From: a bacterium | GTDB taxonomy: Bacteria > Patescibacteriota > Dojkabacteria > SC72 | Direction: 5' to 3' | Assembly (NCBI GenBank): GCA_021463465.1 | Contig: JAJTYH010000003.1 | Coordinates: forward strand, 75,869 to 139,868 | Length of the DNA stretch: 64,000 bases | In this document: positions 1 to 64,000 of the stretch, piece by piece | Position numbering within the stretch: the stretch's first letter is position 1 | How the letters are laid out: the number at the start of each line of letters is the position of its first letter | Program-made: the position numbers and the translations under genes | The notes under the pieces: generated by a model | Told to the model about the DNA's origin: nothing | Seen by the model: the letters and a program-made list of their open reading frames with translations, nothing else | The model's database searches: none

Positions 1-282
1 GAGAATAGAGCGTAAACCTTTCCTCCTAAAAGCCCCAATTTTAGTTCCAGAACCGTCAGTAACATCATATGTGGCTTGAAAATCCAAAATATTTCTAGCT
101 TGTATTGAAAGAACTAACTCCGTTCTCTCACTAGAAGTGAAAATATCGAGCTTCTCCTTCAACTTAAACGCCTTCTGCTTAGCAAAGAGAACTACCTTCT
201 CATTTTCATCATAAACTTCGACTTCTTGGCCTAAAAAAGCAAAAATCTTTCTTCTAACCGTGTATTTATTTCCTGTAAACAT
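1..282 (-). CDS. Partial CDS: N-terminal 94 aa of a LURP-one-related/DUF567 (YxjI-like) family protein. ATG at 280-282, runs off the window start.
   Basis: Reverse-strand translation MFTGNKYTVRRKIFAFLGQEVEVYDENEKVVLFAKQKAFKLKEKLDIFTSSER... is open to position 1. The pattern resembles the DUF567/LOR repeat. Not in the ORF track because it is truncated. Confidence 0.4.
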   Translation of the reverse strand, partial: MFTGNKYTVRRKIFAFLGQEVEVYDENEKVVLFAKQKAFKLKEKLDIFTSSERTELVLSIQARNILDFQATYDVTDGSGTKIGAFRRKGLRSIL

Positions 283-501
283 ATTTCTGATATCTATAAA
301 TTTACCTACTCAACATCACCACTATACCAAAAGCATTTAATTCCACCTACCGAAAGACTTTGTTGTAGAACATAATAAGCGACTAGGAAAAAACGTACGA
401 AGCTAACAATCGAAATTATATTGACAGCCTTTGTCGTAAACTCGCTCCGGAGAACTCCCCCTGCACCTCAAATAAAAGCCCAAATACTTTAGAGCTGCAA
501 T

Positions 502-1761
502 CTATTCATCCACTTCCAGTTTATTAGCCTTAGCTACTTTCCCATACAGATATGCGCTTTTCCTAATCGTTCTCTTCTGATTTTTCCTGTTAACTTTAAC
601 CAAACCAAACTTAGGCCAAAAACCTTTATCCCATTCAAAATTATCCAGCAATGACCAGTGTAGATAACCTTTAACATCAACCCCTTCTTCAATCGCCTTA
701 TGTAACCACCTAAGTGTTTCCTTTATAAACCAACTACGATATTTATCCTCAGCATCAGCGACACCGTTTTCTGTAATGATAATAGGTTTTTTGAATCTCT
801 TTAGCTCCATCAAAGACATATAGATAGATTTAGGATATAGCTCCCAACCAAGATCTCCGACTACTTCATTATCATTAGCAATTGAAAAAGCCTTCATTTT
901 TGTCCGGGCATAATGGTTCACACCGATGAAATCGAGATGTCCCTTGGTTATGATAAAAAACCATTTAGATGCTATATACTTTCCAAAACTCACTGAAATT
1001 TTAGTTAAGATCGAATTATCACCAACTTCGAAAGCCGCTTCGTGCTTAGCAAAACTTACCTTCAACCCAGAGTTAATTCGTTTAATCGCATTGTAGACCT
1101 TATTATGACCCATCATGAGAGCCAACCTGGCTCGCAGTGTACTTAAAACATTTCGCTTACCTGGTGGCCAACTCCCTGCCATATATGCTTCGTAGGTAAA
1201 GATTTCTGGTTCATTAATCGTAAGCCAGTAATTAACATCATTTTGCAAAGCCTCTACCACATATCGAGCATACCTAACAAAATACTTACTAAAATTACGA
1301 GCAAGGATTCCACCTTCTTTTTCTAACCATACAGGGTGGGACCAGTGCCAAAGAGTAACAAAAGGCTCAATCCCACGAACTTTCAGTTCGTTTATAAATA
1401 GAACATAGTGCGCCAGAGCCTCTTTATTAAACCTTCCTTTTTCAGGTTCAATTCGCGACCATTCAATAGAAAAACGGTAGGCGTTAAGGCCAAGACTTTT
1501 CATGATATCAAAATCCTCCGGATATCTATTAAAGTGATCAACCGCCTTTCCAGAAATATAGTTTTTCGGATTTTCTGCCTCTTTCTTTATATTCTTCCAG
1601 TTAGAAAGATAGCCGAATTTACGATGAGAGCTGTGAGCAAAATCAACAGATTTCAATTTCTCCCATTCACTCCAATTATTATAGTTACCACCCTCCACTT
1701 GGTGTGAAGCAGTTGATGTACCCCAAAAGAACTTCTTAGGAAATTTCAATGCTTTTTTCAT
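502..1761 (-). CDS. Glycoside hydrolase family 1 beta-glucosidase
   Basis: N-terminal FFWGTSTASHQVEG motif and the ITENG catalytic nucleophile motif. Length is 419 aa. Confidence 0.8.
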   Translation of the reverse strand: MKKALKFPKKFFWGTSTASHQVEGGNYNNWSEWEKLKSVDFAHSSHRKFGYLSNWKNIKKEAENPKNYISGKAVDHFNRYPEDFDIMKSLGLNAYRFSIEWSRIEPEKGRFNKEALAHYVLFINELKVRGIEPFVTLWHWSHPVWLEKEGGILARNFSKYFVRYARYVVEALQNDVNYWLTINEPEIFTYEAYMAGSWPPGKRNVLSTLRARLALMMGHNKVYNAIKRINSGLKVSFAKHEAAFEVGDNSILTKISVSFGKYIASKWFFIITKGHLDFIGVNHYARTKMKAFSIANDNEVVGDLGWELYPKSIYMSLMELKRFKKPIIITENGVADAEDKYRSWFIKETLRWLHKAIEEGVDVKGYLHWSLLDNFEWDKGFWPKFGLVKVNRKNQKRTIRKSAYLYGKVAKANKLEVDE

Positions 1762-2588
1762 TCAACAATGAATTGGACAATTGAATCCCAAAGGTTATCA
1801 GGCAATACTTTTCTTAACAAAGCAAGCATTTTGGAATCAAAGCCAACGAAGTTGTGTAGCTTCGAGACTTTCTGACCTGCAAGCTGGTACACCTTATCTG
1901 CCACCTTTTGAGGATTTGCCTCAAATCGCAACACCCCAAATTTATGCACGAAATCCTTCATCATACCTATCTGTTTCCCAACATGTTCATATTCTTTAAT
2001 AATATCTTCCTCCCCTTCCACTACCCTCTTGCTAAATCCAGTTTTAAAAGTCCCTGGCTCCACTAAAACTGCATCTATCCCAAAACTCCTAACTTCAGAC
2101 CTAAGAACTTCGGTATACGCCTCAACCCCAAATTTAGACGCGGAGTATAGGCCGTAATATGGGAAAGTTATCCTTCCCGCTACCGAAGCTATATTAATTA
2201 TTTTTCCACTCTTCTGTTTGCGCATCATCGGCAAGAAACGTCTGACCATACGGTGTACCCCGAAAAGGTTGGCATCAACCTGAAGAAGGAACTCCTCAGC
2301 CGAATACCCTTCAATCGGGCCAATCATTCCAAAACCCGCATTATTGATTAATACATCAAGAGACTCAATATCTTTGGTAGCTTCTTTAATCTGCTTCTCG
2401 TTGGTAACATCTAAAACCAACCATTCAATCTCTAGTCTCTCTTTCAAAGCGATTTCGTTGATTTCTTTTACTCCTTCCCGTTTCAGGTCTCGAGTGGTAG
2501 CGTAAACTTTGTATCCATTTCGAGCAAATTTCAAAGCCATCAAGTATCCGAAACCTGAGTTGGCACCTGTAATTAGTACGCTTCTCAT
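1758..2588 (-). CDS. Short-chain dehydrogenase/reductase (SDR) family oxidoreductase
   Basis: TGANSGFG Rossmann motif and a YSASK (YxxxK) catalytic motif. 4-nt overlap with the downstream GH1 gene. Confidence 0.8.
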   Translation of the reverse strand: MRSVLITGANSGFGYLMALKFARNGYKVYATTRDLKREGVKEINEIALKERLEIEWLVLDVTNEKQIKEATKDIESLDVLINNAGFGMIGPIEGYSAEEFLLQVDANLFGVHRMVRRFLPMMRKQKSGKIINIASVAGRITFPYYGLYSASKFGVEAYTEVLRSEVRSFGIDAVLVEPGTFKTGFSKRVVEGEEDIIKEYEHVGKQIGMMKDFVHKFGVLRFEANPQKVADKVYQLAGQKVSKLHNFVGFDSKMLALLRKVLPDNLWDSIVQFIVE

Positions 2589-3172
2589 ATATCTCTAATC
2601 TCAGCAAAGGAGGCAAAAGATCGAACCCCTACACTCCTCGCACTTTCTAAATTAAGTAGCGAATCATCTACATACACTACCTCCTTTATCTTCAAACCAT
2701 TCTGGTCAATAACATTTTTAATTGCCTCACTGTCAGGCTTAACTAACCCGGTTTCGCAACTAAAATACGCTCCGTCTGTATTGCCAAAGATTTCAGGAAA
2801 GGCTTCTTTGTAGAACTGCGTTCTCTCTTTGAAATTATTTGAAAGGATATAAACTTTCTGACCATTAGCTCGCGCTTCTTTGCAAAAATCTATTACATCA
2901 CTCTGGAGTTTTTCGCCACTAAACCACCAGTCAAAAAAATCTTTTTCATCAACTTCAATTCCCCACCTCTCTAAATATGGTTTCCACAATGAAAAAGTCC
3001 TGGGAGCACCAGGTAGTTTAACAATATCTTGTATGGTTTTTAGGGCTCCCAACACTTCTTCAATAGGAGCATTCCACTTCTCCTTCATTCGGTTTGAAAG
3101 ATAGTCGCTTTGTACAAAAATTCCATTGAGATCAAGAATATATGCCTTTATCATATTACTTTTTAATTGCAC
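2585..3172 (-). CDS. HAD-superfamily hydrolase (subfamily IA-like)
   Basis: Motif I-like ILDLNGIF, motif II ILSN, Lys in GLVKPD and motif IV VYVDDS. The second Asp of motif I is Asn. Confidence 0.5.
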   Translation of the reverse strand: MQLKSNMIKAYILDLNGIFVQSDYLSNRMKEKWNAPIEEVLGALKTIQDIVKLPGAPRTFSLWKPYLERWGIEVDEKDFFDWWFSGEKLQSDVIDFCKEARANGQKVYILSNNFKERTQFYKEAFPEIFGNTDGAYFSCETGLVKPDSEAIKNVIDQNGLKIKEVVYVDDSLLNLESARSVGVRSFASFAEIRDI

Positions 3173-3881
3173 TTAAATACAAAGCAATACCTGCAGCCAC
3201 TGAAAGGTTGAGAGAATCAATCTCGTGACTGTGAGGGATATGCACCGGGACGCCAAATTTAGCATAGTCATCAGGAAGTCCTGCGCTTTCATTCCCAAGT
3301 ACTAAAGAGAACGGTTTCTGGAAACTAACCTCTCCTATATCCTTTGAAGCTTTTAACATTAGTAGATACTGCTCCCGCTTTGGATATGTTTCAAGATAGT
3401 CTGTGTAGCTGTCAAAATGCCTGAACCTTACCTGGAAAAGAGCCCCCATTGCCGACCTTACAATCATCGGATCAAAAATATCCGCAGCAGGTCTGATTAC
3501 AGCTAAGTCCTTGATACCAAACCCAACCATTGCCCTCACAATAGTTCCTATATTCCCCATGTTCCTGGGTTGATCCAAAACAACATGATTGGAATCTCCA
3601 TCTAATTCATCTTCATACTTCTCAAATATCCCTATTGCATAAGTATTTTCTTTAACTGCAATATGCGCAATGAAGTCATCTGACACCTCATATCGAATTC
3701 CATGCTGCTGACATAACTCAAGTATCTCCTTAATTCCTTGACTTTCCATAGCCTTGCTATGCACCAGAACCTTAAGTACCTTCTCCTTTCTGTACTTAAG
3801 CATGTCAATAGTTGGGTATGTTCCCATTGCATAGGAATACCAAAACTTCTTGTTGTACTTTCTAATTCTTGGATCTCTCAA
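3156..3881 (-). CDS. SpoU/TrmH-family RNA 2'-O-methyltransferase (RlmB-like)
   Basis: VLDQPRNMGNIGTIVRAMVGFG and LVLGNESAGLP motifs typical of the SPOUT methylase fold. Confidence 0.7.
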   Translation of the reverse strand: MRDPRIRKYNKKFWYSYAMGTYPTIDMLKYRKEKVLKVLVHSKAMESQGIKEILELCQQHGIRYEVSDDFIAHIAVKENTYAIGIFEKYEDELDGDSNHVVLDQPRNMGNIGTIVRAMVGFGIKDLAVIRPAADIFDPMIVRSAMGALFQVRFRHFDSYTDYLETYPKREQYLLMLKASKDIGEVSFQKPFSLVLGNESAGLPDDYAKFGVPVHIPHSHEIDSLNLSVAAGIALYLSAIKK

Positions 3882-4912
3882 TTTTTTAGATTCTTTAAAT
3901 CATTTAAAAATTCTTGTACTTTTTCCTCTTTGGTAGCCCAAGAGGTAACAAGTCTAATGCTGGAGTTTTCCGAATCAATCTTAGTCCAAATATAAAAGCC
4001 ATAAAGTTCTGAAAGTCTGGTAATCAGCGAATTTGGAAAGATCGGAAAGATTTGATTTGTAGTCGAATGAGTTTCAAATGAGTAACCTAACCCCTCTATA
4101 CCTTGAACTAGCTTTGACGCCATTTGGTTAGCGTGCTTCCCTAACTCAAAATATAAACCGCTTTCGAACAAAGCCAAAAACTGCGAACCTAAGACCCGCC
4201 CTTTAGCTAATAATCCTCCCCGCTGTTTTATATGAAAACGAAAATTCTTTTTTAGAGCGTCATTTACCAACACAATGGCCTCACCTATTAAAGCTCCATT
4301 TTTGGTACCACCAATATAGAAAGCATCTACATAATTAACAAGTTGCTTCATGTTTAGGTCAGATTCTCCACTCATCAATCCACTTGCTAACCTTGCACCA
4401 TCCATATATAGGTAAAGTCCTTTACTTTTACAAAACTCTGAAAGAGCTTTCAATTCAATTTCTTTGTATATCGTTCCTAGCTCAGTGGAATTCGAGATGA
4501 AGACAACTCTAGGCATTACAGTATGCTCATCTTCGTATTCAGACAACCCTTGTGCAACAAGTTCCGGAGTAAGCTTACCGTCAGGCACATTAACTGTAAT
4601 TACTTTATGGCCAGTAGCTTCAATTGCCCCAGTCTCATGCCTATTTATATGGGATGACTTCGCCGCTATAACTCCTTCGTAAGGCATAAGAATTGAAGCA
4701 AGAACAATTAAGTTGGCTTGGGTCCCTCCTGCGATAAAGTGAACATCAACATCTTCTCTACCTAATTCTGACTTGATAAGCGATTCTGCCTTAATGCAGA
4801 AAGAATCCTGACCATACCCCAATTCCTGCTGTAAATTTGTAGATTGAAGCAATTCAAGTACTTTAGGATGACCCCCTTCTGAATAGTCGTTTAGGAAACT
4901 GTATTTGTTCAT
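3878..4912 (-). CDS. PLP-dependent threonine aldolase / beta-eliminating lyase family enzyme
   Basis: FLNDYSEGGHP start, GGTQANL, MDGARL and a GGTKNG (PLP Lys) region. Confidence 0.6.
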   Translation of the reverse strand: MNKYSFLNDYSEGGHPKVLELLQSTNLQQELGYGQDSFCIKAESLIKSELGREDVDVHFIAGGTQANLIVLASILMPYEGVIAAKSSHINRHETGAIEATGHKVITVNVPDGKLTPELVAQGLSEYEDEHTVMPRVVFISNSTELGTIYKEIELKALSEFCKSKGLYLYMDGARLASGLMSGESDLNMKQLVNYVDAFYIGGTKNGALIGEAIVLVNDALKKNFRFHIKQRGGLLAKGRVLGSQFLALFESGLYFELGKHANQMASKLVQGIEGLGYSFETHSTTNQIFPIFPNSLITRLSELYGFYIWTKIDSENSSIRLVTSWATKEEKVQEFLNDLKNLKN

Positions 4913-6168
4913 TTAGAGTTAAAGTATTTATCTAAAATTTGAAAAACTCTTTCCCAAGTATACTCCTTAATGAGTTTAGCGTATCCAGCCTTACCCATTT
5001 GTTCACGAAGATCTTGATTATTGAGGAGCTCCTCGATTCTATTCGCTAAACCTTCTACATCATCAAAATTAACCAGATACCCATCCTTACCATCGGAGAT
5101 AACTTCACCTATTGCTTCAATGTTCCCTCCTATCACAGGCTTTTTATTAGCCCATGCCTCAAGATATACAATTCCAAGAGCATCACTTTTAGAAACCATT
5201 GAAAATACATCTCCGGCACTGAGAACGTTAAACTTCTCTTGATCAGACGGGGAATCCAGGTTAATTGTATTTGCCTTAACCATCTCACTCTGTTTCTTCC
5301 AAAATTCTTCAAACTTCAGAGTAGATGAGCCTACCAAGACTAATTTGGCTTTAACTCCTATTTTCCACAGCTTCTCCATAGCTTTGACCAAAGTTAGCAC
5401 TCCTTTCTCCTGCACTTTAGCAGCAATTGTAAATACAATCGGTTCAGTTACGGAATATTTCTTTCTAAACTCCTCACCGTCCCCACTTATTACCTTACCC
5501 ACATCAATACCCACTCCTACCTTCTCAAATTTCTCATCAGTTACCTCCATTCCCCCTTCTTTCATAAACCTTTGTATCGCTCTTCGTTCGGCATCAGTGT
5601 GCACAAAAATTTTATCGGCATCTCTATAAAACTGTCGGCCAACCGGATCAAAATACTTTTTGTACAAAGGGTCAGATTTATCAGTACCTAAGTGTGTTGA
5701 AGAGTGTATATAAAACTTGGCACCAGTCTTCCTGGCGATAGCACGGGCTATATACATCAGCGAAAAGTATGGCATTGTCTGAACTCTAACTACATCATAC
5801 TTTGGGAGGTTGGGATTGAATATTTGCATCCACATTTCAAAACAGGTAGGTGGTGTACCAAGTATTCTTAAGAAAGGAATCGGATTATGAACAAGCAAGT
5901 ACCTAACAGCTTTGTTAATGAAGAGATTATTCATCAAAAAGGGAGTTGTCTTAAACCTCCTTATATGAACATTGTTGTGAATTTCTTCTAATAAATCGAA
6001 CTTTCTGAGTCCAGGAAACCAAATTGCATCAATCTCATCAGCATCGGTTGTCCAAAGATCCACTTGATTGTCAGAATTGCTTGCAGTCCACTCTGCAATC
6101 GTATGCATCATTGCTTCAGCTCCCCCATACGCAGGCCAGTACCTTGGGGTTATATGCAAAATTCTCAT
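4909..6168 (-). CDS. Glycosyltransferase, GT-B fold (family 4-like)
   Basis: C-terminal EAWANKKPVIGGNIEAIGEVISDGKDGYLV matches the EX7E/GT1 motif. Length is 419 aa. Confidence 0.75.
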   Translation of the reverse strand: MRILHITPRYWPAYGGAEAMMHTIAEWTASNSDNQVDLWTTDADEIDAIWFPGLRKFDLLEEIHNNVHIRRFKTTPFLMNNLFINKAVRYLLVHNPIPFLRILGTPPTCFEMWMQIFNPNLPKYDVVRVQTMPYFSLMYIARAIARKTGAKFYIHSSTHLGTDKSDPLYKKYFDPVGRQFYRDADKIFVHTDAERRAIQRFMKEGGMEVTDEKFEKVGVGIDVGKVISGDGEEFRKKYSVTEPIVFTIAAKVQEKGVLTLVKAMEKLWKIGVKAKLVLVGSSTLKFEEFWKKQSEMVKANTINLDSPSDQEKFNVLSAGDVFSMVSKSDALGIVYLEAWANKKPVIGGNIEAIGEVISDGKDGYLVNFDDVEGLANRIEELLNNQDLREQMGKAGYAKLIKEYTWERVFQILDKYFNSK

Positions 6169-6217
6169 ATACCTATTCTACCTCATATTAAGGAGATATA
6201 TTAGCCGAATAACTGGC

Positions 6218-6673
6218 TTACTTACTTAAGCTGACAGTTGTACCCAACTCAGAGAGAGGAGCACATACCGTTACTCTTCCGCTTTCGTTTTGGACTATGT
6301 TGTAACCTGTACCGTTAGTAGACCTGCTTTTTGGGTCAACGGGCATAGATGGAAGATATTCTAATTGACTACTAAAACCACTTAAAACGACTTTGTTAGA
6401 ACAATCGGCTGCACCTGTTTTACAAAGCTCATACTCACTTCTCGTGCACTCATCAGAGACAGGAATACCTTCAGGAAGGGTTCCATTGTTATCTCCTGCA
6501 TACTGCGTGAGGGCATTTAAAATTTCAGTAACATCGTCGGTTCTTTGGTCGTTTCGTTTTTGAGAGACCATTTTAGATGGATTGAAATACAGAACAATGA
6601 TACTCATTACAGCCAAGATTAGGATTACTGTAACTCCCATCTCCACGGAACTAAAGGCTTGATATCTCTTCAT
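6218..6673 (-). CDS. Type IV pilin/pseudopilin-like protein (prepilin-type N-terminus)
   Basis: N-terminus KRYQAFSSVEM followed by a hydrophobic helix (VTVILILAVMSIIVLYF), class III signal-like with Glu at +5. C-terminal Cys pairs. Confidence 0.45.
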   Translation of the reverse strand: MKRYQAFSSVEMGVTVILILAVMSIIVLYFNPSKMVSQKRNDQRTDDVTEILNALTQYAGDNNGTLPEGIPVSDECTRSEYELCKTGAADCSNKVVLSGFSSQLEYLPSMPVDPKSRSTNGTGYNIVQNESGRVTVCAPLSELGTTVSLSK

Positions 6674-6760
6674 TACTTTCTCAATGAATTTAGACAGTAA
6701 AATGTAACATAATTACGAAAGTTTATTAAACCAACTTTCCAATTCTTATATAAAATAAAA

Positions 6761-7858
6761 TTAAAGTTCTTTTGGATCTACTTTCAAGATCATATCATCA
6801 CTCTGACTAGGTGATCCTCTACCATCTTGATTAGATGTCATGAAGTATAAGAATCCATCGGGACCAACTGTTACTCCTCTCAATCGCCCATAAACCCGTG
6901 AAAATTTCTCTTCCAAACTAATTGGGGCAACCTCTGTCTTATACAATGTCTCCCCTCTTAAGCCTGGGAAATACAAATTTCCATCAACAAATGCAAGTCC
7001 AGAAGGTGCCCACGTTATATTAGCTGTCGAATGTAAAGTCGGAGACTCCATACCTTCCTGAGTTTGTGAACCTTCAATAATTGGCCAACCGTAATTCTTA
7101 CCTGCTTCAATAAGGTTCAACTCATCAAAGCCAGAAGTGATACCTGATCGTCCATGTTCAGTTGACCATAACCTACCCTGATTATCCCAGGCTAAACCTT
7201 GAGGGTTACGGTGACCGTAGGAGTACACTGGACTATTAGGGAAGGGATTATCTGAAGGCACTGAACCACTGTCATTTACTCTTAAAATCTTACCTCCAAG
7301 GAAGTTTATTTCTTGAGCTCTCTCGCGTTCTTCCGCATCACCAACAGTGATATAGAGCTTTCCGTCGGGACCAAATTTAATCCTACCTCCATCATGATTT
7401 TTTGAAGCAGGGAGATTATTCAAAATAATATCCCTATTCACTAGTTTATCACCCCTCAACTCATATCTATTCACCTGATTAATTAAAGTACCATCAGGTT
7501 GAACAGTCATATAAAGGTAAATATAAGAGTTTTTCTCAAAATCAGGGTGAAGTGCCATTCCAAGGAGCCCTCCTTCTCCAATATGAACGACTTCGGAGAT
7601 TTTAGTCACACTCCTATCCTTCCCTATTTTTAGGAGGCTTCCAGGGCGTTCAGTTACAAGCATATCGCCGTTTGGAAGGAAAGCAATTTCCCAAGGTATG
7701 GTCAAATTTGTAGCAACTATATCCACACCCCGATCTTTTACAGGAATTTCCTCCAGTTTATCGGCTCGTCTATCACCGGCTGTTTTGAAATACCAGAAGG
7801 CTAACGCAAAGATAACAAGGAGAATTAGGGAAAAAACTAAGAGTAGCCTTTTAAGCAT
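6761..7858 (-). CDS. Soluble quinoprotein glucose/sorbosone dehydrogenase family (beta-propeller), membrane-anchored
   Basis: GPDGKLYITVGD, GHRNPQGLAWD and NYGWP motifs, with an N-terminal TM helix. Start moved to ATG 7856-7858 (MLKRLLLVF...) because the ORF-track start at 8017 overlaps a tRNA gene. Confidence 0.65.
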   Translation of the reverse strand: MLKRLLLVFSLILLVIFALAFWYFKTAGDRRADKLEEIPVKDRGVDIVATNLTIPWEIAFLPNGDMLVTERPGSLLKIGKDRSVTKISEVVHIGEGGLLGMALHPDFEKNSYIYLYMTVQPDGTLINQVNRYELRGDKLVNRDIILNNLPASKNHDGGRIKFGPDGKLYITVGDAEERERAQEINFLGGKILRVNDSGSVPSDNPFPNSPVYSYGHRNPQGLAWDNQGRLWSTEHGRSGITSGFDELNLIEAGKNYGWPIIEGSQTQEGMESPTLHSTANITWAPSGLAFVDGNLYFPGLRGETLYKTEVAPISLEEKFSRVYGRLRGVTVGPDGFLYFMTSNQDGRGSPSQSDDMILKVDPKEL

Positions 7859-7925
7859 GTTTAATAGTAGCACACCGTAAAGTTGTAGAGAATGAATGTC
7901 GGTGTGAGTTCGAAATTTTTCCAAC

Positions 7926-8015
7926 TGGCGGAGAGGCAGGGATTCGAACCCTGGATGGAGTTTCCCCCATAACGCTTTTCGAAAGCGTCTCATTCGACCA
8001 CTCTGACACCTCTCC
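7926..8015 (-). tRNA. tRNA-Ser (anticodon CGA), 90 nt, long variable arm, encoded CCA
   Basis: Reverse complement GGAGAGGTGTCAGAGTGGTCGAATGAGACGCTTTCGAAAAGCGTTATGGGGGAAACTCCATCCAGGGTTCGAATCCCTGCCTCTCCGCCA. Anticodon stem ACGCT/AGCGT, loop TTCGAAA, T-loop TTCGAAT. Confidence 0.85.
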
Positions 8016-8060
8016 AATACGGATAATTATATCTAATACAATGGAATGAAGATATACACA

Positions 8061-8804
8061 CTACTTTACTTTAGGGCGAATGCCGAATTTGAGAAAATTT
8101 CTTAATCTCATTATAGACTCTTTATATTTGCCCTTAGCCTGGGCTATCAAGCTTCTCGCTAACTCAATCTGACTATATCTCACCTGATTAAGGTAACCTG
8201 TTTCATTTTTAAGTTTTTTCAGAAGAGAGTCGGATTTTTTCACATAATAAGTGGCTTTATCATAGTCTTGCAGCCTCACATAAAGTTCCATCAAATGTGT
8301 GCTTACAGTTAACCTATGCATTAAATTATCTGTAGAATCAATTACCAGCTCAGCAGAAAGTAGTGCTTTTTCAGCATTTTCATCGTCATTTATCTCTGAA
8401 AGAATCCTGCCTTTCTTGGCAAGATTTAAACCTAAAGTTTGTAATACTTTCTGATCTTCAATTTCGAGCAGTGCCTCATTAATAGTTTTAAGAGCCTTCT
8501 CATATTTTCCCAAATGCTCATACAAAGAAGCTGTATCCCTCAAAACATTAGAGGATTGAACTCTATCCCCTAGTTTTCTGTATATTTGCAAAGCCTCCTT
8601 GCCTGCTTTTTCTGCTTCTTTAAGGTCCATTAATTGTTTATAGCAGAGTTGCCTCCAAAATAGAGCCCTCCCTCTAAACCACAAGTCCTTCTCCGAAAGT
8701 TCTTGAATTATTTGCTCTATGATGGACAGAGCTTTTAATGGGTCCTGTTCCGCAAGAAGCTTATCTACCTCTAAGAATAAAGATTGAGCAACCTCTTCTT
8801 TCAT
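8061..8804 (-). CDS. Hypothetical protein, helical/TPR-like repeats
   Basis: No catalytic motifs. Repeated amphipathic helical segments (e.g. ALQIYRKLGD, LYEHLGKYEKAL) suggest TPR-like repeats. Confidence 0.3.
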   Translation of the reverse strand: MKEEVAQSLFLEVDKLLAEQDPLKALSIIEQIIQELSEKDLWFRGRALFWRQLCYKQLMDLKEAEKAGKEALQIYRKLGDRVQSSNVLRDTASLYEHLGKYEKALKTINEALLEIEDQKVLQTLGLNLAKKGRILSEINDDENAEKALLSAELVIDSTDNLMHRLTVSTHLMELYVRLQDYDKATYYVKKSDSLLKKLKNETGYLNQVRYSQIELARSLIAQAKGKYKESIMRLRNFLKFGIRPKVK

Positions 8805-8810
8805 TAAAGC

Positions 8811-9494
8811 TCAAACCTCCTCCAACTTAATGTATTCCCCAAAACTTCTTTTCTCCAACCAATGCTCTTTTCTAATCTCTTTATAAAGCATTTTGTCTTG
8901 TAAAATAACGAATATTGGAGAAATATCTTTCTTGTCTACAATTAAAAGTAATCTAGCAGGAAGCCTCAACTTCGTATCAATATGAAGCATATACTCTTCC
9001 TCTTTCTTGGTAAACCAAAACTTATCCAACATATACCATTCGTAATGCTTATCCATAGTTTCAATACCCTTTGACGTAATCAAATGCTTAACCATAATCG
9101 GAGGAGTTGTACCAGCGACATAAACGAAGAATAGTAAAGCTATCAAAGCACCCATCAGCCCAAAATGGCCTAATACTGCAAGATAAACAACAAAAACCAT
9201 ACTCAAACCAACAACGGTAGTATAAGTTTTCATATCAAGAGGAAACTTAAACCGGATTGGGGATTCCCATTCAAACAGATTAATTTTCTGAACTACTTTC
9301 TTTTCCTCTTCTTCTTTTTCTAATACAACCTTACCGTCTTTAATTTCTTCTCTCCTTATGTTTTTCTGTTTCTCTATAGCAGCTTTCTTCAACTTCTCAA
9401 CCTCAGCCTGCTTTTCCCTTAAATCACTCTCTCCAGATAGATATTTTGCCAAACTACTTAACTCTTTTTCCAATCGATTCTGCTTCTTTTCCAT
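8811..9494 (-). CDS. Hypothetical membrane protein with N-terminal coiled coil
   Basis: K/E-rich coiled-coil N-terminus, two hydrophobic helices, C-terminal soluble region. No recognisable domain. Confidence 0.3.
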   Translation of the reverse strand: MEKKQNRLEKELSSLAKYLSGESDLREKQAEVEKLKKAAIEKQKNIRREEIKDGKVVLEKEEEEKKVVQKINLFEWESPIRFKFPLDMKTYTTVVGLSMVFVVYLAVLGHFGLMGALIALLFFVYVAGTTPPIMVKHLITSKGIETMDKHYEWYMLDKFWFTKKEEEYMLHIDTKLRLPARLLLIVDKKDISPIFVILQDKMLYKEIRKEHWLEKRSFGEYIKLEEV

Positions 9495-9498
9495 AGAC

Positions 9499-9873
9499 TT
9501 AGAATACTTTTAAAATATTAAGGATATACAGGATTATAGCGGAAGAAGTAAAACCGTAAAATATAGGAAGAACATTGTACATGCTTAAAATCATAGCTAA
9601 GATAGCGCAGAACCCAATCCCAATCCCCCATTTAAGAGACCTCGAGTGATGAGGAAACTCTTTCCAGCCGCAAGTCAAAAACTTCTCAATCAGAAGTATT
9701 ATTGTAGCAACAACAGACTCAACAAAGAAAAACACTAAAAAAAGTACCGTCACTACGTTATACCAATTAATATTTCCCTGTTCTAAAGGCACGAAATAAC
9801 TAAGAGAAAAGAAATATAACAGGAGGATTACGCTTAGTACTGCTATACCCGCTTGTGTTAGAAGATATTTCAT
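9499..9873 (-). CDS. Hypothetical small polytopic membrane protein
   Basis: 124 aa with about 4 hydrophobic helices. Confidence 0.3.
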   Translation of the reverse strand: MKYLLTQAGIAVLSVILLLYFFSLSYFVPLEQGNINWYNVVTVLFLVFFFVESVVATIILLIEKFLTCGWKEFPHHSRSLKWGIGIGFCAILAMILSMYNVLPIFYGFTSSAIILYILNILKVF

Positions 9874-9948
9874 AAGATGCCATATATGGGTCTTTGGACG
9901 TTAATTTGTGACCCTTAAATTCAAAATATTAAGTTTAACTTTAACCTA

Positions 9949-10626
9949 ATGAATATACTCATTATAGAAGATTCGCCGAATGTTGCACATCTTGTGGGTT
10001 CAATAATAAGAAGCAAAGGGCATATTGAAAAACATCTCAAAAGTCCTGAGATTTCTCTTCAATATTTTAAAGATAATCTATTTGAAGTGGTAATAATAAA
10101 TACCAACCTTCAATACGGCACTCACAAACTAATCCGGGAAATACGAAGGTATGCTGAGAATACTTTTATCATAGGTGTTTCCACTAAGTCTACCTGGAAG
10201 GAAAAAGTCGAGTTTTTAAATGCGGGAGGAGATGATGTACTGGATTACCCTTTTCCTATGCAAGAGTTAGAAGCTCGGATAAATTCACTACTAAGAAGAC
10301 CGAAGAAAAACAATCAAGGGATATTAAAGGTTAAGAATGTAAGTATTAATACCGATTTAAAACAGGTAAATGTAGGGGCAAAACCAGTTCCACTTCGAAG
10401 AAGAGAATTTGCTCTCCTTGAATATATGGTTAAGAATAAAGAGCGAACTATAACCAGAGCAGAACTGCTTGACCATGTATGGGATTACCGAAGGTCAACC
10501 GGTTCTAACACCGTAGATGTCCACGTTAAAAGGTTAAGAGATAAATTGATGGATAAAGATTTGATAGAAACGGTGCACGGTTTTGGTTATGCAATGCGAG
10601 ATAAGAAGATCCCTAAAGCATCATAG
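9949..10626 (+). CDS. OmpR/PhoB-family response regulator with atypical (non-phosphorylatable) receiver domain
   Basis: Receiver plus winged-helix (TVDVHVKRLRDKL) architecture. Alignment to PhoB places Asn at the phospho-acceptor Asp53 position (VVIINTNL vs LILLDWML) and Tyr at Lys105 (DDVLDYPF vs DDYITKPF). Confidence 0.7.
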   Translation: MNILIIEDSPNVAHLVGSIIRSKGHIEKHLKSPEISLQYFKDNLFEVVIINTNLQYGTHKLIREIRRYAENTFIIGVSTKSTWKEKVEFLNAGGDDVLDYPFPMQELEARINSLLRRPKKNNQGILKVKNVSINTDLKQVNVGAKPVPLRRREFALLEYMVKNKERTITRAELLDHVWDYRRSTGSNTVDVHVKRLRDKLMDKDLIETVHGFGYAMRDKKIPKAS

Positions 10627-11743
10627 GCATAATCAAGTGCACGAAAGTATCATCACCTTTGATCTTGAATACACCTGGTTTGACAGGTTCTGAGCTTTCA
10701 AAAACAATCTCTTCTGCACCTATGTTATTAGCCATATCAGAAAGAAATTTAGAAGAGAAAGCCATCTTGATAGCATCGCCTTCTACCTTTCCTGCTACCA
10801 CACTCTTATTACTTCCGACATCAGAAAGAGTCGCAGACATGACTACATTGCTACCTTTAGGATCAATTTCTACGATAATCTTATTACCCAAAACGCTTCG
10901 AGCAATAATATTGGTAACCTTAAGTGAATTAGTAAATTCACTTGTACTTAATTGAACCTGAGTCTTAAAGACAGAAGGCAGGATCTGCTTGTAATCAGGA
11001 TACTGGCCATCAATTAAACGAGAGATAATGTCAACATCGTTATATCTGAAAAGGACTTGATTGCGATCTTCAATAACATAAACTTCCACGTCATCCTTGC
11101 CATCCTGCCCTGCAAATTCAGTAAGAACAAATGCAAGCTCTTGCATTGCCTTAACAGGAACTAAGAAGTGAGAATTCTCTTTAACTTCCGAAGAAAGCTT
11201 GATACTTTGCTTAGAAAGTCGAAGGCCATCGGCAGCTACAAAAGAAGCCGTTTTACCCTCCAACTCGATTTTAATACCAGTAAGTACAGGTTTAACATCG
11301 TCAGAAGCGGCAGCAAAAGCAACCCTATTAATAGATAACAACAAATCCTCTTTATTGAGTTTAAGAACAGGCTTTCCTCCTCCAGCAGTTGCTACTTTAG
11401 GATAATCATCAGCAGGAATTGTATGGAACTGAGCTGAATTGTTTACTGTACTAACATCTAGTACCTGTTTATCCAAAACAACATCAACCTTTTCAGAAGG
11501 AATACTGTTAACAAACTCAGAAATCTGTTTAGCAGGAACTGTAACTGCCCCTTCTGACTTACTCTCAATCCCAATCCATGTATTAATCCCTATCTCCAAA
11601 TCGGTAGCTGTCATTACCAACTTACCCTTCTGAACTTCAATGAGAATATTGCTTAAAATAGGAAGTCCAGGTTTACTGTTAACAACTCTACTTACCACAT
11701 TTAGATACTTGGCAAAAGTGTCTTGATTACAGGAGAATTGCAT
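10613..11743 (-). CDS. dnaN: DNA polymerase III subunit beta (sliding clamp)
   Basis: 376 aa. N-terminus MQFSCNQDTFAKYLNVVSRVV...LPILSNILIEV is typical of DnaN. Immediately downstream of dnaA. Confidence 0.85.
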   Translation of the reverse strand: MQFSCNQDTFAKYLNVVSRVVNSKPGLPILSNILIEVQKGKLVMTATDLEIGINTWIGIESKSEGAVTVPAKQISEFVNSIPSEKVDVVLDKQVLDVSTVNNSAQFHTIPADDYPKVATAGGGKPVLKLNKEDLLLSINRVAFAAASDDVKPVLTGIKIELEGKTASFVAADGLRLSKQSIKLSSEVKENSHFLVPVKAMQELAFVLTEFAGQDGKDDVEVYVIEDRNQVLFRYNDVDIISRLIDGQYPDYKQILPSVFKTQVQLSTSEFTNSLKVTNIIARSVLGNKIIVEIDPKGSNVVMSATLSDVGSNKSVVAGKVEGDAIKMAFSSKFLSDMANNIGAEEIVFESSEPVKPGVFKIKGDDTFVHLIMPMML

Positions 11744-12194
11744 ATTTTAGGACTTCACAAATTTAAACTCTTGGGGCTTAGTTCAGTATACATGATTGAC
11801 CTAGGGGTATCAAAGATTTTTTGTTAATCTTTAATTCCTTGAGTGTATCTAGAGATATATAATATAAAACAGTAGTAGTTGTAGTAGAGAGTGTAGATAT
11901 GTCTATAACTTTTAATTAAACGCGGGATTAAAAGTTTTCTCCCCTATTTTGAACTGTGTATAGAATTTTCCTAAGTAAACTGTGTAAAGTATAAAGAAGG
12001 TTTATGTGACAATTAAACTTTCAGGTGGATAACTTTTGAGGATAAATCTCCTGAATAATATCTTTATTTGTGGGTAATTAAATTAGAAAAAACCTTTAAT
12101 TAACTACAATAAACGATATTACGTGGTTTTCCTTTATGGATAACTCGCCAATTTATCCTTGAGTTATTCAAAGTTATCCACTTACTTATCCACA
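11744..12194. promoter_or_regulatory. Candidate chromosomal replication origin (oriC): DnaA boxes, GC cluster, TAG-triplet (DnaA-trio-like) run and AT-rich candidate DUE
   Basis: DnaA-box matches at 12024-12032, 12037-12045, 12069-12077, 12135-12143, 12174-12182 and 12186-12194 (the last is a perfect TTATCCACA). TAG-repeat at 11873-11896, CGCGGG at 11921-11926, AT-rich stretch 11821-11870. Confidence 0.6.
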
Positions 12195-13604
12195 TCACGC
12201 AAGAAGTGCTTTGCACTTTTCAATCTTTTCTTTGAAACGAACCTCTTTTTCAATCATTTCACCTATCTTCTCACAAGCATGAAGTACAGTGGTATGGTCT
12301 TTGCGATTAACTTCCTTTGCGACTTTCTCAAGAGGTAGTTGCAACTCTTCTCTTAAAAGATACATGATGACTTGTCTAGCTCTTGCTAAGTATGAAGTTC
12401 GACTTTTTCCCTTGATCTCTTTTTGAGTTACATCGAAAACTTCACAAACCGCGTCTATAACTCTCTCAGGCTTAATTCTCTTGCGCTTACTTTCAATATC
12501 AAACTGTAGATATTTTGCGATATTTTCGGCATTAGGCTCTTCTCCAAACTTACTCATAGACAAAATCTTAGTAATTGCTCCCTCTAATTCACGTACGTTA
12601 CTTTCGATGTTTTTAGCTATCAATTCTAGAATCTCAGTTTCAATACTGACCCCCTTCTCTTCCAATAGATACTTAAGAATAGCCATTCTCGTTTCAATGT
12701 CCGGAGATTGGATATCAGCTACCATTCCTCCCTCAAACCTTGATCTTAAACGATCCGTTAGATTTTTTATTTCTCTTGGTGGACGGTCTGCTGCCAATAC
12801 AATCTGCTTATTGGCCAGATAGAGTGAATTAAAGGTATTGAAAAGCTCTTCTTGAGTTTTGGCGTAAGTTTCTACGAACTGAATGTCATCAATAATTAAA
12901 AGATCAATCTCCCTGTACTTTTTTCTGAACACTTCATTAGTTTTCCCTCTAATTGAATCAATCATTTCGTTTAAGAACTGTTCGATTGGTACGTACATCA
13001 CTTTCTTATCTGGATATTTTTGAAGGATTTCATTACCAATAGATTGCATGAGATGTGTCTTGCCTACTCCGGTGGGTCCGTAGTAGAAGACTGGGTTATA
13101 AGCCCTGCCTAGATCCGCCACAACTGCCTCTGCCACCGCGTAAGCGAGTTTGTTGTGTGCACCAACCACAAAGTTGGCGAAACGGTATTTGGGATTAAGC
13201 TGTGACCTTCTGGATTTGTTTTCTGGGTCGACTGCTTTTGTTGGCATTTGGAAGATTGAAACCGTCTCAGAAGTGTCTTCTGGAGTTATATCTTTAATAA
13301 ATGATGAACGTACGGTGAAAACTAGTTCTAAGTTCTGTCCTGTAGCTGAGAGTAATGATTTTCTAATCACTGCGCGATGGTACATTTCTAACCATTCACG
13401 TTTAAAGCCCTGGTCGCATGAAATCTCTGCCATGCCATTCTCAATCTTTGATAAGTACACGCCACCAAACCATGAGTCGTATTCTCTTTTGGATATGTAG
13501 AGGCGAATATTCTCAGATACGATTTTCCAGATATCATCGATATCAAAAGTATTCTGAGGTGTTTTTGCGGCTTTTAAATTCGGCTTTTCTATATCAGCAC
13601 TCAT
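12195..13604 (-). CDS. dnaA: Chromosomal replication initiator protein DnaA
   Basis: Walker A GPTGVGKTH, AAA+ core, and a C-terminal domain IV signature (VIMYLLREELQLPLEKVAKEVNRKDHTTVLHACEKI). Confidence 0.95.
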   Translation of the reverse strand: MSADIEKPNLKAAKTPQNTFDIDDIWKIVSENIRLYISKREYDSWFGGVYLSKIENGMAEISCDQGFKREWLEMYHRAVIRKSLLSATGQNLELVFTVRSSFIKDITPEDTSETVSIFQMPTKAVDPENKSRRSQLNPKYRFANFVVGAHNKLAYAVAEAVVADLGRAYNPVFYYGPTGVGKTHLMQSIGNEILQKYPDKKVMYVPIEQFLNEMIDSIRGKTNEVFRKKYREIDLLIIDDIQFVETYAKTQEELFNTFNSLYLANKQIVLAADRPPREIKNLTDRLRSRFEGGMVADIQSPDIETRMAILKYLLEEKGVSIETEILELIAKNIESNVRELEGAITKILSMSKFGEEPNAENIAKYLQFDIESKRKRIKPERVIDAVCEVFDVTQKEIKGKSRTSYLARARQVIMYLLREELQLPLEKVAKEVNRKDHTTVLHACEKIGEMIEKEVRFKEKIEKCKALLA

Positions 13605-13670
13605 AATCTAAAAGGATTAATGTTTGAGGGGGGCGGTACCAAAAACTAGACAATTCTTATTTATCAGATT

Positions 13671-13702
13671 TGTGGATAACTTGTAAAGGGGGTTGTGGAT
13701 AA
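13671..13702. promoter_or_regulatory. Two perfect DnaA boxes (TGTGGATAA at 13671-13679 and 13694-13702) in the dnaA upstream region
   Basis: Direct repeat TTGTGGATAAC x2 within the 142-bp gap upstream of dnaA. It overlaps a candidate TTACAA-17-TAAATA promoter on the minus strand, which would allow autoregulation. Confidence 0.55.
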
Positions 13703-13746
13703 CCTCGTTATCAAGGCTTTCGGGTTCACTCTTTTTGCCGTAGATA

Positions 13747-15942
13747 TTATTTTTTTAGTCCTAGCTGTTCGAATACGTTAAGGCTTTGAGTTCTCTTCGC
13801 AGTCTTAACTTTCTGTTTAATTGGAATCTTTACGGTGAAAACGGAACCTTTTCCTGGCTCGCTTTGAACATCAAACTTTCCTCCGTGTTTCTCTACAATC
13901 CCAATACTTACATATAGACCAAGACCCGTTCCTCCTGGCCTGGTTACTAGATGTTTTTCCGCAGTGTCGGCTCTATAAAACTTTTCTCCAAGGTGTTTCA
14001 ATCCCTCTTTGGAAATACCTACACCACTGTCTTTTATCTCTATTATATAACTTCCTTTCTCTTTAGAAAGTTCTACTTGGATCTCACCTTCGTGTGTGTA
14101 TTTAACTGCGTTACTTATAAGATTATCGAAAACCTCAAGCATTCGGGTTTTATCGATCTCAATCTCCCAAGCTTCTGCTCCCTTTGGAGTTTTAAATAAA
14201 AACTTTAGTCCTTTTTTGTTGATGTCGTGAATGTGCGCTTCGTAGCTTTCCCTTAAAGTTTCAACGATTTTAAAAGTCTCAATGCTAAGCTCCAGTTTAT
14301 TCTGATCTAATTTGGTCGCACCAAGCAGCGAATTTATAAGTCTCCCTTCTCTCAGAATCGCAGAGCTAATGTTATTAATGTAATTGTCTAAGGTAGAAAG
14401 TAATTTAGAACCTTTGAGCTTTTGTATCATTAGTTCAAATTGAAGCCGAATGATACTAATAGGTGTTCTTAGTTCGTGGCCCATGATATCAATCATGTCC
14501 CTTTCTCTTTGTTGTGCAGCAAGCAATAGTTCATATTTCTCATTGATTTCTTTAGTTTGATTTTTTACTTTCTGCTCAAGTTCTAAGTTGAATTTAGTAA
14601 CTTCTGAATAAAGGTCGGCTCGAGATATGCTGATTGAAGCATTTTGAGCCAGTAGTTGGATTAATTCATACTCTTTCGATTCTAAGGAGATATTCCCTCC
14701 TGAAAGCTTCACTAAACCGAAAATGCCCTTATCTTTTAATAAGGGTATTATGAGGATAATTTTCTTTTCAATAAGTGTTCGGAAGTATTTTTCTAGCCAC
14801 GGGGCAAAGTTCTTGTTTGAATAACTTCTGTCAATAACAATTTCAGGAGTGATTGGTTCTGTTGAATCATTCTCTTTCCACCATTTCATTGTAAGTTCAG
14901 TCACAGAATCTTTTGAATTTGGGGTGAACTCAATTTTTATTTCAGTTCGAGGAAACATTGACATCAAGGTTTTTTTTAACTCTTCCTTGATTTTTGGGCG
15001 TTCGAAAATTGTTGCAGTTTTAGAGTTGAATTCGAGGACTTGTCCTTTTAATCGCTCAAATCCTACCTGTGTGGATTTAATGAATTCGTTTCCTATCAGA
15101 TATAGGATAGATAGCAGAGTTATTGCTGAAAGAACAACTCCTAAGGTACTTATTTCATCTTGATATCTTTGAAATATGTATACAGCGGAAGTAGTTAAAA
15201 TAGACAAAAGTATTATTGTTAGGATTCTAACAATATCCTCGCGGATATCAGCAAGGAAAGCTTTGATAAAAAACGTTTGGTTAGTAACGTAAAGAAGTAG
15301 CCCAAGGGAGATAAAAGCTGTTGGTCCATATTCAATTAGTCCTACTGCAGGAAAATAAGTGAGGCCAATTCCCAAGGAGACATACACAATTGCTAACGTA
15401 GTAACCAAAACAAATATTTGGCTACGCTGTGTCCGAGTGTAATTTTTGATGTTGCCGAACCAATGGGTAAGTGCAGTTATTAGTATAATGATGGCATAAA
15501 GGAGAGATACTGAATAAAACCCCCCAGGCGCATATTCGGCGGGGCCGTCCATAACAATTTTGAAGGCAGTAAGGTTATTGTCGGAATTTATTCCAAAAGC
15601 AAAGACTCCTGTAAGTAGGATAGTCCCTATAAGAATAAGGTTTACAAAAAGAGATCTTTTTCGATTGATGCTTTGAGGGAAAATAGATGCGATTCCTAAA
15701 AATGCTGACATGAAGTTCAATGGAAAAAGGATTGCTAGACGTGCTGAAGTTGAAGCTATCTCGTAATTCTTGGAAAGGTCCGCCACCGCATTTGTAATTA
15801 TCCATCCAAAAACCGTGAGTAGAAGATAGAGATAAAGCAGCTGTTCGGAACCTTTGAGATTCTGTCTCCGTTTAAGGAAAGAAAATAGGTTTATTCCCAG
15901 CGTAAGCAGTACGAAGGCGTAGATTATGTATAAATTGATCAC
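13747..15942 (-). CDS. Sensor histidine kinase with N-terminal polytopic (about 7TM) membrane domain
   Basis: About 7 hydrophobic helices in the first ~290 aa, an H-box MGHELRTPIS, and the HATPase_c G2 box GGTGLGLYVSIGIVEKHGG. Confidence 0.8.
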   Translation of the reverse strand: MINLYIIYAFVLLTLGINLFSFLKRRQNLKGSEQLLYLYLLLTVFGWIITNAVADLSKNYEIASTSARLAILFPLNFMSAFLGIASIFPQSINRKRSLFVNLILIGTILLTGVFAFGINSDNNLTAFKIVMDGPAEYAPGGFYSVSLLYAIIILITALTHWFGNIKNYTRTQRSQIFVLVTTLAIVYVSLGIGLTYFPAVGLIEYGPTAFISLGLLLYVTNQTFFIKAFLADIREDIVRILTIILLSILTTSAVYIFQRYQDEISTLGVVLSAITLLSILYLIGNEFIKSTQVGFERLKGQVLEFNSKTATIFERPKIKEELKKTLMSMFPRTEIKIEFTPNSKDSVTELTMKWWKENDSTEPITPEIVIDRSYSNKNFAPWLEKYFRTLIEKKIILIIPLLKDKGIFGLVKLSGGNISLESKEYELIQLLAQNASISISRADLYSEVTKFNLELEQKVKNQTKEINEKYELLLAAQQRERDMIDIMGHELRTPISIIRLQFELMIQKLKGSKLLSTLDNYINNISSAILREGRLINSLLGATKLDQNKLELSIETFKIVETLRESYEAHIHDINKKGLKFLFKTPKGAEAWEIEIDKTRMLEVFDNLISNAVKYTHEGEIQVELSKEKGSYIIEIKDSGVGISKEGLKHLGEKFYRADTAEKHLVTRPGGTGLGLYVSIGIVEKHGGKFDVQSEPGKGSVFTVKIPIKQKVKTAKRTQSLNVFEQLGLKK

Positions 15943-15947
15943 TTCCT

Positions 15948-17033
15948 CTATTTAAAAATTTTTGGGAAGGGTTTCATTTGGAATTGCTCAAATACTGAGG
16001 TATAGGCTCCGGCTTGTTCTATAGCAATGACCTCGCCTACTCTGAGGTCGCTTGGCAGTAAAACCCTTTGCCTAATAATATCATATCCGTCGCAAGAATA
16101 GCCTCCTAGTTTGAAGTATTTTAACTTCCCTCTTTTGCTCATGTTTTGAACAGTAACAGGGTATTCAAATCCTTCTAACGCTTCAATTACTCCCCCGAAA
16201 ACGCTAGTGTCCAAGACTGCGAGTGGGGGTCTTTTGTAAGGTTTAATGTCAATTACTTTGGTATATAAGGTCATAACATTTGCTACCATTGCTCTTCCTG
16301 GCTCCAAATATAATTTCAAATTTGGATGTCTTGTTTTTAGTTTGACGATTCGAGCGATTAACTTGTCAATATAAAAATCTAAAGGTTTAACCTCTGGTGA
16401 GTATTTTGCTGGTATTCCTCCTCCTAAATTCAATCTTTCTATCACAATTCCCTTTCTTCCAGCGTAATCAATACAAGACAGCGCCGTCTTTATTGCGGTG
16501 TCCCATGAACTGAGATCTATATTTTGTGAGCCAATATGAAAAGAAACTCCCGCAATATTCCAACCGTTCTTACTGGCCTTACTAATGATTTTTTTGAAAT
16601 AGGTTTCTGTCATCCCAAATTTCTCAGACAGGTTGAAGGCCGCGGCTTTATTTGAAGTTCCTATTCTTGCAAAGATCAATGGATTTTTGACATGTCGGTA
16701 TATCTTTAGAATTTCTTCTTCTGAGTCGACTGTAAATATCTTAACGCCCTTTTTTGCTGCATACTCTACGTCGTCTTCCATCTTTGATGGAGCTGAAAAC
16801 GAGATGTTCTCTGGAGTGGATCCTGATTTCAGTGCGAGTTCTATTTCTTCTGCCGATGCCACATCAAACCCAAACCCACTTTTAATTAACGAATTTACAA
16901 TATCGAAATAGTTATTGGCTTTTAATGCGAAAAGGATATCAACCCCTAAACTTTGGATTTTTGTGAACTGAGCAATGTTTTCTCTAAAAGATTTGTCGTC
17001 AAAGATAAAAAATGGAGTTTTATAGTTTTTCAT
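15948..17033 (-). CDS. Type III (alanine-racemase fold) PLP-dependent decarboxylase, Orn/DAP/Arg/carboxynorspermidine decarboxylase family
   Basis: FALKAN (PLP Lys), HIGSQ and EPGRAMVA motifs. 361 aa. Confidence 0.7.
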   Translation of the reverse strand: MKNYKTPFFIFDDKSFRENIAQFTKIQSLGVDILFALKANNYFDIVNSLIKSGFGFDVASAEEIELALKSGSTPENISFSAPSKMEDDVEYAAKKGVKIFTVDSEEEILKIYRHVKNPLIFARIGTSNKAAAFNLSEKFGMTETYFKKIISKASKNGWNIAGVSFHIGSQNIDLSSWDTAIKTALSCIDYAGRKGIVIERLNLGGGIPAKYSPEVKPLDFYIDKLIARIVKLKTRHPNLKLYLEPGRAMVANVMTLYTKVIDIKPYKRPPLAVLDTSVFGGVIEALEGFEYPVTVQNMSKRGKLKYFKLGGYSCDGYDIIRQRVLLPSDLRVGEVIAIEQAGAYTSVFEQFQMKPFPKIFK

Positions 17034-17044
17034 ATTTAATTCTA

Positions 17045-18070
17045 TTAGGTGAGATTAAGCTTCAGAACTCCAAAAACCATTGGAATTCCTTTAAAGGAGG
17101 GGATTATCTTTTCTTCCGTATAGTTGATACCTTTCCCAACAGTCTTCCTGGCGGTATAGTTTGCTACAGTCGCTAAACCTTTTTCAGCTACCAACGTTCC
17201 ATGGAGTGTGAAATAAACCATCTGTTTTGGAAGCTTGTCTCTTTCACCTCCTACAATTTGAGTAAAGTACTCTATTCCTGCCTTTAATGTTATTTCGTCC
17301 ATAGCTTGTCCTGACTCGACTTTACCTATCTCGGCTAGGTATATGGTTGAAGCGTTATCTTCTAGCGCTGCTTGTCCAAGAACTTTTTGAAGTTCGTTTG
17401 GCTCTAGGTAATGAGAAAGCTCATCAGCTAATTGCTGATTTACCCCAGAAGTGCTTTCGTACTCGATTGCTCTTATCCTAGCCACAGCAAGAGGTAGTGC
17501 AATATTAACATCCTTACTCTTGCCTAATCTTTGGAAGATAACATTAGGTGAGCCTCGTTGAATGCCTCCTAGCATAACAAGAGAATGTGGATTATCCATT
17601 TCCCTTAAATATGCGTCTAATAATTTTTTTGTGGGGTATTCAGTTCTTATAACAACATTTTGCTCATTACTTGCTGCAAGCGATTCTCTTAGTGCAGAGA
17701 TTTCTCGCATCTCTTCTGGGAGTATCCATTTAGCTTGTATATACCCTTCTATTGCTTCGTATTCAAGGAATGCATCTATGGTATTCAAAATATGCTGTCT
17801 GTCAATTTCCCATCGCTCTGTCCATCTCCCTTCACTGATGTCTGATTGAGTACCGTTCGTATACAATAGCTTGATAAGAGAGTTTGTTACTTCAGGTATT
17901 CTTAGGAGTGGGCCAACTACCTCACCATTTACTGACCACTCTTCACTTAAAGGAGGTTTCGAGAATACAGATGTAACCACAGCTACGCTTTGAATTACCT
18001 CTTCAGGATATTCTGCTTGTTCGTAAACTTTCTGGTGATCAAGTTTTGTTGCGCCATTAAGATCAAACAT
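17045..18070 (-). CDS. Hypothetical protein (341 aa), no recognised domain
   Basis: ORF with typical codon usage, contiguous with the decarboxylase gene. No motifs recognised by eye. Confidence 0.3.
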   Translation of the reverse strand: MFDLNGATKLDHQKVYEQAEYPEEVIQSVAVVTSVFSKPPLSEEWSVNGEVVGPLLRIPEVTNSLIKLLYTNGTQSDISEGRWTERWEIDRQHILNTIDAFLEYEAIEGYIQAKWILPEEMREISALRESLAASNEQNVVIRTEYPTKKLLDAYLREMDNPHSLVMLGGIQRGSPNVIFQRLGKSKDVNIALPLAVARIRAIEYESTSGVNQQLADELSHYLEPNELQKVLGQAALEDNASTIYLAEIGKVESGQAMDEITLKAGIEYFTQIVGGERDKLPKQMVYFTLHGTLVAEKGLATVANYTARKTVGKGINYTEEKIIPSFKGIPMVFGVLKLNLT

Positions 18071-18122
18071 ATCTGGCTATTATACACCGAAGTGCTAGGC
18101 TTTTCCTCTATCGGATATACCG

Positions 18123-18151
18123 TTTACACGGATAGATACATAATATATAAT
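18123..18151 (+). promoter_or_regulatory. Candidate sigma-70 promoter for the rpmH operon (TTTACA-17-TATAAT)
   Basis: -35 TTTACA at 18123-18128, 17-nt spacer, -10 TATAAT at 18146-18151, about 28 nt upstream of the rpmH ATG. Confidence 0.4.
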
Positions 18152-18179
18152 TGGCCTGCTTCAAGTGAATAACTAGCTA

Positions 18180-18362
18180 ATGAAAAGAACATATCAACCA
18201 AAAAAACGAAGAAGACTCTCAACACTGGGCTTTCTAGCCCGCAGTGCTTCCAAGTCTGGAAGAAAGGTATTACAACGAAGACGAGCCAAGGGTAGAAAAT
18301 CTCTTACAGTTTCTGAAGAGTTTAAACTACTAAGAAAGAAGCCAAGAGCTGGCATCAGGTAA
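18180..18362 (+). CDS. rpmH: 50S ribosomal protein L34
   Basis: [40 protein letters not shown] is a canonical L34 sequence. Confidence 0.9.
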
Positions 18363-18366
18363 TCCA

Positions 18367-18702
18367 ATGTTACCAAAAAAACATAGACTCCCAGCGAAAG
18401 AATTTCCTAAGGTATATAAAAACGGTATTAAGTCTAAAGGGACTTATGGAATGCTCATAGCTCTTCCCTCCTTAGAAACTGAACCTAGATTTGGTTTTGT
18501 TGTTTCTAAAAAGATTGGTAATGCAGTAAAACGTCATAATATGACTCGTAGACTCAGATATATCTCAATGGATTTGTCAAAGAAGTACGAAGTGAAAAAA
18601 CTCTCTTTTCAATATGTGGCATTCCAGTTTCCAGAAAACTTTTCTGACTTAAGAGACGAATTTGAAAAGCAATTAAGAACACTTACTCACAAGAATGGTT
18701 AG
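18367..18702 (+). CDS. rnpA: Ribonuclease P protein component
   Basis: KKHRL...FGFVVSKKIGNAVKRHNMTRRLR is the RnpA RNR-like motif. Conserved position after rpmH. Confidence 0.85.
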   Translation: MLPKKHRLPAKEFPKVYKNGIKSKGTYGMLIALPSLETEPRFGFVVSKKIGNAVKRHNMTRRLRYISMDLSKKYEVKKLSFQYVAFQFPENFSDLRDEFEKQLRTLTHKNG

Positions 18703-18937
18703 ATGGTTGGTACTTAAATTAATAAGGTTGTATCAACATACGCTCTCGTACGATCACGGGTATCTAGGCCGACTTTTCCTTAATGTTCGATACTGTCGAT
18801 TTACCCCATCCTGCTCTATGTATACTTACAATGCAATCGATAAGTATGGTGTGATTAAAGGGTTAACATTGGGTCTTAATCGTTTTGCTAAATGTCACAC
18901 AGGAACGCCTATGGGCACATACGATCCAGTAAAATAG
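18695..18937 (+). CDS. yidD: Membrane protein insertion efficiency factor YidD
   Basis: CRFTPSCSMY...G...GLNRFAKCHTG matches the YidD signature. Overlaps the rnpA end. Confidence 0.85.
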   Translation: MVRWLVLKLIRLYQHTLSYDHGYLGRLFLNVRYCRFTPSCSMYTYNAIDKYGVIKGLTLGLNRFAKCHTGTPMGTYDPVK

Positions 18938-18997
18938 CCCTTTCTTATTTACCATTACACGTGTATAATCCCCAAAGATAAATCGTTATTATCATAT

Positions 18998-19822
18998 ATG
19001 TTCGCATCCCTTTGGAACGCCCTACTCTTTCATCCTTTTCTTAACCTCTTAACGGTTCTGTACAGAGTCTTGGGTGACAATTTAGGTTGGGCTGTAATTG
19101 TCATTGCAATCTTGATTCGTATTCTGTTGGCACCTGCCATGAGAAGCCAGATGGAGATGTCTAAGAAACTTGCTAGTTTAAGGCCTAAACTTGAGAAGCT
19201 TCAGAAAGAATTTGCCAATAACCAACAAAAATTGGCTGAGGAGCAGATGAAACTGTACAGGGAAAGTGGCTATAACCCTCTTGGTTGCTTTGCTAGTTTT
19301 CTTCCGCAGATTCTTGTGCTTTATGCAATGATTCAGGTCATTAATGTCGTTACTCATAATACTTTTGATGGGCTATATCCTTTTGTGAAGGAGTGGGTCT
19401 TTGGAAGTAGTGCCCCAAGTATGAGCACCGCTTTCTATTTTATTGATTTAACCCAAACCTATACCGCATTGATAGAAGGCGGTAATTACTTCGCTCGTAA
19501 AGCTCTTCCATATCTGATTCTTTCGGTGACGGTTGGTGTGGTTCAGTATTTCTCTACCAAGTTCATGCAAATAATGCAGGGACAGTCAGCTATTAAACCA
19601 GCTAAAGATGGGGAGAAAACTCCAGAACAGATGCAGATGGAAATGCTTAATTCTATGAATGTAATGTTCCCAGCTTTAACTATTTTCATCTCTCTGAGTA
19701 CTCCTGCGGTATTAGGGCTGTACTGGCTAATACAAAGTGTAATGCTCGTTGTCCAGTACTTGTTTATCGACAGAGTTAAGTTTGTAAGTGCCCTAAAGCA
19801 AACTTTCTGGATTAAAAATTAA
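18998..19822 (+). CDS. yidC: Membrane protein insertase YidC (short Gram-positive/reduced-genome type)
   Basis: 274 aa, about 5 TM helices, a conserved GWAVIVIAILIRILLAP helix, and synteny with rnpA-yidD. Confidence 0.8.
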   Translation: MFASLWNALLFHPFLNLLTVLYRVLGDNLGWAVIVIAILIRILLAPAMRSQMEMSKKLASLRPKLEKLQKEFANNQQKLAEEQMKLYRESGYNPLGCFASFLPQILVLYAMIQVINVVTHNTFDGLYPFVKEWVFGSSAPSMSTAFYFIDLTQTYTALIEGGNYFARKALPYLILSVTVGVVQYFSTKFMQIMQGQSAIKPAKDGEKTPEQMQMEMLNSMNVMFPALTIFISLSTPAVLGLYWLIQSVMLVVQYLFIDRVKFVSALKQTFWIKN

Positions 19823-19840
19823 ATTTTATATATTAAAGTA

Positions 19841-20389
19841 ATGGAAAAGAACAAAGTATTGGAGATTGCAAAGGCAGAAGTTGAAAAACTTAAAGAACTT
19901 TTAGGCGTTGACGCTCAAGTGGAGTGTTCGGTTGAGGATGGTGATGAAGGGTATGTCGTTGTAAATGTGGTTTTTGAAGGTGAAGACCTAGGTTACATGA
20001 TTGGTAACCGAGGTGCTCATCTTCAGGCTATGCAGTTTGTACTTTCAAATATCATTAAGACGAAACTTCGAAAGGAAACTAGTGAAGAAGAGATTAAAGT
20101 AACCGTGTTAGTTGATGTAGGTGGTTACAGACAGCAAAGAGCAGACAAGATTGAGGCCTTAGCTATGCAAAAAGCTGATGATGCTAGAATCTTAGGCGAA
20201 CCTGTAGATTTGCTCCCTATGTCTTCTGGAGATCGAAGAATCGTACATACTGTTTTGGGTAAGTTTGACGATCTTAAGACTGAAAGCTTTGGTGATGGCC
20301 GTGATCGTTACGTAAGAATTACCCCTATCTCCGAAAAAGAGCTTGGAGTTGTTTCTTCAAAAGAAGAAGCTTCAGAAACAGAGGAATAG
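19841..20389 (+). CDS. khpB: Jag/KhpB RNA-binding protein (KH + R3H domains)
   Basis: C-terminal R3H motif GDRRIVHTVLGKF. Position after yidC. Confidence 0.75.
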   Translation: MEKNKVLEIAKAEVEKLKELLGVDAQVECSVEDGDEGYVVVNVVFEGEDLGYMIGNRGAHLQAMQFVLSNIIKTKLRKETSEEEIKVTVLVDVGGYRQQRADKIEALAMQKADDARILGEPVDLLPMSSGDRRIVHTVLGKFDDLKTESFGDGRDRYVRITPISEKELGVVSSKEEASETEE

Positions 20390-20405
20390 TTTGATACAAT
20401 AAGGT

Positions 20406-21698
20406 GTGAGAAATATACGTATCCACCTGCCTCTTCTACTCTTTTTACTTTTATCTAGCCTTACGGTTCTATTTCTGAACGATAATCCTGGAAGAGCCTT
20501 GGTTCTGCTAGGTGCTCTATGTATATGGCTATTTTTAGGTTTTAAACTAAAGAGTTTCTCTCTCTCCTCTCTCCTTTTATTACTGTTTACATTCCCTTTT
20601 AATATCACTAAGAATCTGGATTTTTTATCAGATCCATATGTTGATAATGTTTTAGTTAATTTCCTAATTCCTCATCTGTCTATTTTGGATCTTTTCAGTG
20701 TCCTGTCACTCTTTGCTTTTTGGTACGAGGGCAAGTTTGTCCTCCCTCAAAAACAATATATAACCTTTGTTTTGTTACTACTGTTTTCACTAACACTTAA
20801 CTTCAGTTGGCTGAGCGTAATTTCTATCCTTCGAGTTGTTTTATACCTTCAGGCCATTACCATGATAGTTAAAGGATTTGAGAAAGCTTGGTCAGGTCTA
20901 ATATTAAAGGTCTTAGTTGCTGTTGTAGTTATACAAGTCTTTGTAGCTGGATATCAGGTCTTTTACGATAGGGTATTAGGAATTGGGTGGTTGGGAGAAT
21001 CTCAGGTGATTTCCGGGTCAATAGGGTCAAGTTTCTTGAATGTTGGTGAAGAAGTTACGCTTAGAGGGTATGGTACTTTTCCGCATCCTAATGTACTTGC
21101 TGGATTTTTACTATTTAATCTTTTTGCTGGATTACACTACATTAAATCTCAACAAAAGGTTGGATGGTGGTTGGTGGGATTATGTTTTTTAGGATTAATC
21201 CTCACCTTTTCTCGTCTTCATCTGATACTGGGTGTTGTTCTGATACTGACCCTTTTAGTTGAAATTAAAGGGAAAGTATTTTCAATCTTACTGTTTGATC
21301 GATTTGCTCATCTCATTTCGGGCGGGGACGTTTCAGTAAGTGAGAGGGTAATGTTACTTAAATCTTCAATCACAATCATTCAACAAAATCCTTTTGGGAC
21401 GGGATTTGGAATGTTTATTAAAGGCATGGAAGGACTTGCTCCTAGAACCTCTGGTGGCATTCTCTTACTTCAACCTGTGCACAATATTTTAATGCTTTTG
21501 ATCGCGGAAAATGGATGGATAATTGGCTGTTTACTCTTTTTGTACCTTCTCTACTTCTGGTTTATGTGTCTCGTAAAAAGGTATAAAGGAATGTTGGGAA
21601 TTATGGCTTTTTTATCAGTAATTCTAATAGCAATGTCCGACCATTACTTTTTAACTGTGCCTCAAGGAATAATGCTTTTGCTTCTAACGATAATCTAA
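20406..21698 (+). CDS. Polytopic membrane protein, possible O-antigen ligase/polymerase (Wzy_C)-like
   Basis: 430 aa with at least 10 hydrophobic helices and a larger loop in the C-terminal third. Assignment is by topology only. Confidence 0.3.
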   Translation: MRNIRIHLPLLLFLLLSSLTVLFLNDNPGRALVLLGALCIWLFLGFKLKSFSLSSLLLLLFTFPFNITKNLDFLSDPYVDNVLVNFLIPHLSILDLFSVLSLFAFWYEGKFVLPQKQYITFVLLLLFSLTLNFSWLSVISILRVVLYLQAITMIVKGFEKAWSGLILKVLVAVVVIQVFVAGYQVFYDRVLGIGWLGESQVISGSIGSSFLNVGEEVTLRGYGTFPHPNVLAGFLLFNLFAGLHYIKSQQKVGWWLVGLCFLGLILTFSRLHLILGVVLILTLLVEIKGKVFSILLFDRFAHLISGGDVSVSERVMLLKSSITIIQQNPFGTGFGMFIKGMEGLAPRTSGGILLLQPVHNILMLLIAENGWIIGCLLFLYLLYFWFMCLVKRYKGMLGIMAFLSVILIAMSDHYFLTVPQGIMLLLLTII

Positions 21699-22765
21699 TT
21701 ACCGTAAGCCTCTGATCTATGCTTTTCTATTACGTCTATGACCATTTGTATAGCCTCTTGGTCGCTCTTAGCCATAAGGGTAAAGGCTGAAGCTCCTTTG
21801 TGCCCGCCGCCGCCAAATTGCCTTGAGAATACCGTAGTGTCAATCCCTGCCTCTGCCCTCATAGAACCCTTATACCTTTTAAGTTCTTCTTCACCATTTT
21901 CGTCCTGTCTTCCGTACTCATAAAATACAATAAATCCCCATACAGCTTTTCCGGATGATCGTAATCGACTGTCTATAAAGTAATGGTAGACTGCATCTAC
22001 TAAAGCAGGATTCAGATCCTTTTTATTATCTTTAAAAAACTTCTGTGAGATGTAGGTATAATTATAATCATCTGTACATACGAAATTGTTCGTCATTTCA
22101 GTATAGATTCTCATCCCGACCTCATCAATTCTTGATAGTGCATTAAGTATTTTTTCGATATCAACGCCTGCCTCAACCATATCTGCGGCAACGGAAAATG
22201 TTTGTCTTGGATGCTTTACTTTATTTTTGAAACTCCCAGTATCTGTGACAATTCCAGTTATTACGGCCGTTTCATAACCTTCGTATGGTTTAAGGTTTAA
22301 AGCTTTAATAAGGTGAGTGTAGATAGATTCAGATGTAGAAGCTTCGCCATAGTTCATATACAAATCGCACTCATCAATGTCTACTTCTTCATGGTGATCG
22401 ATAATAACGAGTTTAATTTTATTTGTAGATATTTGATTTTTAAGTGCAGGTCCGTCCGTTATTGAAACTCTTTTCCAGTTCATTCCATCAACTAGAAAAA
22501 CTAGGTCAGGTTTGAAAGTTTCTAATGCTTGGATGGCCATGCCTGTGCCGACAATCTCCAAATTCTTTAAAAAAGAGTAGTGAGAGGTGATTTCCCCTTC
22601 TATGTTAGAAGTGATTTCCTTGTCAGGATAATTATCTCTTAAGAGTGTATGAAGTAAAACGGTACTTGATACTGCATCGGGGTCTGGTCGAGTATGTGTG
22701 ACAATTAAAATTCGCTTAGAATTATTGAGCAATTGCTCGAGAAGTTTAATATCGTTTTTAACCAT
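21695..22765 (-). CDS. nrnA: DHH/DHHA1 phosphoesterase (NrnA-like oligoribonuclease/pAp phosphatase)
   Basis: ILIVTHTRPDPDAVSS, IIDHHE (DHH) and GGGGHKGASAF (DHHA1 GGGH) motifs. Confidence 0.75.
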   Translation of the reverse strand: MVKNDIKLLEQLLNNSKRILIVTHTRPDPDAVSSTVLLHTLLRDNYPDKEITSNIEGEITSHYSFLKNLEIVGTGMAIQALETFKPDLVFLVDGMNWKRVSITDGPALKNQISTNKIKLVIIDHHEEVDIDECDLYMNYGEASTSESIYTHLIKALNLKPYEGYETAVITGIVTDTGSFKNKVKHPRQTFSVAADMVEAGVDIEKILNALSRIDEVGMRIYTEMTNNFVCTDDYNYTYISQKFFKDNKKDLNPALVDAVYHYFIDSRLRSSGKAVWGFIVFYEYGRQDENGEEELKRYKGSMRAEAGIDTTVFSRQFGGGGHKGASAFTLMAKSDQEAIQMVIDVIEKHRSEAYGN

Positions 22766-22815
22766 CTTTTAGTGATAGAATATAAGCACTGTAATTATAT
22801 TGCAATTTTATTGTT

Positions 22816-23202
22816 ATGGGAAATAAGCAGAGTTTCTTTAGAAGTTTTTTGATTGCGTCTCGTGGTTTAATGCACGGGTTGCTTCAGGAGCGTAATTCAC
22901 GTATTCAGATTGTGGTAGCAATTATTGTAATGACGTTTTCTCTTTTTTTGGACCTTTCTAATTTGGAATACGTTCTGATTTCAGCTCTTTGCTTCTTTGT
23001 AATTATCCTTGAGCTTATAAATACCAGTATTGAGAAGCTGCTTGACGTGATTTATCCTAAGCAGAACCCTGAGATTGGGTTAGTAAAAGATATTATGTCG
23101 GGAGTTGTACTTCTTGGCGCCCTACTCTCAGTAATTATCGGTATTGTGGTCTTGAAGGATCCTACGATAAGTTTGTTTAAACAAATACTAGAGACTTTTT
23201 AA
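22816..23202 (+). CDS. dgkA: Diacylglycerol/undecaprenol kinase family (DgkA)
   Basis: 128 aa, 3 TM helices, ERNSRIQ and ELINTSIEKLLD acidic motifs. Confidence 0.7.
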   Translation: MGNKQSFFRSFLIASRGLMHGLLQERNSRIQIVVAIIVMTFSLFLDLSNLEYVLISALCFFVIILELINTSIEKLLDVIYPKQNPEIGLVKDIMSGVVLLGALLSVIIGIVVLKDPTISLFKQILETF

Positions 23203-23651
23203 AAGGTGTACTCTTCTGAAGTTCCTTTTCCCAGGAGTTTTTCGTTAAGAAACTTCATGTAACTGGGTTTGATTCTGTACATCTCTCGATGATTAGGGCT
23301 GTCGATCACGTCTTCGGGCTTAACTATCCAATCGGGAAACTTTTGTTGTATGGCTTTAGCTCCAACCTCTATCTCCTCAGGGGAAGTAACTTGTGATGTT
23401 TTACCCGTGCCTTGAATTGAACATCTGTCGCCGTCGGTCTCAGCGTTATATGATGCCACCGTGAAGGCAACTTTCGCTTGTTTTTTGATATGGAGGCAAT
23501 GGTTGGTAGTTTTCTTGGATACAAAATACAGATTCATTTCTGCGTCTACACCGAAATATACATTGCTAATCCAAGGTAAATCTTTGTCGTCAGTCGTAGC
23601 AAGGGCAAGTAGCTTTATCTTTTTAAGAAAGTCTAACAAATCTTCTCTCAT
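23199..23651 (-). CDS. Pyridoxamine 5'-phosphate oxidase-like FMN-binding split-barrel protein
   Basis: N-terminal LLALATTDDKDLPWISNVYFGVD...LYFVS pattern typical of the PNPOx/general-stress-26 family. Confidence 0.55.
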   Translation of the reverse strand: MREDLLDFLKKIKLLALATTDDKDLPWISNVYFGVDAEMNLYFVSKKTTNHCLHIKKQAKVAFTVASYNAETDGDRCSIQGTGKTSQVTSPEEIEVGAKAIQQKFPDWIVKPEDVIDSPNHREMYRIKPSYMKFLNEKLLGKGTSEEYTF

Positions 23652-23659
23652 GCTTTATA

Positions 23660-24034
23660 TCAATACACTTTACTCCTTTTCGCTACCTCGTCAATTCTGA
23701 AAATTGCAGCTTTTTCGATAAGATTGTACGGTATGGGATTCTTCAGAAGGAACTTCAAAGTAGATTTAGATGATCTGTAAGGTTCAATGTCTTCTCTAAA
23801 ATCAGCATCTCCTTCTGGCGTCGGATACATACCTATATGAGTCTTCCAAGCTCCGAAGTATAGACTATACTTTCCATTGGTTTTGTAACAGATTATTTGG
23901 TAACTGATTGCAAATTCACCCCCTGGTGCAACATTCCTGATAGTATCCTGAATTTTACGCAAAATCTCTTGAACACTTTTAGTTTGTCTTAAGATGTATT
24001 CTTCAACGGTTGGTGTTACTACTTTCTTATCCAT
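23660..24034 (-). CDS. DUF1801 (YdhG-like) domain protein
   Basis: Pattern ...IRNVAPGGEFAISYQIICYKTNGKYSLYFGAWKTHIGMYP resembles DUF1801 family members. Confidence 0.45.
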   Translation of the reverse strand: MDKKVVTPTVEEYILRQTKSVQEILRKIQDTIRNVAPGGEFAISYQIICYKTNGKYSLYFGAWKTHIGMYPTPEGDADFREDIEPYRSSKSTLKFLLKNPIPYNLIEKAAIFRIDEVAKRSKVY

Positions 24035-24458
24035 TTTTCTCGTTTTGAATTAAACCTGGAAACTTTTCCGCGAGCTTCAGAACGGTTTTTAAAGTATCTA
24101 GGTTTAGATCTTCTACATTTTTGAATCGGATACAGCTTTTTCCTACATTTACCTTTCCTAATTCTTTCTTATACTTTTCTGCAATGTACTCTTTCCCTTC
24201 TACTGCGCAAATATAAATACTAATGTAGTTTTTCTGGCTAGCAATCGAAACTACTGGCCAATTAATAATCTCTTTTTTGTAATTCTTATACTTAAATGAA
24301 CCGTAACCAGGCATGTTGTATCCAAATTCTGGTTTGAGTCCTGGAGCATTCTCCTTTATGAATTGGTCTATGAAGGCCATAGGCGCTCTTCTTTCAATAG
24401 GTAATTGCGCAAAATATTCTTCATTGGTCTTAGCATTAATTGGTTTAAACATGTTCAT
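24027..24458 (-). CDS. DUF1801-like protein (tandem paralog)
   Basis: Similar length and architecture, with an ...INWPVVSIASQKNYISIY... core. Overlaps the neighbour by 8 nt. Confidence 0.35.
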   Translation of the reverse strand: MNMFKPINAKTNEEYFAQLPIERRAPMAFIDQFIKENAPGLKPEFGYNMPGYGSFKYKNYKKEIINWPVVSIASQKNYISIYICAVEGKEYIAEKYKKELGKVNVGKSCIRFKNVEDLNLDTLKTVLKLAEKFPGLIQNEKNG

Positions 24459-24612
24459 AGTATTGAGACTGTTAAATTACTTCTTTTATTATACTTCCTT
24501 TGTTTGAAGTTTTCCTTATCTGACGGAATTCCTCGCCCCTCCTTCTACTCACTTGTGATTAATCTGGAGCTGGGAGGATAGTATGAAATTTTCGTTGCCG
24601 CCATTTTTGCGA

Positions 24613-25272
24613 CTAAATCCCTATTCTATTGCTCGCCGATGCCGATCCAAGCCAAGTATGCGGATTTCCGTCCCAGCACCAGCCTAAGTTTGGTTCTTTC
24701 TTTGAGTTGATCCAAATTGCTGGTACTCGTTGGTCTTTTCCGGTACGGGATGCTAATAATGAAAAGCAGTTGTTTTTGATTAAAAACTCTGGGAAATGTG
24801 TAATAATGGCAATTCCCTCATTAATTGTGAGCGGTGAACGCTTTGTTTTCTTAATTAGCTTCATTGCTTCACTTGGAGGCAGATTGATATTTTCTTTTCC
24901 CCTATCTATATTGAGTAAAAGGTAAGCTTTACTTTCAGGCACGGTAATTTCATCAATTGTTTTGAAATCTTGTGAGATATGAGGCCGTAAAATCGTTACG
25001 CCCTGCTTTCCATTTTGTTCAGTAAGTGACATTGCTTTTTCAGAAGAGACCAACTCATTTCTTATGACAATAACAAAAGGGAGGTGACCCTTTTCGAGAT
25101 TCACTTCTGGTAGAGCAAGTTGGTCAAGTTGATCTTTTAGTGGTGTAATATATTCTAAGAATTCTTCTTTTGGAAGGTCGCAGATTTTATGGTAATCGTG
25201 TTTTAGTAAGTTTGCGACTTGACGGTCAAATTCTTGTTTTAATTGTGTCAGAGATAATTCTTTCATAGACAA
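24613..25272 (-). CDS. Hypothetical protein (219 aa) with a Trp/Cys-containing C-terminal motif
   Basis: No recognised domain. C-terminus PAIWINSKKEPNLGWCWDGNPHTWLGSAS. Confidence 0.3.
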   Translation of the reverse strand: MSMKELSLTQLKQEFDRQVANLLKHDYHKICDLPKEEFLEYITPLKDQLDQLALPEVNLEKGHLPFVIVIRNELVSSEKAMSLTEQNGKQGVTILRPHISQDFKTIDEITVPESKAYLLLNIDRGKENINLPPSEAMKLIKKTKRSPLTINEGIAIITHFPEFLIKNNCFSLLASRTGKDQRVPAIWINSKKEPNLGWCWDGNPHTWLGSASASNRIGI

Positions 25273-25403
25273 TTGATTTCAATAAATCTTCGACGAAAAC
25301 TCTAGCACCTGGCATTACCTTTATTCAAAAGGTTCGAATTTTCTGCAAAAAAAACGTTGAATGAGCTAGCGTCACTCACGAACCAAATATATCATTTCCT
25401 AAC

Positions 25404-25493
25404 TGGCGGAGAGACGGGGATTCGAACCCCGGGTACGGTTTCCCATACGCACGCTTTCCAAGCGTGTCCATTCGGCCTCTCTGGCATCTCTCC
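25404..25493 (-). tRNA. tRNA-Ser (anticodon GGA), 90 nt, long variable arm, encoded CCA
   Basis: Reverse complement GGAGAGATGCCAGAGAGGCCGAATGGACACGCTTGGAAAGCGTGCGTATGGGAAACCGTACCCGGGGTTCGAATCCCCGTCTCTCCGCCA. Anticodon loop TTGGAAA. Confidence 0.85.
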
Positions 25494-25535
25494 AAACTTT
25501 TGGATTATATCTTAATATGGGGATTCCTAGAAGTA

Positions 25536-27464
25536 TTACTCTGCTTTGAGTTCTTCCACTATGACAAAGATTCGACCCTGTCTACTAGGGAAATATCGAA
25601 GCCACTCTGGGAAATATTCAGGTAAGAACTCTGCCTGATTATCTTGCGCTGTAAATTTCTGAGCATTTAAGATTCCCAGACCTTCGCTCCACCCTTTTCC
25701 TTTTAATTGAGCTATTAAGCCGTCTTGATCAATCTCTGGCTGAATGTTGGAAGAAGCCGTTACCCTTACCTTTATACTATCTTTTTTGAGCTCGGTTATC
25801 TTAATTTCTTTAGTGATATTTTCATCGAGTGAAAGCTGATCTGAGCCAGAATCATTAAAGAGGTTTTGGTCATTGGCAGCTTTAGTCAGCATTTCTCCTA
25901 CTGCATTATCAATCTGGCTCTTTTGGAAGAAAAGGGCTGAAGATTTAATTTTTATTGAGACATTAACTAAGTCAGCTTCTGCTCCAATTGGGACATCAGT
26001 TTGAGCCTCGCCATCCAAATCACTCTTAAGACTTTTATCTACAATCTCCCATTCACTATCAATCTTAGATTTAAGTTCTCCTTCAGCCTCAGCAATTAAA
26101 TTCTTCTTGAGATCGTTTACAACTTTATCCACGTCAGCCTTCGACAAAACTGTATAAGGGGTTTTAGACCCACCCTCAAATGGTTCTGCATTTCCTCCGC
26201 TCATTTGATCCGATGTATATCCCTTAATTGTAAAATATTGTCCTGCTGCTAAGTTGTATTCCTCTCCTACTGCTAATGCTCTCACAGGCGCATCTACTAT
26301 TATGTCCCCTCCCTCTCCGACAACTGTTTCTGTAGTGATTTCAAATTTTAGTCCTGTTTGTGACGTTGCCACTGTTCCAGCTTTTAGTGTTGCAATCTGG
26401 TTCCCATTTAAAACAAAATCGTAGTATGTAATTTGAACTACGCCTTCCGCTTTTGTTCCCTTATATCCAGTTCCAGTGGCTTTGGTACTATTAGAAGCAC
26501 TCTTCTCCACTTCTTCCTTCTTTACTGGTACGGTTCCCTTCTCTACGCTAAATTCTGCAGTCTTTAAGTCTCCTGCGAATACTTTCTCAATTGACACATT
26601 CTTGCTCTCAACAAATATTTTCACTTTGACTAGAGGTAGCAATGAATACATTAGCCAAGATGCCAATGCGAGTACTGCCAGTAGCCCAATTCCAAGTTTC
26701 GCCCATAAGCCTTTAGCGTTGGAGGAAAGATTCAATTTAGGAATCTTAAATGTCGGAAATACAAATCCAGCTTTTGGCTGCTTTGTGGGTGCAGTCGCGG
26801 TATCTGTTTCTGCTTTCTTGGCCTCCTTAAAATTTCTACCTATCATGCTGGGGGCTTCTTCTCCAGCTATATCTTGGTCGAGTGCAAAGACAATTCCATT
26901 TTCTTGGATGACCTTTTTCTTGTTGTCTATTCCCTGTTTAGACTTGTCTAAAGCTTCTTCGATGGTTTTCTGAAATTCGCTCTTGGAATCTTTAATCTCT
27001 TCGGGTGGTTTGATAGTTAATGGTATAGCTTCAACTTTGGCCTCGCTTGTTTGGGCTTCTTGTTTTTCGCTCTTTTTTTGGGCTTTTACCGCGTTAGTTC
27101 TCTTTAAGTTCTCTTCCTTAAGCTGTACTCGATTGTTCATCCCTACCTCAGCCTGCTCCCAGAAACTGTCAATTATTGAACCACTGGTTTGGGTTACAGT
27201 CATGCCAGCTTCTTTAGCGTTACGGATACCAATTGGATCTTGGATTATTAAGGTAATCAATGGTTTCTTGAGGTCATCGGCAATATCCTGTACTACCTTG
27301 AGATTAATAGGGCTAATTAAAATATCAGAAGGTTCAGCAAAGGTTAGGATAATGCGGTGGGCCTTGGTTTTTTCGATTTCCTTGAGAATATCAACCAACT
27401 CGTCTTCAGGTGAGACAATGATTTTCTCAATCTCTAAACTTTCAGTAACGGCTTCTTTATTCAT
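25536..27464 (-). CDS. Hypothetical bitopic membrane protein (642 aa): ~260-aa cytoplasmic N-domain, one TM, ~360-aa extracytoplasmic domain
   Basis: TM helix GLWAKLGIGLLAVLALASWLMYSLL and a low-complexity K/E/A linker. Its start codon overlaps the stop of the upstream ftsA-like gene (ATGA at 27464). Confidence 0.3.
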   Translation of the reverse strand: MNKEAVTESLEIEKIIVSPEDELVDILKEIEKTKAHRIILTFAEPSDILISPINLKVVQDIADDLKKPLITLIIQDPIGIRNAKEAGMTVTQTSGSIIDSFWEQAEVGMNNRVQLKEENLKRTNAVKAQKKSEKQEAQTSEAKVEAIPLTIKPPEEIKDSKSEFQKTIEEALDKSKQGIDNKKKVIQENGIVFALDQDIAGEEAPSMIGRNFKEAKKAETDTATAPTKQPKAGFVFPTFKIPKLNLSSNAKGLWAKLGIGLLAVLALASWLMYSLLPLVKVKIFVESKNVSIEKVFAGDLKTAEFSVEKGTVPVKKEEVEKSASNSTKATGTGYKGTKAEGVVQITYYDFVLNGNQIATLKAGTVATSQTGLKFEITTETVVGEGGDIIVDAPVRALAVGEEYNLAAGQYFTIKGYTSDQMSGGNAEPFEGGSKTPYTVLSKADVDKVVNDLKKNLIAEAEGELKSKIDSEWEIVDKSLKSDLDGEAQTDVPIGAEADLVNVSIKIKSSALFFQKSQIDNAVGEMLTKAANDQNLFNDSGSDQLSLDENITKEIKITELKKDSIKVRVTASSNIQPEIDQDGLIAQLKGKGWSEGLGILNAQKFTAQDNQAEFLPEYFPEWLRYFPSRQGRIFVIVEELKAE

Positions 27465-28699
27465 TAATCGTAATTGTCTGGGTTATTTATCTTATCCCAT
27501 GCAAACAGAGCTAAAGCAGCGGGAGTCACATCGTAGATATGTTTTAACTCCCCCGATTCATCCGTTATATTATCAAGTTTAGAAGGTGTAAACAGGGTAA
27601 TCTTCGGGACTGTGGCAAAAGGTAGCAATTTGGTCCAAGGAAACTCCATCATGACTTCTTTAATTTCCGGAAGTAGCGCACCACCACCGCAAAGATATAT
27701 CCGTGAAGGGAAAGTTTCGATTTCCTTATTCATCTCAAATGCGGCTTTCAAAGTTTTCATCCAGGTTTGAGCTGTAGGGTAAACACTACGTTTAACCTGG
27801 TTGTGTAGGCTCTTTTCCAGTCCTCCATCTGTATATTTCAACTTGCGGGATTCGGCATGGCGATAATCGATATTGATTGCGCGTGCAATCTCTTTGGTGA
27901 ATACCCTGCCTCCAAATGCAAACATCTGAGTGTCGGAAACATTTCCTTTTTCAACAATCGCTACATCACTAGTACCACCTCCAATATCAATGAAGATACC
28001 TGAGAAGTCTTTGGATTTTGCGCCACTAAAACCTCGTGCAATTGCGAAGGGTTGTGAAACTATACCAATAAGTTGGAGGTTTAAGGATTTTGCAATGCTT
28101 TTTAGAGCCTCAACATAAGTACGGGGCGCAAAGGAGGCGTAGAAAAAGAGTTTGACACTTTTACCTTTGAATCCAACCAGGGAATCTACAGGCAATCCTC
28201 CAATTTCCATTCCAGTAACGGTGATATGTAGAATCTCGATATCTTCTTGGGTCAGACCGGTTCGTAGAGCTAAGTCCTCTTTTCCGCTTACTTGAATTTG
28301 GTTATGTACTCGTTGAATGATGTTGCGCTGTTCTTTTTCGTCAACTTCTTTCTCAAAGTTCTCTTCTCTTTCATAGTTGACGATAATTGATACTCCCTGC
28401 ACATACTCCCCGGCAATTCCCATGACTACGCTTTTAGGTTGTTGATCTGACATTGCGTCTTGAATAACTTCTCTAAGGGCGAGTCTGCAATTTTCGAGTA
28501 CGGTATTGAGGTTAGTAATGATTCCTTTGTTCATAGCGCTTTGCTGTTGAACAATCCGCGAGACCTTTTTGACAACAACCCCTTCCGAATTAGTTTGGAA
28601 AAGTACAGTTTTTAGAACTTCAGTCCCAATGTCTATTGCTACAACATTTTGAGGGCCTTTAGGTTTGGTTTTCGATTGAAAAAGTGGCAGTCCAATCAT
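27464..28699 (-). CDS. ftsA: Actin-like ATPase of the FtsA/PilM family (most similar in layout to cell-division protein FtsA)
   Basis: VVAIDIGTEVLK (phosphate 1), FIDIGGGTSDVAIVEKG (phosphate 2) and IYLCGGGALLPEI (adenosine) motifs. 411 aa including a 1C-like insert. Confidence 0.6.
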   Translation of the reverse strand: MIGLPLFQSKTKPKGPQNVVAIDIGTEVLKTVLFQTNSEGVVVKKVSRIVQQQSAMNKGIITNLNTVLENCRLALREVIQDAMSDQQPKSVVMGIAGEYVQGVSIIVNYEREENFEKEVDEKEQRNIIQRVHNQIQVSGKEDLALRTGLTQEDIEILHITVTGMEIGGLPVDSLVGFKGKSVKLFFYASFAPRTYVEALKSIAKSLNLQLIGIVSQPFAIARGFSGAKSKDFSGIFIDIGGGTSDVAIVEKGNVSDTQMFAFGGRVFTKEIARAINIDYRHAESRKLKYTDGGLEKSLHNQVKRSVYPTAQTWMKTLKAAFEMNKEIETFPSRIYLCGGGALLPEIKEVMMEFPWTKLLPFATVPKITLFTPSKLDNITDESGELKHIYDVTPAALALFAWDKINNPDNYD

Positions 28700-28720
28700 A
28701 TGTCTGAGTATATCACATTA

Positions 28721-30304
28721 CTAATTTTTTATAGCCACTTTGTCAGTGACATACAGTACTTTTCGCGTGCCCTTCCCTAGCATTAACTCAGTTTGCGCCT
28801 GAATGAAGGGAATAAAGGCGAAGGTAAGCATATTAATTGTGACCAGGAAAGTCTCAATAAAGTCCCAAATATGCCGGAAAATGCTCCATCCTTTAGGTAT
28901 AGGTGAGATTCTTCTTCTGAAGAATACGATTGGAAGATTAAGTAGCATAAGTGCAGTCATCACCGTACTTAACATTCTTGGAAGATTGTAAGCTGCAGAA
29001 CTGTATACGAACTGGTCACTGAAAATATTAAGAAGCGGGAGTGCTAAGGTTAGCATGTAAACCACGGTGAGGTAAAAAAGCCGATTTTCGACAAGCACGA
29101 AAAGGATATCGAGCTTCTTAAGTAATGGGATATTTTTGTTTTTATATAGTCCCGCTAGCGTAATCGGGAAAACAATAATCCCCCATCCCCACCTGAGCTG
29201 TTGTTTATAAAGTGATGAGTGTGTTTTTAGGTGTGTCTCATTCTCCACTGCATCGCTGTAGGTCGGCACATACACTTCCACTCCGGAGAAATTGCCATGA
29301 TATCTTATTAATGCATTCCAGTAGAAAGCGGTATCATCATTCTGAATGTCCGGAGCCCAATACTCGGTCTCATGAATTGTCTGAAGGTTGGCTACGTACG
29401 CTGAAAAAGTCTCTGAAGTTCGTTTTGAGACAACCCAATTGTGTAGGATTACCATTGTTAAGGACGAAGAATGGATACGAATCAAAGGTGGTACCCTCCA
29501 AAGGTTATTATTTAGTGTGTGAACAGCTGAAGCATAGAACTTCTTGTCAGGCTCAGGGGAGGTTAGATACTTGTAGGCTACGGCTGAGAGAAATTTAGGA
29601 TGTGGTCTCCAGTCACAGTCTACTGATATTAAAAGATAGTCATGGATATCCTCGCCCCTGCTCTTGAGCAGTTTTACATATTCTCGGGTTGCCCAGTTGA
29701 TGTTAGCCCCTTTTACTCCCGCTACCTCACCTACGATATTGGCGGGGGGTACAAAACTTATCATCTCTTTAAATTTGTCTCCAAACTCCCCTTTAAGAAT
29801 TTTGAACGATTGAACTTGTTGTTGGGCGAACTTCTCTTCAATTGCCATTACTACGGCAATCTTTTTTGAATCATAGTCTGAGTCTGCAATTGATTGAATA
29901 CTACTTCTTAGAGTTTCAATTCCTTCTCTATATGTAGGACAGAGGTATATATAATTCAGGTTGTCATATTTATTAGGAAATTCTTCCTTAATCTTAGAAA
30001 TCCAGTCGGTACTCAGCTCTCGCTTAATACGTATAGAACCTACAATCAATCCGTAAATAAAACGAATGGCTCGTAGTGACCAGTAGACCATAAGAAAGGC
30101 GACGTAGAAGACTAAAACTTCAGGGATTCCCAGGACAGAAACAATCAAAGGTGAAAGGATAAAGATCCATGTAGCAACTCCGGGTATGAGCTCAAGCATC
30201 TTTCGTACCCACTTCGGAGTATCTGTTGGATAACCGTCTTCACGGTCTTTGGGCTTGACCTGATCCAGAGTGATTTTCTCTCTCGTTAGATAGTGTTCTT
30301 CCAT
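28721..30304 (-). CDS. Processive family-2 glycosyltransferase (cellulose/chitin/hyaluronan-synthase-like) with flanking TM helices
   Basis: Conserved D, D (DCDWRP) and QQLRW (QxxRW) motifs. 2 N-terminal and at least 4 C-terminal TM helices. Confidence 0.7.
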   Translation of the reverse strand: MEEHYLTREKITLDQVKPKDREDGYPTDTPKWVRKMLELIPGVATWIFILSPLIVSVLGIPEVLVFYVAFLMVYWSLRAIRFIYGLIVGSIRIKRELSTDWISKIKEEFPNKYDNLNYIYLCPTYREGIETLRSSIQSIADSDYDSKKIAVVMAIEEKFAQQQVQSFKILKGEFGDKFKEMISFVPPANIVGEVAGVKGANINWATREYVKLLKSRGEDIHDYLLISVDCDWRPHPKFLSAVAYKYLTSPEPDKKFYASAVHTLNNNLWRVPPLIRIHSSSLTMVILHNWVVSKRTSETFSAYVANLQTIHETEYWAPDIQNDDTAFYWNALIRYHGNFSGVEVYVPTYSDAVENETHLKTHSSLYKQQLRWGWGIIVFPITLAGLYKNKNIPLLKKLDILFVLVENRLFYLTVVYMLTLALPLLNIFSDQFVYSSAAYNLPRMLSTVMTALMLLNLPIVFFRRRISPIPKGWSIFRHIWDFIETFLVTINMLTFAFIPFIQAQTELMLGKGTRKVLYVTDKVAIKN

Positions 30305-30309
30305 GATAT

Positions 30310-31980
30310 TTAGACTACCACTGGAATAATAATGGGTTCACGTTCGGTTTTCTTGAAGACGTACTTACCCACTTTTTTCTCAATAGCATCGATTAATTCA
30401 TCTATCCGCTTATCTCTCATGTGCATCCACTCTCTGTGAGTGTCGCGCACCATATTCTCAATTTCTTTAAGCAATTCCTGGCTATTTTTCATGTAAATGA
30501 AGCCCCGAGATACAAATCTTGGGTTGGCAATAAGCTGTTTTGTGTTCTTACTTAGGTTTAATATGATCACAAACATTCCATATTCGGCTAATTGTTTTCT
30601 ATCTCGAAGTACAATGTCTCCTACATCTCTAACTCCTAATCCGTCAATCAAGATAGGTTTGGATTCGATATTTACTGACCTATTCCATGTTGCCCCGTCA
30701 AATTCCCAGACCTGTCCATCATCAGTAAGCAGTACTTTGTCTGGGTTATGTCCCCAAGATACATAATTCTTCTTGTTCTGATATCGGAAAGTTAGACTCC
30801 CGTGTACAGGCATAATAAATTTCGGTTCGATTAGTTCATAGAACATCTGCATATCTTCTTGAAGTCCATGACCGCTAGCATGTACCTCTTCTTCGGAGTT
30901 TTTAATAAGTTCTACCCCTAGCCTGATTAATCGGTCGGTCATTCTTTCGATCTTAGCTATATTCTCGGGGATTTCAGACGATGACATAATGACTAAGTCG
31001 CCCTTCTTAGCCTGAATCGTACGATGCTGTCCAAGAGCAATGCGATTTAAGGCGGCGTAACGCTCTGCCTGCCCACCTGTGGACATGATAATTAACTTGT
31101 TGTCAGGATATTTACGCATATCTCTTTCTGAAACAATTGTGTCGTCTGGGATATCAATGTACCTCTGCTCTCTTGCAATTCGAAGGTTTGTTTCCAAGCT
31201 TCTTCCTGCAATAACAACCTTTTTTCCATGTTTTTTGGCAATTTGCATTACTGAATGAATACGAGTAACCAGAGATGCGAATGCTGCAATAATTACTCTA
31301 CCGTTGTGTTCGATGATAATTCGTTCCAAAGTTTTTGCAATTTCAGTTTCAGACTGAGCTTTTCCTGGTTTGTAGGCATTCGTACTTTCGAGTAGGGCTA
31401 AATCAATCTTACCTCTAAGTGAACGATACTTATCTCGATCAATCATTGGTTCATTGGTGGGAGTATCGTCAATTTTGTAATCTCCCGAGAAGAATATATT
31501 TCCTCGAGGTGATTCTATGAATATTGAATTTGAGTCAGGTACGGAGTGTGTAACTCCTATAAAGGTAATATCAAATACCCCTAGATGTATCTGTTCCCCT
31601 TTTCTGACGGTAACAATTTTAACTCGATTATCTAGATTAAACTCTTTTAATTTTTCTTTAATTAGCGCTGCGGCGAAGTCTCCAGCGTAAATTGTTGGAA
31701 AATCTAAATCGCGGAGTATATATGGAAGTGCGCCGATATGATCTAAATGACCGTGTGTAATCAAGATCCCTCTAATTTTTTGGCGATTTTCGCGTAAATA
31801 CTTGGTATTGGGAATCAAATAGTCGATACCGTACATCTCCTCACCAGGGAAGGAAAAGCCAGCGTCAACAACTAAGATATCTTTGCCATACTGTACAAAA
31901 CTGCAATTTCGTCCGATCTCATTGGTTCCTGAAATGGTACAGACCTTCAGCACATCTTCTCTTTTCTTGTAACTTAACAT
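30310..31980 (-). CDS. rnj: Ribonuclease J (metallo-beta-lactamase/beta-CASP RNase)
   Basis: ITHGHLDHIGALPYIL (HxHxDH) motif, beta-CASP region, 556 aa. Confidence 0.85.
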   Translation of the reverse strand: MLSYKKREDVLKVCTISGTNEIGRNCSFVQYGKDILVVDAGFSFPGEEMYGIDYLIPNTKYLRENRQKIRGILITHGHLDHIGALPYILRDLDFPTIYAGDFAAALIKEKLKEFNLDNRVKIVTVRKGEQIHLGVFDITFIGVTHSVPDSNSIFIESPRGNIFFSGDYKIDDTPTNEPMIDRDKYRSLRGKIDLALLESTNAYKPGKAQSETEIAKTLERIIIEHNGRVIIAAFASLVTRIHSVMQIAKKHGKKVVIAGRSLETNLRIAREQRYIDIPDDTIVSERDMRKYPDNKLIIMSTGGQAERYAALNRIALGQHRTIQAKKGDLVIMSSSEIPENIAKIERMTDRLIRLGVELIKNSEEEVHASGHGLQEDMQMFYELIEPKFIMPVHGSLTFRYQNKKNYVSWGHNPDKVLLTDDGQVWEFDGATWNRSVNIESKPILIDGLGVRDVGDIVLRDRKQLAEYGMFVIILNLSKNTKQLIANPRFVSRGFIYMKNSQELLKEIENMVRDTHREWMHMRDKRIDELIDAIEKKVGKYVFKKTEREPIIIPVVV

Positions 31981-32055
31981 AACTGCGTATTATACCATTA
32001 TTCAGAGAAAGTGATATAATCCGTGTCTTACTATAAGATATAGGTTTATTTAAAA

Positions 32056-32655
32056 ATGACACTACCTACTTTGCTATCCGTGAACAAATCTAATTTGGCT
32101 GCTGCAATGGAATATCCGATAATGCCTGCTCCAACAGTGGTTTCGCTTATTTGTTATGAAGATCGTGGATGTGAATTTTTTCAGAGTGAAGCATATCAAA
32201 GATGGGCTAGTTTCTATACAGAAACTGCTACTAACACTTATTTTGATGAAGTAGTAATAGCGAAACTCGATGAGTTTTGGGAACTAGGTATATTAGAACT
32301 TGTTAGTCTTCCAAGGGATTCCAATTCTGGAGTATTAGAGTTGTGTTTTGTGCATAGCGATTATGACTCACCTGGTACGCACCCAGAATTAGAATTTTTG
32401 ATGGAAGTTTCGCAAGAAATGGGTATTGATGAGAAAAGCGTAATGTTAACGATAGAAAAAACATTTGAAGAGGGAGGCTGTTTGGATTCAGTACACCTTA
32501 TATTAGGAGATTATGTTGGCGGAAATAGTTTAGTTTTTGGGTCAACCGAATTGGGCGTAGGTATTGAAATGCGGTCAGTAAATTCTACTGACAAGGCAGT
32601 TGAATTAAACCCAGTTCAACTTACTGACGTCCTTTCTCAAGTTGAGACACAATAA
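32056..32655 (+). CDS. Hypothetical acidic protein (199 aa)
   Basis: No recognised motifs. D/E-rich with several Trp and Cys residues. Confidence 0.3.
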   Translation: MTLPTLLSVNKSNLAAAMEYPIMPAPTVVSLICYEDRGCEFFQSEAYQRWASFYTETATNTYFDEVVIAKLDEFWELGILELVSLPRDSNSGVLELCFVHSDYDSPGTHPELEFLMEVSQEMGIDEKSVMLTIEKTFEEGGCLDSVHLILGDYVGGNSLVFGSTELGVGIEMRSVNSTDKAVELNPVQLTDVLSQVETQ

Positions 32656-32715
32656 CTCTTAGGCTATAGCCTGTAATCGCAAGTACTAAGTCTTGCTTTC
32701 TGGTATACTGAAATA

Positions 32716-32976
32716 GTGCCACCTCGAAGAAGACTAGACCAAGTTTCTGATTTTGCTTTTCAAGTACTTAGGGCAAACACCGAGCAAGGTTTTTTCAAAG
32801 GAGCTAGAGTAAAGGTTGCGGTTGAAATTGTTACCGATGCAACGGGTACTATTGCTGTCGGTGAAGTGGGAAAAATAACTAAAGTTTGGCCAGATGATAC
32901 AGTTGGAGTCAGGTTTGACGATCTTCCCTTGCTTGGAGAAATAAATATAAATGTTGCCTATCTTGAAGCCATTTAA
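32716..32976 (+). CDS. Hypothetical small protein (86 aa), beta-rich
   Basis: ARVKVAVEIVTDATGTIAVGEVGKITKVWPDDTVGVRFDD suggests a small beta-barrel (SH3/KOW-like) fold. No family assigned. Confidence 0.3.
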   Translation: MPPRRRLDQVSDFAFQVLRANTEQGFFKGARVKVAVEIVTDATGTIAVGEVGKITKVWPDDTVGVRFDDLPLLGEININVAYLEAI

Positions 32977-33006
32977 TCTTTCCTCTATATATCGTATAAT
33001 CCCTTA

Positions 33007-33241
33007 ACCGATTGATAGAGCTTGTCACTCTAGATGGTCTGGAAGGAAAAAGGGTTTTCTTTAGTAGAATCCAGCAGAAGGTAACTGTAAATATACCGCT
33101 GTATTAAACGTACAGAATGAGCTTGAGCCAGAGATGATTCAAGAAAGTGAGGTGGTAACACGGAAAGTCCAATCCGTCCTTACAGTACATATTCAGTATG
33201 TATTTAAGGGCGGATTTTTTGTTAAATTAAAGAGCATAAAT
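33007..33241 (+). promoter_or_regulatory. Putative T-box riboswitch leader of valS: T-box-like antiterminator competing with an intrinsic terminator
   Basis: Candidate -10 TATAAT at 32995-33000. T-box-like GTGAGGTGGTAACACGG at 33147-33163: helix A1 GUGAG/CUUAC, a UGGU-containing bulge, helix A2 ACGGA/UCCGU. The 3' strands of A1/A2 overlap the 5' arm of the terminator. GUC (Val) triplet at 33024-33026. Confidence 0.5.
33174..33220 (+). terminator. Intrinsic terminator hairpin plus T-run immediately upstream of the valS ATG
   Basis: CCGTCCTTA(CAGTACATA-ttcag-TATGTATT)TAAGGGCGG followed by ATTTTTT, with an inner extension TACATA/TATGTA. Confidence 0.6.
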
Positions 33242-35539
33242 ATGGCAAACCAAGCACAGGAGATATCAAAAGCGTTTGATAACACAAAAGAAACTGAAAT
33301 CTATTCTCTATGGAAGGAAAGTGGGTATTTTAATCCCGATAAAATGAAAGAGCTCTTGGGCGATAAGTCTAAGAAACACTTCGGGATTCCCTTGCCTCCT
33401 CCAAATGCTAACGGTGATTTACATTTAGGGCACACATGCGGTTACGCCTTCCAGGATTTAATGGGACGCTACAATCGAATGACTGGTCACCCTACCCTCC
33501 TTTTGCCAGGTAAGGATCATGCAGGTATCCAAACCGAAGCTGTTTTCACTAAACTTTTGGAGAAAGAAGGTAAAAGTAAGTGGGATATGGGTCGGGAAGA
33601 ATTCTACAAGCAGTGTTACGAATTTTGCATGCGAATGATGACTAATGCTATGAAGCAAGAGAAGCGGATCGGCCTTTCCGCTGATTGGTCACGGCACTTA
33701 TTTACCCTAGATCCTCGTTTAACTGACATTATTTATTCGACCTTTTATAAACTGCTTGATGAAGGTCTTATATATCGAGGTAAGCGAATTACTAATATCT
33801 GTCCGCACTGTAAAACAGCCCTAGCAGATATCGATACCGAGCGAATGGAGATTCGAGGCATTTTTGCTTATATCGTCTATCCATTTGAGGAAGAGGCTGA
33901 CAGATCTGAGGCTAAAAAGCTTTGGGGGCACGAAGGGATTGTGGTTGCTACGACGCGTCCTGAAACTATGTTAGCTGACACTGCAGTTGCTGTAAATCCT
34001 AAAGATAAAAGATATAAGAAGTTTGTAGGTAAAAAGGTAATGTTGCCGTTCATGGACAAGGCTCTACCAATTATTGCCGATGATCATATTGATATTGAAA
34101 CAGGTACAGGTGCTTTAAAAGTGACACCCGCTCATTCCCCTATCGACTATGAAATCGGCTTGAGACACAAATTGGATGTGGTGAATGTGATTAACGAAGA
34201 AGGTAAGATGACTGGTCCTATTCCGGAGCGATTTAAAGGAATGGGTACTATCGAATGTTCTAAGACGATTGTTAAAGAGTTAGATGGTATGGGATTACTA
34301 GTTAAAATTGAGAATATCAAGCACGAGGTTGCGGTGTGTGAACGATGTAAAACCCCTATCGAACCGATTATATCTAAACAGTGGTTTGTTGATATGAAGC
34401 CTTTGGCTCGCGAGATCTTAAAATCACTTAAAAAAGGTGAAGTTAAAGTAATACCTTCTGGGCAGCAGAAAGCCTTAGAGCACTTTCTGAACAATATTCA
34501 GGACTGGTGCATCTCCCGTCAGTTATGGTGGGGGCATAGAGTTCCGGTTTGGTATAGCGGAGGTAAAGAACTTTACGATTGGAAAATAGACAATCCGGAG
34601 AAAAGCATTGCTGAGTTTACGAAAGAGACCGGCAAGCCTATTAAAGGTACAGGTAATGTTTTGAAAGGCGATTTACAACCTGAAACAGATCCAGATTGGA
34701 AAGGTAAGCCTTCTGATCTATGGCTAGAAGCAGAAACAGATATGTTTGATACTTGGTTTAGTTCAGGTCAGTGGCCATTCTCTACTCTTAAAGGATTGGG
34801 AGGAGATAACTTTGAGCAGTATTACCCAGCTGATGTTATGGAGACCGCAAGAGATATCCTTTTCTGGTGGGTAGCAAGACAGCTTATGCTAGGGAAATAT
34901 ATAACAGGTAAAGTACCATTCCATACCGTATTTTTGCATGGCCTTATTCTGGCAGAGGATGGTAGTAAGATGTCTAAATCCAAGGGAAATACTAAAGAAC
35001 CAACTGAGATATTTGATAGATATGGCGCTGATTCGCTGCGGCTTTGGTATTACAATGAATCATTGCCAGGTTCAAACGTCCCGCTTCGTGAAGAGAAGAT
35101 TAAAGGTAATCGGAATTTTGTGAACAAGATTTGGAATGCCAGTCGATTTGTTTTAATGAATGCTGAGGCATTGGGGCTAAAGTCTTTACGATCCGCTGAT
35201 GTGCCATTAAACAGTGATCGCATTAAGAAAACTGAGGAACATGTAGAAAGGATTAAAAAGTATATTGAGAGTTACCGTTTCAATCTTGGGGCGGAAACCA
35301 TTAGAGAATTTTTTTGGCACACCTACTGTGATAAGTGGATTGAAGAAATTAAAAAGGAAATTTCTGAGGCACCTGAAGGTTCAAAAGAGCGTAGCAGTAG
35401 TATTGCTGAGCTGGTTTATATCCTGAAAGAGAATCTTAAGATTATGCATCCATTTATGCCATTTGTTACTGAAGCCGTGTGGCAAGAACTGAAAAAAATC
35501 GGCCTGGCAGATGGGATCTTAATGGTTGAGCAAATCTAG
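33242..35539 (+). CDS. valS: Valine--tRNA ligase
   Basis: PPPNANGDLHLGH (HIGH), GKDHAGIQTE, WCISRQLWWGHRVP and KMSKSKGN motifs. Start placed at ATG 33242, after the terminator. The ORF-track start at 33134 would translate through the terminator hairpin. Confidence 0.85.
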   Translation: MANQAQEISKAFDNTKETEIYSLWKESGYFNPDKMKELLGDKSKKHFGIPLPPPNANGDLHLGHTCGYAFQDLMGRYNRMTGHPTLLLPGKDHAGIQTEAVFTKLLEKEGKSKWDMGREEFYKQCYEFCMRMMTNAMKQEKRIGLSADWSRHLFTLDPRLTDIIYSTFYKLLDEGLIYRGKRITNICPHCKTALADIDTERMEIRGIFAYIVYPFEEEADRSEAKKLWGHEGIVVATTRPETMLADTAVAVNPKDKRYKKFVGKKVMLPFMDKALPIIADDHIDIETGTGALKVTPAHSPIDYEIGLRHKLDVVNVINEEGKMTGPIPERFKGMGTIECSKTIVKELDGMGLLVKIENIKHEVAVCERCKTPIEPIISKQWFVDMKPLAREILKSLKKGEVKVIPSGQQKALEHFLNNIQDWCISRQLWWGHRVPVWYSGGKELYDWKIDNPEKSIAEFTKETGKPIKGTGNVLKGDLQPETDPDWKGKPSDLWLEAETDMFDTWFSSGQWPFSTLKGLGGDNFEQYYPADVMETARDILFWWVARQLMLGKYITGKVPFHTVFLHGLILAEDGSKMSKSKGNTKEPTEIFDRYGADSLRLWYYNESLPGSNVPLREEKIKGNRNFVNKIWNASRFVLMNAEALGLKSLRSADVPLNSDRIKKTEEHVERIKKYIESYRFNLGAETIREFFWHTYCDKWIEEIKKEISEAPEGSKERSSSIAELVYILKENLKIMHPFMPFVTEAVWQELKKIGLADGILMVEQI

Positions 35540-35576
35540 ATTTACAAAAGCTAAATAGTGGTTTACTATTAAGGTA

Positions 35577-36371
35577 ATGAAGAATATACTTCTCACTCTA
35601 CTTTTAGGTTTCCTTTCAGGGCTTGTGGTAGTCACTTTTGCAGTATTAATCATTTATCTTCTAAACCCTGTATTTGCAGCAAATCTTAAGACCATGTTTA
35701 TTGCAAAACAGGTACAAGAAGATCAAAAGGTTGAGGAACCTTCCCAAACTGAAGAAGAGAAAACTGAAACCGAAGCAGACGTGACAGCAGATTGGAAGAC
35801 TCATGAAAGCAAGGCTTTGGGATTGCAGTTCAAATATCCTTCTGATATGAAAGTTGTAGATACTACCTCATCCAATAGCGGAGAAAAAACTGTTAAGGTC
35901 AAAACCAAAGTTGTTGATGATGTAAGTAAGGTAAAAACTTCTGAAACAGATTTGATACGAATGTCTAAGCTTCTGGCAAGCGTAGCTTCTACCTTTGGTG
36001 ATTACTCAGATTGGGTAAACCTTAAAGAGGGTGAGCCAAAATCATTCATGAATGCAGGCACAGCTTACAATTTTGTGAAGTACAATATGGGTGAAGGTTC
36101 TGCGGGCTCCTCATTTTTGGAAAACTCTTACACCGCGGTTATGCAGTTAAGCGAGACAACATCGCCTTTCTATATTGGTTTAATAAGTACATTACAAGAA
36201 CACGAAACTGTATGCCCTCAGATGGAAAAGGCTTTAAACGGTGATGGTGATCCAGAAAAAGCGGAGATTGATTGTAAGGATTACAAACCCAAACCTATTT
36301 CTAAATATGCAACTTCTCAACAACAGATTGATATCGGTATTAAAATATTGGAAACGATTAAGCCTCTCTAA
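35577..36371 (+). CDS. Hypothetical membrane-anchored/secreted protein with acidic linker
   Basis: N-terminal TM/signal anchor LLTLLLGFLSGLVVVTFAVLIIYLL, then an E/T/K-rich linker and a ~150-aa domain with 2 Cys. Confidence 0.3.
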   Translation: MKNILLTLLLGFLSGLVVVTFAVLIIYLLNPVFAANLKTMFIAKQVQEDQKVEEPSQTEEEKTETEADVTADWKTHESKALGLQFKYPSDMKVVDTTSSNSGEKTVKVKTKVVDDVSKVKTSETDLIRMSKLLASVASTFGDYSDWVNLKEGEPKSFMNAGTAYNFVKYNMGEGSAGSSFLENSYTAVMQLSETTSPFYIGLISTLQEHETVCPQMEKALNGDGDPEKAEIDCKDYKPKPISKYATSQQQIDIGIKILETIKPL

Positions 36372-36373
36372 CT

Positions 36374-38797
36374 CTATCTAACTATTTCGGAGTCAGGGAA
36401 AAATTTTACAACATTCTCTTCAAGTAACTTCACAGCTTTCTCCACTTCCTCTTTTTTCATTTTGTCGTGACCTTGGGCAATTATATATACGTTTTTAGTT
36501 TTAGTTGTCACTTTGGTACGCTCTCCTTGTTTAACATCTAACCTACAAACAATCCCCGTGCTGTCTATATACGCATACTCCCCACTCTCAGCATATGTTT
36601 CAATTTTTCCAATTGCTTCATATTGGGTTTTCTCTTTTAGTACATCTAACTGTATCTGGTCGTCTAGCTTGTCAATATCGTGAGCACCAAATGATATTCC
36701 AGTCACGTAGGAAATAGCGTTGTAGAGGTCGACAAAAGTATTAACCTTCACTTGTTTACCCTTTGCAAAGTTCTCTCTTAGCCCAGCAGATGAAGAAGGG
36801 ATGCCTTTAACCTTGGAATATTGGTCGTGTAGCTTCATGTATTTATCATCAATATCTTTCAATTGTTTGGGATTAACAATCTTTAAATACTCCTCTATCC
36901 AGGTATTCAGATTTTTGTTGGAGCGACTGACTTTTAAACCTTTGAATTTGGTAGTGACAATTGGTAGAGCGTTTAACTCAGGCGCAACAACTAAGTTAGC
37001 GGCATTGAAGTTATTACCTCTTTTAGGCTGTTCCAAACTTCCATCTACAGCTTTAAGATCATCTGTGTATTCAAGTTTCTCAAAAAGTATAGTTGGTGTT
37101 TTGATTTTTATACCAGAGGGGAGTTTATTGAAATACCATTGATCTATGTACTTTGATACTCTCCCTTTGGTTCTCACCTCCTCTGTTGGATCGTAATCAT
37201 CGGTTACGCCTAATATTTCGCCTAACCGTTTTACAGTATTAGGAGTGAAAGGTTTAAGGAGTACTCGGAAAGAGTTCACCAACTGAATTGTGTTGTAGAT
37301 TGTTTTCTCAGCCGCACTTTTTTCACTTTTAATAGTTATCCAAGGTTGTCTATCATTGAAGTATTTGTTAGCGAAATGGCCCAACTCTAGTATCAGTTCT
37401 GCTGCTTTAATAAATTCTGACTTCTCTAGTGACTGACCAACTAAAGAGAAAGTTTCGTTGATCTTATCCTTAACTTCAGGCTCTAGTTCGTTATCTGGAA
37501 CAATCCCATTGAATTTGGTGTGAAGGAATGTAAGAGAACGATTGATAAAGTTACCTATATTAGCAACAAGCTCATTGTTATTAGCGTCAATAAAATCTCT
37601 CCAGATATATTCTCTATCATGATTTTCTGGTCCATATCTTACGAAGAAGTATCGAATTAGGTCGGGATCATATTTTTGTAATAGTTGGTCTATACCTATG
37701 CCTGTACCATCGCCCTTGGACATTTTCTTCCCCTTGAAAAAGAGCATCTTATTAGCCGGAACATCAAATGGTAAATTCAATGGCTTTGATGCACTCTCAC
37801 CTGGAAGTAGATATTTTTTTTCGAGCTCAGTTCCATATTTCTTGTTATATGCTAAAAGTTCAGCTGGCCACATTATGGTGTGGAAAGGTACATTACCTCC
37901 AGCTATAAAGTAGTAGTGCTCGCATTCCGGATTCTTCCAAAACTCTTCCCAGAGCGCTGGATTCTTTTGATTTGCTGCCCATTCGATTGCGGCTGAGAGA
38001 TAGCCAACTACAGCTTCAATCCATACATATATAACTTTGTCCTCCCACCCTTCAACAGGTACCTTCACACCAAATGTTAGGTCACGGGTCACCGCTCTGG
38101 CTTCAAGTCCCTGCTTAACCCAACCTTTGGTAAATTCTCGAACCCATTTTCTCCATCTTCGGTTGTTAGCTCTAACGTACTTAGAGATATCTCCTTCGAG
38201 TTTCTCTAAGGTCATGTAGAAGTGCTTGGTTTTTTTAAGTTTTGGTGTCGAATCAGATAGAGTACTGTAAGGGTCGATAAGATCCGTTGGGTTTAAGAAG
38301 GCACCGCACTGCGGACACTCGTCGCCTCTAGCATTTGGTTCCTTGCAATTCGGACATGTACCACGAACATATCGATCGGGTAGGAATCTTTTAACTTTCG
38401 AGTCGTAATACTGTTCCGATTCTCTAACTTCTAAATATCCTAATTCCTTTAAAACAAGGAATATATTCTGTACCACAGCCTTATGATTATCTGTTGTGGT
38501 TCTAGTGTAGTTCTCATAGATAAATCCGAGTTTTTCAAAAGTCTTAACAATTTCGTTGTGATATTTGGCAGCTAAATCTGCAGGGGTCATTTTTAACTCC
38601 TCTGCCTTAAATATTACGGGTGTACCATGGCTGTCACTACCCGAAACCATAAGTACATCATGTCCTCTTAGTCGGTGATAACGTGCAAACACGTCGCAAG
38701 CCACATTTTGACCAGCTAAATGTCCTAAATGGATGTTGCCATTAACGTAAGGCCATGAGACTCCGATGAAGATTTTTTTCGGGGTAGGATAATCCAT
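36374..38797 (-). CDS. metG: Methionine--tRNA ligase with ~270-aa C-terminal extension containing a B3/B4-like tRNA-binding domain
   Basis: Class I HIGH-region (YVNGNIHLGH), Zn knuckles (CPNCKEPNARGDECPQCG) and KMSKGDG (KMSKS). C-terminal VDLYNAISYVTGISFGAHDIDKL resembles the PheT B3/B4 core. Confidence 0.85.
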   Translation of the reverse strand: MDYPTPKKIFIGVSWPYVNGNIHLGHLAGQNVACDVFARYHRLRGHDVLMVSGSDSHGTPVIFKAEELKMTPADLAAKYHNEIVKTFEKLGFIYENYTRTTTDNHKAVVQNIFLVLKELGYLEVRESEQYYDSKVKRFLPDRYVRGTCPNCKEPNARGDECPQCGAFLNPTDLIDPYSTLSDSTPKLKKTKHFYMTLEKLEGDISKYVRANNRRWRKWVREFTKGWVKQGLEARAVTRDLTFGVKVPVEGWEDKVIYVWIEAVVGYLSAAIEWAANQKNPALWEEFWKNPECEHYYFIAGGNVPFHTIMWPAELLAYNKKYGTELEKKYLLPGESASKPLNLPFDVPANKMLFFKGKKMSKGDGTGIGIDQLLQKYDPDLIRYFFVRYGPENHDREYIWRDFIDANNNELVANIGNFINRSLTFLHTKFNGIVPDNELEPEVKDKINETFSLVGQSLEKSEFIKAAELILELGHFANKYFNDRQPWITIKSEKSAAEKTIYNTIQLVNSFRVLLKPFTPNTVKRLGEILGVTDDYDPTEEVRTKGRVSKYIDQWYFNKLPSGIKIKTPTILFEKLEYTDDLKAVDGSLEQPKRGNNFNAANLVVAPELNALPIVTTKFKGLKVSRSNKNLNTWIEEYLKIVNPKQLKDIDDKYMKLHDQYSKVKGIPSSSAGLRENFAKGKQVKVNTFVDLYNAISYVTGISFGAHDIDKLDDQIQLDVLKEKTQYEAIGKIETYAESGEYAYIDSTGIVCRLDVKQGERTKVTTKTKNVYIIAQGHDKMKKEEVEKAVKLLEENVVKFFPDSEIVR

Positions 38798-38862
38798 ATA
38801 GGCTGTATTATACTACAAATTACTGTGATATACTCTACTGTTTAAGATTCCAAGAGCTGCCC

Positions 38863-39420
38863 ATGGTATCGAAAAAACGAAGTATAGACCTTCTAAATCC
38901 GATCAATCCTCCGGCCGATATTTGGACAACCATATATAATTGGGTATTTAAGGTTGGACGCTATATTTTGGTCTCTGTCGAGGCGCTTTTGCTGATAGTT
39001 TTCTTTGCTAGATTTACAATGGACGAGATTAACAACAACCTCACTGAAGAGATTAATGATAGGGTTGATATTCTTTCTAACAGTGAATTTCGTGCTCAAG
39101 AAATCCGTTACAGAAATATACATTTATTACTCGGAGATGTTAAGGAAATTACTGGCAAGCAGAAGATCAATTCTGCTGTCATTGCCGAGATAACTAGTGC
39201 GGTACCCACAACCCTCACTTTGGATAAATTCACATATAATAATGATAAAGTTTCACTAGCGGTTAAGTCGACAGACTTAAAAGCGATAAAAGATTACGAA
39301 TTTTCATTAAGACAGAATACCCAATTCAAAGACGTAGTTGTCACCCTCTCTAAATCAGGTACCAATTCCAATGATATCGATGTGGGCGTTTCGTTTCTTA
39401 TAGTTGATAATCAAAAGTAA
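38863..39420 (+). CDS. PilN-like type IV pilus assembly protein
   Basis: N-terminal SIDLLNP (INLLP-like) motif, a single TM helix, and a periplasmic alpha/beta domain with the PilN pattern. Confidence 0.5.
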   Translation: MVSKKRSIDLLNPINPPADIWTTIYNWVFKVGRYILVSVEALLLIVFFARFTMDEINNNLTEEINDRVDILSNSEFRAQEIRYRNIHLLLGDVKEITGKQKINSAVIAEITSAVPTTLTLDKFTYNNDKVSLAVKSTDLKAIKDYEFSLRQNTQFKDVVVTLSKSGTNSNDIDVGVSFLIVDNQK

Positions 39421-40022
39421 TGGAGCAAAGCACTAAAGGGTTAAACTATTTGAATGTAATTAATGGGTCAATCCAAACCAAGACCTACAGCTTTGCGGTA
39501 TTTACGATAATTGTAGTTATTGTGCTGGTTGCTGGAGCAATCCGACCTACTGTTACAAAGATTGGCCAGATAAATAAAGAGATTAAGGTGAAACGACAGA
39601 TAAATGAGCAGTTGGAAACCAAGACCAATGCTATTGCTTCGCTAACTAATCAGTATGCAGATAATAAAGCTAATATTGATACTCTACCATTAGTCTTTCC
39701 TTCCCAAGGTAACTTCAGTTTATTGATGTCTAATCTTGAAGTAATGGCAAAAAACAACGGATTTAACCTTGTTGGTATCAACTTCGGAGCAGGAGATAAA
39801 GTTAATCTAGGTATTACAACCCTAAAGCCTTGGAGTGTAAGAATGACGGTAAAGGGCAACCGCGCTAACTTTATTAAATTCCTTGAACAGCTTGAAGCTA
39901 TGCCTATGTTCCCTACAATAATTCGAGTGACATACAGCAATACAGTTGATGACGATGGCTTGACACCTTACACAATTGAGATGAGGATATATAAATTAAA
40001 TGAGTCAACTTTCTACGAATAA
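39420..40022 (+). CDS. PilO-like type IV pilus assembly protein
   Basis: Single TM helix, coiled coil, a ferredoxin-like periplasmic domain and C-terminal LEQLEAMPMFPTIIRVTY. The start overlaps the PilN-like stop (TAATG). Confidence 0.45.
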   Translation: MEQSTKGLNYLNVINGSIQTKTYSFAVFTIIVVIVLVAGAIRPTVTKIGQINKEIKVKRQINEQLETKTNAIASLTNQYADNKANIDTLPLVFPSQGNFSLLMSNLEVMAKNNGFNLVGINFGAGDKVNLGITTLKPWSVRMTVKGNRANFIKFLEQLEAMPMFPTIIRVTYSNTVDDDGLTPYTIEMRIYKLNESTFYE

Positions 40023-40273
40023 TGGATCTTAAACGAACCTGGTTAACAATGTTGGTATTTCTTTTGGTATCAGTCCTTATATGGGTTGGGTTTAGTGTGT
40101 ATTTCTCTGTAAGTAACGTGAATATTAATCCAAATGCACAGTCTTATACACAATTACTCGTGCCTAGCTTTGATAGCACCACTCTTGATGAGATTATTCG
40201 AAGGGTAGAATTGCTTCCTGTGGCTCCTGACTCTTTCAAGAATCTGGTATCTGGTGGTAGTGGAGGTAGCTAG
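40022..40273 (+). CDS. Small membrane protein (83 aa), third gene of the PilN/PilO-like unit
   Basis: One TM helix, C-terminal GGSGGS. Start overlaps the upstream stop (TAATG). Confidence 0.3.
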
Positions 40274-41352
40274 GATCCGATATAGCTTTCCAACTTTTTC
40301 TGTAGAGATTTATCTTTGAGCTTTTTAAGTGCTTTGGCTTCAATCTGTCGGATTCTTTCTCGAGTGACTCCAAATTCCTTTCCTACTTCTTCTAATGTTC
40401 GTGTAACGCCGTCTTCTAGTCCAAATCGTAGTGCGAGGACACGTTTCTCTCTGTCTTGTAAGGTATCGAGAATTTCATGAATCTGATTCTTCAAGTATTC
40501 GAGGGTAGCAAATTCCTCTGGGGATTGTGACCAGTCATCAGGGATAATGTCTTGAAGCTCGCTGTCTTTTTCGTCTCCAATTTGAGTCTGAAGTGAGGTA
40601 GGGTTCTGGGATATCTTTCGAATTTCTTCAATCTTTTCAACCTCGATATCCATCTCTTTTGCAATTTCGATATCAGTGGGCTTTCTACCAAATTTGGTTG
40701 TCAAGATAGCGTTAGTCTTATTAAACTTGTTTATGGTTTCAATCATGTGAACCGGAATACGAATAGTCCGAGCTTGGTCGGCTATGGCTCTAGTGATTGC
40801 TTGTCTAATCCACCAGGTTGCATAAGTAGAAAATTTGAAACCTTTGTGATAGTCGAACTTTTCAACTGCACGCATTAATCCCATGTTACCCTCTTGAATC
40901 AAGTCCAGAAGCTCAAGTCCACTTTTGGCGTACTTTTTGGCAATACTTACTACCAATCTGAGGTTAGCGGTAATGAGTAGCTGGCCAGCTTCTTTTTCGT
41001 TATTTTCAAGTCTTTTCGCCAGAATAACCTCTTCAGCACCTGTAAGTAGAGGAATCTTTCCGATTTCGTAAAGGTATGAACGAATAGCATCGGTAGATAT
41101 GCTTGATTGAATGGTCTTAAGAATACGAATCTTCTTTTCGAGTGTAAGTGGTTCGTCAGAACTTGATGAATCCTGTGGTGCATCTTCGATGACCTCAATA
41201 CCTTCGGCTTGAAGTTCTTGAAAAACTTTGTCGACTAACTCGACGTCGTCTTCAATTGTAGGAAGTGCACTGAGAAGATCTTCTTGGGTAAGGAAGCCTC
41301 TCTCTCTTCCTTTTTGAATTAACTTCTTGATTGCAACGTTACTGTCTGACAT
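40270..41352 (-). CDS. rpoD: RNA polymerase sigma factor RpoD (sigma-70)
   Basis: Region 2 [56 protein letters not shown] and region 4.2 [24 protein letters not shown]. Start chosen at ATG 41350-41352 (MSDSNV...). The ORF track extends to 41433. Confidence 0.9.
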
Positions 41353-41380
41353 GTATTTGGCCTGTGGTATAATCTTATAT

Positions 41381-41737
41381 ATGGAAAAGCGAACTTTAAA
41401 TTCTAAAAATAAAGAAAGTTTGTTAGATGACAAACTTAAATTTTACATAGATGCCATTGCCCGTTTCTGTGATCGGTGCGGAACCCCTTACAGTACCGCT
41501 GATGTAAACATCGTGCAGGACTCAGGCATGTCTGCCATTATACACTTCTCCTGTAGTAATTGTAAATCAAGGCATATAGCGACATTCTTGAAGCCAATAG
41601 GTGTAAGTAGTCGCACACCGATTAATACCGACCTTTCAATTACCGAAATAAGTCAATTTGCTAATAAGGCAAGTATAACTAGTGATGATATTTTGGATCT
41701 ATATACAACTCTGAAAGCAGGGGTTAAAAAGCTTTAA
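41381..41737 (+). CDS. Hypothetical zinc-ribbon protein (CxxC...CxxC), possibly leaderless
   Basis: [10 protein letters not shown] and [10 protein letters not shown] Cys pairs. Extended -10 TGGTATAAT at 41365-41373 ends 7 nt before the ATG at 41381. The ORF-track start at 41327 would overlap rpoD. Confidence 0.4.
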
Positions 41738-44700
41738 CTATTTCTGGGTCCAGTTAAGATTGAAAGTCTTGTCCGTAGATAGATTAAATCTTGCTGTCAA
41801 AGTATTTACCGCACGAGTTAAACCATCATGTTGTTTAGCATCCCAAGTATCTGGATAAATCAGTGACAAATCATAAACATCATTGAATGTACCAGGTTGT
41901 TTGAAGATTGAGAGGTCAAAACTCTTCTGCTCTCCGTCTTTTACTATTGGAAATTTAAGGTCGCTCTCACGCTTAGTTAATCGGTATTTAACTTGAAAAC
42001 TTTTGGTAGTTTTGGCAGGAACATTGAACCAACCACCTATTACTTTCTGCCCTCTCTCACGGTAGATTGTGTAGTTATTGTCGAGATATCCTTTTACTGA
42101 GGCTACTTCAGCATTAAGTGGTAAATAGATTCGGAAATAGTTTTCATAATCCCCTTGAGGATAGATTTTGCTTGTCGATTTGTTTTGAATAAAGAGGGTA
42201 TAGTCATATTCTAAGTGTGTCTCATCAATAATATTTACCTGAAGAGTATGGTTTCTTTCTAGATATAGATTAGCTTTGTTAGCACCCCAGTTCCACTCAA
42301 CAGGCATAGGAGCCCATTGATATTTGTCATCCAATACACCTGCCCACATTGATTTCTCGAAGAACTTTTTAGCATCCGGGTTCTTGCTAAATACCAAGAT
42401 ATGTTTTTCATTAAGAGATTTAAAAAGCACATCGGCTATATCTTTGTATCCAGTAAAGTCCAAAGTGAATAATTTTTTAAGTGTTTCATTAGCCAGATTT
42501 GCCAGGAACGTAGATTTTACTGATTGACCAGGGGTAAATTGGGAGTGTAATTGGAAGATTTTTTGGTCAAGGTTACTTGCTGTGATAGGCTCAGATTCTC
42601 CAGCTACCTGTAAGCCTCCCCATTTATCCAGAAGCATCTTAATTACCTCTGTATCCAAGGTTATTACTCCACTAAACTCAGAACCCGAGTCTAATTGATT
42701 TAAGAAATACTCCGCGGTTCTTGCACTATCTGGGAAGTTAGGATTCCAGTTAGACAGTGACATACTCCAATTGGTCATATCAAGTGCAGTTTGCATATCT
42801 TTAGGTGCAGCAAAGGTTTTCTTCGCAATCTTTAACTGACCTTCAGCGTTGTAAACATCGTCAACCTTGAGTTCTCTTATCTGCCCACCTTCAATCCCAA
42901 CAATTGCATAACTTGATAACCAGCCTCCGGTAGATCGTAGTTCGCCGGGATTTTGTAGTAATACTAAATATGTCTGTCTGCTATCAACTCCTAATAAATC
43001 TGGAATTAAAGAGAGAATTTGTTGAGACGGGCCGACCTGACTAATAATACTTTCGTTGGCAAGTTTGAGTTGTGTTAAGTGAGGTTGCAAGAGTTTGGGG
43101 AATGCAGCAACGTCTACTTTGGATAGTAGTTCAGTTGCAATTGTGAGATTGTAGGAGGCTCGATCAATACCACTCAGATTTTCCTGCAATTCCTTGAGAT
43201 AAATTCTGTATTCTCGGCTTGAAGCAGGGGTTGTATTTCCAAAATCTAACGATGGTTGGAACTCTTTTGCGTAACTAGCTAAAGGTTCAAGGGATTTAGT
43301 TAGTGTAGAGGCGCCTGAGAGTGCGTATTCGGAAGCAAAAAGTAATTGTGAGCTATTATCGTACAAATCTTGGGAATTAGTAGCTTTGAAAAGCCATGTC
43401 ATCTGATTAAGGTAGTGTGAGTTGCGATTAGTGTTGTACTTGGCTTGGTCCAAGTGTGCGCTGGCCCCCTTAAAGTCGAAACTATTGAAGCTTTCCACCG
43501 CTTGTTTGGTATTTCGGTAAAGATATAATGAACCTAATCCAAAACCGATAATTGGCATAAAGACGAAGTAAAAGAGGGCCGTTAAAACAATAATTCCCAC
43601 AAGTAGTGTTGCAAAACGTTTCGGACTTACAGCCTCTCGTTCTGTCTTAAGCCAGTTTCTGATTCCGTTGTATGTGTTGGTAAATGGCGATGTCATGATT
43701 GCAACCATATTTCCCAAGATGGTGTTGTGAGTCTCAGATTTTTTAAGAGTATCTTCTTGTTGCTCGGGTGCTTGGTTACGAGTAGGTGCTTCTAATATCC
43801 TCTTACCTTTTTCTGGGTGAAAAGCGGTTATTGCCTCAATTAAAGTCTGTTCAAGCGAGTATTTCTGCACCCATCCAAATTGTGAGGCATTGGTAGCAGG
43901 TACATACTGGTCAAAAACAATTGACCTACTTTCGTCTGAAGGTTGAAATTTAATTTCAGTTATCTCCGGATTAAGCTCAAGTAATTTGTAAGCAAGAGAA
44001 AGTGTTGTGTAATCGTGATTATTTGCAAGTGAAATAACTTCCCCTTCGGTTCGATTAGAAAAAGTAAGTTTAAGTATTCCATAAGAGGCGTCGCTTGTAT
44101 GAATAAGGTAGTGAATATCTAAACCTTCGCCGTATATATTTAAGTAAGGTTTATTAACAGCTTCTGATACTAATCGAGAAACAGTCTCATCAGTTATATT
44201 TTGATTCTCTGGTCCCAGTAGAGCGCCTAATCGAATTATACGTGCATTTATCTGTTGTTTATCACGAGTTTCAGCGGTCAAGGTTTCGCAATACTTTTGT
44301 AGTTCAATAGGAGAATACGGGGAAGGTGTTGATAAGTTTGAGTTTAGTACGTGGGCACTCAAGTCCTGGTTAAGCTTAATTGTAGTCAAAAGTGAGAGCT
44401 TAGAATCAAACCTTTTCGTACCCTTTAAAGCTTCGTTTAAATGATTAGTTTCTTCGAGAAAGTCTTTGCTACTAAAATCCTTGCTGTTTGAAAGATAATC
44501 GTGCAAGAAATAAAAGATGTAGTCAACTCTGGGAAGGTGATTTAGAAGGTCTGGAAGGCCTTTAAAATCAATGAAGTCCGCTTGACCATGCTCTTTTAGC
44601 TGAGTAATGTATTGTTTGCTTTGTGCATTGAAATGGTCGACTAGAATTACTGTACCGCCTTGTTCAATTAAGGCTTTGGCTATATCAATCGAAAGTGGGT

Positions 44701-44770
44701 TACTTCCATGTACCAGTAACGAAACTGGAGCATTTGGGTCAACTTTTCTTCTGATTGAAGGGTTTTTCAT
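41738..44770 (-). CDS. Large (1010 aa) bitopic membrane protein: cytoplasmic Rossmann-like N-domain (~350 aa), one TM, ~600-aa extracytoplasmic domain
   Basis: N-terminal LVHGSNPLSIDIAKALIEQGGTVILVD (degenerate GxxGxxG) and TM ATLLVGIIVLTALFYFVFMPIIGF. The C-terminal domain has no recognised catalytic motif. Confidence 0.4.
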   Translation of the reverse strand: MKNPSIRRKVDPNAPVSLLVHGSNPLSIDIAKALIEQGGTVILVDHFNAQSKQYITQLKEHGQADFIDFKGLPDLLNHLPRVDYIFYFLHDYLSNSKDFSSKDFLEETNHLNEALKGTKRFDSKLSLLTTIKLNQDLSAHVLNSNLSTPSPYSPIELQKYCETLTAETRDKQQINARIIRLGALLGPENQNITDETVSRLVSEAVNKPYLNIYGEGLDIHYLIHTSDASYGILKLTFSNRTEGEVISLANNHDYTTLSLAYKLLELNPEITEIKFQPSDESRSIVFDQYVPATNASQFGWVQKYSLEQTLIEAITAFHPEKGKRILEAPTRNQAPEQQEDTLKKSETHNTILGNMVAIMTSPFTNTYNGIRNWLKTEREAVSPKRFATLLVGIIVLTALFYFVFMPIIGFGLGSLYLYRNTKQAVESFNSFDFKGASAHLDQAKYNTNRNSHYLNQMTWLFKATNSQDLYDNSSQLLFASEYALSGASTLTKSLEPLASYAKEFQPSLDFGNTTPASSREYRIYLKELQENLSGIDRASYNLTIATELLSKVDVAAFPKLLQPHLTQLKLANESIISQVGPSQQILSLIPDLLGVDSRQTYLVLLQNPGELRSTGGWLSSYAIVGIEGGQIRELKVDDVYNAEGQLKIAKKTFAAPKDMQTALDMTNWSMSLSNWNPNFPDSARTAEYFLNQLDSGSEFSGVITLDTEVIKMLLDKWGGLQVAGESEPITASNLDQKIFQLHSQFTPGQSVKSTFLANLANETLKKLFTLDFTGYKDIADVLFKSLNEKHILVFSKNPDAKKFFEKSMWAGVLDDKYQWAPMPVEWNWGANKANLYLERNHTLQVNIIDETHLEYDYTLFIQNKSTSKIYPQGDYENYFRIYLPLNAEVASVKGYLDNNYTIYRERGQKVIGGWFNVPAKTTKSFQVKYRLTKRESDLKFPIVKDGEQKSFDLSIFKQPGTFNDVYDLSLIYPDTWDAKQHDGLTRAVNTLTARFNLSTDKTFNLNWTQK

Positions 44771-45402
44771 TTGGTTAAGACTGTTGGAATTGGATAAAGC
44801 GATGCCACAATATTTAAATTATATCCGTTTCTTACGATGATTGGGAATGTGATGGCTTCATACCCATCGTGAGTCACTTTGAGTTGATAGTTCTTAGCAC
44901 TTAATTTTAAAGCGTTAATCGGGGCTTTTTGGAGTAGGTTGTCATCGAGATACACGTTTGAATCTGTAGGGTCCGAGGAAATGGTCATAAATCCTTCTGA
45001 ACTAGAAGTTTGAGATGATTTCGTGTAGTAAAGGGTGTATCCAGAAGTTATCCCTTCTGGTCCCAGTTCCATATCAATTACGGCTTCTGTACCTCGTTCT
45101 AATGTGATTCTTACGCTCTTAGGTGGGTAGAAATCTGTGCTGGTGCTTACTCGTGTAATGAGTACGTCGTAATCACCTGCAGCCAAGTCATGAACGTTTA
45201 CAGGAGTTTCTCCGTACCCTTGTCCGTTAATACTGATGACAGCCTTGCCGTTCTTCGAGTTGACAGTAATAGAAGTATTGTTATAAAAGTCCTTTACATA
45301 AGGCAGTTGATTAATAAGTTGCTCGTAAGGAATGAAGTATGATGCGACTGAAAACAGAATGAGGATTACTCCAACTATTGTGGCAGTTTTGATTATATTC
45401 AT
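44767..45402 (-). CDS. PEGA-domain protein (two PEGA-like repeats) with N-terminal TM anchor
   Basis: Repeats ...VISINGQGYGETPVNVHDLAAGDYDVLI and ...SNVYLDDNLLQKAPINALKLSAKNYQLKVTHDGYE. 4-nt overlap with the upstream large gene. Confidence 0.5.
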   Translation of the reverse strand: MNIIKTATIVGVILILFSVASYFIPYEQLINQLPYVKDFYNNTSITVNSKNGKAVISINGQGYGETPVNVHDLAAGDYDVLITRVSTSTDFYPPKSVRITLERGTEAVIDMELGPEGITSGYTLYYTKSSQTSSSEGFMTISSDPTDSNVYLDDNLLQKAPINALKLSAKNYQLKVTHDGYEAITFPIIVRNGYNLNIVASLYPIPTVLTK

Positions 45403-45447
45403 AGTTTGATTGATTATAGTCTGATAGAAGTGTTGTGTCTATAAGAC

Positions 45448-46692
45448 TTAGTATGAATATTTGGATTCCGGCGACTCATCTTTTATAGCTTTCGTAGCAT
45501 TCTTTTTGCGGTTGGCAGAACGAATATGTAGGAAAGAGATAAAGATTGTTACCAGTGCTATTACAGCAATTAAAGCAACAAGCTTATTTGCTCCAGTTGT
45601 AAATATTGCTAAGGCTCCGACGATTAGCGCAGCAGAGCTCTCAACAAGTAAAACTTTGGTTGGACTAAGGCCCAAATCCATGAGTTGGTGATGTAAATGA
45701 GATTTGTCGTTAATCCTTAGCAAGTCTAATGGGTTCTTTGGTTTGTATTTGATTAACCTGATGCCGATTGTGATTAATGAGTCAATGATAGGTAATGCTA
45801 AAATAATTATAGTAGAAGCAAATTTAGCACCGTTTACCAGAGCTAATGTCGCAATCAAAAAACCGTAAGTAGTTTTCCCAGTAGAACCTGTAAAGATCTT
45901 AGCTGGTGGAAAATTGTAGACAAGAAAACCCATCATAGAACCTGCGCTGATTACTGAAAGTGCTGCAATTACCGTTGAAGTATTCCTTACTCCTAAAACA
46001 AAAAGCAGTAGGAAGGCTATTATGGAGTTGGTTTCAAGCAAGCCGTCGGAACCTGCGACCCACTTTAATGCATTTATACATAACACTATCCAAGGAATTA
46101 TCAGTAAATCTCCTGGTAGTACCAAGCTTAAAGGAATGCCTATGAATTCTGAATTATATTTTGCCCATTCTAAATGGAAATAACCGTTAAAAGGGTTGTT
46201 AATAAATGTCACATCGATAGTAGATGCAACTACTACAAGCGAGGCAATAATCTGAGCGCTAAGTTGAACTGGAGCGGGTAGATTGAAAATGTCATCAATC
46301 AAGCCCACAACAATCAAGATTAGTAGGCCAATCAAGATAGGGATCAAAGTCGGAGTGAGTTTGAGAAAAAGAAGGGTAAGTGTGATTAAAGTTATGACAA
46401 CCGCAAGTCCTCCAAGAAATGGCACTGGCAAAGTATGTATGTGACGTTTCGGGTCGTCAAACTTATTTAATTTGTTATCTCTAAGATGAGCTGGTTGGTC
46501 CAATATTTTGAATTTTATGGACAGATGTCCGATTAAAGGGGTGATTAACAGTGTAAGTATAAATGCTAAAACAAAAATAGGTGTAAACTGAAGATACTTT
46601 AAGTAAGCGTTAGGAATGGCATTAAAAATGTCTATTCGTTCGATTAGCAATCTGAAAAGATCCGTTGTGTTATGGAGCAAATCTTCAAACAT
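45448..46692 (-). CDS. Polyprenyl-phosphate N-acetylhexosamine-1-phosphate transferase family (WecA/TagO/MraY-like)
   Basis: About 10 TM helices, with LIDDIFNL (DD motif), VAGSDGLLE, FTGSTGKTT and SHLHHQL (HLHH) motifs. Confidence 0.55.
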   Translation of the reverse strand: MFEDLLHNTTDLFRLLIERIDIFNAIPNAYLKYLQFTPIFVLAFILTLLITPLIGHLSIKFKILDQPAHLRDNKLNKFDDPKRHIHTLPVPFLGGLAVVITLITLTLLFLKLTPTLIPILIGLLILIVVGLIDDIFNLPAPVQLSAQIIASLVVVASTIDVTFINNPFNGYFHLEWAKYNSEFIGIPLSLVLPGDLLIIPWIVLCINALKWVAGSDGLLETNSIIAFLLLFVLGVRNTSTVIAALSVISAGSMMGFLVYNFPPAKIFTGSTGKTTYGFLIATLALVNGAKFASTIIILALPIIDSLITIGIRLIKYKPKNPLDLLRINDKSHLHHQLMDLGLSPTKVLLVESSAALIVGALAIFTTGANKLVALIAVIALVTIFISFLHIRSANRKKNATKAIKDESPESKYSY

Positions 46693-47215
46693 AATTTGAT
46701 ACTACTGATATAACATGTATGGAAAGAAAAATAACAATTAGTGTTGCTAGAAAAAGAATGTAATGAGATAGAAGCGTATTTCTGAAATAGTTGGTTCTAG
46801 CTGCTTTGAAAGAGTAGGTGAAGATAACAAAAGCTAGTAAAGGGAAAATCAAAATGTAGTATTTTGGCAAAAGTGCAAAGTTTGAAAGTTGCGTATAACC
46901 AAATAAGGGTATGATTGATGGCAATGTCTCGATGCGATTAAGGATAAATATAAGCTGGAAAAATGCTCCAGTCGCTTGCAAAGTGGCGTAGAACCAAATC
47001 AAACCATCATTAATGAACCGGTTAGCTTCAAAGAGGTTTAGCCTTGCAGTAATACGGGTCTTAACACTGTAGAAGATGTTTACAAAAGGGGAGCTAAGCC
47101 CTAAGGATAGCTGCTTTGGTTTGGTCTCTTTCTGCTTTACAGGAGATTTAGAAGTTTGGTTCTTCCCTTTCATTTGAAGGATTATAGCACTTATACCTGT
47201 TTGATAGGGCAACAA
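46685..47215 (-). CDS. Hypothetical membrane protein (start uncertain: 47215 or 47173)
   Basis: About 4 hydrophobic helices. The N-terminus would overlap the ksgA 3' end by 26-68 nt depending on the start codon. Confidence 0.3.
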   Translation of the reverse strand: MLPYQTGISAIILQMKGKNQTSKSPVKQKETKPKQLSLGLSSPFVNIFYSVKTRITARLNLFEANRFINDGLIWFYATLQATGAFFQLIFILNRIETLPSIIPLFGYTQLSNFALLPKYYILIFPLLAFVIFTYSFKAARTNYFRNTLLSHYILFLATLIVIFLSIHVISVVSNYV

Positions 47216-47939
47216 AATCTATGAATTTTAAATCTTCGGCACGTTTGTTAAAAATCTGGTTTTTATCTTCAAATTCTATTTGACCTTTCAAGTTATTTCG
47301 TAAGGTTTTCCTTGGTTTACCGTAAGCTAATTTAACGAGTTGCAAGAAATTAGATTGATTTACAAGCTGAATATTACTGTTTCTTTTCATTTGAACTAAT
47401 GAGCTCTCAACTTTTGGGCGAGGTATAAATGAACCTGGGTTTATATTTAGTAATATCTTAGTGTCAGCATATAATTTTGTTGTCATGTAGATTAATGAGC
47501 TTTTCATTTGATCCGAATATTTCAAAGCTACTTCTCTTTGTAGAATAAAGAAAAAGTTACTTGCAATTGAGGATTTAAAGAATTTACGAATAATTTGCTT
47601 GGCAATATTGTATGGAAGTGAGCCAAATACTGTGGTTTTTTCAGGGAAGTTAGCCTCATCCAGTTTGTAATCCATGAAATCAGACTCAATAAAATTAGCC
47701 GAGGGAATTTTTCTTTTGAGATTATCAATCAAGGAAGAGTCCTTTTCTATTGCCGTAACCGCTAATCCTTTATTAGCGAATCTTTGTGTAAAAAAACCGT
47801 CTCCAGGTCCAATTTCCAATATGCTTTCTGGTGAGGTCTGTACGATTAAATCAACAATTTTGTCAGCAAGAGTAGGATTATTAAAAAAATTCTGTCCGAG
47901 TGATTTTTTAAACATTTTTATTGTACTCTGAAGTCCCAT
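47148..47939 (-). CDS. rsmA: 16S rRNA (adenine1518/1519-N6)-dimethyltransferase RsmA/KsgA
   Basis: LGQNFF, ILEIGPGDGFFT (SAM motif I) and SLPYNI motifs. An alternative start at 47915 avoids overlap. Confidence 0.85.
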   Translation of the reverse strand: MGLQSTIKMFKKSLGQNFFNNPTLADKIVDLIVQTSPESILEIGPGDGFFTQRFANKGLAVTAIEKDSSLIDNLKRKIPSANFIESDFMDYKLDEANFPEKTTVFGSLPYNIAKQIIRKFFKSSIASNFFFILQREVALKYSDQMKSSLIYMTTKLYADTKILLNINPGSFIPRPKVESSLVQMKRNSNIQLVNQSNFLQLVKLAYGKPRKTLRNNLKGQIEFEDKNQIFNKRAEDLKFIDFVALSNRYKCYNPSNEREEPNF

Positions 47940-48844
47940 ATCCCAGCTACCTTTTCGTAGCGAGCTTCACACTTACTGCATTTACATGTCTCCTTTTTAA
48001 AGTCTAATTCACCTTGGCAATTAGGACAAATCAAAATATCTTCAATCTTTCCGAAATTTTGACCCTCTTTTGGCGTCTTCTTTTTGAGCACTAACTTGTA
48101 AAAGATGCTTGGGGCAATACTTGTCCAACTTACTGCGCGTTGCATCAATCCTTCGAACATAACCAGCAACCTAATAGGTATAATCTTTTTGATTAATTCT
48201 AATCTGAAGAAAGATACATCTTGTTTTTTTAACAGTGTAAAACCTAGGATTTTCAATCTTTGGGCTATGTCTTTTGGATGAAAATTAAGAAATACAGTGC
48301 TCTGCCCCCCACTACCTTCTCCTTGATTATGAGTCGGTTGTTGGTATGGATTCAGATTAAAGAATTGAAGGTTTCCTTTTAAGAGTGCTTTGAATGCAGC
48401 CTTAATATGAACTTTATTAGCGAACTCTTGGATATGCATTGCCTCATTACATAAAATACGCTGTAACTCTTGAAAATACACATCAGCGTTTTCAAGATGG
48501 TGTAGAACTCTAACCATCATTGATCCATTAAAACTACTGTCTCTAAAAGGTAACTTGTATACATTCGCTGCTACCAGGTTTGTGTTGGGAAACTTTTCCC
48601 ATATCCTGAATTTATTATTGACCAAAGTATTGAGAGAATAATCAACAATCACTGGATGCTTGTATTTGCTGTAGTAAAGAGGGAGGTGACGTCCATATGA
48701 TCCTCCAACATCTAAAAACCATTCTCCTGAACAGTTTTCTAACATTTTCATTAGTGCAATTACCTCGGAAAAGTGCTCGTAGTTTCTATTCTTCCAATAG
48801 ATGGAATAATCGTATTCAAATTCGTCATAGTTAGATATTTTCAT
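47918..48844 (-). CDS. Class I SAM-dependent methyltransferase with C-terminal Zn-ribbon (Trm112-like CxxC...CxxC)
   Basis: WFLDVGGSYG (motif I-like) and C-terminal CPNCQGELDFKKETCKCSKCEARY. Confidence 0.5.
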   Translation of the reverse strand: MKISNYDEFEYDYSIYWKNRNYEHFSEVIALMKMLENCSGEWFLDVGGSYGRHLPLYYSKYKHPVIVDYSLNTLVNNKFRIWEKFPNTNLVAANVYKLPFRDSSFNGSMMVRVLHHLENADVYFQELQRILCNEAMHIQEFANKVHIKAAFKALLKGNLQFFNLNPYQQPTHNQGEGSGGQSTVFLNFHPKDIAQRLKILGFTLLKKQDVSFFRLELIKKIIPIRLLVMFEGLMQRAVSWTSIAPSIFYKLVLKKKTPKEGQNFGKIEDILICPNCQGELDFKKETCKCSKCEARYEKVAGIWDFRVQ

Positions 48845-50535
48845 TTCTTCAAGGGCCTTAGTTTATCAATGCTCTCCATAGCCGTTTTGATTGGGTCATT
48901 GGCCTGTGAAGTATCCTCTTTTTCCTCTGAAGCTGCAAGTAGCATTCTGACCCTTTGACCTAAATCGGCTTCCAGATGCTTTTTGAGTAACCGCTTATGT
49001 AAACCTTCAAAATCGTCAGCATCTACATTAAGTAAAAGCAAGTTCTCAAGCGTATCTTTTAGGATGGGAAATTTCTCTAATGATATGTAAAGCTCGTTCA
49101 AAGTTTTAGTTTTGATACTTGTAATGTGATGAAACAATTCCTTTAAAGGCTTCTTTTGGAAAAACTTTTCAGTAATATCTTCATGGGGTTGTATTTCTGG
49201 TTGTTCAAGCAAGGCTTTGAAATAAAAATCCTCAATGTTTGGAGTTGCCCTTTTGTAAATTGCTCGATCCCTTTCGGTGGAATTAAAATTTGTAGTGTTC
49301 TGCGTGAATACACCTCGTCCAAGTAAAGACTTTGCTTGTTGTAAAAAGAAGTTTTTGGTCGTTTCGTTGGAAACCGTGTTAATAAAGGTTTTTATGTAAC
49401 CCTCCAAAAAAGTAATATTCTTTAGTTGTGTTAGGTCTAATTTTTGAGCTTTTGACGCTATTAAATACGAGAAAGCGTCTTTTGGTTGTTGAATTAAAGA
49501 AATTAGTTTATCCGGCTCACTCTGGATCATCTCATCTACATCTTTATATTTGCCGGTGTTTATCGCGAATGCGTCAAGACCTAGTTCAAGTGTCAATCTA
49601 AAACTACGTTCAAGAGCTGCCTGTCCTGCTGTGTCATTGTCAAATACAAACAGGATGTTACGTGTGTACTTAGACAGTATATCTAATTGTTCCCTTGTAA
49701 GTCCAGTACCCATAGCTGCAACTGTATGAGTAATGCCAACTTTGTGTAGTGCAATAACATCTGTGTTACCTTCAACAACTAGACAAATATCTTCTTTGCG
49801 TATACTCGCTTTGGCTTGATATAAACCGTATAAAGTAAACCGTTTTTGGTAGATACTGGTCTCAGGAGTATTTAAATATTTGGGACCAAACTTAGCTTCC
49901 GGTAAGAGTCTTCCCGTAAATGCAACAATTTTTCCTGAAATATTAAATACTGGAAACATAATACGTTTGTTAAACTTTTCTTTGATAATACCGTTCTTCT
50001 CAACAAATATGCCGCTGTCCACTAGTATCTTAGAGCTGTAGTTCTTGTAGCCTTTTAGTCTTCTTAAAAAAGTGCCATCGCCTGGGGCAAAACCAACGCC
50101 AAATGACTTAATCATTTTGTCATCTATCCCCCGTTTTTTAATATACTCTAAAACTTTAATGTTATCCGGGGCGTACAGCGCTTTTTGAAAGAAAACTTTC
50201 GCCCATTGATTGATTTGCATTGCTGGAGATACATTTGCATTAACCTGGGTCAAAGTTACTCCTGCATCTTTAGCAAGCTTTTCAAGTGCTTGTGGGAAAT
50301 CTATTCGCTCGACTTCTTGCAAAAACGAGAAAATATCTCCCGATTTACCACATCCAAAACATTTATAGATTTGAAGTTGTGGACTGACATTAAAAGAAGG
50401 GGTTTTTTCATTATGAAATGGACACAGTCCAGAAAAGTTTTTGCCTGCCTGTTTTAACTTTACGTACTTTCCTACGACATTAATAATATCAGTTCTTTCT
50501 TTAACCAGTTCTATGCTTGCCCTGTTATTGTCCAT
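48841..50535 (-). CDS. dnaG: DNA primase
   Basis: CHC2 zinc finger CPFHNEKTPSF...CFGCG and TOPRIM VVEGNTDVIALHKVG. Confidence 0.85.
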   Translation of the reverse strand: MDNNRASIELVKERTDIINVVGKYVKLKQAGKNFSGLCPFHNEKTPSFNVSPQLQIYKCFGCGKSGDIFSFLQEVERIDFPQALEKLAKDAGVTLTQVNANVSPAMQINQWAKVFFQKALYAPDNIKVLEYIKKRGIDDKMIKSFGVGFAPGDGTFLRRLKGYKNYSSKILVDSGIFVEKNGIIKEKFNKRIMFPVFNISGKIVAFTGRLLPEAKFGPKYLNTPETSIYQKRFTLYGLYQAKASIRKEDICLVVEGNTDVIALHKVGITHTVAAMGTGLTREQLDILSKYTRNILFVFDNDTAGQAALERSFRLTLELGLDAFAINTGKYKDVDEMIQSEPDKLISLIQQPKDAFSYLIASKAQKLDLTQLKNITFLEGYIKTFINTVSNETTKNFFLQQAKSLLGRGVFTQNTTNFNSTERDRAIYKRATPNIEDFYFKALLEQPEIQPHEDITEKFFQKKPLKELFHHITSIKTKTLNELYISLEKFPILKDTLENLLLLNVDADDFEGLHKRLLKKHLEADLGQRVRMLLAASEEKEDTSQANDPIKTAMESIDKLRPLKK

Positions 50536-50553
50536 CTTCTAACCTTTAACTTA

Positions 50554-51489
50554 CTACTGGCAGATTACCTCACTATTTTCTAACTTACATGTAAGGGTTG
50601 CAACCCCGGTGTCGCTATTGACATTTAATGGCTTCACTACGCCGTTAATCATTAATTGTGTACTATCAGGTTTACCAGTAATAAGCTCAAAATCGTTTTT
50701 AACAGTATATTTTTTTGTAAAGTTGGCGACTACTGTTTGTGCGAAAATTTGTTTTTGGTCAATATTAAGCTTAATCCAACTAGGTTCATCAAGGATTTTC
50801 AGAGTCAAATTAAACGAAAGAACTGCAGGCGCCTCGCTCTCTGCCTGTACTTCTGGTTTCTGAAAAAGTACCTTTAATACGACATTAGACTTTTTTTGGT
50901 TGTTTTTAGGGTTTATAGCTGAAATATTAAAAACGTTCTCACCTTCAGCTAATGTGACTGAGGTTTTAAAAGTTCCTATCGATGTCTCTACTTCTTTGTC
51001 GTTGATTTTTAACTGTGAGTACTTTGATGCGATACCTTCAATTGATATCTGGTTCTGATTAGTATTAAGTCCATTTACTGGTGAGTATATTTGTAGCTGT
51101 GGAGTTCGTTGATATGTGTAGAATTGATAGTAAAGGAAAGCCGAAAGCCCAATTACAATTGCAATAGCAGCAAGAATCACAAGGCTTTTAGGGTTAGCTA
51201 TATCTTTGATGTTGCCTATAAACCATTTCTTTTTCTGTTTACCTGCTTTTCCTAATTCCCTGTTTTCTCGTCTGAAGAGAGCTAGGACTCTGTCGACATC
51301 AAGCCCTAAGTATTCGGCGTATATCTTGGTAAATCCACGAGCAAAAACAGGAGAATCAAACGAGTTAAATTCGTTTGCCTCAAGTTGCTTGATATATTTC
51401 TCCATGATTTTAGTATCTTGTGATACCTCAAAAATACTTTTTCCTACGGTCTTTCTTCTGTTTTTCAAAATTTCACCTGGAGTTAGCAT
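50554..51489 (-). CDS. RodZ-like cytoskeleton protein (N-terminal XRE-type HTH, TM, extracytoplasmic C-domain)
   Basis: HTH GEILKNRRKTVGKSIFEVSQDTKIMEKYIKQLE, GFTKIYAEYLGLD and TM LVILAAIAIVIGLSAFLYY. Confidence 0.5.
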   Translation of the reverse strand: MLTPGEILKNRRKTVGKSIFEVSQDTKIMEKYIKQLEANEFNSFDSPVFARGFTKIYAEYLGLDVDRVLALFRRENRELGKAGKQKKKWFIGNIKDIANPKSLVILAAIAIVIGLSAFLYYQFYTYQRTPQLQIYSPVNGLNTNQNQISIEGIASKYSQLKINDKEVETSIGTFKTSVTLAEGENVFNISAINPKNNQKKSNVVLKVLFQKPEVQAESEAPAVLSFNLTLKILDEPSWIKLNIDQKQIFAQTVVANFTKKYTVKNDFELITGKPDSTQLMINGVVKPLNVNSDTGVATLTCKLENSEVICQ

Positions 51490-51523
51490 ACAACATAAAA
51501 CAAAATAAATATTGGGGCAGAGA

Positions 51524-53704
51524 TTACTTACCAGTTATTTGACTTGCGGATGTAACGAGAACTTTGCGTGGACTACTTCCTTCTTGTGGACCAATTGCAC
51601 CACTCGCCTCGAGTTCATCGATTAACCTTGCAGCCCGATTGTACCCTATTCGAAGTTTCCTTTGAAGTAATGAAGAAGACGCCTTCTGTGCGTTGATTAC
51701 AGCATTCAGGGCATCTGTGAACATTGGATCTTCGGATGAGCCTGATGCTGATGAGTCAAAAGTTTTGCCATCATCGCTTCTTGGAGCAACGATTTCTTCT
51801 GAATACTCCACCTCATCAACTTGATCCTTGATGAATTTGATGATTTTGTCTAAATCACGAATATCAGAGTATGATCCCTGTATTCTCACTGGTCTAATAT
51901 CCTTTGGTGACTTGAAAAGCATATCACCGTTTCCAATTAGGTTCTCAGCTCCCACTTGATCAATAATTACGCGTGAATCAGTCCCTGAAGCTACGCTAAA
52001 TGCTACTCTAGAAGGTACATTGGCTTTGATAAGCCCTGTTACAACATTCACAGACGGCCTCTGGGTGGCTAAGATAAGATGAATCCCTACGGCTCTGGAC
52101 ATTTGAGCGAGTCTGACAATTTTGGTCTCTACGTCAACACCAGTTGAAAGCATTAAGTCGGCCATCTCGTCGATTACAATAACAATATATGGCATGGCAG
52201 CGTATCCCATTTTTTGATTGTACTCAGTAACCTTTCTGACACCTGCATGCTTAAGCATTCGGTAGCGTTGAGACATCTCTTCAATAGCCCATTGGAGTGC
52301 GTTCATAACCAACTCCATATCAGTGATGACTGGGGTCAAAAGGTGGGGGATACCGTTATAAGGGGCCATTTCAACCATCTTAGGATCAACAAGCAATAGT
52401 CTAAGTTCATCAGGGGATTTTGTCATAAGCATGCCCATCAAAATGGTATTAATTCCGACTGATTTACCTGTGCCCGTAGCACCAGCTATTAGCATATGTG
52501 GCATTTGAGTAAGGTCTTTAATAATCATCCGACCTGCAATATCCTTGCCCAAAACTACTGGTAGCTCGAGCTTCTCTTTTTCGTTAAGTACCTTAGTCAT
52601 TAAATCTTTTGAATAGACAAAGTTTGGGGTAGGGTTAGGAACTTCCACACCAACCAGGGATGTCCCTTGGATTGGTGCTTCAATTCTTACGCTTAGCGCT
52701 GGGGCAGCAAGCGCTAATGCTAGGTCGTTTGCCAAATTCTGAATCTTTGAAACTTTGGTCCCTACGCTAATACTCAAAGCATATTGGACAACTGTAGGAC
52801 CTACCAAGACCTCAACTACACGAGCTTGAACCCCAAAGCTTGAAAGTGTTCTTTCAATTACTAATGCATTTTTTTTATATAAGTCTTTGTTTTGAGGTTT
52901 AATTACTGGCTCTTGTAGTAGTTCTACTCCTGGTAATTTCCAGTTAAGGTACCTAGGAGCGTTGTCTATATCTTCACGCTCGCTAGTTGATTCGTTCATC
53001 TCAATATTTACAGCCTCCAAGGTTTGATCATCAGTGATTTCTTCTTTGGTTATGGCGTCTTCGTTTTTCCCAAAGAGATTAAGGAATGGTTTCTTATCTA
53101 ATATCTTATCCACTCTCTCTTCTTGTTGAGCGTGATCTTCTTCGATGTCAGGAATAGCCATTTGATTATTTAATCCTACTGTAGAGTGTACCTCATCTCG
53201 CTCAAATAATCGGGTTAGAAAGTCTCTAATTTGAGCAAGTTTGATGTTGGTAAGGAGTGATATTGAGATAACAAGAGAGAATATGAGGATAAGAAATTCA
53301 ATAAATTTGCCTAAAGCTGATAAGAGGGCTAAATGTAATCTAAAGCCAAACTGACCACCTGAGGTGGAGAAATCAGTTGTATTTTGGAGAAATTCTACAG
53401 GGGTCCAGAAAAGTAGGAAAGTAGAAAAGGTTATGGCAAAGATAATCAAACCTATTTGTAATCTTAAAGAAGTGAAAATCTCATTTTTTAAAAAGAATCT
53501 AAGAGAAAAGTAGATGATAGATATTCCCCAGAATATCGAACCAAAGCCGAAAAGCTCATTCCAGAACCTAAATATTTTAGCATCAACAAATGGGGCAATA
53601 AATAGTGAGGTTCCTAAAATAGCTATCAAAACTCCAAAAACAATCTTGTTTTCATCGCTCTTGAAACTGGATTTTTCTTTGTTCTTTGAACTTTTCTTGG
53701 CCAT
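51524..53704 (-). CDS. ftsK: DNA translocase FtsK/SpoIIIE
   Basis: N-terminal 4-5 TM helices, Walker A GATGTGKSV, Walker B VIVIDEMADL, and C-terminal gamma winged helix (LLQRKLRIGYNRAARLIDELE). Confidence 0.9.
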   Translation of the reverse strand: MAKKSSKNKEKSSFKSDENKIVFGVLIAILGTSLFIAPFVDAKIFRFWNELFGFGSIFWGISIIYFSLRFFLKNEIFTSLRLQIGLIIFAITFSTFLLFWTPVEFLQNTTDFSTSGGQFGFRLHLALLSALGKFIEFLILIFSLVISISLLTNIKLAQIRDFLTRLFERDEVHSTVGLNNQMAIPDIEEDHAQQEERVDKILDKKPFLNLFGKNEDAITKEEITDDQTLEAVNIEMNESTSEREDIDNAPRYLNWKLPGVELLQEPVIKPQNKDLYKKNALVIERTLSSFGVQARVVEVLVGPTVVQYALSISVGTKVSKIQNLANDLALALAAPALSVRIEAPIQGTSLVGVEVPNPTPNFVYSKDLMTKVLNEKEKLELPVVLGKDIAGRMIIKDLTQMPHMLIAGATGTGKSVGINTILMGMLMTKSPDELRLLLVDPKMVEMAPYNGIPHLLTPVITDMELVMNALQWAIEEMSQRYRMLKHAGVRKVTEYNQKMGYAAMPYIVIVIDEMADLMLSTGVDVETKIVRLAQMSRAVGIHLILATQRPSVNVVTGLIKANVPSRVAFSVASGTDSRVIIDQVGAENLIGNGDMLFKSPKDIRPVRIQGSYSDIRDLDKIIKFIKDQVDEVEYSEEIVAPRSDDGKTFDSSASGSSEDPMFTDALNAVINAQKASSSLLQRKLRIGYNRAARLIDELEASGAIGPQEGSSPRKVLVTSASQITGK

Positions 53705-53749
53705 TTGAGTATAACTTTGCTCACACCATATTAGTATTTTGTGTTTGCT

Positions 53750-53830
53750 TTGACAACCTTCTTCTCATGATATATTATCTTCGGACACTTAAGCTCTTTC
53801 TTTGACATATAAGGCAGAATATGTTAGTAT
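53750..53830 (+). promoter_or_regulatory. Two tandem sigma-70-like promoters upstream of rpoB (TTGACA-17-TATTAT and TTGACA-17-TAGTAT)
   Basis: P1 has -35 at 53750-53755 and -10 at 53773-53778. P2 has -35 at 53802-53807 and -10 at 53825-53830. A further TATAAT lies at 53934-53939. Confidence 0.4.
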
Positions 53831-53960
53831 CCGCCGTTACATTCGAATAAATGGCTTAAAACTAACACTTTTGCGCGGTTCAGAGGCAAAGGTGTTACGG
53901 CTATTAATCAAGTAGCTAAAATGCGCTTTTAACTATAATTTGAGGCCTTCACAATACTCA

Positions 53961-56900
53961 ATGATTAAAGAACCTATTAGAAATAGAGCCGGCAGAATCA
54001 ACCTGGGAGTTGGCTCTAACCGTAAAGTAGAATTCCCAAATCTCATCCAAGCTCAACTCGATTCGTTTAATATTTTCTTAGAAAATGGTTTCAAAACCCT
54101 TTTTGAAGAGATTACTCCAGTTAAGGATACGATGGAGAAAATGTGGACTTTGGATTTCAAAGACTTTAAGATTGGTGACCCATACAGAAGCGTAGAAGAA
54201 GCTGGCCAAAAGGGGCTTAGCTATGAAGCTCCAGTATATGCAACAGTGCAGCTTTTGAATAACCGAACAGGTGAAATCAAAGAGCAGCAAATTTTCATCA
54301 GCGATCTTCCACTTATGACCAGTGATGGTTATTTTGTCGTTAATGGTGTCCGTAGAGTTGTTACTCATCAGATTGTACGTGCAGAAGGGGTTCTGTTTGA
54401 GGAGCAAGAGTCGTTAGTAGGTAGAACTCTTTACAAATCTCGTCTTATGCCGGGTAAAGGCCCATGGTATGAATTTGAAGTGAGTAAGAATAATGTGATT
54501 TCGATCCGATTGATTCCTAAGAGACCAAGAGTATTGATAACAGAACTTTTAAGAATATTTGGTTACGAAACTGATGAGGATATTAAAAAGTTGTTCTCAG
54601 ATGTTGATACTCATGAGGAGTATAAGTATATAGAGTCAACATTGGCTCGAGATTTCACTAAGACCAAAGAGGAAGCTATCGTCAGTGTTTATAATAAACT
54701 TCGACCAGATGAATCCGTTACCCTTGATAGTGCAGAGAAGTACATCAAGGGCCATTTCTTTAATGTTAGAAAGTTTGATTTAGGAAAAGTAGGAAGATAT
54801 CAAATTAACAGGAAGTTAGGTTTAGACTTCCCGTTAAACGGTGATTCATGCCGTTTCTATCTTGAAGATTTTATTGCAATCTTGAAGCGCTTGATTGATG
54901 TTAATAATGGTGCAGTGCCAGCTGATGATATCGATCACCTTTCAAATCGAAGAATTCGAAGTGTAGGAGAGGTGTTGATTCGGCAACTTGCAGTAGGTGT
55001 TCGAAGGCTTGAAAAGAATATTAAGGATAAGATGAGTATGTACGGTCAAGATGCCAAGCTTACACCTTCTATGTTGATTAGTACTAAGCCAGTATCTGCT
55101 GCTATGCAAGCTTTCTTTGGTTCCAACCAGCTTTCCGCTTTCTTAGAACAAGCAAATATCCTTTCTGAACTCGAAAATAAGCGAAAAGTTACAGCTGCCG
55201 GTCCTGGTGGACTTGTTAAAGAGCGTGCTACATTCTCTGTGCGAGAGGTTCATAACTCTCATTATTCGAGATTTGACCCTGTAACGTCTCCGGAATCTCA
55301 ATCAATTGGTGTAGTCACTCAGCTTGCAGTTATGGCTAAGGTTAATGAGTATGGTTTTATTGAAGCGCCATATCGCAAGGTTGTTAATAAGGTAGCCAAT
55401 GATGGTAAATCAGCAGTAAATAGAATGCCTTTGGAAGATATTAAGGTCGGTAAGAGTGTAGTTGCCAAAGTTGGTAGATTGATTGATGCTACGACAGCTA
55501 AGAAATTAAAGGATGTTGAATTACTTAAAGAAATTTCAGTAACTGCTTTTGTTACAAATACTGTTGAATACCTTGACGCTAAGTCTGAAGAAGAAGGTGT
55601 TGTGTCCGTTGCGACTCTTAAACAGGATGAGTATGGAAATATTACAGAGGCTTTAGTCCCTGCCCGACATTCGGGCGGTTTCATCTTAGAGGATGTTCAA
55701 AATATTACTCATGTTGATGTACTTTCATCTCAGCAAGCAGGTTTGGGTATGGCTTTGATTCCTTTTGTTGCTCACGATGACTCAATGCGTGCACTTGCAG
55801 GTTCGAACATGCAACGTCAGGGAGTACCATTGGTTAAACAGGAGTCTCCATATATAGGTACAGGTTACGAAGAGGTAGTTGCAAGACAATCTACTTGGGC
55901 AGTTTTTGCTGAAGATGATGGTGTGGTAGAAGTTGCTGACGCTAAGATGCTTACAGTTAAATACAAGAGTGCAGGTCGAAGGGATTATGCTTTAAAAAAA
56001 TTCAGCAGATCTAACGATAACACTTCTTTTTCGCAGTATGTCAAGGTTGTGCCTGGACAAAAGTTTGCTAAAGAAGATCTTTTGGTCGATGGACCTACAA
56101 TGGTTAATGGTGAGTTAGCATTGGGTATTAACCTTACTGCAGCATTAATGCTTTTTGAAGGTTACAATTATGAAGACTCCGTGGTGATTAGCGAGCGGGT
56201 TGTAAAAGATGATCTTCTAACATCTGTTCATATTAGAGAGCATGCTGTTGAGATTCGAGATACTGAACTTGGCCCTGAAATGATTACTTCAGATATCCCT
56301 CACGTTGGGGATAGAATTTTACAAAAATTAGGTTCCGAAGGTATTGTCCGAACCGGTGTTAAAGTGGGTTCAGGTGATATCTTGGTCGGTGTGGTCGCAC
56401 CACGAGGAGAGCAAGAACTTACAGCTGAAGAGCGACTTTTGAGGGCTATCTTTGGTGAATCATCTAGCGACATCCGAGATAACTCTCTTAGACTCCCGCA
56501 TGGAGAAGAGGGTATCGTTATTCGGACTCAACTTTTGGATAGTGCGAATGATGATAAGCTTCCACCTGGAGTTTTAAAGCAGGTAAAGGTATGGGTTGCA
56601 AAAACAAAGAAGATTAACTATGGAGATAAGATTTCGGGTCGACACGGTGACAAGAATACTGTTGCTGCAATTAAACCCGTTGAAGATATGCCGTTTACTG
56701 CAGACGGTCGCCCAGTAGACATTATCTTGACTCCAACCTTCCTTAAGAGAATGAACATGGGTCAGGCAGTTGAAGTGCATTACGGTAAATACGCACAGCT
56801 ACTAGGCGAAAAGTTCGCTTTCCCCCTATTTGAAGAGCTTGACCTTAATTGGTTGAAGCAGCAGATGGAGGAGAATGACTTTAAGATGGAAGAGAAAGTT

Positions 56901-57395
56901 GATTTGTGGGACGGAAGAACTGGTGAAAAGTTCCCTCGCAAAGTGACAGTAGGTACCAAGTATATTTTGAAGCTTCACCATATTGCAGATGAGAAGGTAC
57001 ATGCTAGATCTACTGGTCCGTACACTGTTGTTACGCAACAGCCACTCGGAGGTAAAGCTCAGATGGGTGGTCAGCGATTCGGGGAAATGGAGGTTTGGGC
57101 ACTTGAGGCACACGGTACACCTGCAACCCTTAAAGAAATGCTTACAATCAAGTCAGACGATGTTAAGGGTAGATCCGCTGCTTACAAGGCTATTATCCAC
57201 GGTGAGAAGATTGAAAATGTAAATATTCCTGAATCGTTCAAGGTCTTAGTAAGGGAATTGAACGCTTTGGGTCTTAAGTTAGACTTAATTTCAACAAGAA
57301 CTCAGGAAGCTGAGCCTGTTGCTGGGGAGCATGAAGCAGTACAGGAATCAGTTGAGAGTGCAGAGGTAGTAGAGAACCATGATGAACAAAATTAA
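53961..57395 (+). CDS. rpoB: DNA-directed RNA polymerase subunit beta
   Basis: Canonical RpoB blocks throughout (e.g. GEMEVWALEA). Start placed at ATG 53961 (MIKEPIRNRAG...). The ORF-track start at 53940 is a TTG. Confidence 0.95.
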   Translation: MIKEPIRNRAGRINLGVGSNRKVEFPNLIQAQLDSFNIFLENGFKTLFEEITPVKDTMEKMWTLDFKDFKIGDPYRSVEEAGQKGLSYEAPVYATVQLLNNRTGEIKEQQIFISDLPLMTSDGYFVVNGVRRVVTHQIVRAEGVLFEEQESLVGRTLYKSRLMPGKGPWYEFEVSKNNVISIRLIPKRPRVLITELLRIFGYETDEDIKKLFSDVDTHEEYKYIESTLARDFTKTKEEAIVSVYNKLRPDESVTLDSAEKYIKGHFFNVRKFDLGKVGRYQINRKLGLDFPLNGDSCRFYLEDFIAILKRLIDVNNGAVPADDIDHLSNRRIRSVGEVLIRQLAVGVRRLEKNIKDKMSMYGQDAKLTPSMLISTKPVSAAMQAFFGSNQLSAFLEQANILSELENKRKVTAAGPGGLVKERATFSVREVHNSHYSRFDPVTSPESQSIGVVTQLAVMAKVNEYGFIEAPYRKVVNKVANDGKSAVNRMPLEDIKVGKSVVAKVGRLIDATTAKKLKDVELLKEISVTAFVTNTVEYLDAKSEEEGVVSVATLKQDEYGNITEALVPARHSGGFILEDVQNITHVDVLSSQQAGLGMALIPFVAHDDSMRALAGSNMQRQGVPLVKQESPYIGTGYEEVVARQSTWAVFAEDDGVVEVADAKMLTVKYKSAGRRDYALKKFSRSNDNTSFSQYVKVVPGQKFAKEDLLVDGPTMVNGELALGINLTAALMLFEGYNYEDSVVISERVVKDDLLTSVHIREHAVEIRDTELGPEMITSDIPHVGDRILQKLGSEGIVRTGVKVGSGDILVGVVAPRGEQELTAEERLLRAIFGESSSDIRDNSLRLPHGEEGIVIRTQLLDSANDDKLPPGVLKQVKVWVAKTKKINYGDKISGRHGDKNTVAAIKPVEDMPFTADGRPVDIILTPTFLKRMNMGQAVEVHYGKYAQLLGEKFAFPLFEELDLNWLKQQMEENDFKMEEKVDLWDGRTGEKFPRKVTVGTKYILKLHHIADEKVHARSTGPYTVVTQQPLGGKAQMGGQRFGEMEVWALEAHGTPATLKEMLTIKSDDVKGRSAAYKAIIHGEKIENVNIPESFKVLVRELNALGLKLDLISTRTQEAEPVAGEHEAVQESVESAEVVENHDEQN

Positions 57396-60300
57396 AAAAG
57401 AAAATTTTAGAGATTTTGATGCCATTAAGTTGACATTAGCCTCACCTGAGGACGTACTTAACTGGTCGTTTGGTGAAGTTACCAAGTCTGAAACCATCAA
57501 CTATCGAACTTTTAGAGCTGAGCCAGATGGTCTTTTCTGCGAAAAGATCTTTGGTCCAAGCAAAAACTATGAATGTTACTGCGGTAAATATAAGAAGGTT
57601 AGATACAAGGGTATTGTTTGTGATAAGTGTGGGGTTGAAGTAACGACTAAGGATGTACGAAGAGAGCGAATGGGTCATATCAAATTGGCCGTTCCTGTCG
57701 TACACGTATGGTTTGCCTACAGCATCCCTAACAAACTATCTATCGTGTTAGACATGCCTCACAAGAAGCTTCTCTCTGTTATCTACTACACAAGATATAT
57801 GGTGGTAAGTGTTGATGCTGAAAAGCGAGCTGAAATGATTCAGCGAATCGAAACACTTAGAAGTGAGGAACTTAATCGTGTGAAGGGTAATTTGGAAGAA
57901 GCCTTGAAGATTGATGAAGAAGGATATGTAAAAGAGGTAAAAGAGCTTAAAAAGAAAGAAAAAGAGAAGAAGGCTTTGGAATTCAAAGTCAGTCGACTTG
58001 ATTATAAATTGAAACAGACTCAAGCTAAGACTCGTAAGGAGTACGCTGAGATGGAGGAGACTCAAGAAGCCTTCTTTACCAAACTTGCCAAATTGATTGA
58101 AAAGATGGAGGTTGGCAGCGTTTTGACTGAAGAAGAGTATATCGATTTGGAAGACAGAGAATTGATTTTCTTTGATGCTAAAATGGGAGCTGAAGCAATT
58201 TCAGCTCTTTTGAAAACACTTGATTTGGATGCAGAGATTGTAAAATTGACCAAGCAAGCTAAGCAGGAGAAGGGGGAATCCAAGTCTACTACTGTCCGAA
58301 GACTTCAATACTTGGAAGGCTTCAAGAAGAATAGTTCAAATCCTGATTGGATGGTTATGAACTTACTCCCTGTGATTCCACCTGAACTTCGACCGATTAT
58401 CCCTCTTTCTGGGGGTAAATTTGCCACATCTGACTTGAACGATTTATATCGAAGAATCATTAACCGAAATAATCGATTGAAGAGACTTATTGAAATAGGT
58501 GCTCCAGATGTGATCTTGCGAAACGAGAAGCGAATGTTGCAGGAGGCAGTTGACGCCTTGATTGATAACTCTCATCGCCCAAGCAAGCCAATGATGAACA
58601 ATAAGAAGCTTCCTTATCAATCACTCACTGATGAGTTGCGAGGTAAGAAAGGTATCTTCAGACGCAACCTGTTGGGTAAGCGTGTTGACTACTCGGGTCG
58701 AGGCGTAATCATTGGTGATGCTACATTGCATTTGAACCAATGCGGACTTCCAAAGTCTATAGCCCTCGAGGTATACAAACCTTTTGTTATTAATAAACTT
58801 TTACAATATGAGTTTGCTCCAAACATCCGAATTGCTAAAGACATGATTGAGTCTGGTGAGGATCAAGTCTGGGATATCTTGGAAGAAGTCATTAAAGGAA
58901 GACCAGTGCTTCTTAATCGTGCGCCGACCCTTCATAAATATTCTATCCAGGCCTTCTATCCTAAACTTGTCGAAGGTGAAGCTATCAGAATCCATCCATT
59001 AGTTTGTAAAGCGTTCAATGCGGACTTTGATGGTGATCAAATGTCGGTGCATGTACTTTTGACTGAACAAGCTATTGAAGAGGCTAAGGCTAAGATGATG
59101 TCAGAACTTAACATCGTTTCAATTGCCAGTGGTAAGTTGTTGGCTAACCCAAGTAAGGATATGCTCATGGGCTTTTATCTACTCACCGATTTAGTATCCA
59201 GCGAGAAACCAAAGCTTTTTGCTTCTTTTGAAGACGTTGTCAAAGCTTTCCAGCGAGGGAATGTAGGAGTTAACGAAGAGATTGTGGTTAAGGGTAAGGG
59301 TGAAGTTCTCAAAACTTCTGCAGGACGAGTTATTTTCAATATGGCACTTCCTGAGGATTACCCGTTCTATAACAGTAGAGTGGGTGGTTCTGAGGTAAAG
59401 AAGATTGTGGAAGATGTGAAAGATAAGTATCCGTTAGAGGTTACAGTGAGGCTTTCAGACGATTTAAAGGCATTAGGTTTCAAATATGCCACAAATTTAG
59501 GATTTAGCTTCTCTATGGAAGATTGTGAAATTGATATTGACCTCGCAAGTAAAATTGCTGAGATTGAAGAAAAAGAGAAACTGCTTCAAGAAAATTACCT
59601 ACAAGGCATGATGACTGAAGAAGAGAAGATTCGTAACTCAGTTAACATGTGGAACGACTTTGCCGATGCAATGGGTGAAGAGGCTTGGAAGGCTACACCT
59701 AAAGAGAATGCAGTGTACCAAATGGTAGATTCTCAGACTAATGGTGAGAAGATTCAAGCCAGACAGATCTTAACGCTTAAGGGTATGGTACGTGATTCCT
59801 CTGGAAACTGGGTGCCACTTCCAATTAAAGGTAATTTCAGAGATGGTTTGAACGCTTTCGAATATTTTGTGGCATCAAATTCTGGTCGAAAAGGTATTGC
59901 TGACCGATCACTTAGAACGTCCTCATCAGGTTATCTCACAAGAAAGCTTGTCGATGTAGCTCACGATGTCATTGTCCGAATGGAAGATTGTGGTTATGAA
60001 GGTAACGGTCTTAGAATTGCACAGGGTGATGAACGAAGACTTTCCTTTGAAGAGAGACTTAACGGTAGAGTTCTGGCTCAGGACGTAAAAGATGCTAAGG
60101 GAAATATCTTGGTTTCTAAGAATGAGACCATTAGTAAGCAGGGTGCTAAAGATATCATTGCAGCTGGTGTAACCGAAGTATTTGTTCGTACACCTTTGCT
60201 TTGTAGCTCTGCACTTGGTATCTGTCAGAAGTGTTACGGATGGGATATAGAGATGAGCAAAACAGTGGACATTGGTAAAGCCGTTGGTGTTATTGCTGCT

Positions 60301-61275
60301 CAATCTATTGGTGAGCCTGGTACACAGATGACTATGCAGACTTTCCATAGAGGTGGTGTACAAAGAACTGACATTACACAAGGTCTACCTAGAATTGAGG
60401 AGCTTTTTGAGGCAAGGTCACCTAAAGCTGAAGCTGAAATGTCTACAGTTGATGGTAAGGTAACAGTTGAATTTGCCGAAGATGATAGTGCAAGTGTTGT
60501 GATTAAAGGAACTAAGCGAATGGATAGGTACTACATAGTAAACGATGTTAAAGAGATGCAGGTGAGTGATGGCGCTAAGGTTAAGATTGGCCAGATACTC
60601 TTTGTAGATAGTGATGGTAGCGAGAAACAGGCTCCTTTTGAAGGTGAAGTGACACTTAAAGGTGGTTTGCTTGCTTTGATTGGTAAGAAGAAAGGTGAAG
60701 AGAGCATGACTGTAATGCCAGGAATCAACCTTTTGGTTAAGGACGGTGACGAAGTCAGTGCTGGTCATGCTATTACTGAAGGCTCACTAGATCCTAAAAA
60801 ACTAGCTAAAATTGATTTATTCCTCGCTCAAAAGTATATCTTGGACGAAGTACAGAAAGTGTTTAATGAACAAGGTGTTTCAGTTGATGACTTACATCTT
60901 GAAGTAATCATCAGGCAGATGGCAAGACTTGGTCGCGTCATGAATGCTGGTGATTCAGGGTATCTTGCAGGTTCCTTGGTGAGTCGATTCATCGCAGATC
61001 TTAAGAATAGAATCCTACTTGAAAAACAGCAGAATGTTGCCTTTGTTGTACCAAAGTTCATGGGTATCAAGGCTTCGGCTTTGTATACTGAGAGCTTCTT
61101 GTCAGCTATGTCATTCCAAGAGCAAGTGAGAGTACTTACAAGTGCGTCGATTACTGGAAAGATTGACTACCTCAGAGGAATGAAAGAGAACGTGATTGTC
61201 GGCCGAGATATTCCAAGTGGATTTGAGGCTCAAATCAATTCTCCTGAAACCTTACAGGAGGTTACAAGCGCATAG
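57379..61275 (+). CDS. rpoC: DNA-directed RNA polymerase subunit beta'
   Basis: Zn-binding Cys cluster near the N-terminus, NADFDGDQM catalytic motif, 1298 aa. 17-nt overlap with rpoB. Confidence 0.95.
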   Translation: MMNKIKKENFRDFDAIKLTLASPEDVLNWSFGEVTKSETINYRTFRAEPDGLFCEKIFGPSKNYECYCGKYKKVRYKGIVCDKCGVEVTTKDVRRERMGHIKLAVPVVHVWFAYSIPNKLSIVLDMPHKKLLSVIYYTRYMVVSVDAEKRAEMIQRIETLRSEELNRVKGNLEEALKIDEEGYVKEVKELKKKEKEKKALEFKVSRLDYKLKQTQAKTRKEYAEMEETQEAFFTKLAKLIEKMEVGSVLTEEEYIDLEDRELIFFDAKMGAEAISALLKTLDLDAEIVKLTKQAKQEKGESKSTTVRRLQYLEGFKKNSSNPDWMVMNLLPVIPPELRPIIPLSGGKFATSDLNDLYRRIINRNNRLKRLIEIGAPDVILRNEKRMLQEAVDALIDNSHRPSKPMMNNKKLPYQSLTDELRGKKGIFRRNLLGKRVDYSGRGVIIGDATLHLNQCGLPKSIALEVYKPFVINKLLQYEFAPNIRIAKDMIESGEDQVWDILEEVIKGRPVLLNRAPTLHKYSIQAFYPKLVEGEAIRIHPLVCKAFNADFDGDQMSVHVLLTEQAIEEAKAKMMSELNIVSIASGKLLANPSKDMLMGFYLLTDLVSSEKPKLFASFEDVVKAFQRGNVGVNEEIVVKGKGEVLKTSAGRVIFNMALPEDYPFYNSRVGGSEVKKIVEDVKDKYPLEVTVRLSDDLKALGFKYATNLGFSFSMEDCEIDIDLASKIAEIEEKEKLLQENYLQGMMTEEEKIRNSVNMWNDFADAMGEEAWKATPKENAVYQMVDSQTNGEKIQARQILTLKGMVRDSSGNWVPLPIKGNFRDGLNAFEYFVASNSGRKGIADRSLRTSSSGYLTRKLVDVAHDVIVRMEDCGYEGNGLRIAQGDERRLSFEERLNGRVLAQDVKDAKGNILVSKNETISKQGAKDIIAAGVTEVFVRTPLLCSSALGICQKCYGWDIEMSKTVDIGKAVGVIAAQSIGEPGTQMTMQTFHRGGVQRTDITQGLPRIEELFEARSPKAEAEMSTVDGKVTVEFAEDDSASVVIKGTKRMDRYYIVNDVKEMQVSDGAKVKIGQILFVDSDGSEKQAPFEGEVTLKGGLLALIGKKKGEESMTVMPGINLLVKDGDEVSAGHAITEGSLDPKKLAKIDLFLAQKYILDEVQKVFNEQGVSVDDLHLEVIIRQMARLGRVMNAGDSGYLAGSLVSRFIADLKNRILLEKQQNVAFVVPKFMGIKASALYTESFLSAMSFQEQVRVLTSASITGKIDYLRGMKENVIVGRDIPSGFEAQINSPETLQEVTSA

Positions 61276-61296
61276 ATTTTATGTATAATACGCAGC

Positions 61297-61722
61297 ATGC
61301 CAACTATTAATCAGTTGATTAGAAAACCTAGGAAATCGAAAATTGCCAAGACTAAATTCAAGGCCTTGGGTACTAATCACAATGTTTTGAAAAACCGATA
61401 CAAGAAAGCAAACAATCCTTTTAAACGAGGCGTCTGTTTGTTGGTTAAGACAGTCCCTCCTAAGAAACCTAACTCAGCACTTCGAAAGATTGCTAAGGTA
61501 AGACTTTCTAATGGAGTAGAGGTATTGGCATATATTCCTGGTGAAGGACATAACTTGCAGGAGCACTCAGTAGTGCTTGTAAGAGCTGGTAGAAAGCGAG
61601 ACCTTCCTGGTGTTAAATACACAATTGTTCGAGGTAAGTATGACACTGCAGGGGTAGAGGGCAGAAAGAAAGCTCGTTCTAAGTATGGGGCTAAGAGTGG
61701 TAAAGGTCCCGTTAAGTCATAA
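61297..61722 (+). CDS. rpsL: 30S ribosomal protein S12 (with ~14-aa N-proximal insertion)
   Basis: [10 protein letters not shown]...KRGVC...[10 protein letters not shown]...[13 protein letters not shown]...DLPGVKY. Insert [14 protein letters not shown] between the KALG and KRGVC blocks, relative to the ~124-aa canonical S12. Confidence 0.9.
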
Positions 61723-61738
61723 TTTGAAAGTTAGATAA

Positions 61739-62206
61739 ATGAGAGGTAAAAGAGCACACAAAAGACAGATTCAGAAAGATGTAAAGTACGGTAGCGTGCT
61801 TGTAGGTCGTTTGATTAATAAGGTAATGCAGGATGGGAAGAAAAAGCTCGCTCAGACTTTGGTTTATGCCGCACTTGAAGAGGGTGCTAAGCAAGTAAAG
61901 ATGCAACCTGATCAGTTCTTAGAAACTGCAGTTGCAAAAGTCAAACCAGCTCTTGAGATTAGAAGTCGAAGGGTTGGTGGAGCTAACTATCAAGTACCTG
62001 TCCCTGTTTCGCCTGTAAGACAAGACGCACTTGCCATCAGATGGATTGTTGATTTTACTCGAAGTGCTTCAGGTCAGTCTTTTGATAAGCTTTTAATGAA
62101 AGAATTACTTGATGCATACAATGGCGAAGGTAATGCTATTCGTAAAAAGTTTGATGTTGAGAAGATGGCTGAAGCCAACAAAGCGTTTGCCCACTTTAGG
62201 TGGTAA
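61739..62206 (+). CDS. rpsG: 30S ribosomal protein S7
   Basis: Canonical S7 sequence (GKKKLAQTLVY..., ANYQVPVPV...). Follows rpsL. Confidence 0.9.
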   Translation: MRGKRAHKRQIQKDVKYGSVLVGRLINKVMQDGKKKLAQTLVYAALEEGAKQVKMQPDQFLETAVAKVKPALEIRSRRVGGANYQVPVPVSPVRQDALAIRWIVDFTRSASGQSFDKLLMKELLDAYNGEGNAIRKKFDVEKMAEANKAFAHFRW

Positions 62207-62453
62207 ATGAATGAGTATTCAATTAGGACTTGTTTTTTACAGGTATAAGCTCTTGGCTTTCTTTTTTCAAATTGCGAGATAGAGTTTAGTAACACGAGTA
62301 TCATTAATGCAATAGTCAGCTGATAAGGCATATCACGACTTTCTATTAAATTGTTGCTCGTAAGATAAAGCTTACACTGATGAAGTATCTAGGAATTGTT
62401 CTTACCTGCAGAATAATAGTATTAATTCAAGCAATGTAGTTGATTGGATGCGG

Positions 62454-63044
62454 TTACTTATAATCGGATGTATGAAGATCTGTGAAAGAAACTTCCAGAT
62501 AGTTTCTGGCCTCTGCACATCTACCTAATCTTGCGGCTTTTACATCAGGAGAATCTTCTCTACAAGCAATATGGTATACATGCGCTCTTTTGTATACGCC
62601 TAAAGTCTTTGCCAATTCATCATAATTAACTCCTTCAGGAACAATGAAAATTCTACTGTTATTAGGTAAGAGCCTTCGCCATACTTCTATTCTTCGTACT
62701 AAAGGCATTATTAAGCGAGTGCCTTTAGCTTCTATATAGCTGTCAGGTTCAAGTCCCATTATGATAGGAAGTCGGCTAAGGTGTTCGAATAACTGTAAGT
62801 GAGCAACGCTACCTTGAAAACCGCCAGTAACATATCCAATTGGTGAAATTCTTAATGTTTTAGTGACCCAATCTAATCCTTCGTCTAAGGACTCAAGTAC
62901 GAAAGTATTTTGACTCTGAGGTTTGAAAATGAGCGAATCTTTGAGGTCTTTACGTAAATCGTCTATAACAAGAGGTGCTTCGGTAAATGATTGATAAGTT
63001 ACTCTATTATTTACACCTACAAACATACTATTTTGTACTTTCAA
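62454..63044 (-). CDS. Hypothetical protein (196 aa) in an overlapping operon with a GT2 glycosyltransferase
   Basis: No recognised motif. 17-nt overlap with the upstream GT2 gene suggests co-function (polysaccharide-related). Confidence 0.3.
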   Translation of the reverse strand: MKVQNSMFVGVNNRVTYQSFTEAPLVIDDLRKDLKDSLIFKPQSQNTFVLESLDEGLDWVTKTLRISPIGYVTGGFQGSVAHLQLFEHLSRLPIIMGLEPDSYIEAKGTRLIMPLVRRIEVWRRLLPNNSRIFIVPEGVNYDELAKTLGVYKRAHVYHIACREDSPDVKAARLGRCAEARNYLEVSFTDLHTSDYK

Positions 63045-63978
63045 TTCGTTCCCAACCTTGCTCCGGCATACCTTCTTTTAGAAGGGTTCTTTTATAGAAG
63101 ATAAGGATCCAGGTGTACAGACGTAGAGGAAAAAGTACAAGGGACCATATGAACTCTTTGAGGTTTCTTCCATAGGTTAAAACGAAGAGGGCATACTGTA
63201 ATTCAATCCAGAACGATCTAGACTGATAGTCTTTCTTCATTACCCCATATTTTTTGAGTTGAGTATATCCTCCTATAGAACGGACTTTCTGTCTCAAATA
63301 GTCTTTAAGATTAGTAGGGTATTTAACGTAAACCAATGCATCTGGTACGTATGCTATTTGATAGCCTTTATTGCGTATTTCGTATGAGATATAGGCATCG
63401 TCTGAAAGTACATCAGCAGGTAGATCTACAATATTTCTTGTTGCGATAATGTATCCGCTCATAGGAAAGAAGTTCTTTGTTGTTATTAGATATTCTCCTG
63501 CGTTGGCAAGGAGGTTCGTTCTCCTATGATGAGCAGAATCGGTCAAAATTTGTGAAAAATATCCGAACATTGTATTTCGTCCGTTCAATGAAATTGGTCT
63601 ACCTGTGGCAGCTCCGACTTTAGGATTTTTTAGTAGAGGGAAAACTAGTCTTTTAACTGCCCCTTTATCAAAATATACATCTCCGTCTGTGAGAATCAAA
63701 ATCTCGCCTTTGGCCTGTGATAAGGCCGTTTTAAGAGCGTAAGGTTTGCCTTTTAGTGGGTCCTTAATCTGGATAAACTTGCTGCCCAAACCTAAGCCTT
63801 GTGCAACAGCTTTTCCAGCTGAAAGAGTTTCTTGATCTGGGCTTACTTGAATAATCTCAAAATCATTTGAAATTCCTGAGTACCTTGGATTGGCGATACA
63901 TTTAATAGCTTTTCCTATATTCTTTGGCTCTTTCCAGCTATTAATGATGACGGAAATCATATTGGAATGATACCACAA
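63028..63978 (-). CDS. Family-2 glycosyltransferase (GT-A fold)
   Basis: N-terminal ISVIINSWKE and LILTDGDVYF (DxD) motifs, with C-terminal hydrophobic helices. Confidence 0.7.
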   Translation of the reverse strand: MWYHSNMISVIINSWKEPKNIGKAIKCIANPRYSGISNDFEIIQVSPDQETLSAGKAVAQGLGLGSKFIQIKDPLKGKPYALKTALSQAKGEILILTDGDVYFDKGAVKRLVFPLLKNPKVGAATGRPISLNGRNTMFGYFSQILTDSAHHRRTNLLANAGEYLITTKNFFPMSGYIIATRNIVDLPADVLSDDAYISYEIRNKGYQIAYVPDALVYVKYPTNLKDYLRQKVRSIGGYTQLKKYGVMKKDYQSRSFWIELQYALFVLTYGRNLKEFIWSLVLFPLRLYTWILIFYKRTLLKEGMPEQGWERIESTK

Positions 63979-64000
63979 AACTATTCTTTAGCTTCGGTGG

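What the first reader, a model, noticed from the sequence alone, without database searches (positions are those of the whole stretch)
9949..10626. Orphan OmpR-family response regulator lacking the phospho-acceptor Asp and the conserved Lys, encoded convergently against dnaN next to the origin
By alignment with PhoB, the receiver domain keeps the acidic pair (IIEDS) but has Asn at the Asp53 position (VVIINTNL) and Tyr at the Lys105 position (DDVLDYPF), so classical phosphotransfer is implausible. Such atypical regulators (for example HP1043 and HP1021 of Helicobacter, where HP1021 binds oriC) act independently of phosphorylation. This one sits convergently against dnaN, with a 14-nt overlap of the 3' ends, and about 1 kb from the oriC candidate. 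The only histidine kinase in the window (13747-15942) is on the other side of dnaA and has no adjacent regulator. A DnaA-box-competing or origin-associated regulatory role is speculation but testable.
Basis: partly seen in the sequence, partly recalled or inferred. Interest (0 to 1): 0.55.

Follow-up and report, generated by a model that had tools for sequence, protein, structure and literature searches.

The report
Degenerate response regulator fixed beside dnaN
This is a real gene for an OmpR-type DNA-binding regulator whose signal-receiving domain can no longer be phosphorylated; it is kept next to the replication genes in a whole lineage of tiny-genome bacteria (Dojkabacteria), but nothing found here shows that it acts on the replication origin.

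Summary
ORF 9949-10626 (+) encodes a 225-aa Response_reg + Trans_reg_C protein. Asn51 sits at the phospho-acceptor Asp position and Tyr100 at the conserved Lys position. Its 3' end overlaps dnaN by 14 nt, 1.1 kb from a DnaA-box-rich oriC candidate.

It is one member of a Dojkabacteria (WS6, CPR) family. The hallmark of the family is the aromatic residue at the Lys position (Tyr in 119 of 120 homologues). The acceptor position varies (N 74, D 42, S 3, G 1), and Asn arose several times. The receiver's Pfam score is about half that of canonical CPR regulators. The alpha4-beta5-alpha5 face and the DNA-binding helices are strongly conserved. This fits a phosphorylation-independent, probably dimeric, transcription factor of the known pseudo-receiver kind (HP1043, CosR, RitR, ChxR).

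Linkage to dnaN is conserved: 55 of 56 genomes, with overlapping stop codons in 46. Linkage to a divergent pair of lineage-specific membrane-protein genes is tighter still, and I found no candidate binding motif shared with oriC.

A related histidine kinase recurs between dnaA and rpmH/rnpA in the window's subclade, so "orphan" needs qualifying. The origin-regulator idea remains untested speculation. Verdict: a new member of a known kind, of moderate interest.

The parts
9949..10626 (+). Gene for a 225-aa OmpR/PhoB-type regulator with a pseudo-receiver domain
   Evidence: ORF; Pfam Response_reg 43.8 bits and Trans_reg_C 84.5 bits; more than 120 homologues at 44-71% identity; AlphaFold pLDDT 85 with a (beta/alpha)5 domain plus a winged helix
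9949..10299 (+). Degenerate receiver domain (residues 1-117). The acid pair E7-D8 is kept, and S78 sits at the Thr position. N51 (codon 10099-10101) replaces the acceptor Asp, V97 replaces the switch Tyr, and Y100 (codon 10246-10248) replaces the Lys.
   Evidence: Alignments; alpha4-beta5-alpha5 (residues 83-116) conserved at 0.78-0.96 against 0.46-0.51 for beta3/alpha3
10321..10596 (+). Winged-helix DNA-binding domain (residues 125-216). Helices alpha2 and alpha3 and the loop between them (residues 170-200, sequence AELLDHVWDYRRSTGSNTVDVHVKRLRDKLM) are nearly invariant in the family.
   Evidence: Trans_reg_C residues 145-215; invariant columns; conservation 0.84-0.93
10613..10626 (.). 14-nt convergent overlap of the regulator and dnaN 3' ends. 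The regulator's C-terminal K-A-S-stop is read antisense to DnaN's M-M-L-stop.
   Evidence: Sequence; overlaps of 4-56 nt in 46 of 55 orthologous loci, 14 nt being the commonest
10613..11743 (-). dnaN (DNA polymerase III beta clamp), convergent with the regulator
   Evidence: Three DNA_pol3_beta Pfam domains
11744..12194 (.). oriC candidate between dnaA and dnaN: six DnaA boxes at 12024-12194, a TAG-trinucleotide run at 11871-11899 and an AT-rich stretch at 11850-11869
   Evidence: DnaA-box words dominate the orthologous intergenic regions, e.g. TCCACA z = 44.5
12195..13604 (-). dnaA
   Evidence: Bac_DnaA 209.9 bits and Bac_DnaA_C
13747..15942 (-). Multi-pass membrane histidine kinase (HisKA + HATPase_c; His in MGHELRTP). 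Possible former or current partner of the regulator; no regulator is adjacent to it.
   Evidence: Pfam. A 62%-identical orthologue lies at the same place in L086. Relatives lie in the dnaA-rpmH/rnpA interval in L002, L085, L087, L090 and next to dnaN in L051, L053, L054; the relative in L089 lies elsewhere in the genome.
9874..9948 (.). 75-nt divergent intergenic region between the regulator and the up124/up227 genes. It holds the family's conserved non-coding blocks and is the likeliest site of the two promoters and of any operator.
   Evidence: words of the AAAACCTAGAGAA block and AATTAA are enriched over shuffles
8811..9873 (-). Two lineage-specific membrane-protein genes, up124 (9499-9873) and up227 (8811-9494), divergent from the regulator in every locus that reaches far enough
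   Evidence: up227 found by tblastn in 53 of 56 loci; the other three contigs start at the regulator. 97 homologues, of which every one that a source names is a Dojkabacteria or candidate division WS6 hypothetical protein; no precomputed Pfam domain.

Best explanation
The gene encodes a phosphorylation-independent OmpR/PhoB-type transcription factor. Its receiver domain is a pseudo-receiver that has lost the chemistry of phosphotransfer but kept its fold and its alpha4-beta5-alpha5 face. It is the window's copy of a regulator inherited throughout the Dojkabacteria. An ancestral two-component regulator first lost the conserved Lys (to Tyr) and the Thr/Tyr switch pair. After that the acceptor Asp and the second metal-binding Asp drifted repeatedly to Asn, Ser, Gly or Lys. 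The protein most likely binds DNA as a dimer formed through the conserved alpha4-beta5-alpha5 surface, using an almost invariant recognition helix. Its activity would be set by its amount or by a protein partner, not by an aspartyl phosphate.

What is shown: the domain architecture, the substitutions, their distribution across the family, the pattern of conservation, and the synteny.

What is inferred: independence from phosphorylation, dimerisation, and the targets. My best guess for the primary target is the 75-nt divergent promoter region it shares with the up124/up227 membrane-protein genes (autoregulation plus control of that operon). I read its position against dnaN and oriC as an inherited arrangement that overlapping stop codons make hard to break.
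For: - **Architecture and fold:**
- **Active-site residues:** the window protein reads E-D-N-S-V-Y, against E/D-D-D-T-Y-K in all 24 canonical CPR comparators.
- **Family pattern:** Tyr at the Lys position in 119 of 120 homologues. The acceptor is N 74, D 42, S 3, G 1. The second acidic residue is D 46, N 39, K 30.
- **Extent of the family:** at 50% clustering, about 26 representative clusters carry Tyr, Phe or (once) His at the Lys position and score 223-343 bits; 24 of the first 25 hits are such. Canonical EDDTYK sequences begin at about 205 bits.
- **Order of events:** in the NJ tree the Tyr clade is monophyletic. Asp is retained in deep branches and Asn appears in several separate lineages.
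- **Selective degeneration:** Pfam Response_reg scores 34-52 bits in the family and 86-87 bits in canonical CPR regulators, while Trans_reg_C scores are equal at 78-92 bits.
- **Where selection acts:** top-residue frequency is 0.78-0.96 for alpha4-beta5-alpha5, which keeps the counterparts of PhoB R91, V92, L95, D100, D101, E111, A114 and R115. It is 0.46-0.51 around beta3/alpha3 and 0.85-0.93 for the DNA-binding helices.
- **Gene neighbourhood:** no kinase gene is adjacent to the regulator in any of the 56 orthologous loci of the genome scan or in the further loci fetched by protein look-up. The divergent up124/up227 genes are present wherever the contig allows, including L050, which has lost dnaN.
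- **Precedents:** pseudo-receivers are about 6% of bacterial receivers, and many dimerise without phosphorylation (PMC12632262). CosR carries D51N or D51S in thermotolerant Campylobacter species, which also lack the kinase CosS (PMC3938529).
Against: - No experiment of any kind; independence from phosphorylation is inferred from sequence only.
- Asn at the acceptor position can deamidate back to Asp in at least one receiver (cited in PMC4395418).
- About a third of orthologues keep Asp. A few keep the full acidic triad (L002, L003, L051, P0012, P0027), so some family members might still accept a phosphoryl group.
- An apparently intact kinase lies 3.1 kb away, and no other receiver is visible in the 64-kb window.
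- No operator was identified. The conserved blocks in the divergent region may simply be the two promoters.
- Dimerisation could not be modelled with the tools allowed.
Confidence: 0.6

Rival explanations
1. Replication-linked regulator. The protein binds oriC or the dnaA/dnaN control regions, as HP1021, MtrA or CtrA do. Alternatively, its convergent, terminator-less transcription into dnaN modulates clamp and initiator expression. On this reading its fixed place next to the origin is functional.
For: dnaN is convergent and adjacent in 55 of 56 orthologous genomes, with dnaA next wherever the contig allows. The genes further out on both sides vary. The regulator gene is the only nearby gene that faces the leftward replication fork, 1.1 kb from the DnaA-box cluster. 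No terminator-like site lies between the convergent genes. Response regulators that bind oriC are known (PMC8266642, PMC4285127).
Against: No word apart from DnaA-box and TAG-run words is strongly enriched in the oriC regions. Nothing distinctive is shared between the regulator's own upstream region and oriC, and no 10-11-bp direct-repeat signature was found. Four genomes tolerate insertions of 0.3-2.1 kb between the regulator and dnaN. One genome (L050) has separated them while keeping up124/up227. Overlapping stop codons leave no neutral breakpoint, so the linkage can persist without any function. Whole origin regions are often syntenic in small genomes.
Confidence: 0.12
2. Still wired to the origin-proximal histidine kinase. 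The regulator and the kinase 13747-15942 are the two halves of an old two-component system separated by dnaA-dnaN. The kinase would control the regulator either by residual phosphotransfer (in Asp-retaining orthologues, or after Asn deamidation) or by phosphorylation-independent binding.
For: The kinase keeps its His box, N box and G boxes. It has a 62%-identical orthologue at the same position in L086. Related kinases (33-37% identity, with a shared C-terminal tail) lie between dnaA and rpmH/rnpA in L002, L085 and L087, a further homologue (P0445) lies there in L090, and related kinases lie beside dnaN in L051, L053 and L054. None of these kinases has any other regulator next to it. Regulators in several of these loci keep the full acidic triad (L002, L086, L051). 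Allosteric control of regulators by kinases is documented (PMC4251995).
Against: The window protein lacks both the Asp and the Lys. The two largest clades of the family (ENN and EKD active sites) have no kinase within about 5 kb of dnaA. In L089 the kinase sits elsewhere, still with its decarboxylase and hypothetical neighbours. That suggests the kinase belongs to that module, not to the regulator. Retention of Asp does not track kinase proximity. The rest of the genome, where a canonical partner could lie, was not visible.
Confidence: 0.15
3. A decaying, non-functional remnant of a two-component regulator.
For: The active site is degenerate and the Pfam receiver score is halved.
Against: The ORF is intact in all 56 orthologous loci. 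There are 39 invariant columns among 41 sequences that are 43-66% identical to the window protein. The DNA-binding helices and the alpha4-beta5-alpha5 face are nearly invariant. The structure is predicted with confidence. The gene is retained in genomes of under 1 Mb.
Confidence: 0.03

Closest known systems
CosR of Campylobacter jejuni (essential OmpR-type regulator; PDB 8uvk, 8uvx)
   Same: OmpR/PhoB architecture. The acceptor Asp is replaced by Asn (C. jejuni, C. lari) or Ser (C. coli), while related species keep Asp together with a kinase (PMC3938529). That is the same D/N/S polymorphism within one orthologous family seen here. It ranks among the top structural matches.
   Different: Only 21-24% identity in the structural alignments. 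Whether CosR keeps the conserved Lys was not checked here; in this family the Lys is lost in every member. In the Campylobacter species that have it, cosS lies directly downstream of cosR. Here no kinase is ever adjacent to the regulator. CosR is not linked to dnaN.
HP1043 (HsrA) of Helicobacter pylori (PDB 2hqr)
   Same: An orphan OmpR-type regulator in a small genome, with a highly degenerate receiver. It acts without phosphorylation and is a constitutive dimer (PMC8345958, PMC12632262). phmmer E = 5e-11; Foldseek hit at rank 36.
   Different: The sequence match covers only residues 61-214. HP1043's degeneracy includes a deletion around the acceptor site (PMC3938529), whereas here the receiver matches the whole Pfam profile and carries point substitutions. 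The genomic contexts are unrelated.
RitR of Streptococcus pneumoniae (aspartate-less receiver; PDB 5u8k, 5vfa)
   Same: An OmpR-type orphan with Asn at the acceptor position. RitR has Lys at the second acidic position (PMC4395418), a change also seen in the EKD clade of this family.
   Different: RitR senses redox through Cys128 in the linker (title of the PDB entry). The window protein has no cysteine. RitR keeps a Tyr at the switch position; here it is Val.
HP1021 of H. pylori (atypical regulator that binds oriC)
   Same: An atypical orphan regulator for which a link to the replication origin has been shown (PMC8266642).
   Different: No specific sequence relationship was detected; it is not among the solved-structure hits. 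HP1021 works as a Cys redox switch. Binding to oriC is untested here, and no motif supports it.
Canonical RR-HK operons of other CPR bacteria (L057-L080)
   Same: The nearest sequence relatives outside the family, at 31-38% identity, with the same two-domain architecture.
   Different: They have the full E/D-D-D-T-Y-K site and a Response_reg score of 86-87 bits. In 22 of the 24 loci a histidine kinase lies immediately downstream on the same strand, and dnaN is not nearby.

Membership tests
OmpR/PhoB-family response regulator (architecture) | N-terminal receiver fold (PF00072) above Pfam's gathering score | tested here: met
   43.8 bits against a cutoff of 30.2, profile positions 1-111 of 111; (beta/alpha)5 fold predicted at pLDDT above 90
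OmpR/PhoB-family response regulator (architecture) | C-terminal winged-helix Trans_reg_C domain | tested here: met
   84.5 bits against a cutoff of 26.2; Foldseek TM 0.80-0.88 (normalised to the target) to the PhoB, YycF and GlnR effector domains
Canonical (phosphorylatable) receiver | All five conserved active-site residues (DD, D, T/S, K) | tested here: not met
   E7-D8 and S78 are present; Asp is replaced by Asn51 and Lys by Tyr100
Canonical (phosphorylatable) receiver | Y-T coupling pair (aromatic residue at K-3 plus Thr/Ser) | tested here: not met
   Val97 at K-3, and Val in 117 of 120 homologues
Canonical two-component system | Cognate histidine kinase in the same operon | tested here: not met
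   No kinase adjacent in the window or in any orthologous locus; the nearest is 3.1 kb away, beyond dnaN-dnaA
Pseudo-receiver / atypical response regulator (as defined in PMC12632262) | Recognised as a receiver by profile but lacking at least one of the five catalytic residues | tested here: met
Aspartate-less receiver (as defined in PMC4395418) | No Asp at the phospho-acceptor position | tested here: met
   Asn51 in the window protein. This is not a property of the whole family: 42 of 120 homologues keep Asp.
Pseudo-receiver / atypical response regulator | Activity independent of phosphorylation | not testable with these tools
   Needs phosphotransfer and DNA-binding assays
Constitutive-dimer atypical regulators (HP1043, ChxR, GlnR type) | Dimer through alpha4-beta5-alpha5 without phosphorylation | tested here: inconclusive
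   The interface residues are the best-conserved part of the receiver, but a homodimer could not be modelled or measured
HP1021-like origin-binding regulators | Specific binding to oriC | not testable with these tools
   Only indirect evidence: no recurrent non-DnaA-box motif or direct repeat in 45 orthologous dnaA-dnaN spacers
HP1021- or RitR-like redox switches | Regulatory cysteine(s) | tested here: not met
   The window protein has no Cys. The main clade of the family, however, has a co-occurring Cys78/Cys171 pair.
Named NCBIfam regulators (PhoB, MtrA, CtrA, RpaB, NblR and others) | Score above the equivalog cutoff | tested here: not met
   The best is PhoB at 127.9 bits against a cutoff of 296.2; all others are also far below their cutoffs

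The most novel reading that the evidence does not exclude
In Dojkabacteria the pseudo-receiver regulator is part of the origin module. It would sense a signal without phosphorylation, perhaps through the kinase family that recurs on the other side of dnaA, or through the up124/up227 membrane proteins. It would then tune dnaA-dnaN expression or initiation at oriC, either by binding there or by head-on, terminator-less transcription into the 3' end of dnaN. That would be a lineage-specific replication checkpoint in an ultra-small, probably host-dependent bacterium.
Probability: 0.1. Interest if true: 0.65.

Novelty: new member of a known kind. Interest (0 to 1): 0.36.

Why it matters
Pseudo-receiver regulators are common, yet the recent review PMC12632262 notes that how they are switched on and off is largely unknown. 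This family offers a clean natural series. The Lys was lost once, and then the acceptor Asp was lost repeatedly. Relatives with and without a nearby kinase can be compared. The genomes are so small that this may be one of very few transcription factors. If the conserved position against dnaN and oriC proved functional, it would give a first handle on how replication is regulated in Candidate Phyla Radiation bacteria. As it stands, the finding is a well-documented new family of a known kind. It is useful for annotation: these proteins should not be read as evidence of a working two-component pathway.

Tried and rejected
1. **Direct-repeat search.** I looked for an OmpR-style operator, meaning identical 5- or 6-mers spaced 10-11 or 20-22 bp apart, in 54 regulator-upstream regions and 45 dnaA-dnaN spacers. 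There was no excess over control spacings.
2. **Word enrichment against dinucleotide shuffles.**
   - In oriC only DnaA-box and TAG-run words stand out, plus ACTGCC-type words that are equally frequent in the dnaA-upstream regions, which often overlap a neighbouring gene.
   - The regulator-upstream region has its own AAAACCTAGAGAA and AATTAA blocks.
   - The only word enriched in both at z above 5 is TAGAGA, which in oriC belongs to the TAG run.
   - The upstream blocks look like two back-to-back promoters and cannot be assigned as an operator.
3. **Promoter and terminator scan of 9300-13900.** Counts were no higher than in shuffles, and nothing lies between the convergent genes.
4. **Rfam.** The only hit in the window is a tRNA at 25407-25493.
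5. **Structural neighbours.** I asked whether the predicted structure sits nearer to one atypical regulator than to canonical ones. It does not: PrrA, DrrD, KdpE, CosR, PmrA, RitR and HP1043 all match about equally, with TM about 0.45-0.6 limited by the relative orientation of the two domains.
6. **NCBIfam.** No named regulator family is reached.
7. **up227 and up124.** No informative domain was found. The only hit is a sub-threshold DUF5673 match, and the homologues are lineage-restricted hypothetical proteins.
8. **Literature.** I found no paper describing this family or a Dojkabacteria regulator next to dnaN.
9. **Pseudogene reading.** Rejected on conservation.
10. **Could not be done.** Homodimer modelling, measuring where Tyr100 sits in the model (coordinates are not exposed), and scanning complete Dojkabacteria genomes for other receivers.
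Full report

Yes. The ORF at 9949..10626 (+) starts with ATG and encodes 225 residues. Pfam finds Trans_reg_C at 84.5 bits and Response_reg at 43.8 bits, matching profile positions 1-111 of 111.

A phmmer search of solved structures returns 94 OmpR/PhoB-family chains, the best being DrrD 1kgs at E = 6e-29. The four printed alignments all put Asn51 (vviiNtnl) opposite the phospho-acceptor Asp. They put Tyr100 (ldYPF) opposite the Lys of the KPF motif. MAFFT alignments with E. coli PhoB (sequence recalled from memory, used only for numbering) and with 24 canonical CPR regulators give the same columns. The window protein reads E-D-N-S-V-Y at PhoB positions E9, D10, D53, T83, Y102 and K105.

The surroundings are also as described:
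- dnaN (10613..11743, -) overlaps the regulator's 3' end by 14 nt. dnaA is at 12195..13604 (-).
- The 451-nt spacer between them holds six DnaA boxes with at most one mismatch (12024-12194), a run of TAG trinucleotides (11871-11899) and an AT-rich stretch. Two perfect boxes lie upstream of dnaA.
- GC skew turns from strongly negative to about zero or positive near 10-14 kb.
- The window holds only this one receiver-containing gene and one histidine kinase.

**2. What is it?**

The protein is not a one-off. A search of 5.8 billion proteins gave 540 hits. The best 120 are 44-71% identical, and where named they come from Candidatus Dojkabacteria (WS6, Candidate Phyla Radiation).

Across these 120 the Lys position is Tyr in 119 and Phe in 1. 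The switch position is Val in 117. The Thr position is Cys 73, Ser 35, Ala 10. The acceptor position is free: Asn 74, Asp 42, Ser 3, Gly 1. So is the second acidic residue: Asp 46, Asn 39, Lys 30.

An exhaustive profile search of 1.84 billion representatives shows about 26 clusters at 50% identity that carry Tyr, Phe or (once) His at the Lys position. They score 223-343 bits, and 24 of the first 25 hits are such. Canonical EDDTYK regulators begin at about 205 bits.

A neighbour-joining tree makes the Tyr clade monophyletic. Asp is kept in the deep branches, in the window's sister lineages (L002, L003) and in the E-K-D clade. Asn appears in several separate lineages. The simplest history is that the Lys and the Thr/Tyr switch pair were lost once, and the acceptor then drifted.

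The degeneration is confined to the catalytic side of the receiver:
- Pfam Response_reg scores are 34-52 bits in the family and 86-87 bits in canonical CPR regulators. Trans_reg_C scores are the same in both, at 78-92 bits.
- Top-residue frequency is 0.46-0.51 for beta3, its loop and alpha3.
- It is 0.78-0.96 for alpha4, beta5 and alpha5. That surface keeps the counterparts of PhoB R91, V92, L95, D100, D101, E111, A114 and R115. From my knowledge of PhoB, KdpE and ArcA structures, these residues form the dimer interface of the OmpR/PhoB family.
- It is 0.85-0.93 for the DNA-binding helices.

AlphaFold gives a confident ordinary two-domain model (pLDDT 85). Foldseek matches canonical and atypical OmpR-family structures about equally. 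No curated NCBIfam regulator family is reached.

**3. Genomic context across the lineage**

A scan of 185,579 species genomes returned 80 loci. L001-L056 are orthologues at 36-57% identity. L057-L080 are canonical regulator genes from other CPR bacteria and a few other phyla. Of these 24 loci, 22 have a kinase directly downstream and none has dnaN nearby.

In the 56 orthologous loci:
- 55 have dnaN convergent directly after the regulator.
- The stop codons overlap in 46: by 14 nt in 17, 4 nt in 11, 56 nt in 8, and 6-50 nt in the other 10.
- Five have gaps of 0-80 nt.
- Four have insertions of 299-2134 nt. In L046 the insert is a 577-aa repeat protein.
- One (L050) has no dnaN or dnaA within 8 kb.
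- dnaA follows dnaN in nearly every contig that reaches far enough. In L051 a histidine kinase gene lies between them, and in L053 the kinase follows dnaN and no dnaA was found.

The regulator's C-terminal K-A-S, or a tail of up to 19 more residues, is simply the antisense reading of the conserved DnaN C-terminus ..MPMML.

On the other side, a small membrane-protein gene (up124) and a 2-TM protein gene (up227) are divergent from the regulator across a spacer of about 75-80 nt. This holds in every locus that reaches far enough, including L050. Both proteins are lineage-restricted hypotheticals. Genes beyond this five-gene block differ between genomes.

**4. The kinase**

The window's kinase (731 aa, multi-pass membrane N-terminus, intact His, N and G boxes) has a 62%-identical full-length orthologue at the same position in L086. 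That locus comes from the WS6 genome GW2011_GWF2_39_15, whose regulator reads E-D-D-A-V-Y.

Related kinases at 33-37% identity share a C-terminal tail motif but have different sensor parts. They lie between dnaA and rpmH/rnpA in L002, L085 and L087, and beside dnaN in L051, L053 and L054. A further homologue (P0445) lies in the dnaA-rpmH interval in L090.

In L089 (a genome of the E-K-D clade) the homologue is elsewhere. It is still next to an Orn/DAP decarboxylase and a hypothetical protein, as in the window. None of these kinases has a regulator beside it. The two large clades with the most degenerate active sites have no kinase within about 5 kb of dnaA.

So "orphan" is correct by the operon criterion. 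Even so, a kinase family recurs in the same origin-proximal neighbourhood. A past or present partnership cannot be excluded.

**5. How it most likely works**

The best-supported reading is a pseudo-receiver transcription factor. It folds like a receiver, probably dimerises through alpha4-beta5-alpha5 without phosphorylation, and binds a conserved DNA target with its nearly invariant recognition helix. This is the behaviour documented for HP1043, ChxR, GlnR and others (PMC12632262).

The D/N/S polymorphism within one orthologous family has a direct precedent in Campylobacter CosR. There the thermotolerant species carry N51 or S51 and also lack the kinase CosS. An N51D change did not restore phosphorylation (PMC3938529).

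The target is inferred, not shown. The 75-nt divergent region (9874-9948) is the default candidate. It contains the family's conserved non-coding blocks: words of AAAACCTAGAGAA score z = 6.5-13.3 against shuffles, and an AATTAA-type block lies about 25 nt before the regulator's ATG. These may simply be two back-to-back promoters.

**6. The origin hypothesis**

That is the one piece of evidence in favour.

Against it:
- The oriC spacers show only DnaA-box and TAG-run words. No 10-11-bp direct repeats appear, and no distinctive word is shared with the regulator's own upstream region.
- The linkage has been broken by insertions or rearrangement in five genomes without loss of the regulator.
- Overlapping stop codons leave no neutral place for a rearrangement, so they can preserve the adjacency passively.
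- The HP1021 analogy is loose. HP1021 is a cysteine redox switch (PMC8266642), and the window protein has no cysteine.

I put this reading at about 0.1.

**7. Novelty and verdict**

Pseudo-receiver regulators are about 6% of bacterial receivers (PMC12632262). About 2% of receiver-OmpR architectures lack the Asp (PMC4395418). Orphan atypical OmpR-type regulators in small genomes are well known. I found no paper on this family.

It is therefore a new, uncharacterised member family of a known kind. Three features make it more than routine:
- an invariant aromatic residue in place of the Lys;
- repeated secondary loss of the Asp;
- a fixed position overlapping dnaN beside oriC, with a recurrent kinase across the dnaA-dnaN pair.

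Interest is moderate (0.36).

Noticed in passing
window 11744-12194 and 13605-13746: A classical-looking oriC. Six DnaA boxes (at most one mismatch) lie at 12024-12194. A run of TAG trinucleotides that resembles DnaA-trios lies at 11871-11899, next to an AT-rich stretch at 11850-11869. Two perfect boxes lie at 13671-13702, upstream of dnaA. DnaA-box and CTACTA words are strongly enriched in the same spacer of 45 related genomes.
   Followed up: partly
window 13747-17033 and about 17045-18070; L086, L089: The histidine kinase travels with an Orn/DAP/Arg decarboxylase gene and a hypothetical gene of about 340 aa, both in the window and in distant relatives, even where the trio is far from dnaA (L089). 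In the window the trio sits between dnaA and rnpA, where most relatives have rpmH directly. The kinases share a C-terminal tail (N/D-I/V-F-E/K-R-L/M-G-F/L) but have very different sensor parts (7-TM, GAF, or none; 267-832 aa).
   Followed up: partly
Homologues P0036, P0054, P0068 and others (residues equivalent to window 78 and 171): In the main clade of the regulator family, a Cys at the receiver's Thr position and a Cys in the DNA-binding domain (..SRCELL..) co-occur in 72 of 73 sequences, and the second never occurs without the first. This may be a disulfide, redox or metal site, or simply shared ancestry. The window protein has neither Cys.
   Followed up: partly
window 10613-10626; L007, L010, L015, L016, L019, L022, L036, L055: The regulator's C-terminal tail is encoded antisense to the conserved C-terminus of DnaN. 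In one clade the regulator's stop codon is lost, and its reading frame runs 56 nt into dnaN, which adds a conserved tail (..KASSAL.QDEQNQD..).
   Followed up: yes
window 9874-9948 and the same spacer in about 50 loci: A conserved 13-mer, AAAACCTAGAGAA (read on the up124 strand), lies 8-12 nt before the up124-like start codon. Its component words score z = 6.5-13.3 against shuffles. Its position would fit a -10 element of a leaderless or near-leaderless mRNA. The window's version is diverged (AAAGACCCATATATGG). No Shine-Dalgarno-like sequence precedes the regulator's ATG in most loci.
   Followed up: partly
window 8811-9873 (-): up124 (a small multi-pass membrane protein) and up227 (a charged N-terminal region, two TM helices and a C-terminal domain with a sub-threshold DUF5673 match) are restricted to Dojkabacteria and are always divergent from the regulator. 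Their function is unknown.
   Followed up: partly
L046 2566-4299; L031: An insertion of about 2 kb between the regulator and dnaN. In L046 it encodes a 577-aa protein made of repeats of about 36 residues (..ALxFASxELRNDxxVVxxAVxxNG..). The insert in L031 was not examined.
   Followed up: no
window 9949-10626 relative to 1-13604: The regulator gene is the only gene in the first 16 kb or so on the + strand. It therefore faces the replication fork that would leave oriC leftwards. This orientation is conserved in all orthologous loci.
   Followed up: no
window 25407-25493 (-): A single tRNA is the only Rfam match in the 64-kb window.
   Followed up: no

Follow-up and report, generated by a model that had tools for sequence, protein, structure and literature searches.

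Among described replication origins, the closest counterpart of the locus presented here is incC of Bacillus subtilis with its basal unwinding system (BUS; Richardson 2016; Richardson 2019, PMC6669920; Pelliciari 2021, PMC8287927; Pelliciari 2023, PMC10721633). In Supplementary Table S1 of PMC8287927, the B. subtilis module is composed of AATAGGTGT, TTAGGTGT, CCGG and GATGATAATGAAGATGAT (GATGAT..., written 3' to 5') with a spacer of 12, and the same layout, consisting of a 9-mer box, an abutting 8-mer box and 4 bp, is given for Listeria, S. aureus and C. botulinum; the corresponding E. coli entry is composed of AATAGGTGT, CCCGTCACGC and TAGGATTAT. In addition to DnaA-box#6/7 and the trios, B. 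subtilis requires a distal box, which can be placed in either orientation at a distance of 22-462 bp and which probably acts via a loop (PMC6669920). Under the published search rule, three or more NAN trios must have, no further than 16 bp away, a box that deviates from the consensus at two positions or fewer (PMC8287927, section 13), GAT being the commonest trio next to the box and 12-13 bp the commonest spacers (PMC8287927). In Pelliciari 2021 (PMC8287927), a BUS is predicted in 85% of 2070 DoriC origins across bacterial phyla; the covered part of its tables yielded no entry for the candidate phyla radiation (CPR), Patescibacteria or Saccharibacteria, and a literature search retrieved no paper combining 'DnaA-trio' with a CPR term. 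On the protein side, the DnaA residues N187, I190, I193, R202 and E228 of B. subtilis were assigned to the capture of trio bases by cryo-EM and alanine scanning (PMC10721633).

The DNA analysed in our work is a 64-kb stretch of a Dojkabacteria contig, hereafter the window, in which dnaA and dnaN, both encoded on the minus strand, are separated by a gap of 451 bp (11744-12194). This gap is the second-largest intergenic gap of the window and has an overall AT content of 70.7%. The two genes and the site preceding dnaN are as follows.

12195-13604, minus strand: dnaA, 469 aa, with the Pfam domains Bac_DnaA, Bac_DnaA_C and DnaA_N
10613-11743, minus strand: dnaN (beta clamp), 376 aa, with all three DNA_pol3_beta Pfam domains
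11785-11813, minus strand: dnaN promoter-like site TTGATA-17-TATACT, with 10 of 12 consensus matches

Judged from its sequence, the gap is very probably the chromosomal oriC of this Dojkabacteria genome, carrying a BUS of the B. subtilis incC type. The basis of this reading is the anatomy of the gap, its Firmicute-BUS geometry, its conservation and uniqueness, the position of the skew switch and the residues of DnaA. The order put forward by the original prediction, in which boxes, trios, an AT-rich DUE and dnaN succeed one another as in incC, has survived every test that was run, and the module is built base for base like that of B. subtilis, so that the locus would represent an ordinary origin in an understudied lineage. 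Against this reading can be set that the boxes next to the trios carry two and one mismatches, that the central A is missing from trio 3, that K222/E223 of B. subtilis DnaA are replaced, and that the published BUS rule is permissive.

Other occupants of the gap were considered and rejected: an ncRNA because no Rfam family matched at E <= 1 within 11500-14000, and a dnaA terminator because no terminator-like site is present within 11744-12194. On the far side of dnaN, an OmpR-type response regulator (9949-10626, plus strand), whose 3' end overlaps that of dnaN by 14 bp, stands alone on the plus strand among the genes of the left 18 kb and would run head-on to the inferred direction of replication. 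Elsewhere in the window, ARAGORN places a tRNA-Ser(cga) at 7926-8015 on the minus strand, unreported by Rfam at the gathering threshold, which overlaps the 5' end of a TTG-start ORF (6761-8017) whose true start is probably located further downstream. The methionyl-tRNA synthetase encoded at 36374-38797 (minus strand) has at its C-terminus a B3_4 domain (Pfam PF03483, E 9.5e-20), which is typical of the PheRS beta subunit.

The presumptive unwinding module consists of five adjoining elements.

11900-11908, minus strand: trio-proximal 9-mer box TTATAGACA, two mismatches, at the module place of B. subtilis DnaA-box#6
11892-11899, minus strand: trio-proximal 8-mer box TATCTACA, one mismatch to TATCCACA, abutting the 9-mer at the place of DnaA-box#7
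11888-11891, minus strand: spacer CTCT, 4 bp, between the 8-mer box and trio #1
11870-11887, plus strand: DnaA-trio array CAG TAG TAG TTG TAG TAG (3'-GAT-5' repeats), trio #1 being 11885-11887
11845-11869, no strand assigned: candidate DNA unwinding element (DUE), 84% AT, adjoining the last trio

In the dnaA sense, the module is composed of TTATAGACA, TATCTACA, CTCT and CTA CTA CAA CTA CTA CTG. The minus strand, with TTATAGACA TATCTACA CTCT CTACTA..., thereby displays the strand order 5'-TTATCCACA-spacer-(CTA)n-3', and comparison with the published table entries for B. subtilis, S. aureus and E. coli served to verify this orientation. Outward from the box and read on the plus strand, the trios are TAG, TAG, TTG, TAG, TAG and CAG; a central A is present in five of the six (the exception being trio 3) and the exact 3'-GAT-5' in four, which provides at least three consecutive in-register trios with a central A and a GAT beside the box. 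The distance to trio 1 is 12 bp for the 9-mer and 4 bp for the 8-mer, the latter interval, CTCT, being equivalent to what the BUS definition calls the 'GC-rich' gap of 4 bp. The window in this way follows the search rules that underlie the predicted BUS modules of Pelliciari 2021.

The original prediction had delimited a run of TAG triplets at 11873-11896 and had placed it about 130 bp from the boxes, i.e. further than expected from B. subtilis. The run itself is present; the three triplets at its end (AGA GTG TAG, 11888-11896) do not belong to the trios, as they represent the 4-bp spacer AGAG and the start of the 8-mer box. The distance proved incorrect, given that two degenerate boxes at 11892-11908 abut the trios; because these proximal boxes adjoin the trios with a spacer geometry exactly as in B. 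subtilis, the concern about spacing is resolved. The sequence CGCGGG, proposed as the GC cluster, is indeed found at 11921-11926 and was rejected for that role, since both proximal boxes separate it from the trios and since it is not conserved: it lies 12 bp beyond the proximal boxes in a stretch that is unconserved in the gap alignment. An apparently unusual, 8-bp overlapping spacing of the boxes was also dropped as a peculiarity, because the published table shows B. subtilis box#7 to be an abutting 8-mer.

The AT-rich stretch expected at 11821-11870 was recovered with an AT content of 78%, its sharpest low-stability segment being the narrower 11845-11869. In terms of nearest-neighbour energies, this segment has the lowest stability of all 25-mers in the gap and the third lowest within the 64 kb (99.97th percentile), and it is situated on the side of the trios that faces away from the boxes.

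The locus shares with B. subtilis incC its position between dnaA and dnaN, the number of six trios, the identity of the DnaA capture residues and the succession of distal boxes, tandem proximal boxes facing the trios, 4-bp spacer, trios, DUE and dnaN; the geometry of a 9-mer, an abutting 8-mer and 4 bp agrees to the base pair, including the spacer of 12. It differs in that DnaA-box#6 of B. subtilis is a perfect consensus, whereas in the window the two proximal boxes (TTATAGACA and TATCTACA) are degenerate, and in that the spacer is CTCT instead of GGCC (dnaA sense; CCGG when written 3' to 5') and is therefore less GC-rich. Further differences are a distance of 115 bp to the nearest strong box, a minimal, two-box cluster upstream of dnaA and the lack of in-place conservation of K222/E223 of DnaA. 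The oriC of E. coli (R1 box plus 13-mer DUE) resembles the window in that an unwinding region containing TAG lies 5' of a TGTGGATAA-orientation box, both on one strand, and differs by its single box, its 10-bp spacer, its only three weak trios, its dependence on IHF and its location, which is not beside dnaA.

The window dnaA product matches B. subtilis DnaA (8BTG) at E 1.4e-94, and alignment of the two proteins shows that all five capture residues are identical, being N212, I215, I218, R227 and E253 in the window protein. The arginine finger is likewise kept (R289, equivalent to B. subtilis R264), so that the ISM residues expected for a BUS-type oriC are present with the arginine finger included, and the DHTTV box-reading motif is found as well. 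At the B. subtilis backbone-contact residues K222/E223 the window protein has Y247/A248, with a lysine two residues later.

In order to compare dnaA-dnaN gaps among related genomes, a DnaA protein search of species-representative genomes was performed, which returned approximately 45 Dojkabacteria loci whose DnaA proteins are 52-75% identical to that of the window and which are labelled Candidatus Dojkabacteria or candidate division WS6 (CPR/Patescibacteria). Thirty-six of their gaps were usable, making 37 sequences with the window. Without exception, these 36 gaps have the in-register module, as [T/A]TATCAAC[A/T], TATCCATA, CTC[TCA] and CTA CTA CTA..., the spacer taking the form CTC[TCA] in most relatives; the conservation anticipated for the TAG run is thus borne out. 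In 35 of the 36 gaps the module is located 278-312 bp after the dnaA stop (571 bp in L040), and its distance to the dnaN start is 129-185 bp in most relatives. At the 9-mer box, T2, T4, A7 and C8 are invariant (37/37), and the TATCTAC(A/C) variant of the 8-mer box is common to the nearest relatives (L001, L038 and L043). Trios 1 and 2 are CTA or TTA throughout (37/37), two of their three bases being invariant, while the middle base is kept in 37/37, 37/37 and 36/37 sequences at trios 1, 2 and 6, respectively; in every relative, the trios are followed by an AT-rich block. A MAFFT alignment of the gaps gives 80-99% column identity at the module and at the box positions versus 30-50% elsewhere, and in this alignment the -10 block of the dnaN promoter-like site is also kept among relatives.

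A profile built from the relatives alone, with the window left out, was searched against the 64 kb using nhmmer and produced a single match, at 11910-11871 on the minus strand (E 4.2e-8). The profile has one significant match per Dojkabacteria locus, always downstream of dnaA and, wherever dnaN is present, inside the dnaA-dnaN gap. Most Dojkabacteria gaps measure 406-490 bp versus approximately 40 bp in Nitrospirae, the outliers among Dojkabacteria being L004 (840 bp), L017 (571 bp), L040 (703 bp) and L034 (46 bp). In L004, about 390 extra bp are located between the DUE and dnaN, and in L034 and L040 the 3' end of dnaA is truncated or frameshifted, a condition that may stem from the assembly or reflect a genuine rearrangement. 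AGTAGAA repeats beyond the DUE, conserved in the larger Dojkabacteria clade, were rejected as a second set of trios; they seem better read as the -35/-10 elements of a dnaN promoter (TAGAAA-17-TAGAAT), which align with TTGATA-17-TATACT of the window.

Outside Dojkabacteria, the profile matches two gaps of Levyibacteria, also members of the CPR, at E 3.6e-5. In these loci (L077, 7565-7604; L079, 5102-5141) the sequence is composed of TTTTCCACT, TATCCATA, TACA and CTA CTA CGA in the same geometry of 9-mer, 8-mer, 4 bp and trios, with the module only about 45 bp before dnaN, and a more degenerate version is present in a third Levyibacteria locus (L075, 7469-7503). Weak matches (E 0.01-0.9) were obtained in three Nitrospirae loci (L049, L050 and L057, at approximately 5740-5793 on the minus strand), upstream of dnaA and in the opposite orientation, which suggests that in Nitrospirae the unwinding module may reside on the other side of dnaA.

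The remaining boxes of the gap are listed below, with gap positions referring to the alignment.

12186-12194, plus strand: perfect DnaA box TTATCCACA, abutting the dnaA stop codon and facing away from the trios; kept in relatives (gap position 1-23)
12174-12182, plus strand: DnaA box TTATCCACT, one mismatch, oriented as the box at 12186 and part of a conserved column block
12135-12143, minus strand: distal DnaA box TTATCCATA, one mismatch, facing the trios; conserved, gap position ~52
12069-12077, minus strand: distal DnaA box TTACCCACA, one mismatch; conserved, gap position ~118-125
12037-12045, minus strand: distal DnaA box TTATCCTCA, one mismatch; conserved, gap position ~150
12024-12032, minus strand: distal DnaA box TTATCCACC, one mismatch; conserved, gap position ~163
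11955-11963, minus strand: degenerate box CTATACACA, two mismatches, at the site of a conserved box in relatives

The 64 kb were scanned for boxes with at most one mismatch to TTATCCACA and compared with shuffled sequence, which gave 31 boxes in the window versus 18.4 +/- 4.0 in the shuffles, and six in the 451-bp gap versus approximately 0.13 expected. These six correspond to the 9-mers named in the original prediction, all of which were found where it had placed them. Its view that they share one orientation was not upheld, as the boxes at 12174 and 12186 oppose the other four: read on the plus strand, those at 12024, 12037, 12069 and 12135 are TGTGGATAA-like, and those at 12174 and 12186 are TTATCCAC(T/A). 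In the MAFFT alignment, conserved box positions are found at approximately 1, 13, 52, 120, 150, 164 and 232 of the gap, the consensus TTATC.ACA at positions 232-240 being shared by 90-99% of the aligned sequences. The strong boxes at 12024-12194 are located 115-300 bp from the proximal boxes and occur in both orientations; by analogy with B. subtilis, they fit the role of its distal boxes and may be their counterparts.

GC skew was analysed over 64 kb of the approximately 453-kb contig, so that any minimum is a local one only. In the window, raw skew has strongly negative values as far as approximately 14 kb, after which it becomes noisy, because gene strand dominates it. Per-gene skew was therefore fitted as the sum of a gene-strand term and a replication-direction term, with the following residuals.

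Switch at 9.5-13.7 kb: third-position RSS 84-90
Switch at 18.2 kb: third-position RSS 120.8
No switch: third-position RSS 190.7

Positions of 9.5, 12.0 and 13.7 kb are fitted about equally well. The fit is in favour of the dnaA locus as the site of the origin, and the divergent region at rpmH is rejected by it; with regard to the refuting condition named in the original prediction, the strand-corrected switch falls at 9.5-13.7 kb and not at 18.1 kb. Within the 64 kb of contig, the origin context thus comprises a skew switch, a box cluster and a position between dnaA and dnaN. Among relatives, the minimum of the raw cumulative skew is at dnaA in 14 of 23, and it points to the start of dnaA and not to its end, which is the expected gene-strand effect; considering that the coding-strand skew of dnaA dominates, this measure has no power to separate the two gaps flanking dnaA and was rejected as a discriminator between them.

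The gap upstream of dnaA, which measures 142 bp, contains boxes of its own.

13671-13679 and 13694-13702, minus strand: two perfect DnaA boxes TTATCCACA, 23 bp apart

Such a pair, together with a box that recurs at -85 to -130 in all Dojkabacteria loci whose sequence extends upstream of dnaA and a skew fit that is about as good at 13.7 kb as at 12.0 kb, would agree with a bipartite origin, as formed by incAB and incC in B. subtilis or as described for H. pylori, in which the upstream boxes are a required second part of oriC. We regard this as unlikely, without dismissing it: relatives usually have one to three boxes upstream versus six to nine downstream, no trios are found beside the boxes within the 142-bp gap, and this gap, at 61% AT, is without a marked AT-rich element. 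Because the upstream boxes coincide with the expected location of -35 and -10 elements for dnaA, they probably belong to an autoregulated dnaA promoter, and possibly serve as an accessory part of the origin. A bipartite arrangement would in any case add to the main explanation, the downstream gap still being the site of unwinding.

It is very improbable that the gap does no more than drive dnaN under DnaA control or titrate DnaA by its boxes, with the origin located elsewhere, be it in the rpmH region at 18.1 kb or outside the window. The good promoter-like site in the gap would be compatible with this, as would the fact that oriC is not beside dnaA in some bacteria, for example E. coli, and the gene-strand switch at 18.07-18.18 kb. 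The usual adjacency of rpmH (18180-18362, plus strand) and dnaA is broken in the window by three genes.

13747-15942: histidine kinase
15948-17033: Orn/DAP decarboxylase
17045-18070: 341-aa protein without Pfam or NCBIfam match

However, the box scan detected no DnaA box in the divergent gap at 18071-18179 and the strand-corrected skew fit is clearly worse at 18.2 kb, on which grounds 18.1 kb was rejected as the origin; moreover, promoter or titration functions would leave the in-register trios, the tandem boxes and the least stable DNA of the gap unexplained in 37 species.

Finally, the notion that chance alone produced the TAG run, as a low-complexity repeat of AT-rich intergenic DNA, and likewise the neighbouring two-mismatch boxes can practically be discarded: although two-mismatch boxes are frequent in 39% GC DNA and a looser BUS scan, which expects approximately 0.1 chance matches per 64 kb, did find one match inside a gene (near 7870), the run is the sole site of the window, on either strand, with at least four TAG per five in-register triplets (0.027 expected per 64 kb in first-order Markov simulations), and this notion is refuted by the conservation data, the module being in register in every relative and being found (E 4e-8) by a profile built without the window.

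Under the preferred reading of the downstream gap as a BUS-type oriC, opening of the origin would proceed as follows. DnaA-ATP would occupy the strong distal boxes at 12024-12194 and also fill the tandem proximal boxes TTATAGACA and TATCTACA at 11892-11908. From these proximal boxes, a DnaA oligomer would cross the 4-bp spacer onto the plus-strand trios at 11870-11887, where it would capture the G and A of each trio (5'-TAG-3' four times, plus TTG and CAG). Stretching of the plus strand would then open the AT-rich segment at 11845-11869, at which the helicase would be loaded, and the putative dnaN promoter (11785-11813) would be situated beyond the unwinding element.

No new way of origin opening is revealed by this work, which documents a canonical BUS-type oriC for a class of the CPR; the base-for-base match to Firmicutes would be satisfying to the specialist and no surprise. 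It defines, at the level of single bases and with comparative validation, an origin of one CPR lineage, the usual practice in this group being simply to assume that the origin is at dnaA, and this may be of use for the curation of genome start points, for the estimation of replication rates from metagenomic peak-to-trough ratios, and for the construction of replicating vectors for CPR bacteria that are not yet amenable to genetic manipulation. It also adds to the evidence that an unwinding module of box plus trios, with its Firmicute spacer geometry, is ancestral in bacteria. That the precise architecture predates the split of the CPR from other bacteria, given the exact Firmicute BUS geometry across Dojkabacteria and Levyibacteria, is a plausible suggestion, made tentatively and falling somewhat short of probable. 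Under this suggestion, these very small genomes would possess a naturally minimal origin, in which weak proximal boxes depend on strong distal ones.

Follow-up and report, generated by a model that had tools for sequence, protein, structure and literature searches.

Introduction

Ultrashort, or Class III, T-boxes are found upstream of ileS in M. tuberculosis, M. smegmatis and N. farcinica, and structures are available under 6UFG and 6UFM. The ultrashort ileS T-boxes of Actinobacteria were reportedly treated by Sherwood et al. in 2015. Class III is defined by a short Stem I that lacks an IDTM, a specifier placed in the apical loop (5–6 nt in the published definition), a Stem II with an S-turn, and a pseudoknot (PMC10482949). 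According to a 2023 preprint, all known ultrashort members regulate ileS and respond to tRNA-Ile (10.1101/2023.02.28.530422), and the literature regards the ultrashort Stem I as peculiar to actinobacterial ileS T-boxes that act on translation (PMC7583486, PMC10482949, 10.1101/2023.02.28.530422). Transcriptional T-boxes are said generally to need an elbow-binding IDTM for fast co-transcriptional capture of tRNA (PMC7583486), and reviews hold that elbow contact by a long Stem I speeds this capture before the polymerase reaches the terminator (PMC7583486, PMC10482949, 10.1101/2023.02.28.530422). Gene regulation in the Candidate Phyla Radiation (CPR) has been described as virtually unknown (PMC11665869).

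The leader considered here lies upstream of valS in a 64,000-nt stretch of DNA, referred to as the window, from a member of the Dojkabacteria (candidate division WS6, CPR). The initial annotation of the window proposed a Val T-box controlling valS, and added that such regulation would be of interest in a reduced-genome lineage, which the Dojkabacteria are. With considerable confidence, we regard the leader as a valine-specific T-box with an ultrashort Stem I (Class III) decoder that controls valS by transcription attenuation. The original proposal is thus upheld as a prediction from sequence, through a match to the full RF00230 model, covariation, and the invariant GUC and UGGU motifs.

The valS Leader

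All features described below are on the forward strand. The upstream open reading frame ends at 32976, which leaves the reported 265-nt gap before the valS ATG at 33242, and every sequence feature quoted in the initial annotation is present where it was placed. These include a -10 hexamer, TATAAT, at 32995–33000, recognized by direct reading of the sequence and reinforced by its fixed spacing to the specifier, with 16 of 19 homologous leaders carrying a perfect TATAAT 24–27 nt before the G of GUC. The -10 box of homologous leaders often takes the form TGnTATAAT. Transcription would start at ~33007, about 7 nt past the box. A scan for consensus promoters and terminators listed neither the leader's -10 promoter nor its terminator; the former has no good -35 hexamer, and the latter probably falls outside the scan criteria (≤20 pairs counted, loop of 3–8). 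The fold of the leader outperforms that of shuffled sequences (z = −3.0).

The gene itself, valS (33242–35539), encodes a 765-aa valine--tRNA ligase that matches NCBIfam equivalog NF004349 (815.6 bits) over profile positions 4–687 of 860 and is without the C-terminal coiled-coil domain. ATG 33242 had been preferred over 33134 as the real start, and this choice holds: the product matches NCBI protein P0001 at 100% identity along the entire chain, ATG 33242 is already the publicly annotated start, and 7 of 12 relatives have a stop codon separating the U-tract from the ATG.

A permissive scan with the T-box family model RF00230 covered the entire leader (33003–33184, model positions 1–219), with only the distal part of Stem I deleted. 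The match has an E-value of 3.6e-7 in a 401-nt region and 5.8e-5 in the whole window. Its score of 38.3 bits is under the gathering score of 93, and an Rfam scan at the gathering threshold returned no T-box match. The lack of an above-threshold RF00230 hit had been named as an observation that would refute the T-box; the full-model match was obtained and the threshold was not reached, so formally that observation was made. It is nonetheless not a valid refutation, since the canonical long-Stem-I valS T-box of Oscillospiraceae bacterium WX1 (L100), used as a control, also fails the cut-off at 58.5 bits, which makes the cut-off uninformative for such leaders. Together, the permissive scan and this control rule out the sub-threshold score as evidence against a T-box. 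Eight Dojkabacteria relatives scored 26–44 bits, and all ultrashort members tested were below the gathering threshold, so pipelines that use it would miss such leaders. No second T-box-like match or decoding module was found in the window, including upstream of metG.

Decoding Module

Invariance figures refer to 18 aligned leaders out of the 19 found. Stem I (33007–33038) is identified by RF00230 alignment, RNAalifold, and covariation in a covariance-model (CM) alignment. It is built on a C-stem (A07-U38, C08-G37 and C09-G36; 92% paired in the CM alignment), followed by a K-turn-like bulge at 33010–33013 with tandem G14·A34 and A15·G33, a top helix of 5 bp (33016–33020 with 33028–33032; 97% paired, 5/5 pairs compensatory in the CM alignment), and a 7-nt apical loop, CUUGUCA, at 33021–33027. 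Both helices were predicted independently by RNAalifold. The long type of Stem I, whose distal AG bulge and distal loop form interdigitated T-loops that stack on the tRNA elbow, is absent: in the RF00230 alignment, 76 distal model positions are reduced to 7 nt, and a 4–5 bp hairpin replaces the long stem in all 19 Dojkabacteria leaders and in five from Oscillospiraceae. The initial annotation had expected a Stem I of canonical form, its specifier in an internal loop. A Stem I carrying GUC-A does exist, but it is ultrashort, and because the distal portion is missing, the loop that holds the specifier is terminal.

The specifier, GUC (33024–33026) followed by the purine A33027, reads as valine, as had been noted for 33024–33027, and the gene downstream is valS. 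G22, T23 and C24 (GUC) are invariant in 18/18 aligned leaders, whereas the base that follows is A or G in 16 of them and C in the other two; the consensus of the apical loop is N-U-W-G-U-C-R.

Stem II (33039–33074) is supported by covariation in the CM alignment and by invariant S-turn bases. Its lower helix pairs 33039–33043 with 33070–33074 (95% paired, 4/4 pairs compensatory), its S-turn strands are AGGAA (33044–33048) and AGUAGAA (33063–33069), with A42, G43, T63, A64 and A66 invariant, and its upper hairpin (33049–33062) varies in helix length and forms in 15 of 18 leaders. MAFFT misaligned this stem (48–52% paired), which the covariance-model alignment resolved. Next comes the Stem IIA hairpin, CAG/CUG (33075–33077 with 33085–33087), and the IIB pseudoknot, in which GGUA (33080–33083) pairs with UACC (33094–33097). 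In a column covariation test, the pseudoknot alone was 79.5% paired versus 44.3% in shuffles (0/500 as high), with 4/4 pairs compensatory and a covariation of 0.32 compared to ≤0.11 for slid controls. A per-sequence shuffle test of little power gave 4.9 bp versus 4.0 bp, and the pseudoknot is missing from five relatives. The decoding module as a whole is 95.2% paired, with 11/12 pairs compensatory and a covariation of 0.759 versus 0.324.

Regarding the cognate tRNA, no gene for tRNA-Val(GAC) occurs within the window or in 60 loci searched, where the only tRNA-Val seen was a CAC isoacceptor. This isoacceptor, from another Dojkabacteria genome (L042), has discriminator A73, which is complementary to the U of UGGU.

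Antiterminator and Terminator

Between the pseudoknot and Stem III lies an extra hairpin, hairpin X (CUGUA/UACAG, 33099–33115), which is 72% paired in the MAFFT alignment, with 3/5 pairs compensatory, and is absent from L062 and L049. Stem III (33122–33143), with purine-rich flanks AAUGAG and AAAG, is 91% paired with 5/5 pairs compensatory, and aligns to Stem III of RF00230.

The T-box core and antiterminator (33147–33183) are defined by an invariant core, covariation and folding. Here, GTGAGGTGGTAACACGG is read at 33147–33163 and the T-box sequence proper, AGGUGGUAACACGG, at 33150–33163; AGGTGGTA.C.CG is invariant in 18/18 aligned leaders, and AGGUGGUA.C.CG, GUC and the S-turn bases are all invariant in this set. 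Helix A1 pairs 33147–33152 with 33178–33183 (92% paired, 3/5 pairs compensatory) and helix A2 pairs 33160–33164 with 33173–33177 (90% paired, 2/4 pairs compensatory). Between them is a 7-nt bulge, UGGUAAC (33153–33159), whose UGGU is invariant in 18 leaders and complementary to a tRNA 3′-ACCA. In isolation the antiterminator folds at −11.4 kcal/mol with the 7-nt bulge retained, and this fold, along with the covariation, bears out the A1/UGGU bulge/A2 arrangement originally drawn for 33147–33163.

By folding, the region beyond forms a predicted intrinsic terminator (33171–33220), which consists of a 21-bp hairpin (33171–33192 with 33196–33216) and a U-tract at 33215–33220. Its arms contain CCGTCCTTA (33174–33182) and TAAGGGCGG (33205–33213), after which ATTTTTT occupies 33214–33220. 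The discriminator region folds as this hairpin at −28.5 kcal/mol. Since only the base of the stem aligns, per-sequence folding was used for the terminator, and 18/18 leaders yielded a 20–23 bp hairpin followed by U5–8 in the same register, overlapping the antiterminator. Free energies across the 18 leaders range from −25 to −38 kcal/mol for the terminator versus about −6 to −11 kcal/mol for the antiterminator. The 3′ strand of A2 and A1 doubles as the terminator's 5′ arm, with 33173–33183 common to both folds; this sharing, and the overlap in every aligned leader, agree with the mutually exclusive terminator (33174–33220) of the initial annotation. At the base of the stem, six consecutive base pairs are formed in 16–18 of 18 leaders. 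On the MAFFT alignment, column-wise covariation is weak in the upper terminator and in the terminator as a whole (64% paired, several measures no better than shuffles). Covariation over the whole structure is 0.332 versus 0.163 for shuffles (0/500 as high) and ≤0.224 for slid controls.

Distribution among Bacteria

The leader occurs upstream of valS in 19 of ~62 Dojkabacteria genomes, each of the 19 at species level. On a ValRS tree, most of the deep Dojkabacteria branches carry it, a pattern suggestive of long-term retention. It has been lost in roughly two-thirds of the genomes sampled and is therefore dispensable.

A metagenome probe revealed the same ultrashort build upstream of valS in Oscillospiraceae (Firmicutes), where it occurs independently. 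Twelve of 17 metagenome pattern matches were rejected as chance occurrences inside high-GC coding sequences. Of two cultured relatives of the Oscillospiraceae carriers, WX1 has kept a long Stem I on its valS T-box, while Sporobacter termitidis has no valS T-box. The ultrashort form in Oscillospiraceae seems to have arisen by deletion from a valS T-box with a long Stem I. The long WX1 leader occupies 1644–1960 of L100, and an ultrashort Oscillospiraceae leader occupies 5416–5640 of L088.

Outside the Dojkabacteria, two other CPR valS leaders (L071 and L079) possess a similar decoder and lack a terminator; in L079 a hairpin covers the Shine-Dalgarno sequence. No discriminator type could be assigned to the 3′ halves of this pair, and such decoder-only leaders may be a further derived form.

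Proposed Mechanism and Alternative Explanations

Homology to T-boxes in sequence and structure, covariation of the helices, an invariant specifier and bulge, overlapping 3′ folds, and linkage to valS are the observations from which a mechanism can be drawn by analogy with known T-boxes. The nascent leader would fold into a K-turn hairpin that exposes GUC-A in its apical loop. The S-turn Stem II and the IIA/B pseudoknot would then dock beside Stem I, creating a groove into which the tRNA-Val(GAC) anticodon stem-loop would fit; a distal Stem I domain that could stack on the elbow of the tRNA is missing. Were the bound tRNA uncharged, its 3′-ACCA would pair with U53-G-G-U56 of the T-box bulge, and this pairing would stabilize the weak antiterminator and allow RNA polymerase to read into valS. 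With a charged tRNA, or none, the much stronger overlapping terminator would be expected to form and transcription to stop near 33220. The lack of an IDTM counts against this mechanism, given the stated need of transcriptional T-boxes for fast tRNA capture (PMC7583486).

Alternatively, the T-box could act on translation, with the long 3′ hairpin a sequestrator of the ribosome-binding site instead of a terminator. In favour of this, published ultrashort or Class III T-boxes have been described as translational (10.1101/2023.02.28.530422; "mostly" in PMC10482949), and the similar decoders of L071 and L079 come without a terminator, the latter with its Shine-Dalgarno sequence covered. In the aligned leaders, however, U5–8 directly follows the hairpin in every case; the ATG lies 22 nt past the U-tract here, outside the hairpin, and 9–26 nt past it across relatives, with neither the ATG nor a Shine-Dalgarno-like sequence inside the hairpin. 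Furthermore, five genomes have another ORF as the first gene after the leader, with no change in the hairpin and U-tract. We thus consider translational control very unlikely. A decaying relic of a canonical T-box, with the distal Stem I deleted, tRNA sensing gone, and the hairpin left as a constitutive attenuator or without function, has just as little probability. It would fit the apparent deletion origin of the Oscillospiraceae form, the absence of the leader from ~2/3 of Dojkabacteria, and the reported essentiality of the distal Stem I in transcriptional T-boxes (PMC7583486). A relic, though, would not be expected to keep its helices through compensatory changes, or its specifier, S-turn and T-box bulge invariant in 18 leaders, nor does decay sit well with the ultrashort form being kept in 19 species-level Dojkabacteria genomes, the deepest branches included. 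Moreover, such a terminator (−25 to −38 kcal/mol), if constitutive and placed ahead of an essential synthetase gene present in a single copy, would be detrimental without some means of relief.

The least probable explanation, and one that is largely refuted, dispenses with tRNA sensing altogether: the leader would be an operator for ValRS or another protein, or a leader-peptide attenuator starting at the in-frame ATG 33134. Some synthetase genes, such as E. coli thrS, are autoregulated through tRNA-like operators, and the reading frame that begins at 33134 meets no stop codon across the leader and contains several valine codons. Yet the extension upstream of ATG 33242 is not conserved, being interrupted by in-frame stops in 7/12 relatives, and the RF00230 match and invariant UGGU bulge are specific to T-boxes. 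Nor is the apical loop a mimic of an anticodon arm, because it carries the codon GUC and not a Val anticodon. A valine-specific T-box that attenuates transcription continues to be our preferred reading.

Significance

We lean slightly towards the view that these leaders constitute an unrecognized T-box subclass, which combines an ultrashort-Stem-I (Class III-type) decoder with an intrinsic terminator and valine specificity, appears ancestral in the Dojkabacteria, and is also found in Oscillospiraceae. In the T-box papers cited here the ultrashort build is limited to translational ileS leaders of Actinobacteria, and an earlier description in the older T-box literature is possible. The co-occurrence of ultrashort Stem I, terminator and valine in two unrelated phyla contradicts the pairing of architecture and regulatory mode made in reviews. 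If functional, such leaders would mean that contact with the tRNA elbow is not required for co-transcriptional tRNA sensing. They would also offer a natural system for gauging the kinetic weight of that contact, with the long-stem WX1 and short-stem L088-type leaders as a matched pair. If the assignment is true, no native tRNA-sensing riboswitch would have been described in the CPR before this one, and some of these ultrasmall bacteria would retain, on an essential synthetase gene, a predicted RNA element that senses tRNA charging.

Comparison with Known T-Box Classes

Compared by way of published definitions (PMC10482949, PMC7583486) rather than sequence alignment, the leader and the actinobacterial Class III ileS T-boxes share a K-turn-based short Stem I that lacks an IDTM, a specifier plus purine in the apical loop, an S-turn purine string in Stem II with the IIA/B pseudoknot directly after it, a Stem III, and a UGGN bulge for reading the 3′ end of the tRNA. 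They differ in specificity (Val, through GUC and valS, versus Ile), in output (an intrinsic terminator here versus a Shine-Dalgarno sequestrator there), and in hosts, which are Dojkabacteria and Oscillospiraceae as opposed to Actinobacteria. In addition, the leader carries the extra hairpin X after the pseudoknot and before Stem III, and its apical loop has 7 nt (5 nt if a non-Watson-Crick C·A pair closes it), compared to 5–6 nt in Class III.

With Class I T-boxes (B. subtilis tyrS type, RF00230, including that of WX1), the leader has in common the K-turn base, S-turn Stem II, IIA/B pseudoknot and Stem III, the conserved T-box sequence, competition between antiterminator and terminator, a C-ending specifier, and association with an aminoacyl-tRNA synthetase gene. 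What sets it apart is that the whole distal Stem I is missing. Like the Class II glyQS T-boxes, it is predicted to be transcriptional and is reduced relative to Class I. The reduction took opposite forms: the glyQS T-boxes kept the long Stem I and lost Stem II and IIA/B, whereas the valS leader lost the distal Stem I and kept Stem II and the pseudoknot.

Anatomy of the valS leader and the start of the gene

The leader RNA lies on the forward strand within a 265-nt non-coding gap 5′ of valS, and direct reading of the sequence placed every feature quoted in the initial annotation, which had called it a probable T-box riboswitch controlling valS, at the coordinates claimed. A −10 box read from the sequence (TATAAT, 32995–33000) precedes Stem I (33007–33038), which comprises a 3-bp C-stem, a K-turn-like bulge with tandem G·A pairs, and a 5-bp helix capped by a 7-nt apical loop (CUUGUCA) that holds the specifier GTC-A (33024–33027). 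Among the 19 Dojkabacteria leaders, 16 have a fixed spacing of 24–27 nt from the −10 box to the G of GUC, and TGnTATAAT is common. Next come Stem II (33039–33074), with S-turn strands AGGAA and AGUAGAA, the Stem IIA and IIB pseudoknot (33075–33097), and Stem III (33122–33143). The T-box sequence GTGAGGTGGTAACACGG (33147–33163, also read from the sequence) falls within the antiterminator (33147–33183), which includes the bulge UGGUAAC. The terminator (33171–33216), followed by U6 up to 33220, has arms CCGTCCTTA (33174–33182) and TAAGGGCGG (33205–33213) that pair with each other, with ATTTTTT next (33214–33220).

The gene 3′ of the leader is valS (NCBIfam equivalog, 815.6 bits), encoding a 765-aa protein identical to an NCBI entry named “valine--tRNA ligase [bacterium]”; Candidatus Dojkabacteria (candidate division WS6), a lineage of CPR/Patescibacteria, supplies the next-best matches (63–68% identity). 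Of the two in-frame ATGs, the downstream one (33242) had been proposed as the corrected start, and this holds: the extension from the upstream ATG (33134) is not conserved among relatives, 7 of 12 relatives have an in-frame stop between the U-tract and the ATG, the first ATG past the U-tract is the valS start in every relative, and the public annotation agrees. Since the match covers only positions 4–687 of the 860-position profile, the C-terminal coiled-coil is missing. Dojkabacteria ValRS generally is 746–825 aa long without this domain, and PF10458 is not among the domains listed for it; Oscillospiraceae enzymes are full length (872 aa). One gene past valS, on the opposite strand, metG (36374–38797, 807 aa) has a C-terminal extension matching part of the pheT profile, and no T-box or decoding-module match occurs upstream of it.

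Recognition by the Rfam model

At the Rfam gathering threshold, the window yielded tRNA only and no T-box. With permissive filters, the T-box model RF00230 aligned over its full length (positions 1–219) to 33003–33184 (E = 3.6e-7 on the region and 5.8e-5 on the whole window), with no other T-box-like match in the window. The RF00230 match that the initial annotation had proposed as a check was obtained, but not above threshold, the score being 38.3 bits versus a gathering score of 93 bits. The score is low because 7 nt stand in for 76 model positions of the distal Stem I. A canonical long-Stem-I valS T-box from Oscillospiraceae bacterium WX1 (GCA_038405045.1; locus L100, 1644–1929) scores just 58.5 bits, so the curated cut-off in this Rfam release misses genuine T-boxes, and the gathering score is no useful test for the window leader. 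The full-model match, covariation and the conserved T-box core together uphold the T-box reading, and the leader is a real feature.

Conservation and covariation of the structure

The hand-drawn structure was projected from window coordinates onto an alignment of the window leader with 17 relatives (alignment A1). Overall, 77.6% of cells were paired versus 66.1% in shuffles, and covariation was 0.332 versus 0.163 (0/500 shuffles as high), with slid controls at ≤0.224. Pairing and compensatory changes were found in the Stem I top helix (96.7% paired; 5/5 pairs compensatory), Stem III (91%; 5/5), and antiterminator helices A1 (92%; 3/5) and A2 (90%; 2/4). The IIB pseudoknot alone was 79.5% paired versus 44.3% in shuffles (0/500 as high), with compensatory changes in 4/4 pairs. 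Stem II was misaligned by MAFFT, and a covariance-model alignment of the 5′ module (21 sequences) was used as well. On this alignment, which leans towards the structure as it is fitted to the model, 95.2% of cells were paired, 11 of 12 pairs were compensatory, and covariation reached 0.759 versus 0.324 in shuffles (slid controls ≤0.204). RNAalifold, run on the 5′ module, independently gave both Stem I helices (C-stem and top helix) and the lower helix of Stem II.

Invariant columns of alignment A1 comprise the K-turn A, the loop U and GUC, the S-turn AG / UA.A, and AGGUGGUA.C.CG. In solved T-box structures, these sites contact the tRNA or build the binding groove (PMC7583486, PMC10482949). An extra hairpin between the IIA/B pseudoknot and Stem III (33099–33115 in the window) also covaries; it is present without the pseudoknot at loci L020, L021, L024, L027 and L080, while L049 and L062 have the pseudoknot and lack the hairpin.

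Expression platform and proposed mechanism

All 18 aligned leaders possess a hairpin of 20–23 bp followed by U5–8, and the 5′ arm of this terminator is formed in each by the 3′ strand of A2 and A1, which bears out the mutually exclusive terminator and antiterminator described initially. Folding the discriminator region of these leaders gives −25 to −38 kcal/mol, versus −6 to −11 kcal/mol for the antiterminator alone. As modeled, the platform is designed as a transcription attenuator and not as a Shine-Dalgarno sequestrator. Terminators of this length are unusual. In L042 (2700–2990), a deep-branching Dojkabacteria genome, a very long palindrome of tandem GCCATTAGGATCC-like repeats occupies the place of the valS T-box terminator, part of the record being masked by N.

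The leader would read the uncharged state through tRNA-Val-dependent transcription antitermination, with the anticodon recognized by a Stem I–Stem II groove and no elbow contact. Judged from sequence, this is very probably the best explanation, and the valine T-box interpretation is supported as a prediction of regulation. The tRNA-Val of L042 (CAC isoacceptor) has A73 as its discriminator and its gene does not encode CCA, which fits the invariant UGGU. It was the one tRNA-Val that a search of 60 loci for the cognate GAC isoacceptor recovered, and the window contains no tRNA-Val. Three rivals, namely control of translation, a relic without function, and an operator for a protein or a leader peptide, are each highly improbable and each contradicted by specific results. 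For instance, translational control conflicts with the attenuator design and with a start codon that lies 9–26 nt past the U-tract, outside the hairpin.

Distribution among Dojkabacteria

A genome scan covered ~62 Dojkabacteria valS loci plus outgroups. Motif search, nhmmer and R1, a covariance model of the 5′ decoding module, concur on a leader in 19 of these loci. In 14 it is directly 5′ of valS; in five a small ORF of 138–219 aa intervenes between terminator and valS (L080 2428–2985; L024 2496–3002; L020 2571–3002; L027 2342–2998; L049 2564–2977). These ORFs have acidic N-terminal stretches and, lying 3′ of the terminator, would be predicted to share tRNA-Val regulation.

In a neighbour-joining tree of ValRS, most of the deepest branches, including that of the window, have the leader, and it is scattered in the crown group, which suggests that it was ancestral in Dojkabacteria and repeatedly lost. 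In leader-less genomes, valS is close to a divergent ~565-aa gene, the counterpart of the window’s RNase J gene. Most have a conserved −10 box (TGATATAAT or GGTATAAT) ending 7–15 nt before the valS ATG (e.g., just upstream of position 3001 in L014, L015, L023, L028 and L044), implying leaderless or nearly leaderless valS mRNAs. From these comparisons, the T-box leader acts as a cassette, present or absent between promoter and start codon.

Related leaders in other lineages

Two valS leaders outside Dojkabacteria, L079 (2833–3000; Shapirobacteria) and L071 (2866–3000), each combine an S-turn Stem II with a K-turn hairpin whose apical loop contains GUC (R1, 36 and 27 bits, respectively). Neither has an RF00230 match at E ≤ 1, a terminator or a clear UGGN-bulge antiterminator. 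These two may be either relics or a T-box form of other CPR lineages that is translational or derived in some other way. In L079, a hairpin covers the Shine-Dalgarno sequence.

A 20-base Stem I signature common to both, used as a metagenome probe, gave 17 matches. Twelve were rejected as chance matches in high-GC coding sequence, which R1 does not match. The other five are Val-specific T-boxes, each complete from the ultrashort Stem I and Stem II through the core GAGUGGUACCGCGGG to a terminator with U-tract: L081 3726–3932(−), L083 1780–1960(−), L087 149–360(+), L088 5416–5607(+) and L093 2063–2231(−). They score 42–63 bits with RF00230, 4 nt replacing 72 Stem I positions, and 28–37 bits with R1. 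The metagenome ValRS (872 aa) is 73–79% identical to Oscillospiraceae, Ruminococcaceae, Sporobacter and Papillibacter proteins; the hosts are therefore Firmicutes, and the ultrashort, terminator-coupled form is not restricted to CPR. In L087 and L093, the gene behind the leader is of HTH type and not valS; in L087 it also carries fused cupin and acyl-CoA-synthetase-like regions. Of the cultured relatives, Sporobacter termitidis lacks a valS T-box, and strain WX1 shares the discriminator of L088-type leaders but has a long Stem I. By sequence comparison, the Oscillospiraceae form, at least, looks like an ordinary Class I valS T-box that has lost its distal Stem I by deletion.

Comparison with known T-boxes

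No T-box paper was found for Patescibacteria, the candidate phyla radiation or Saccharibacteria, and riboswitches appear only as engineering tools in a 2024 Patescibacteria perspective. The TBDB supplement lacks candidate phyla, and its “isoleucyl translational” class II model was searched only in Actinobacteria and truncated-Stem-I class I hits. Within the literature reached, Dojkabacteria are a phylum without a reported T-box, although a prior description is possible.

By the definition given in a 2023 paper, the short Stem I of Class III T-boxes lacks the interdigitated T-loop motif (IDTM), the specifier sits in an apical loop of 5–6 nt, and Stem II is required; Classes III and IV “mostly regulate translation initiation”, with actinobacterial ileS leaders as examples (PMC10482949). 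The decoder of the window element is like that of Class III, although its Stem I loop is 7 nt, and the element differs in its valine specificity and terminator platform. It resembles Class I in its expression platform but is missing the distal Stem I. Specific for valine, the element thus pairs the decoder of Class III with the expression platform of Class I.
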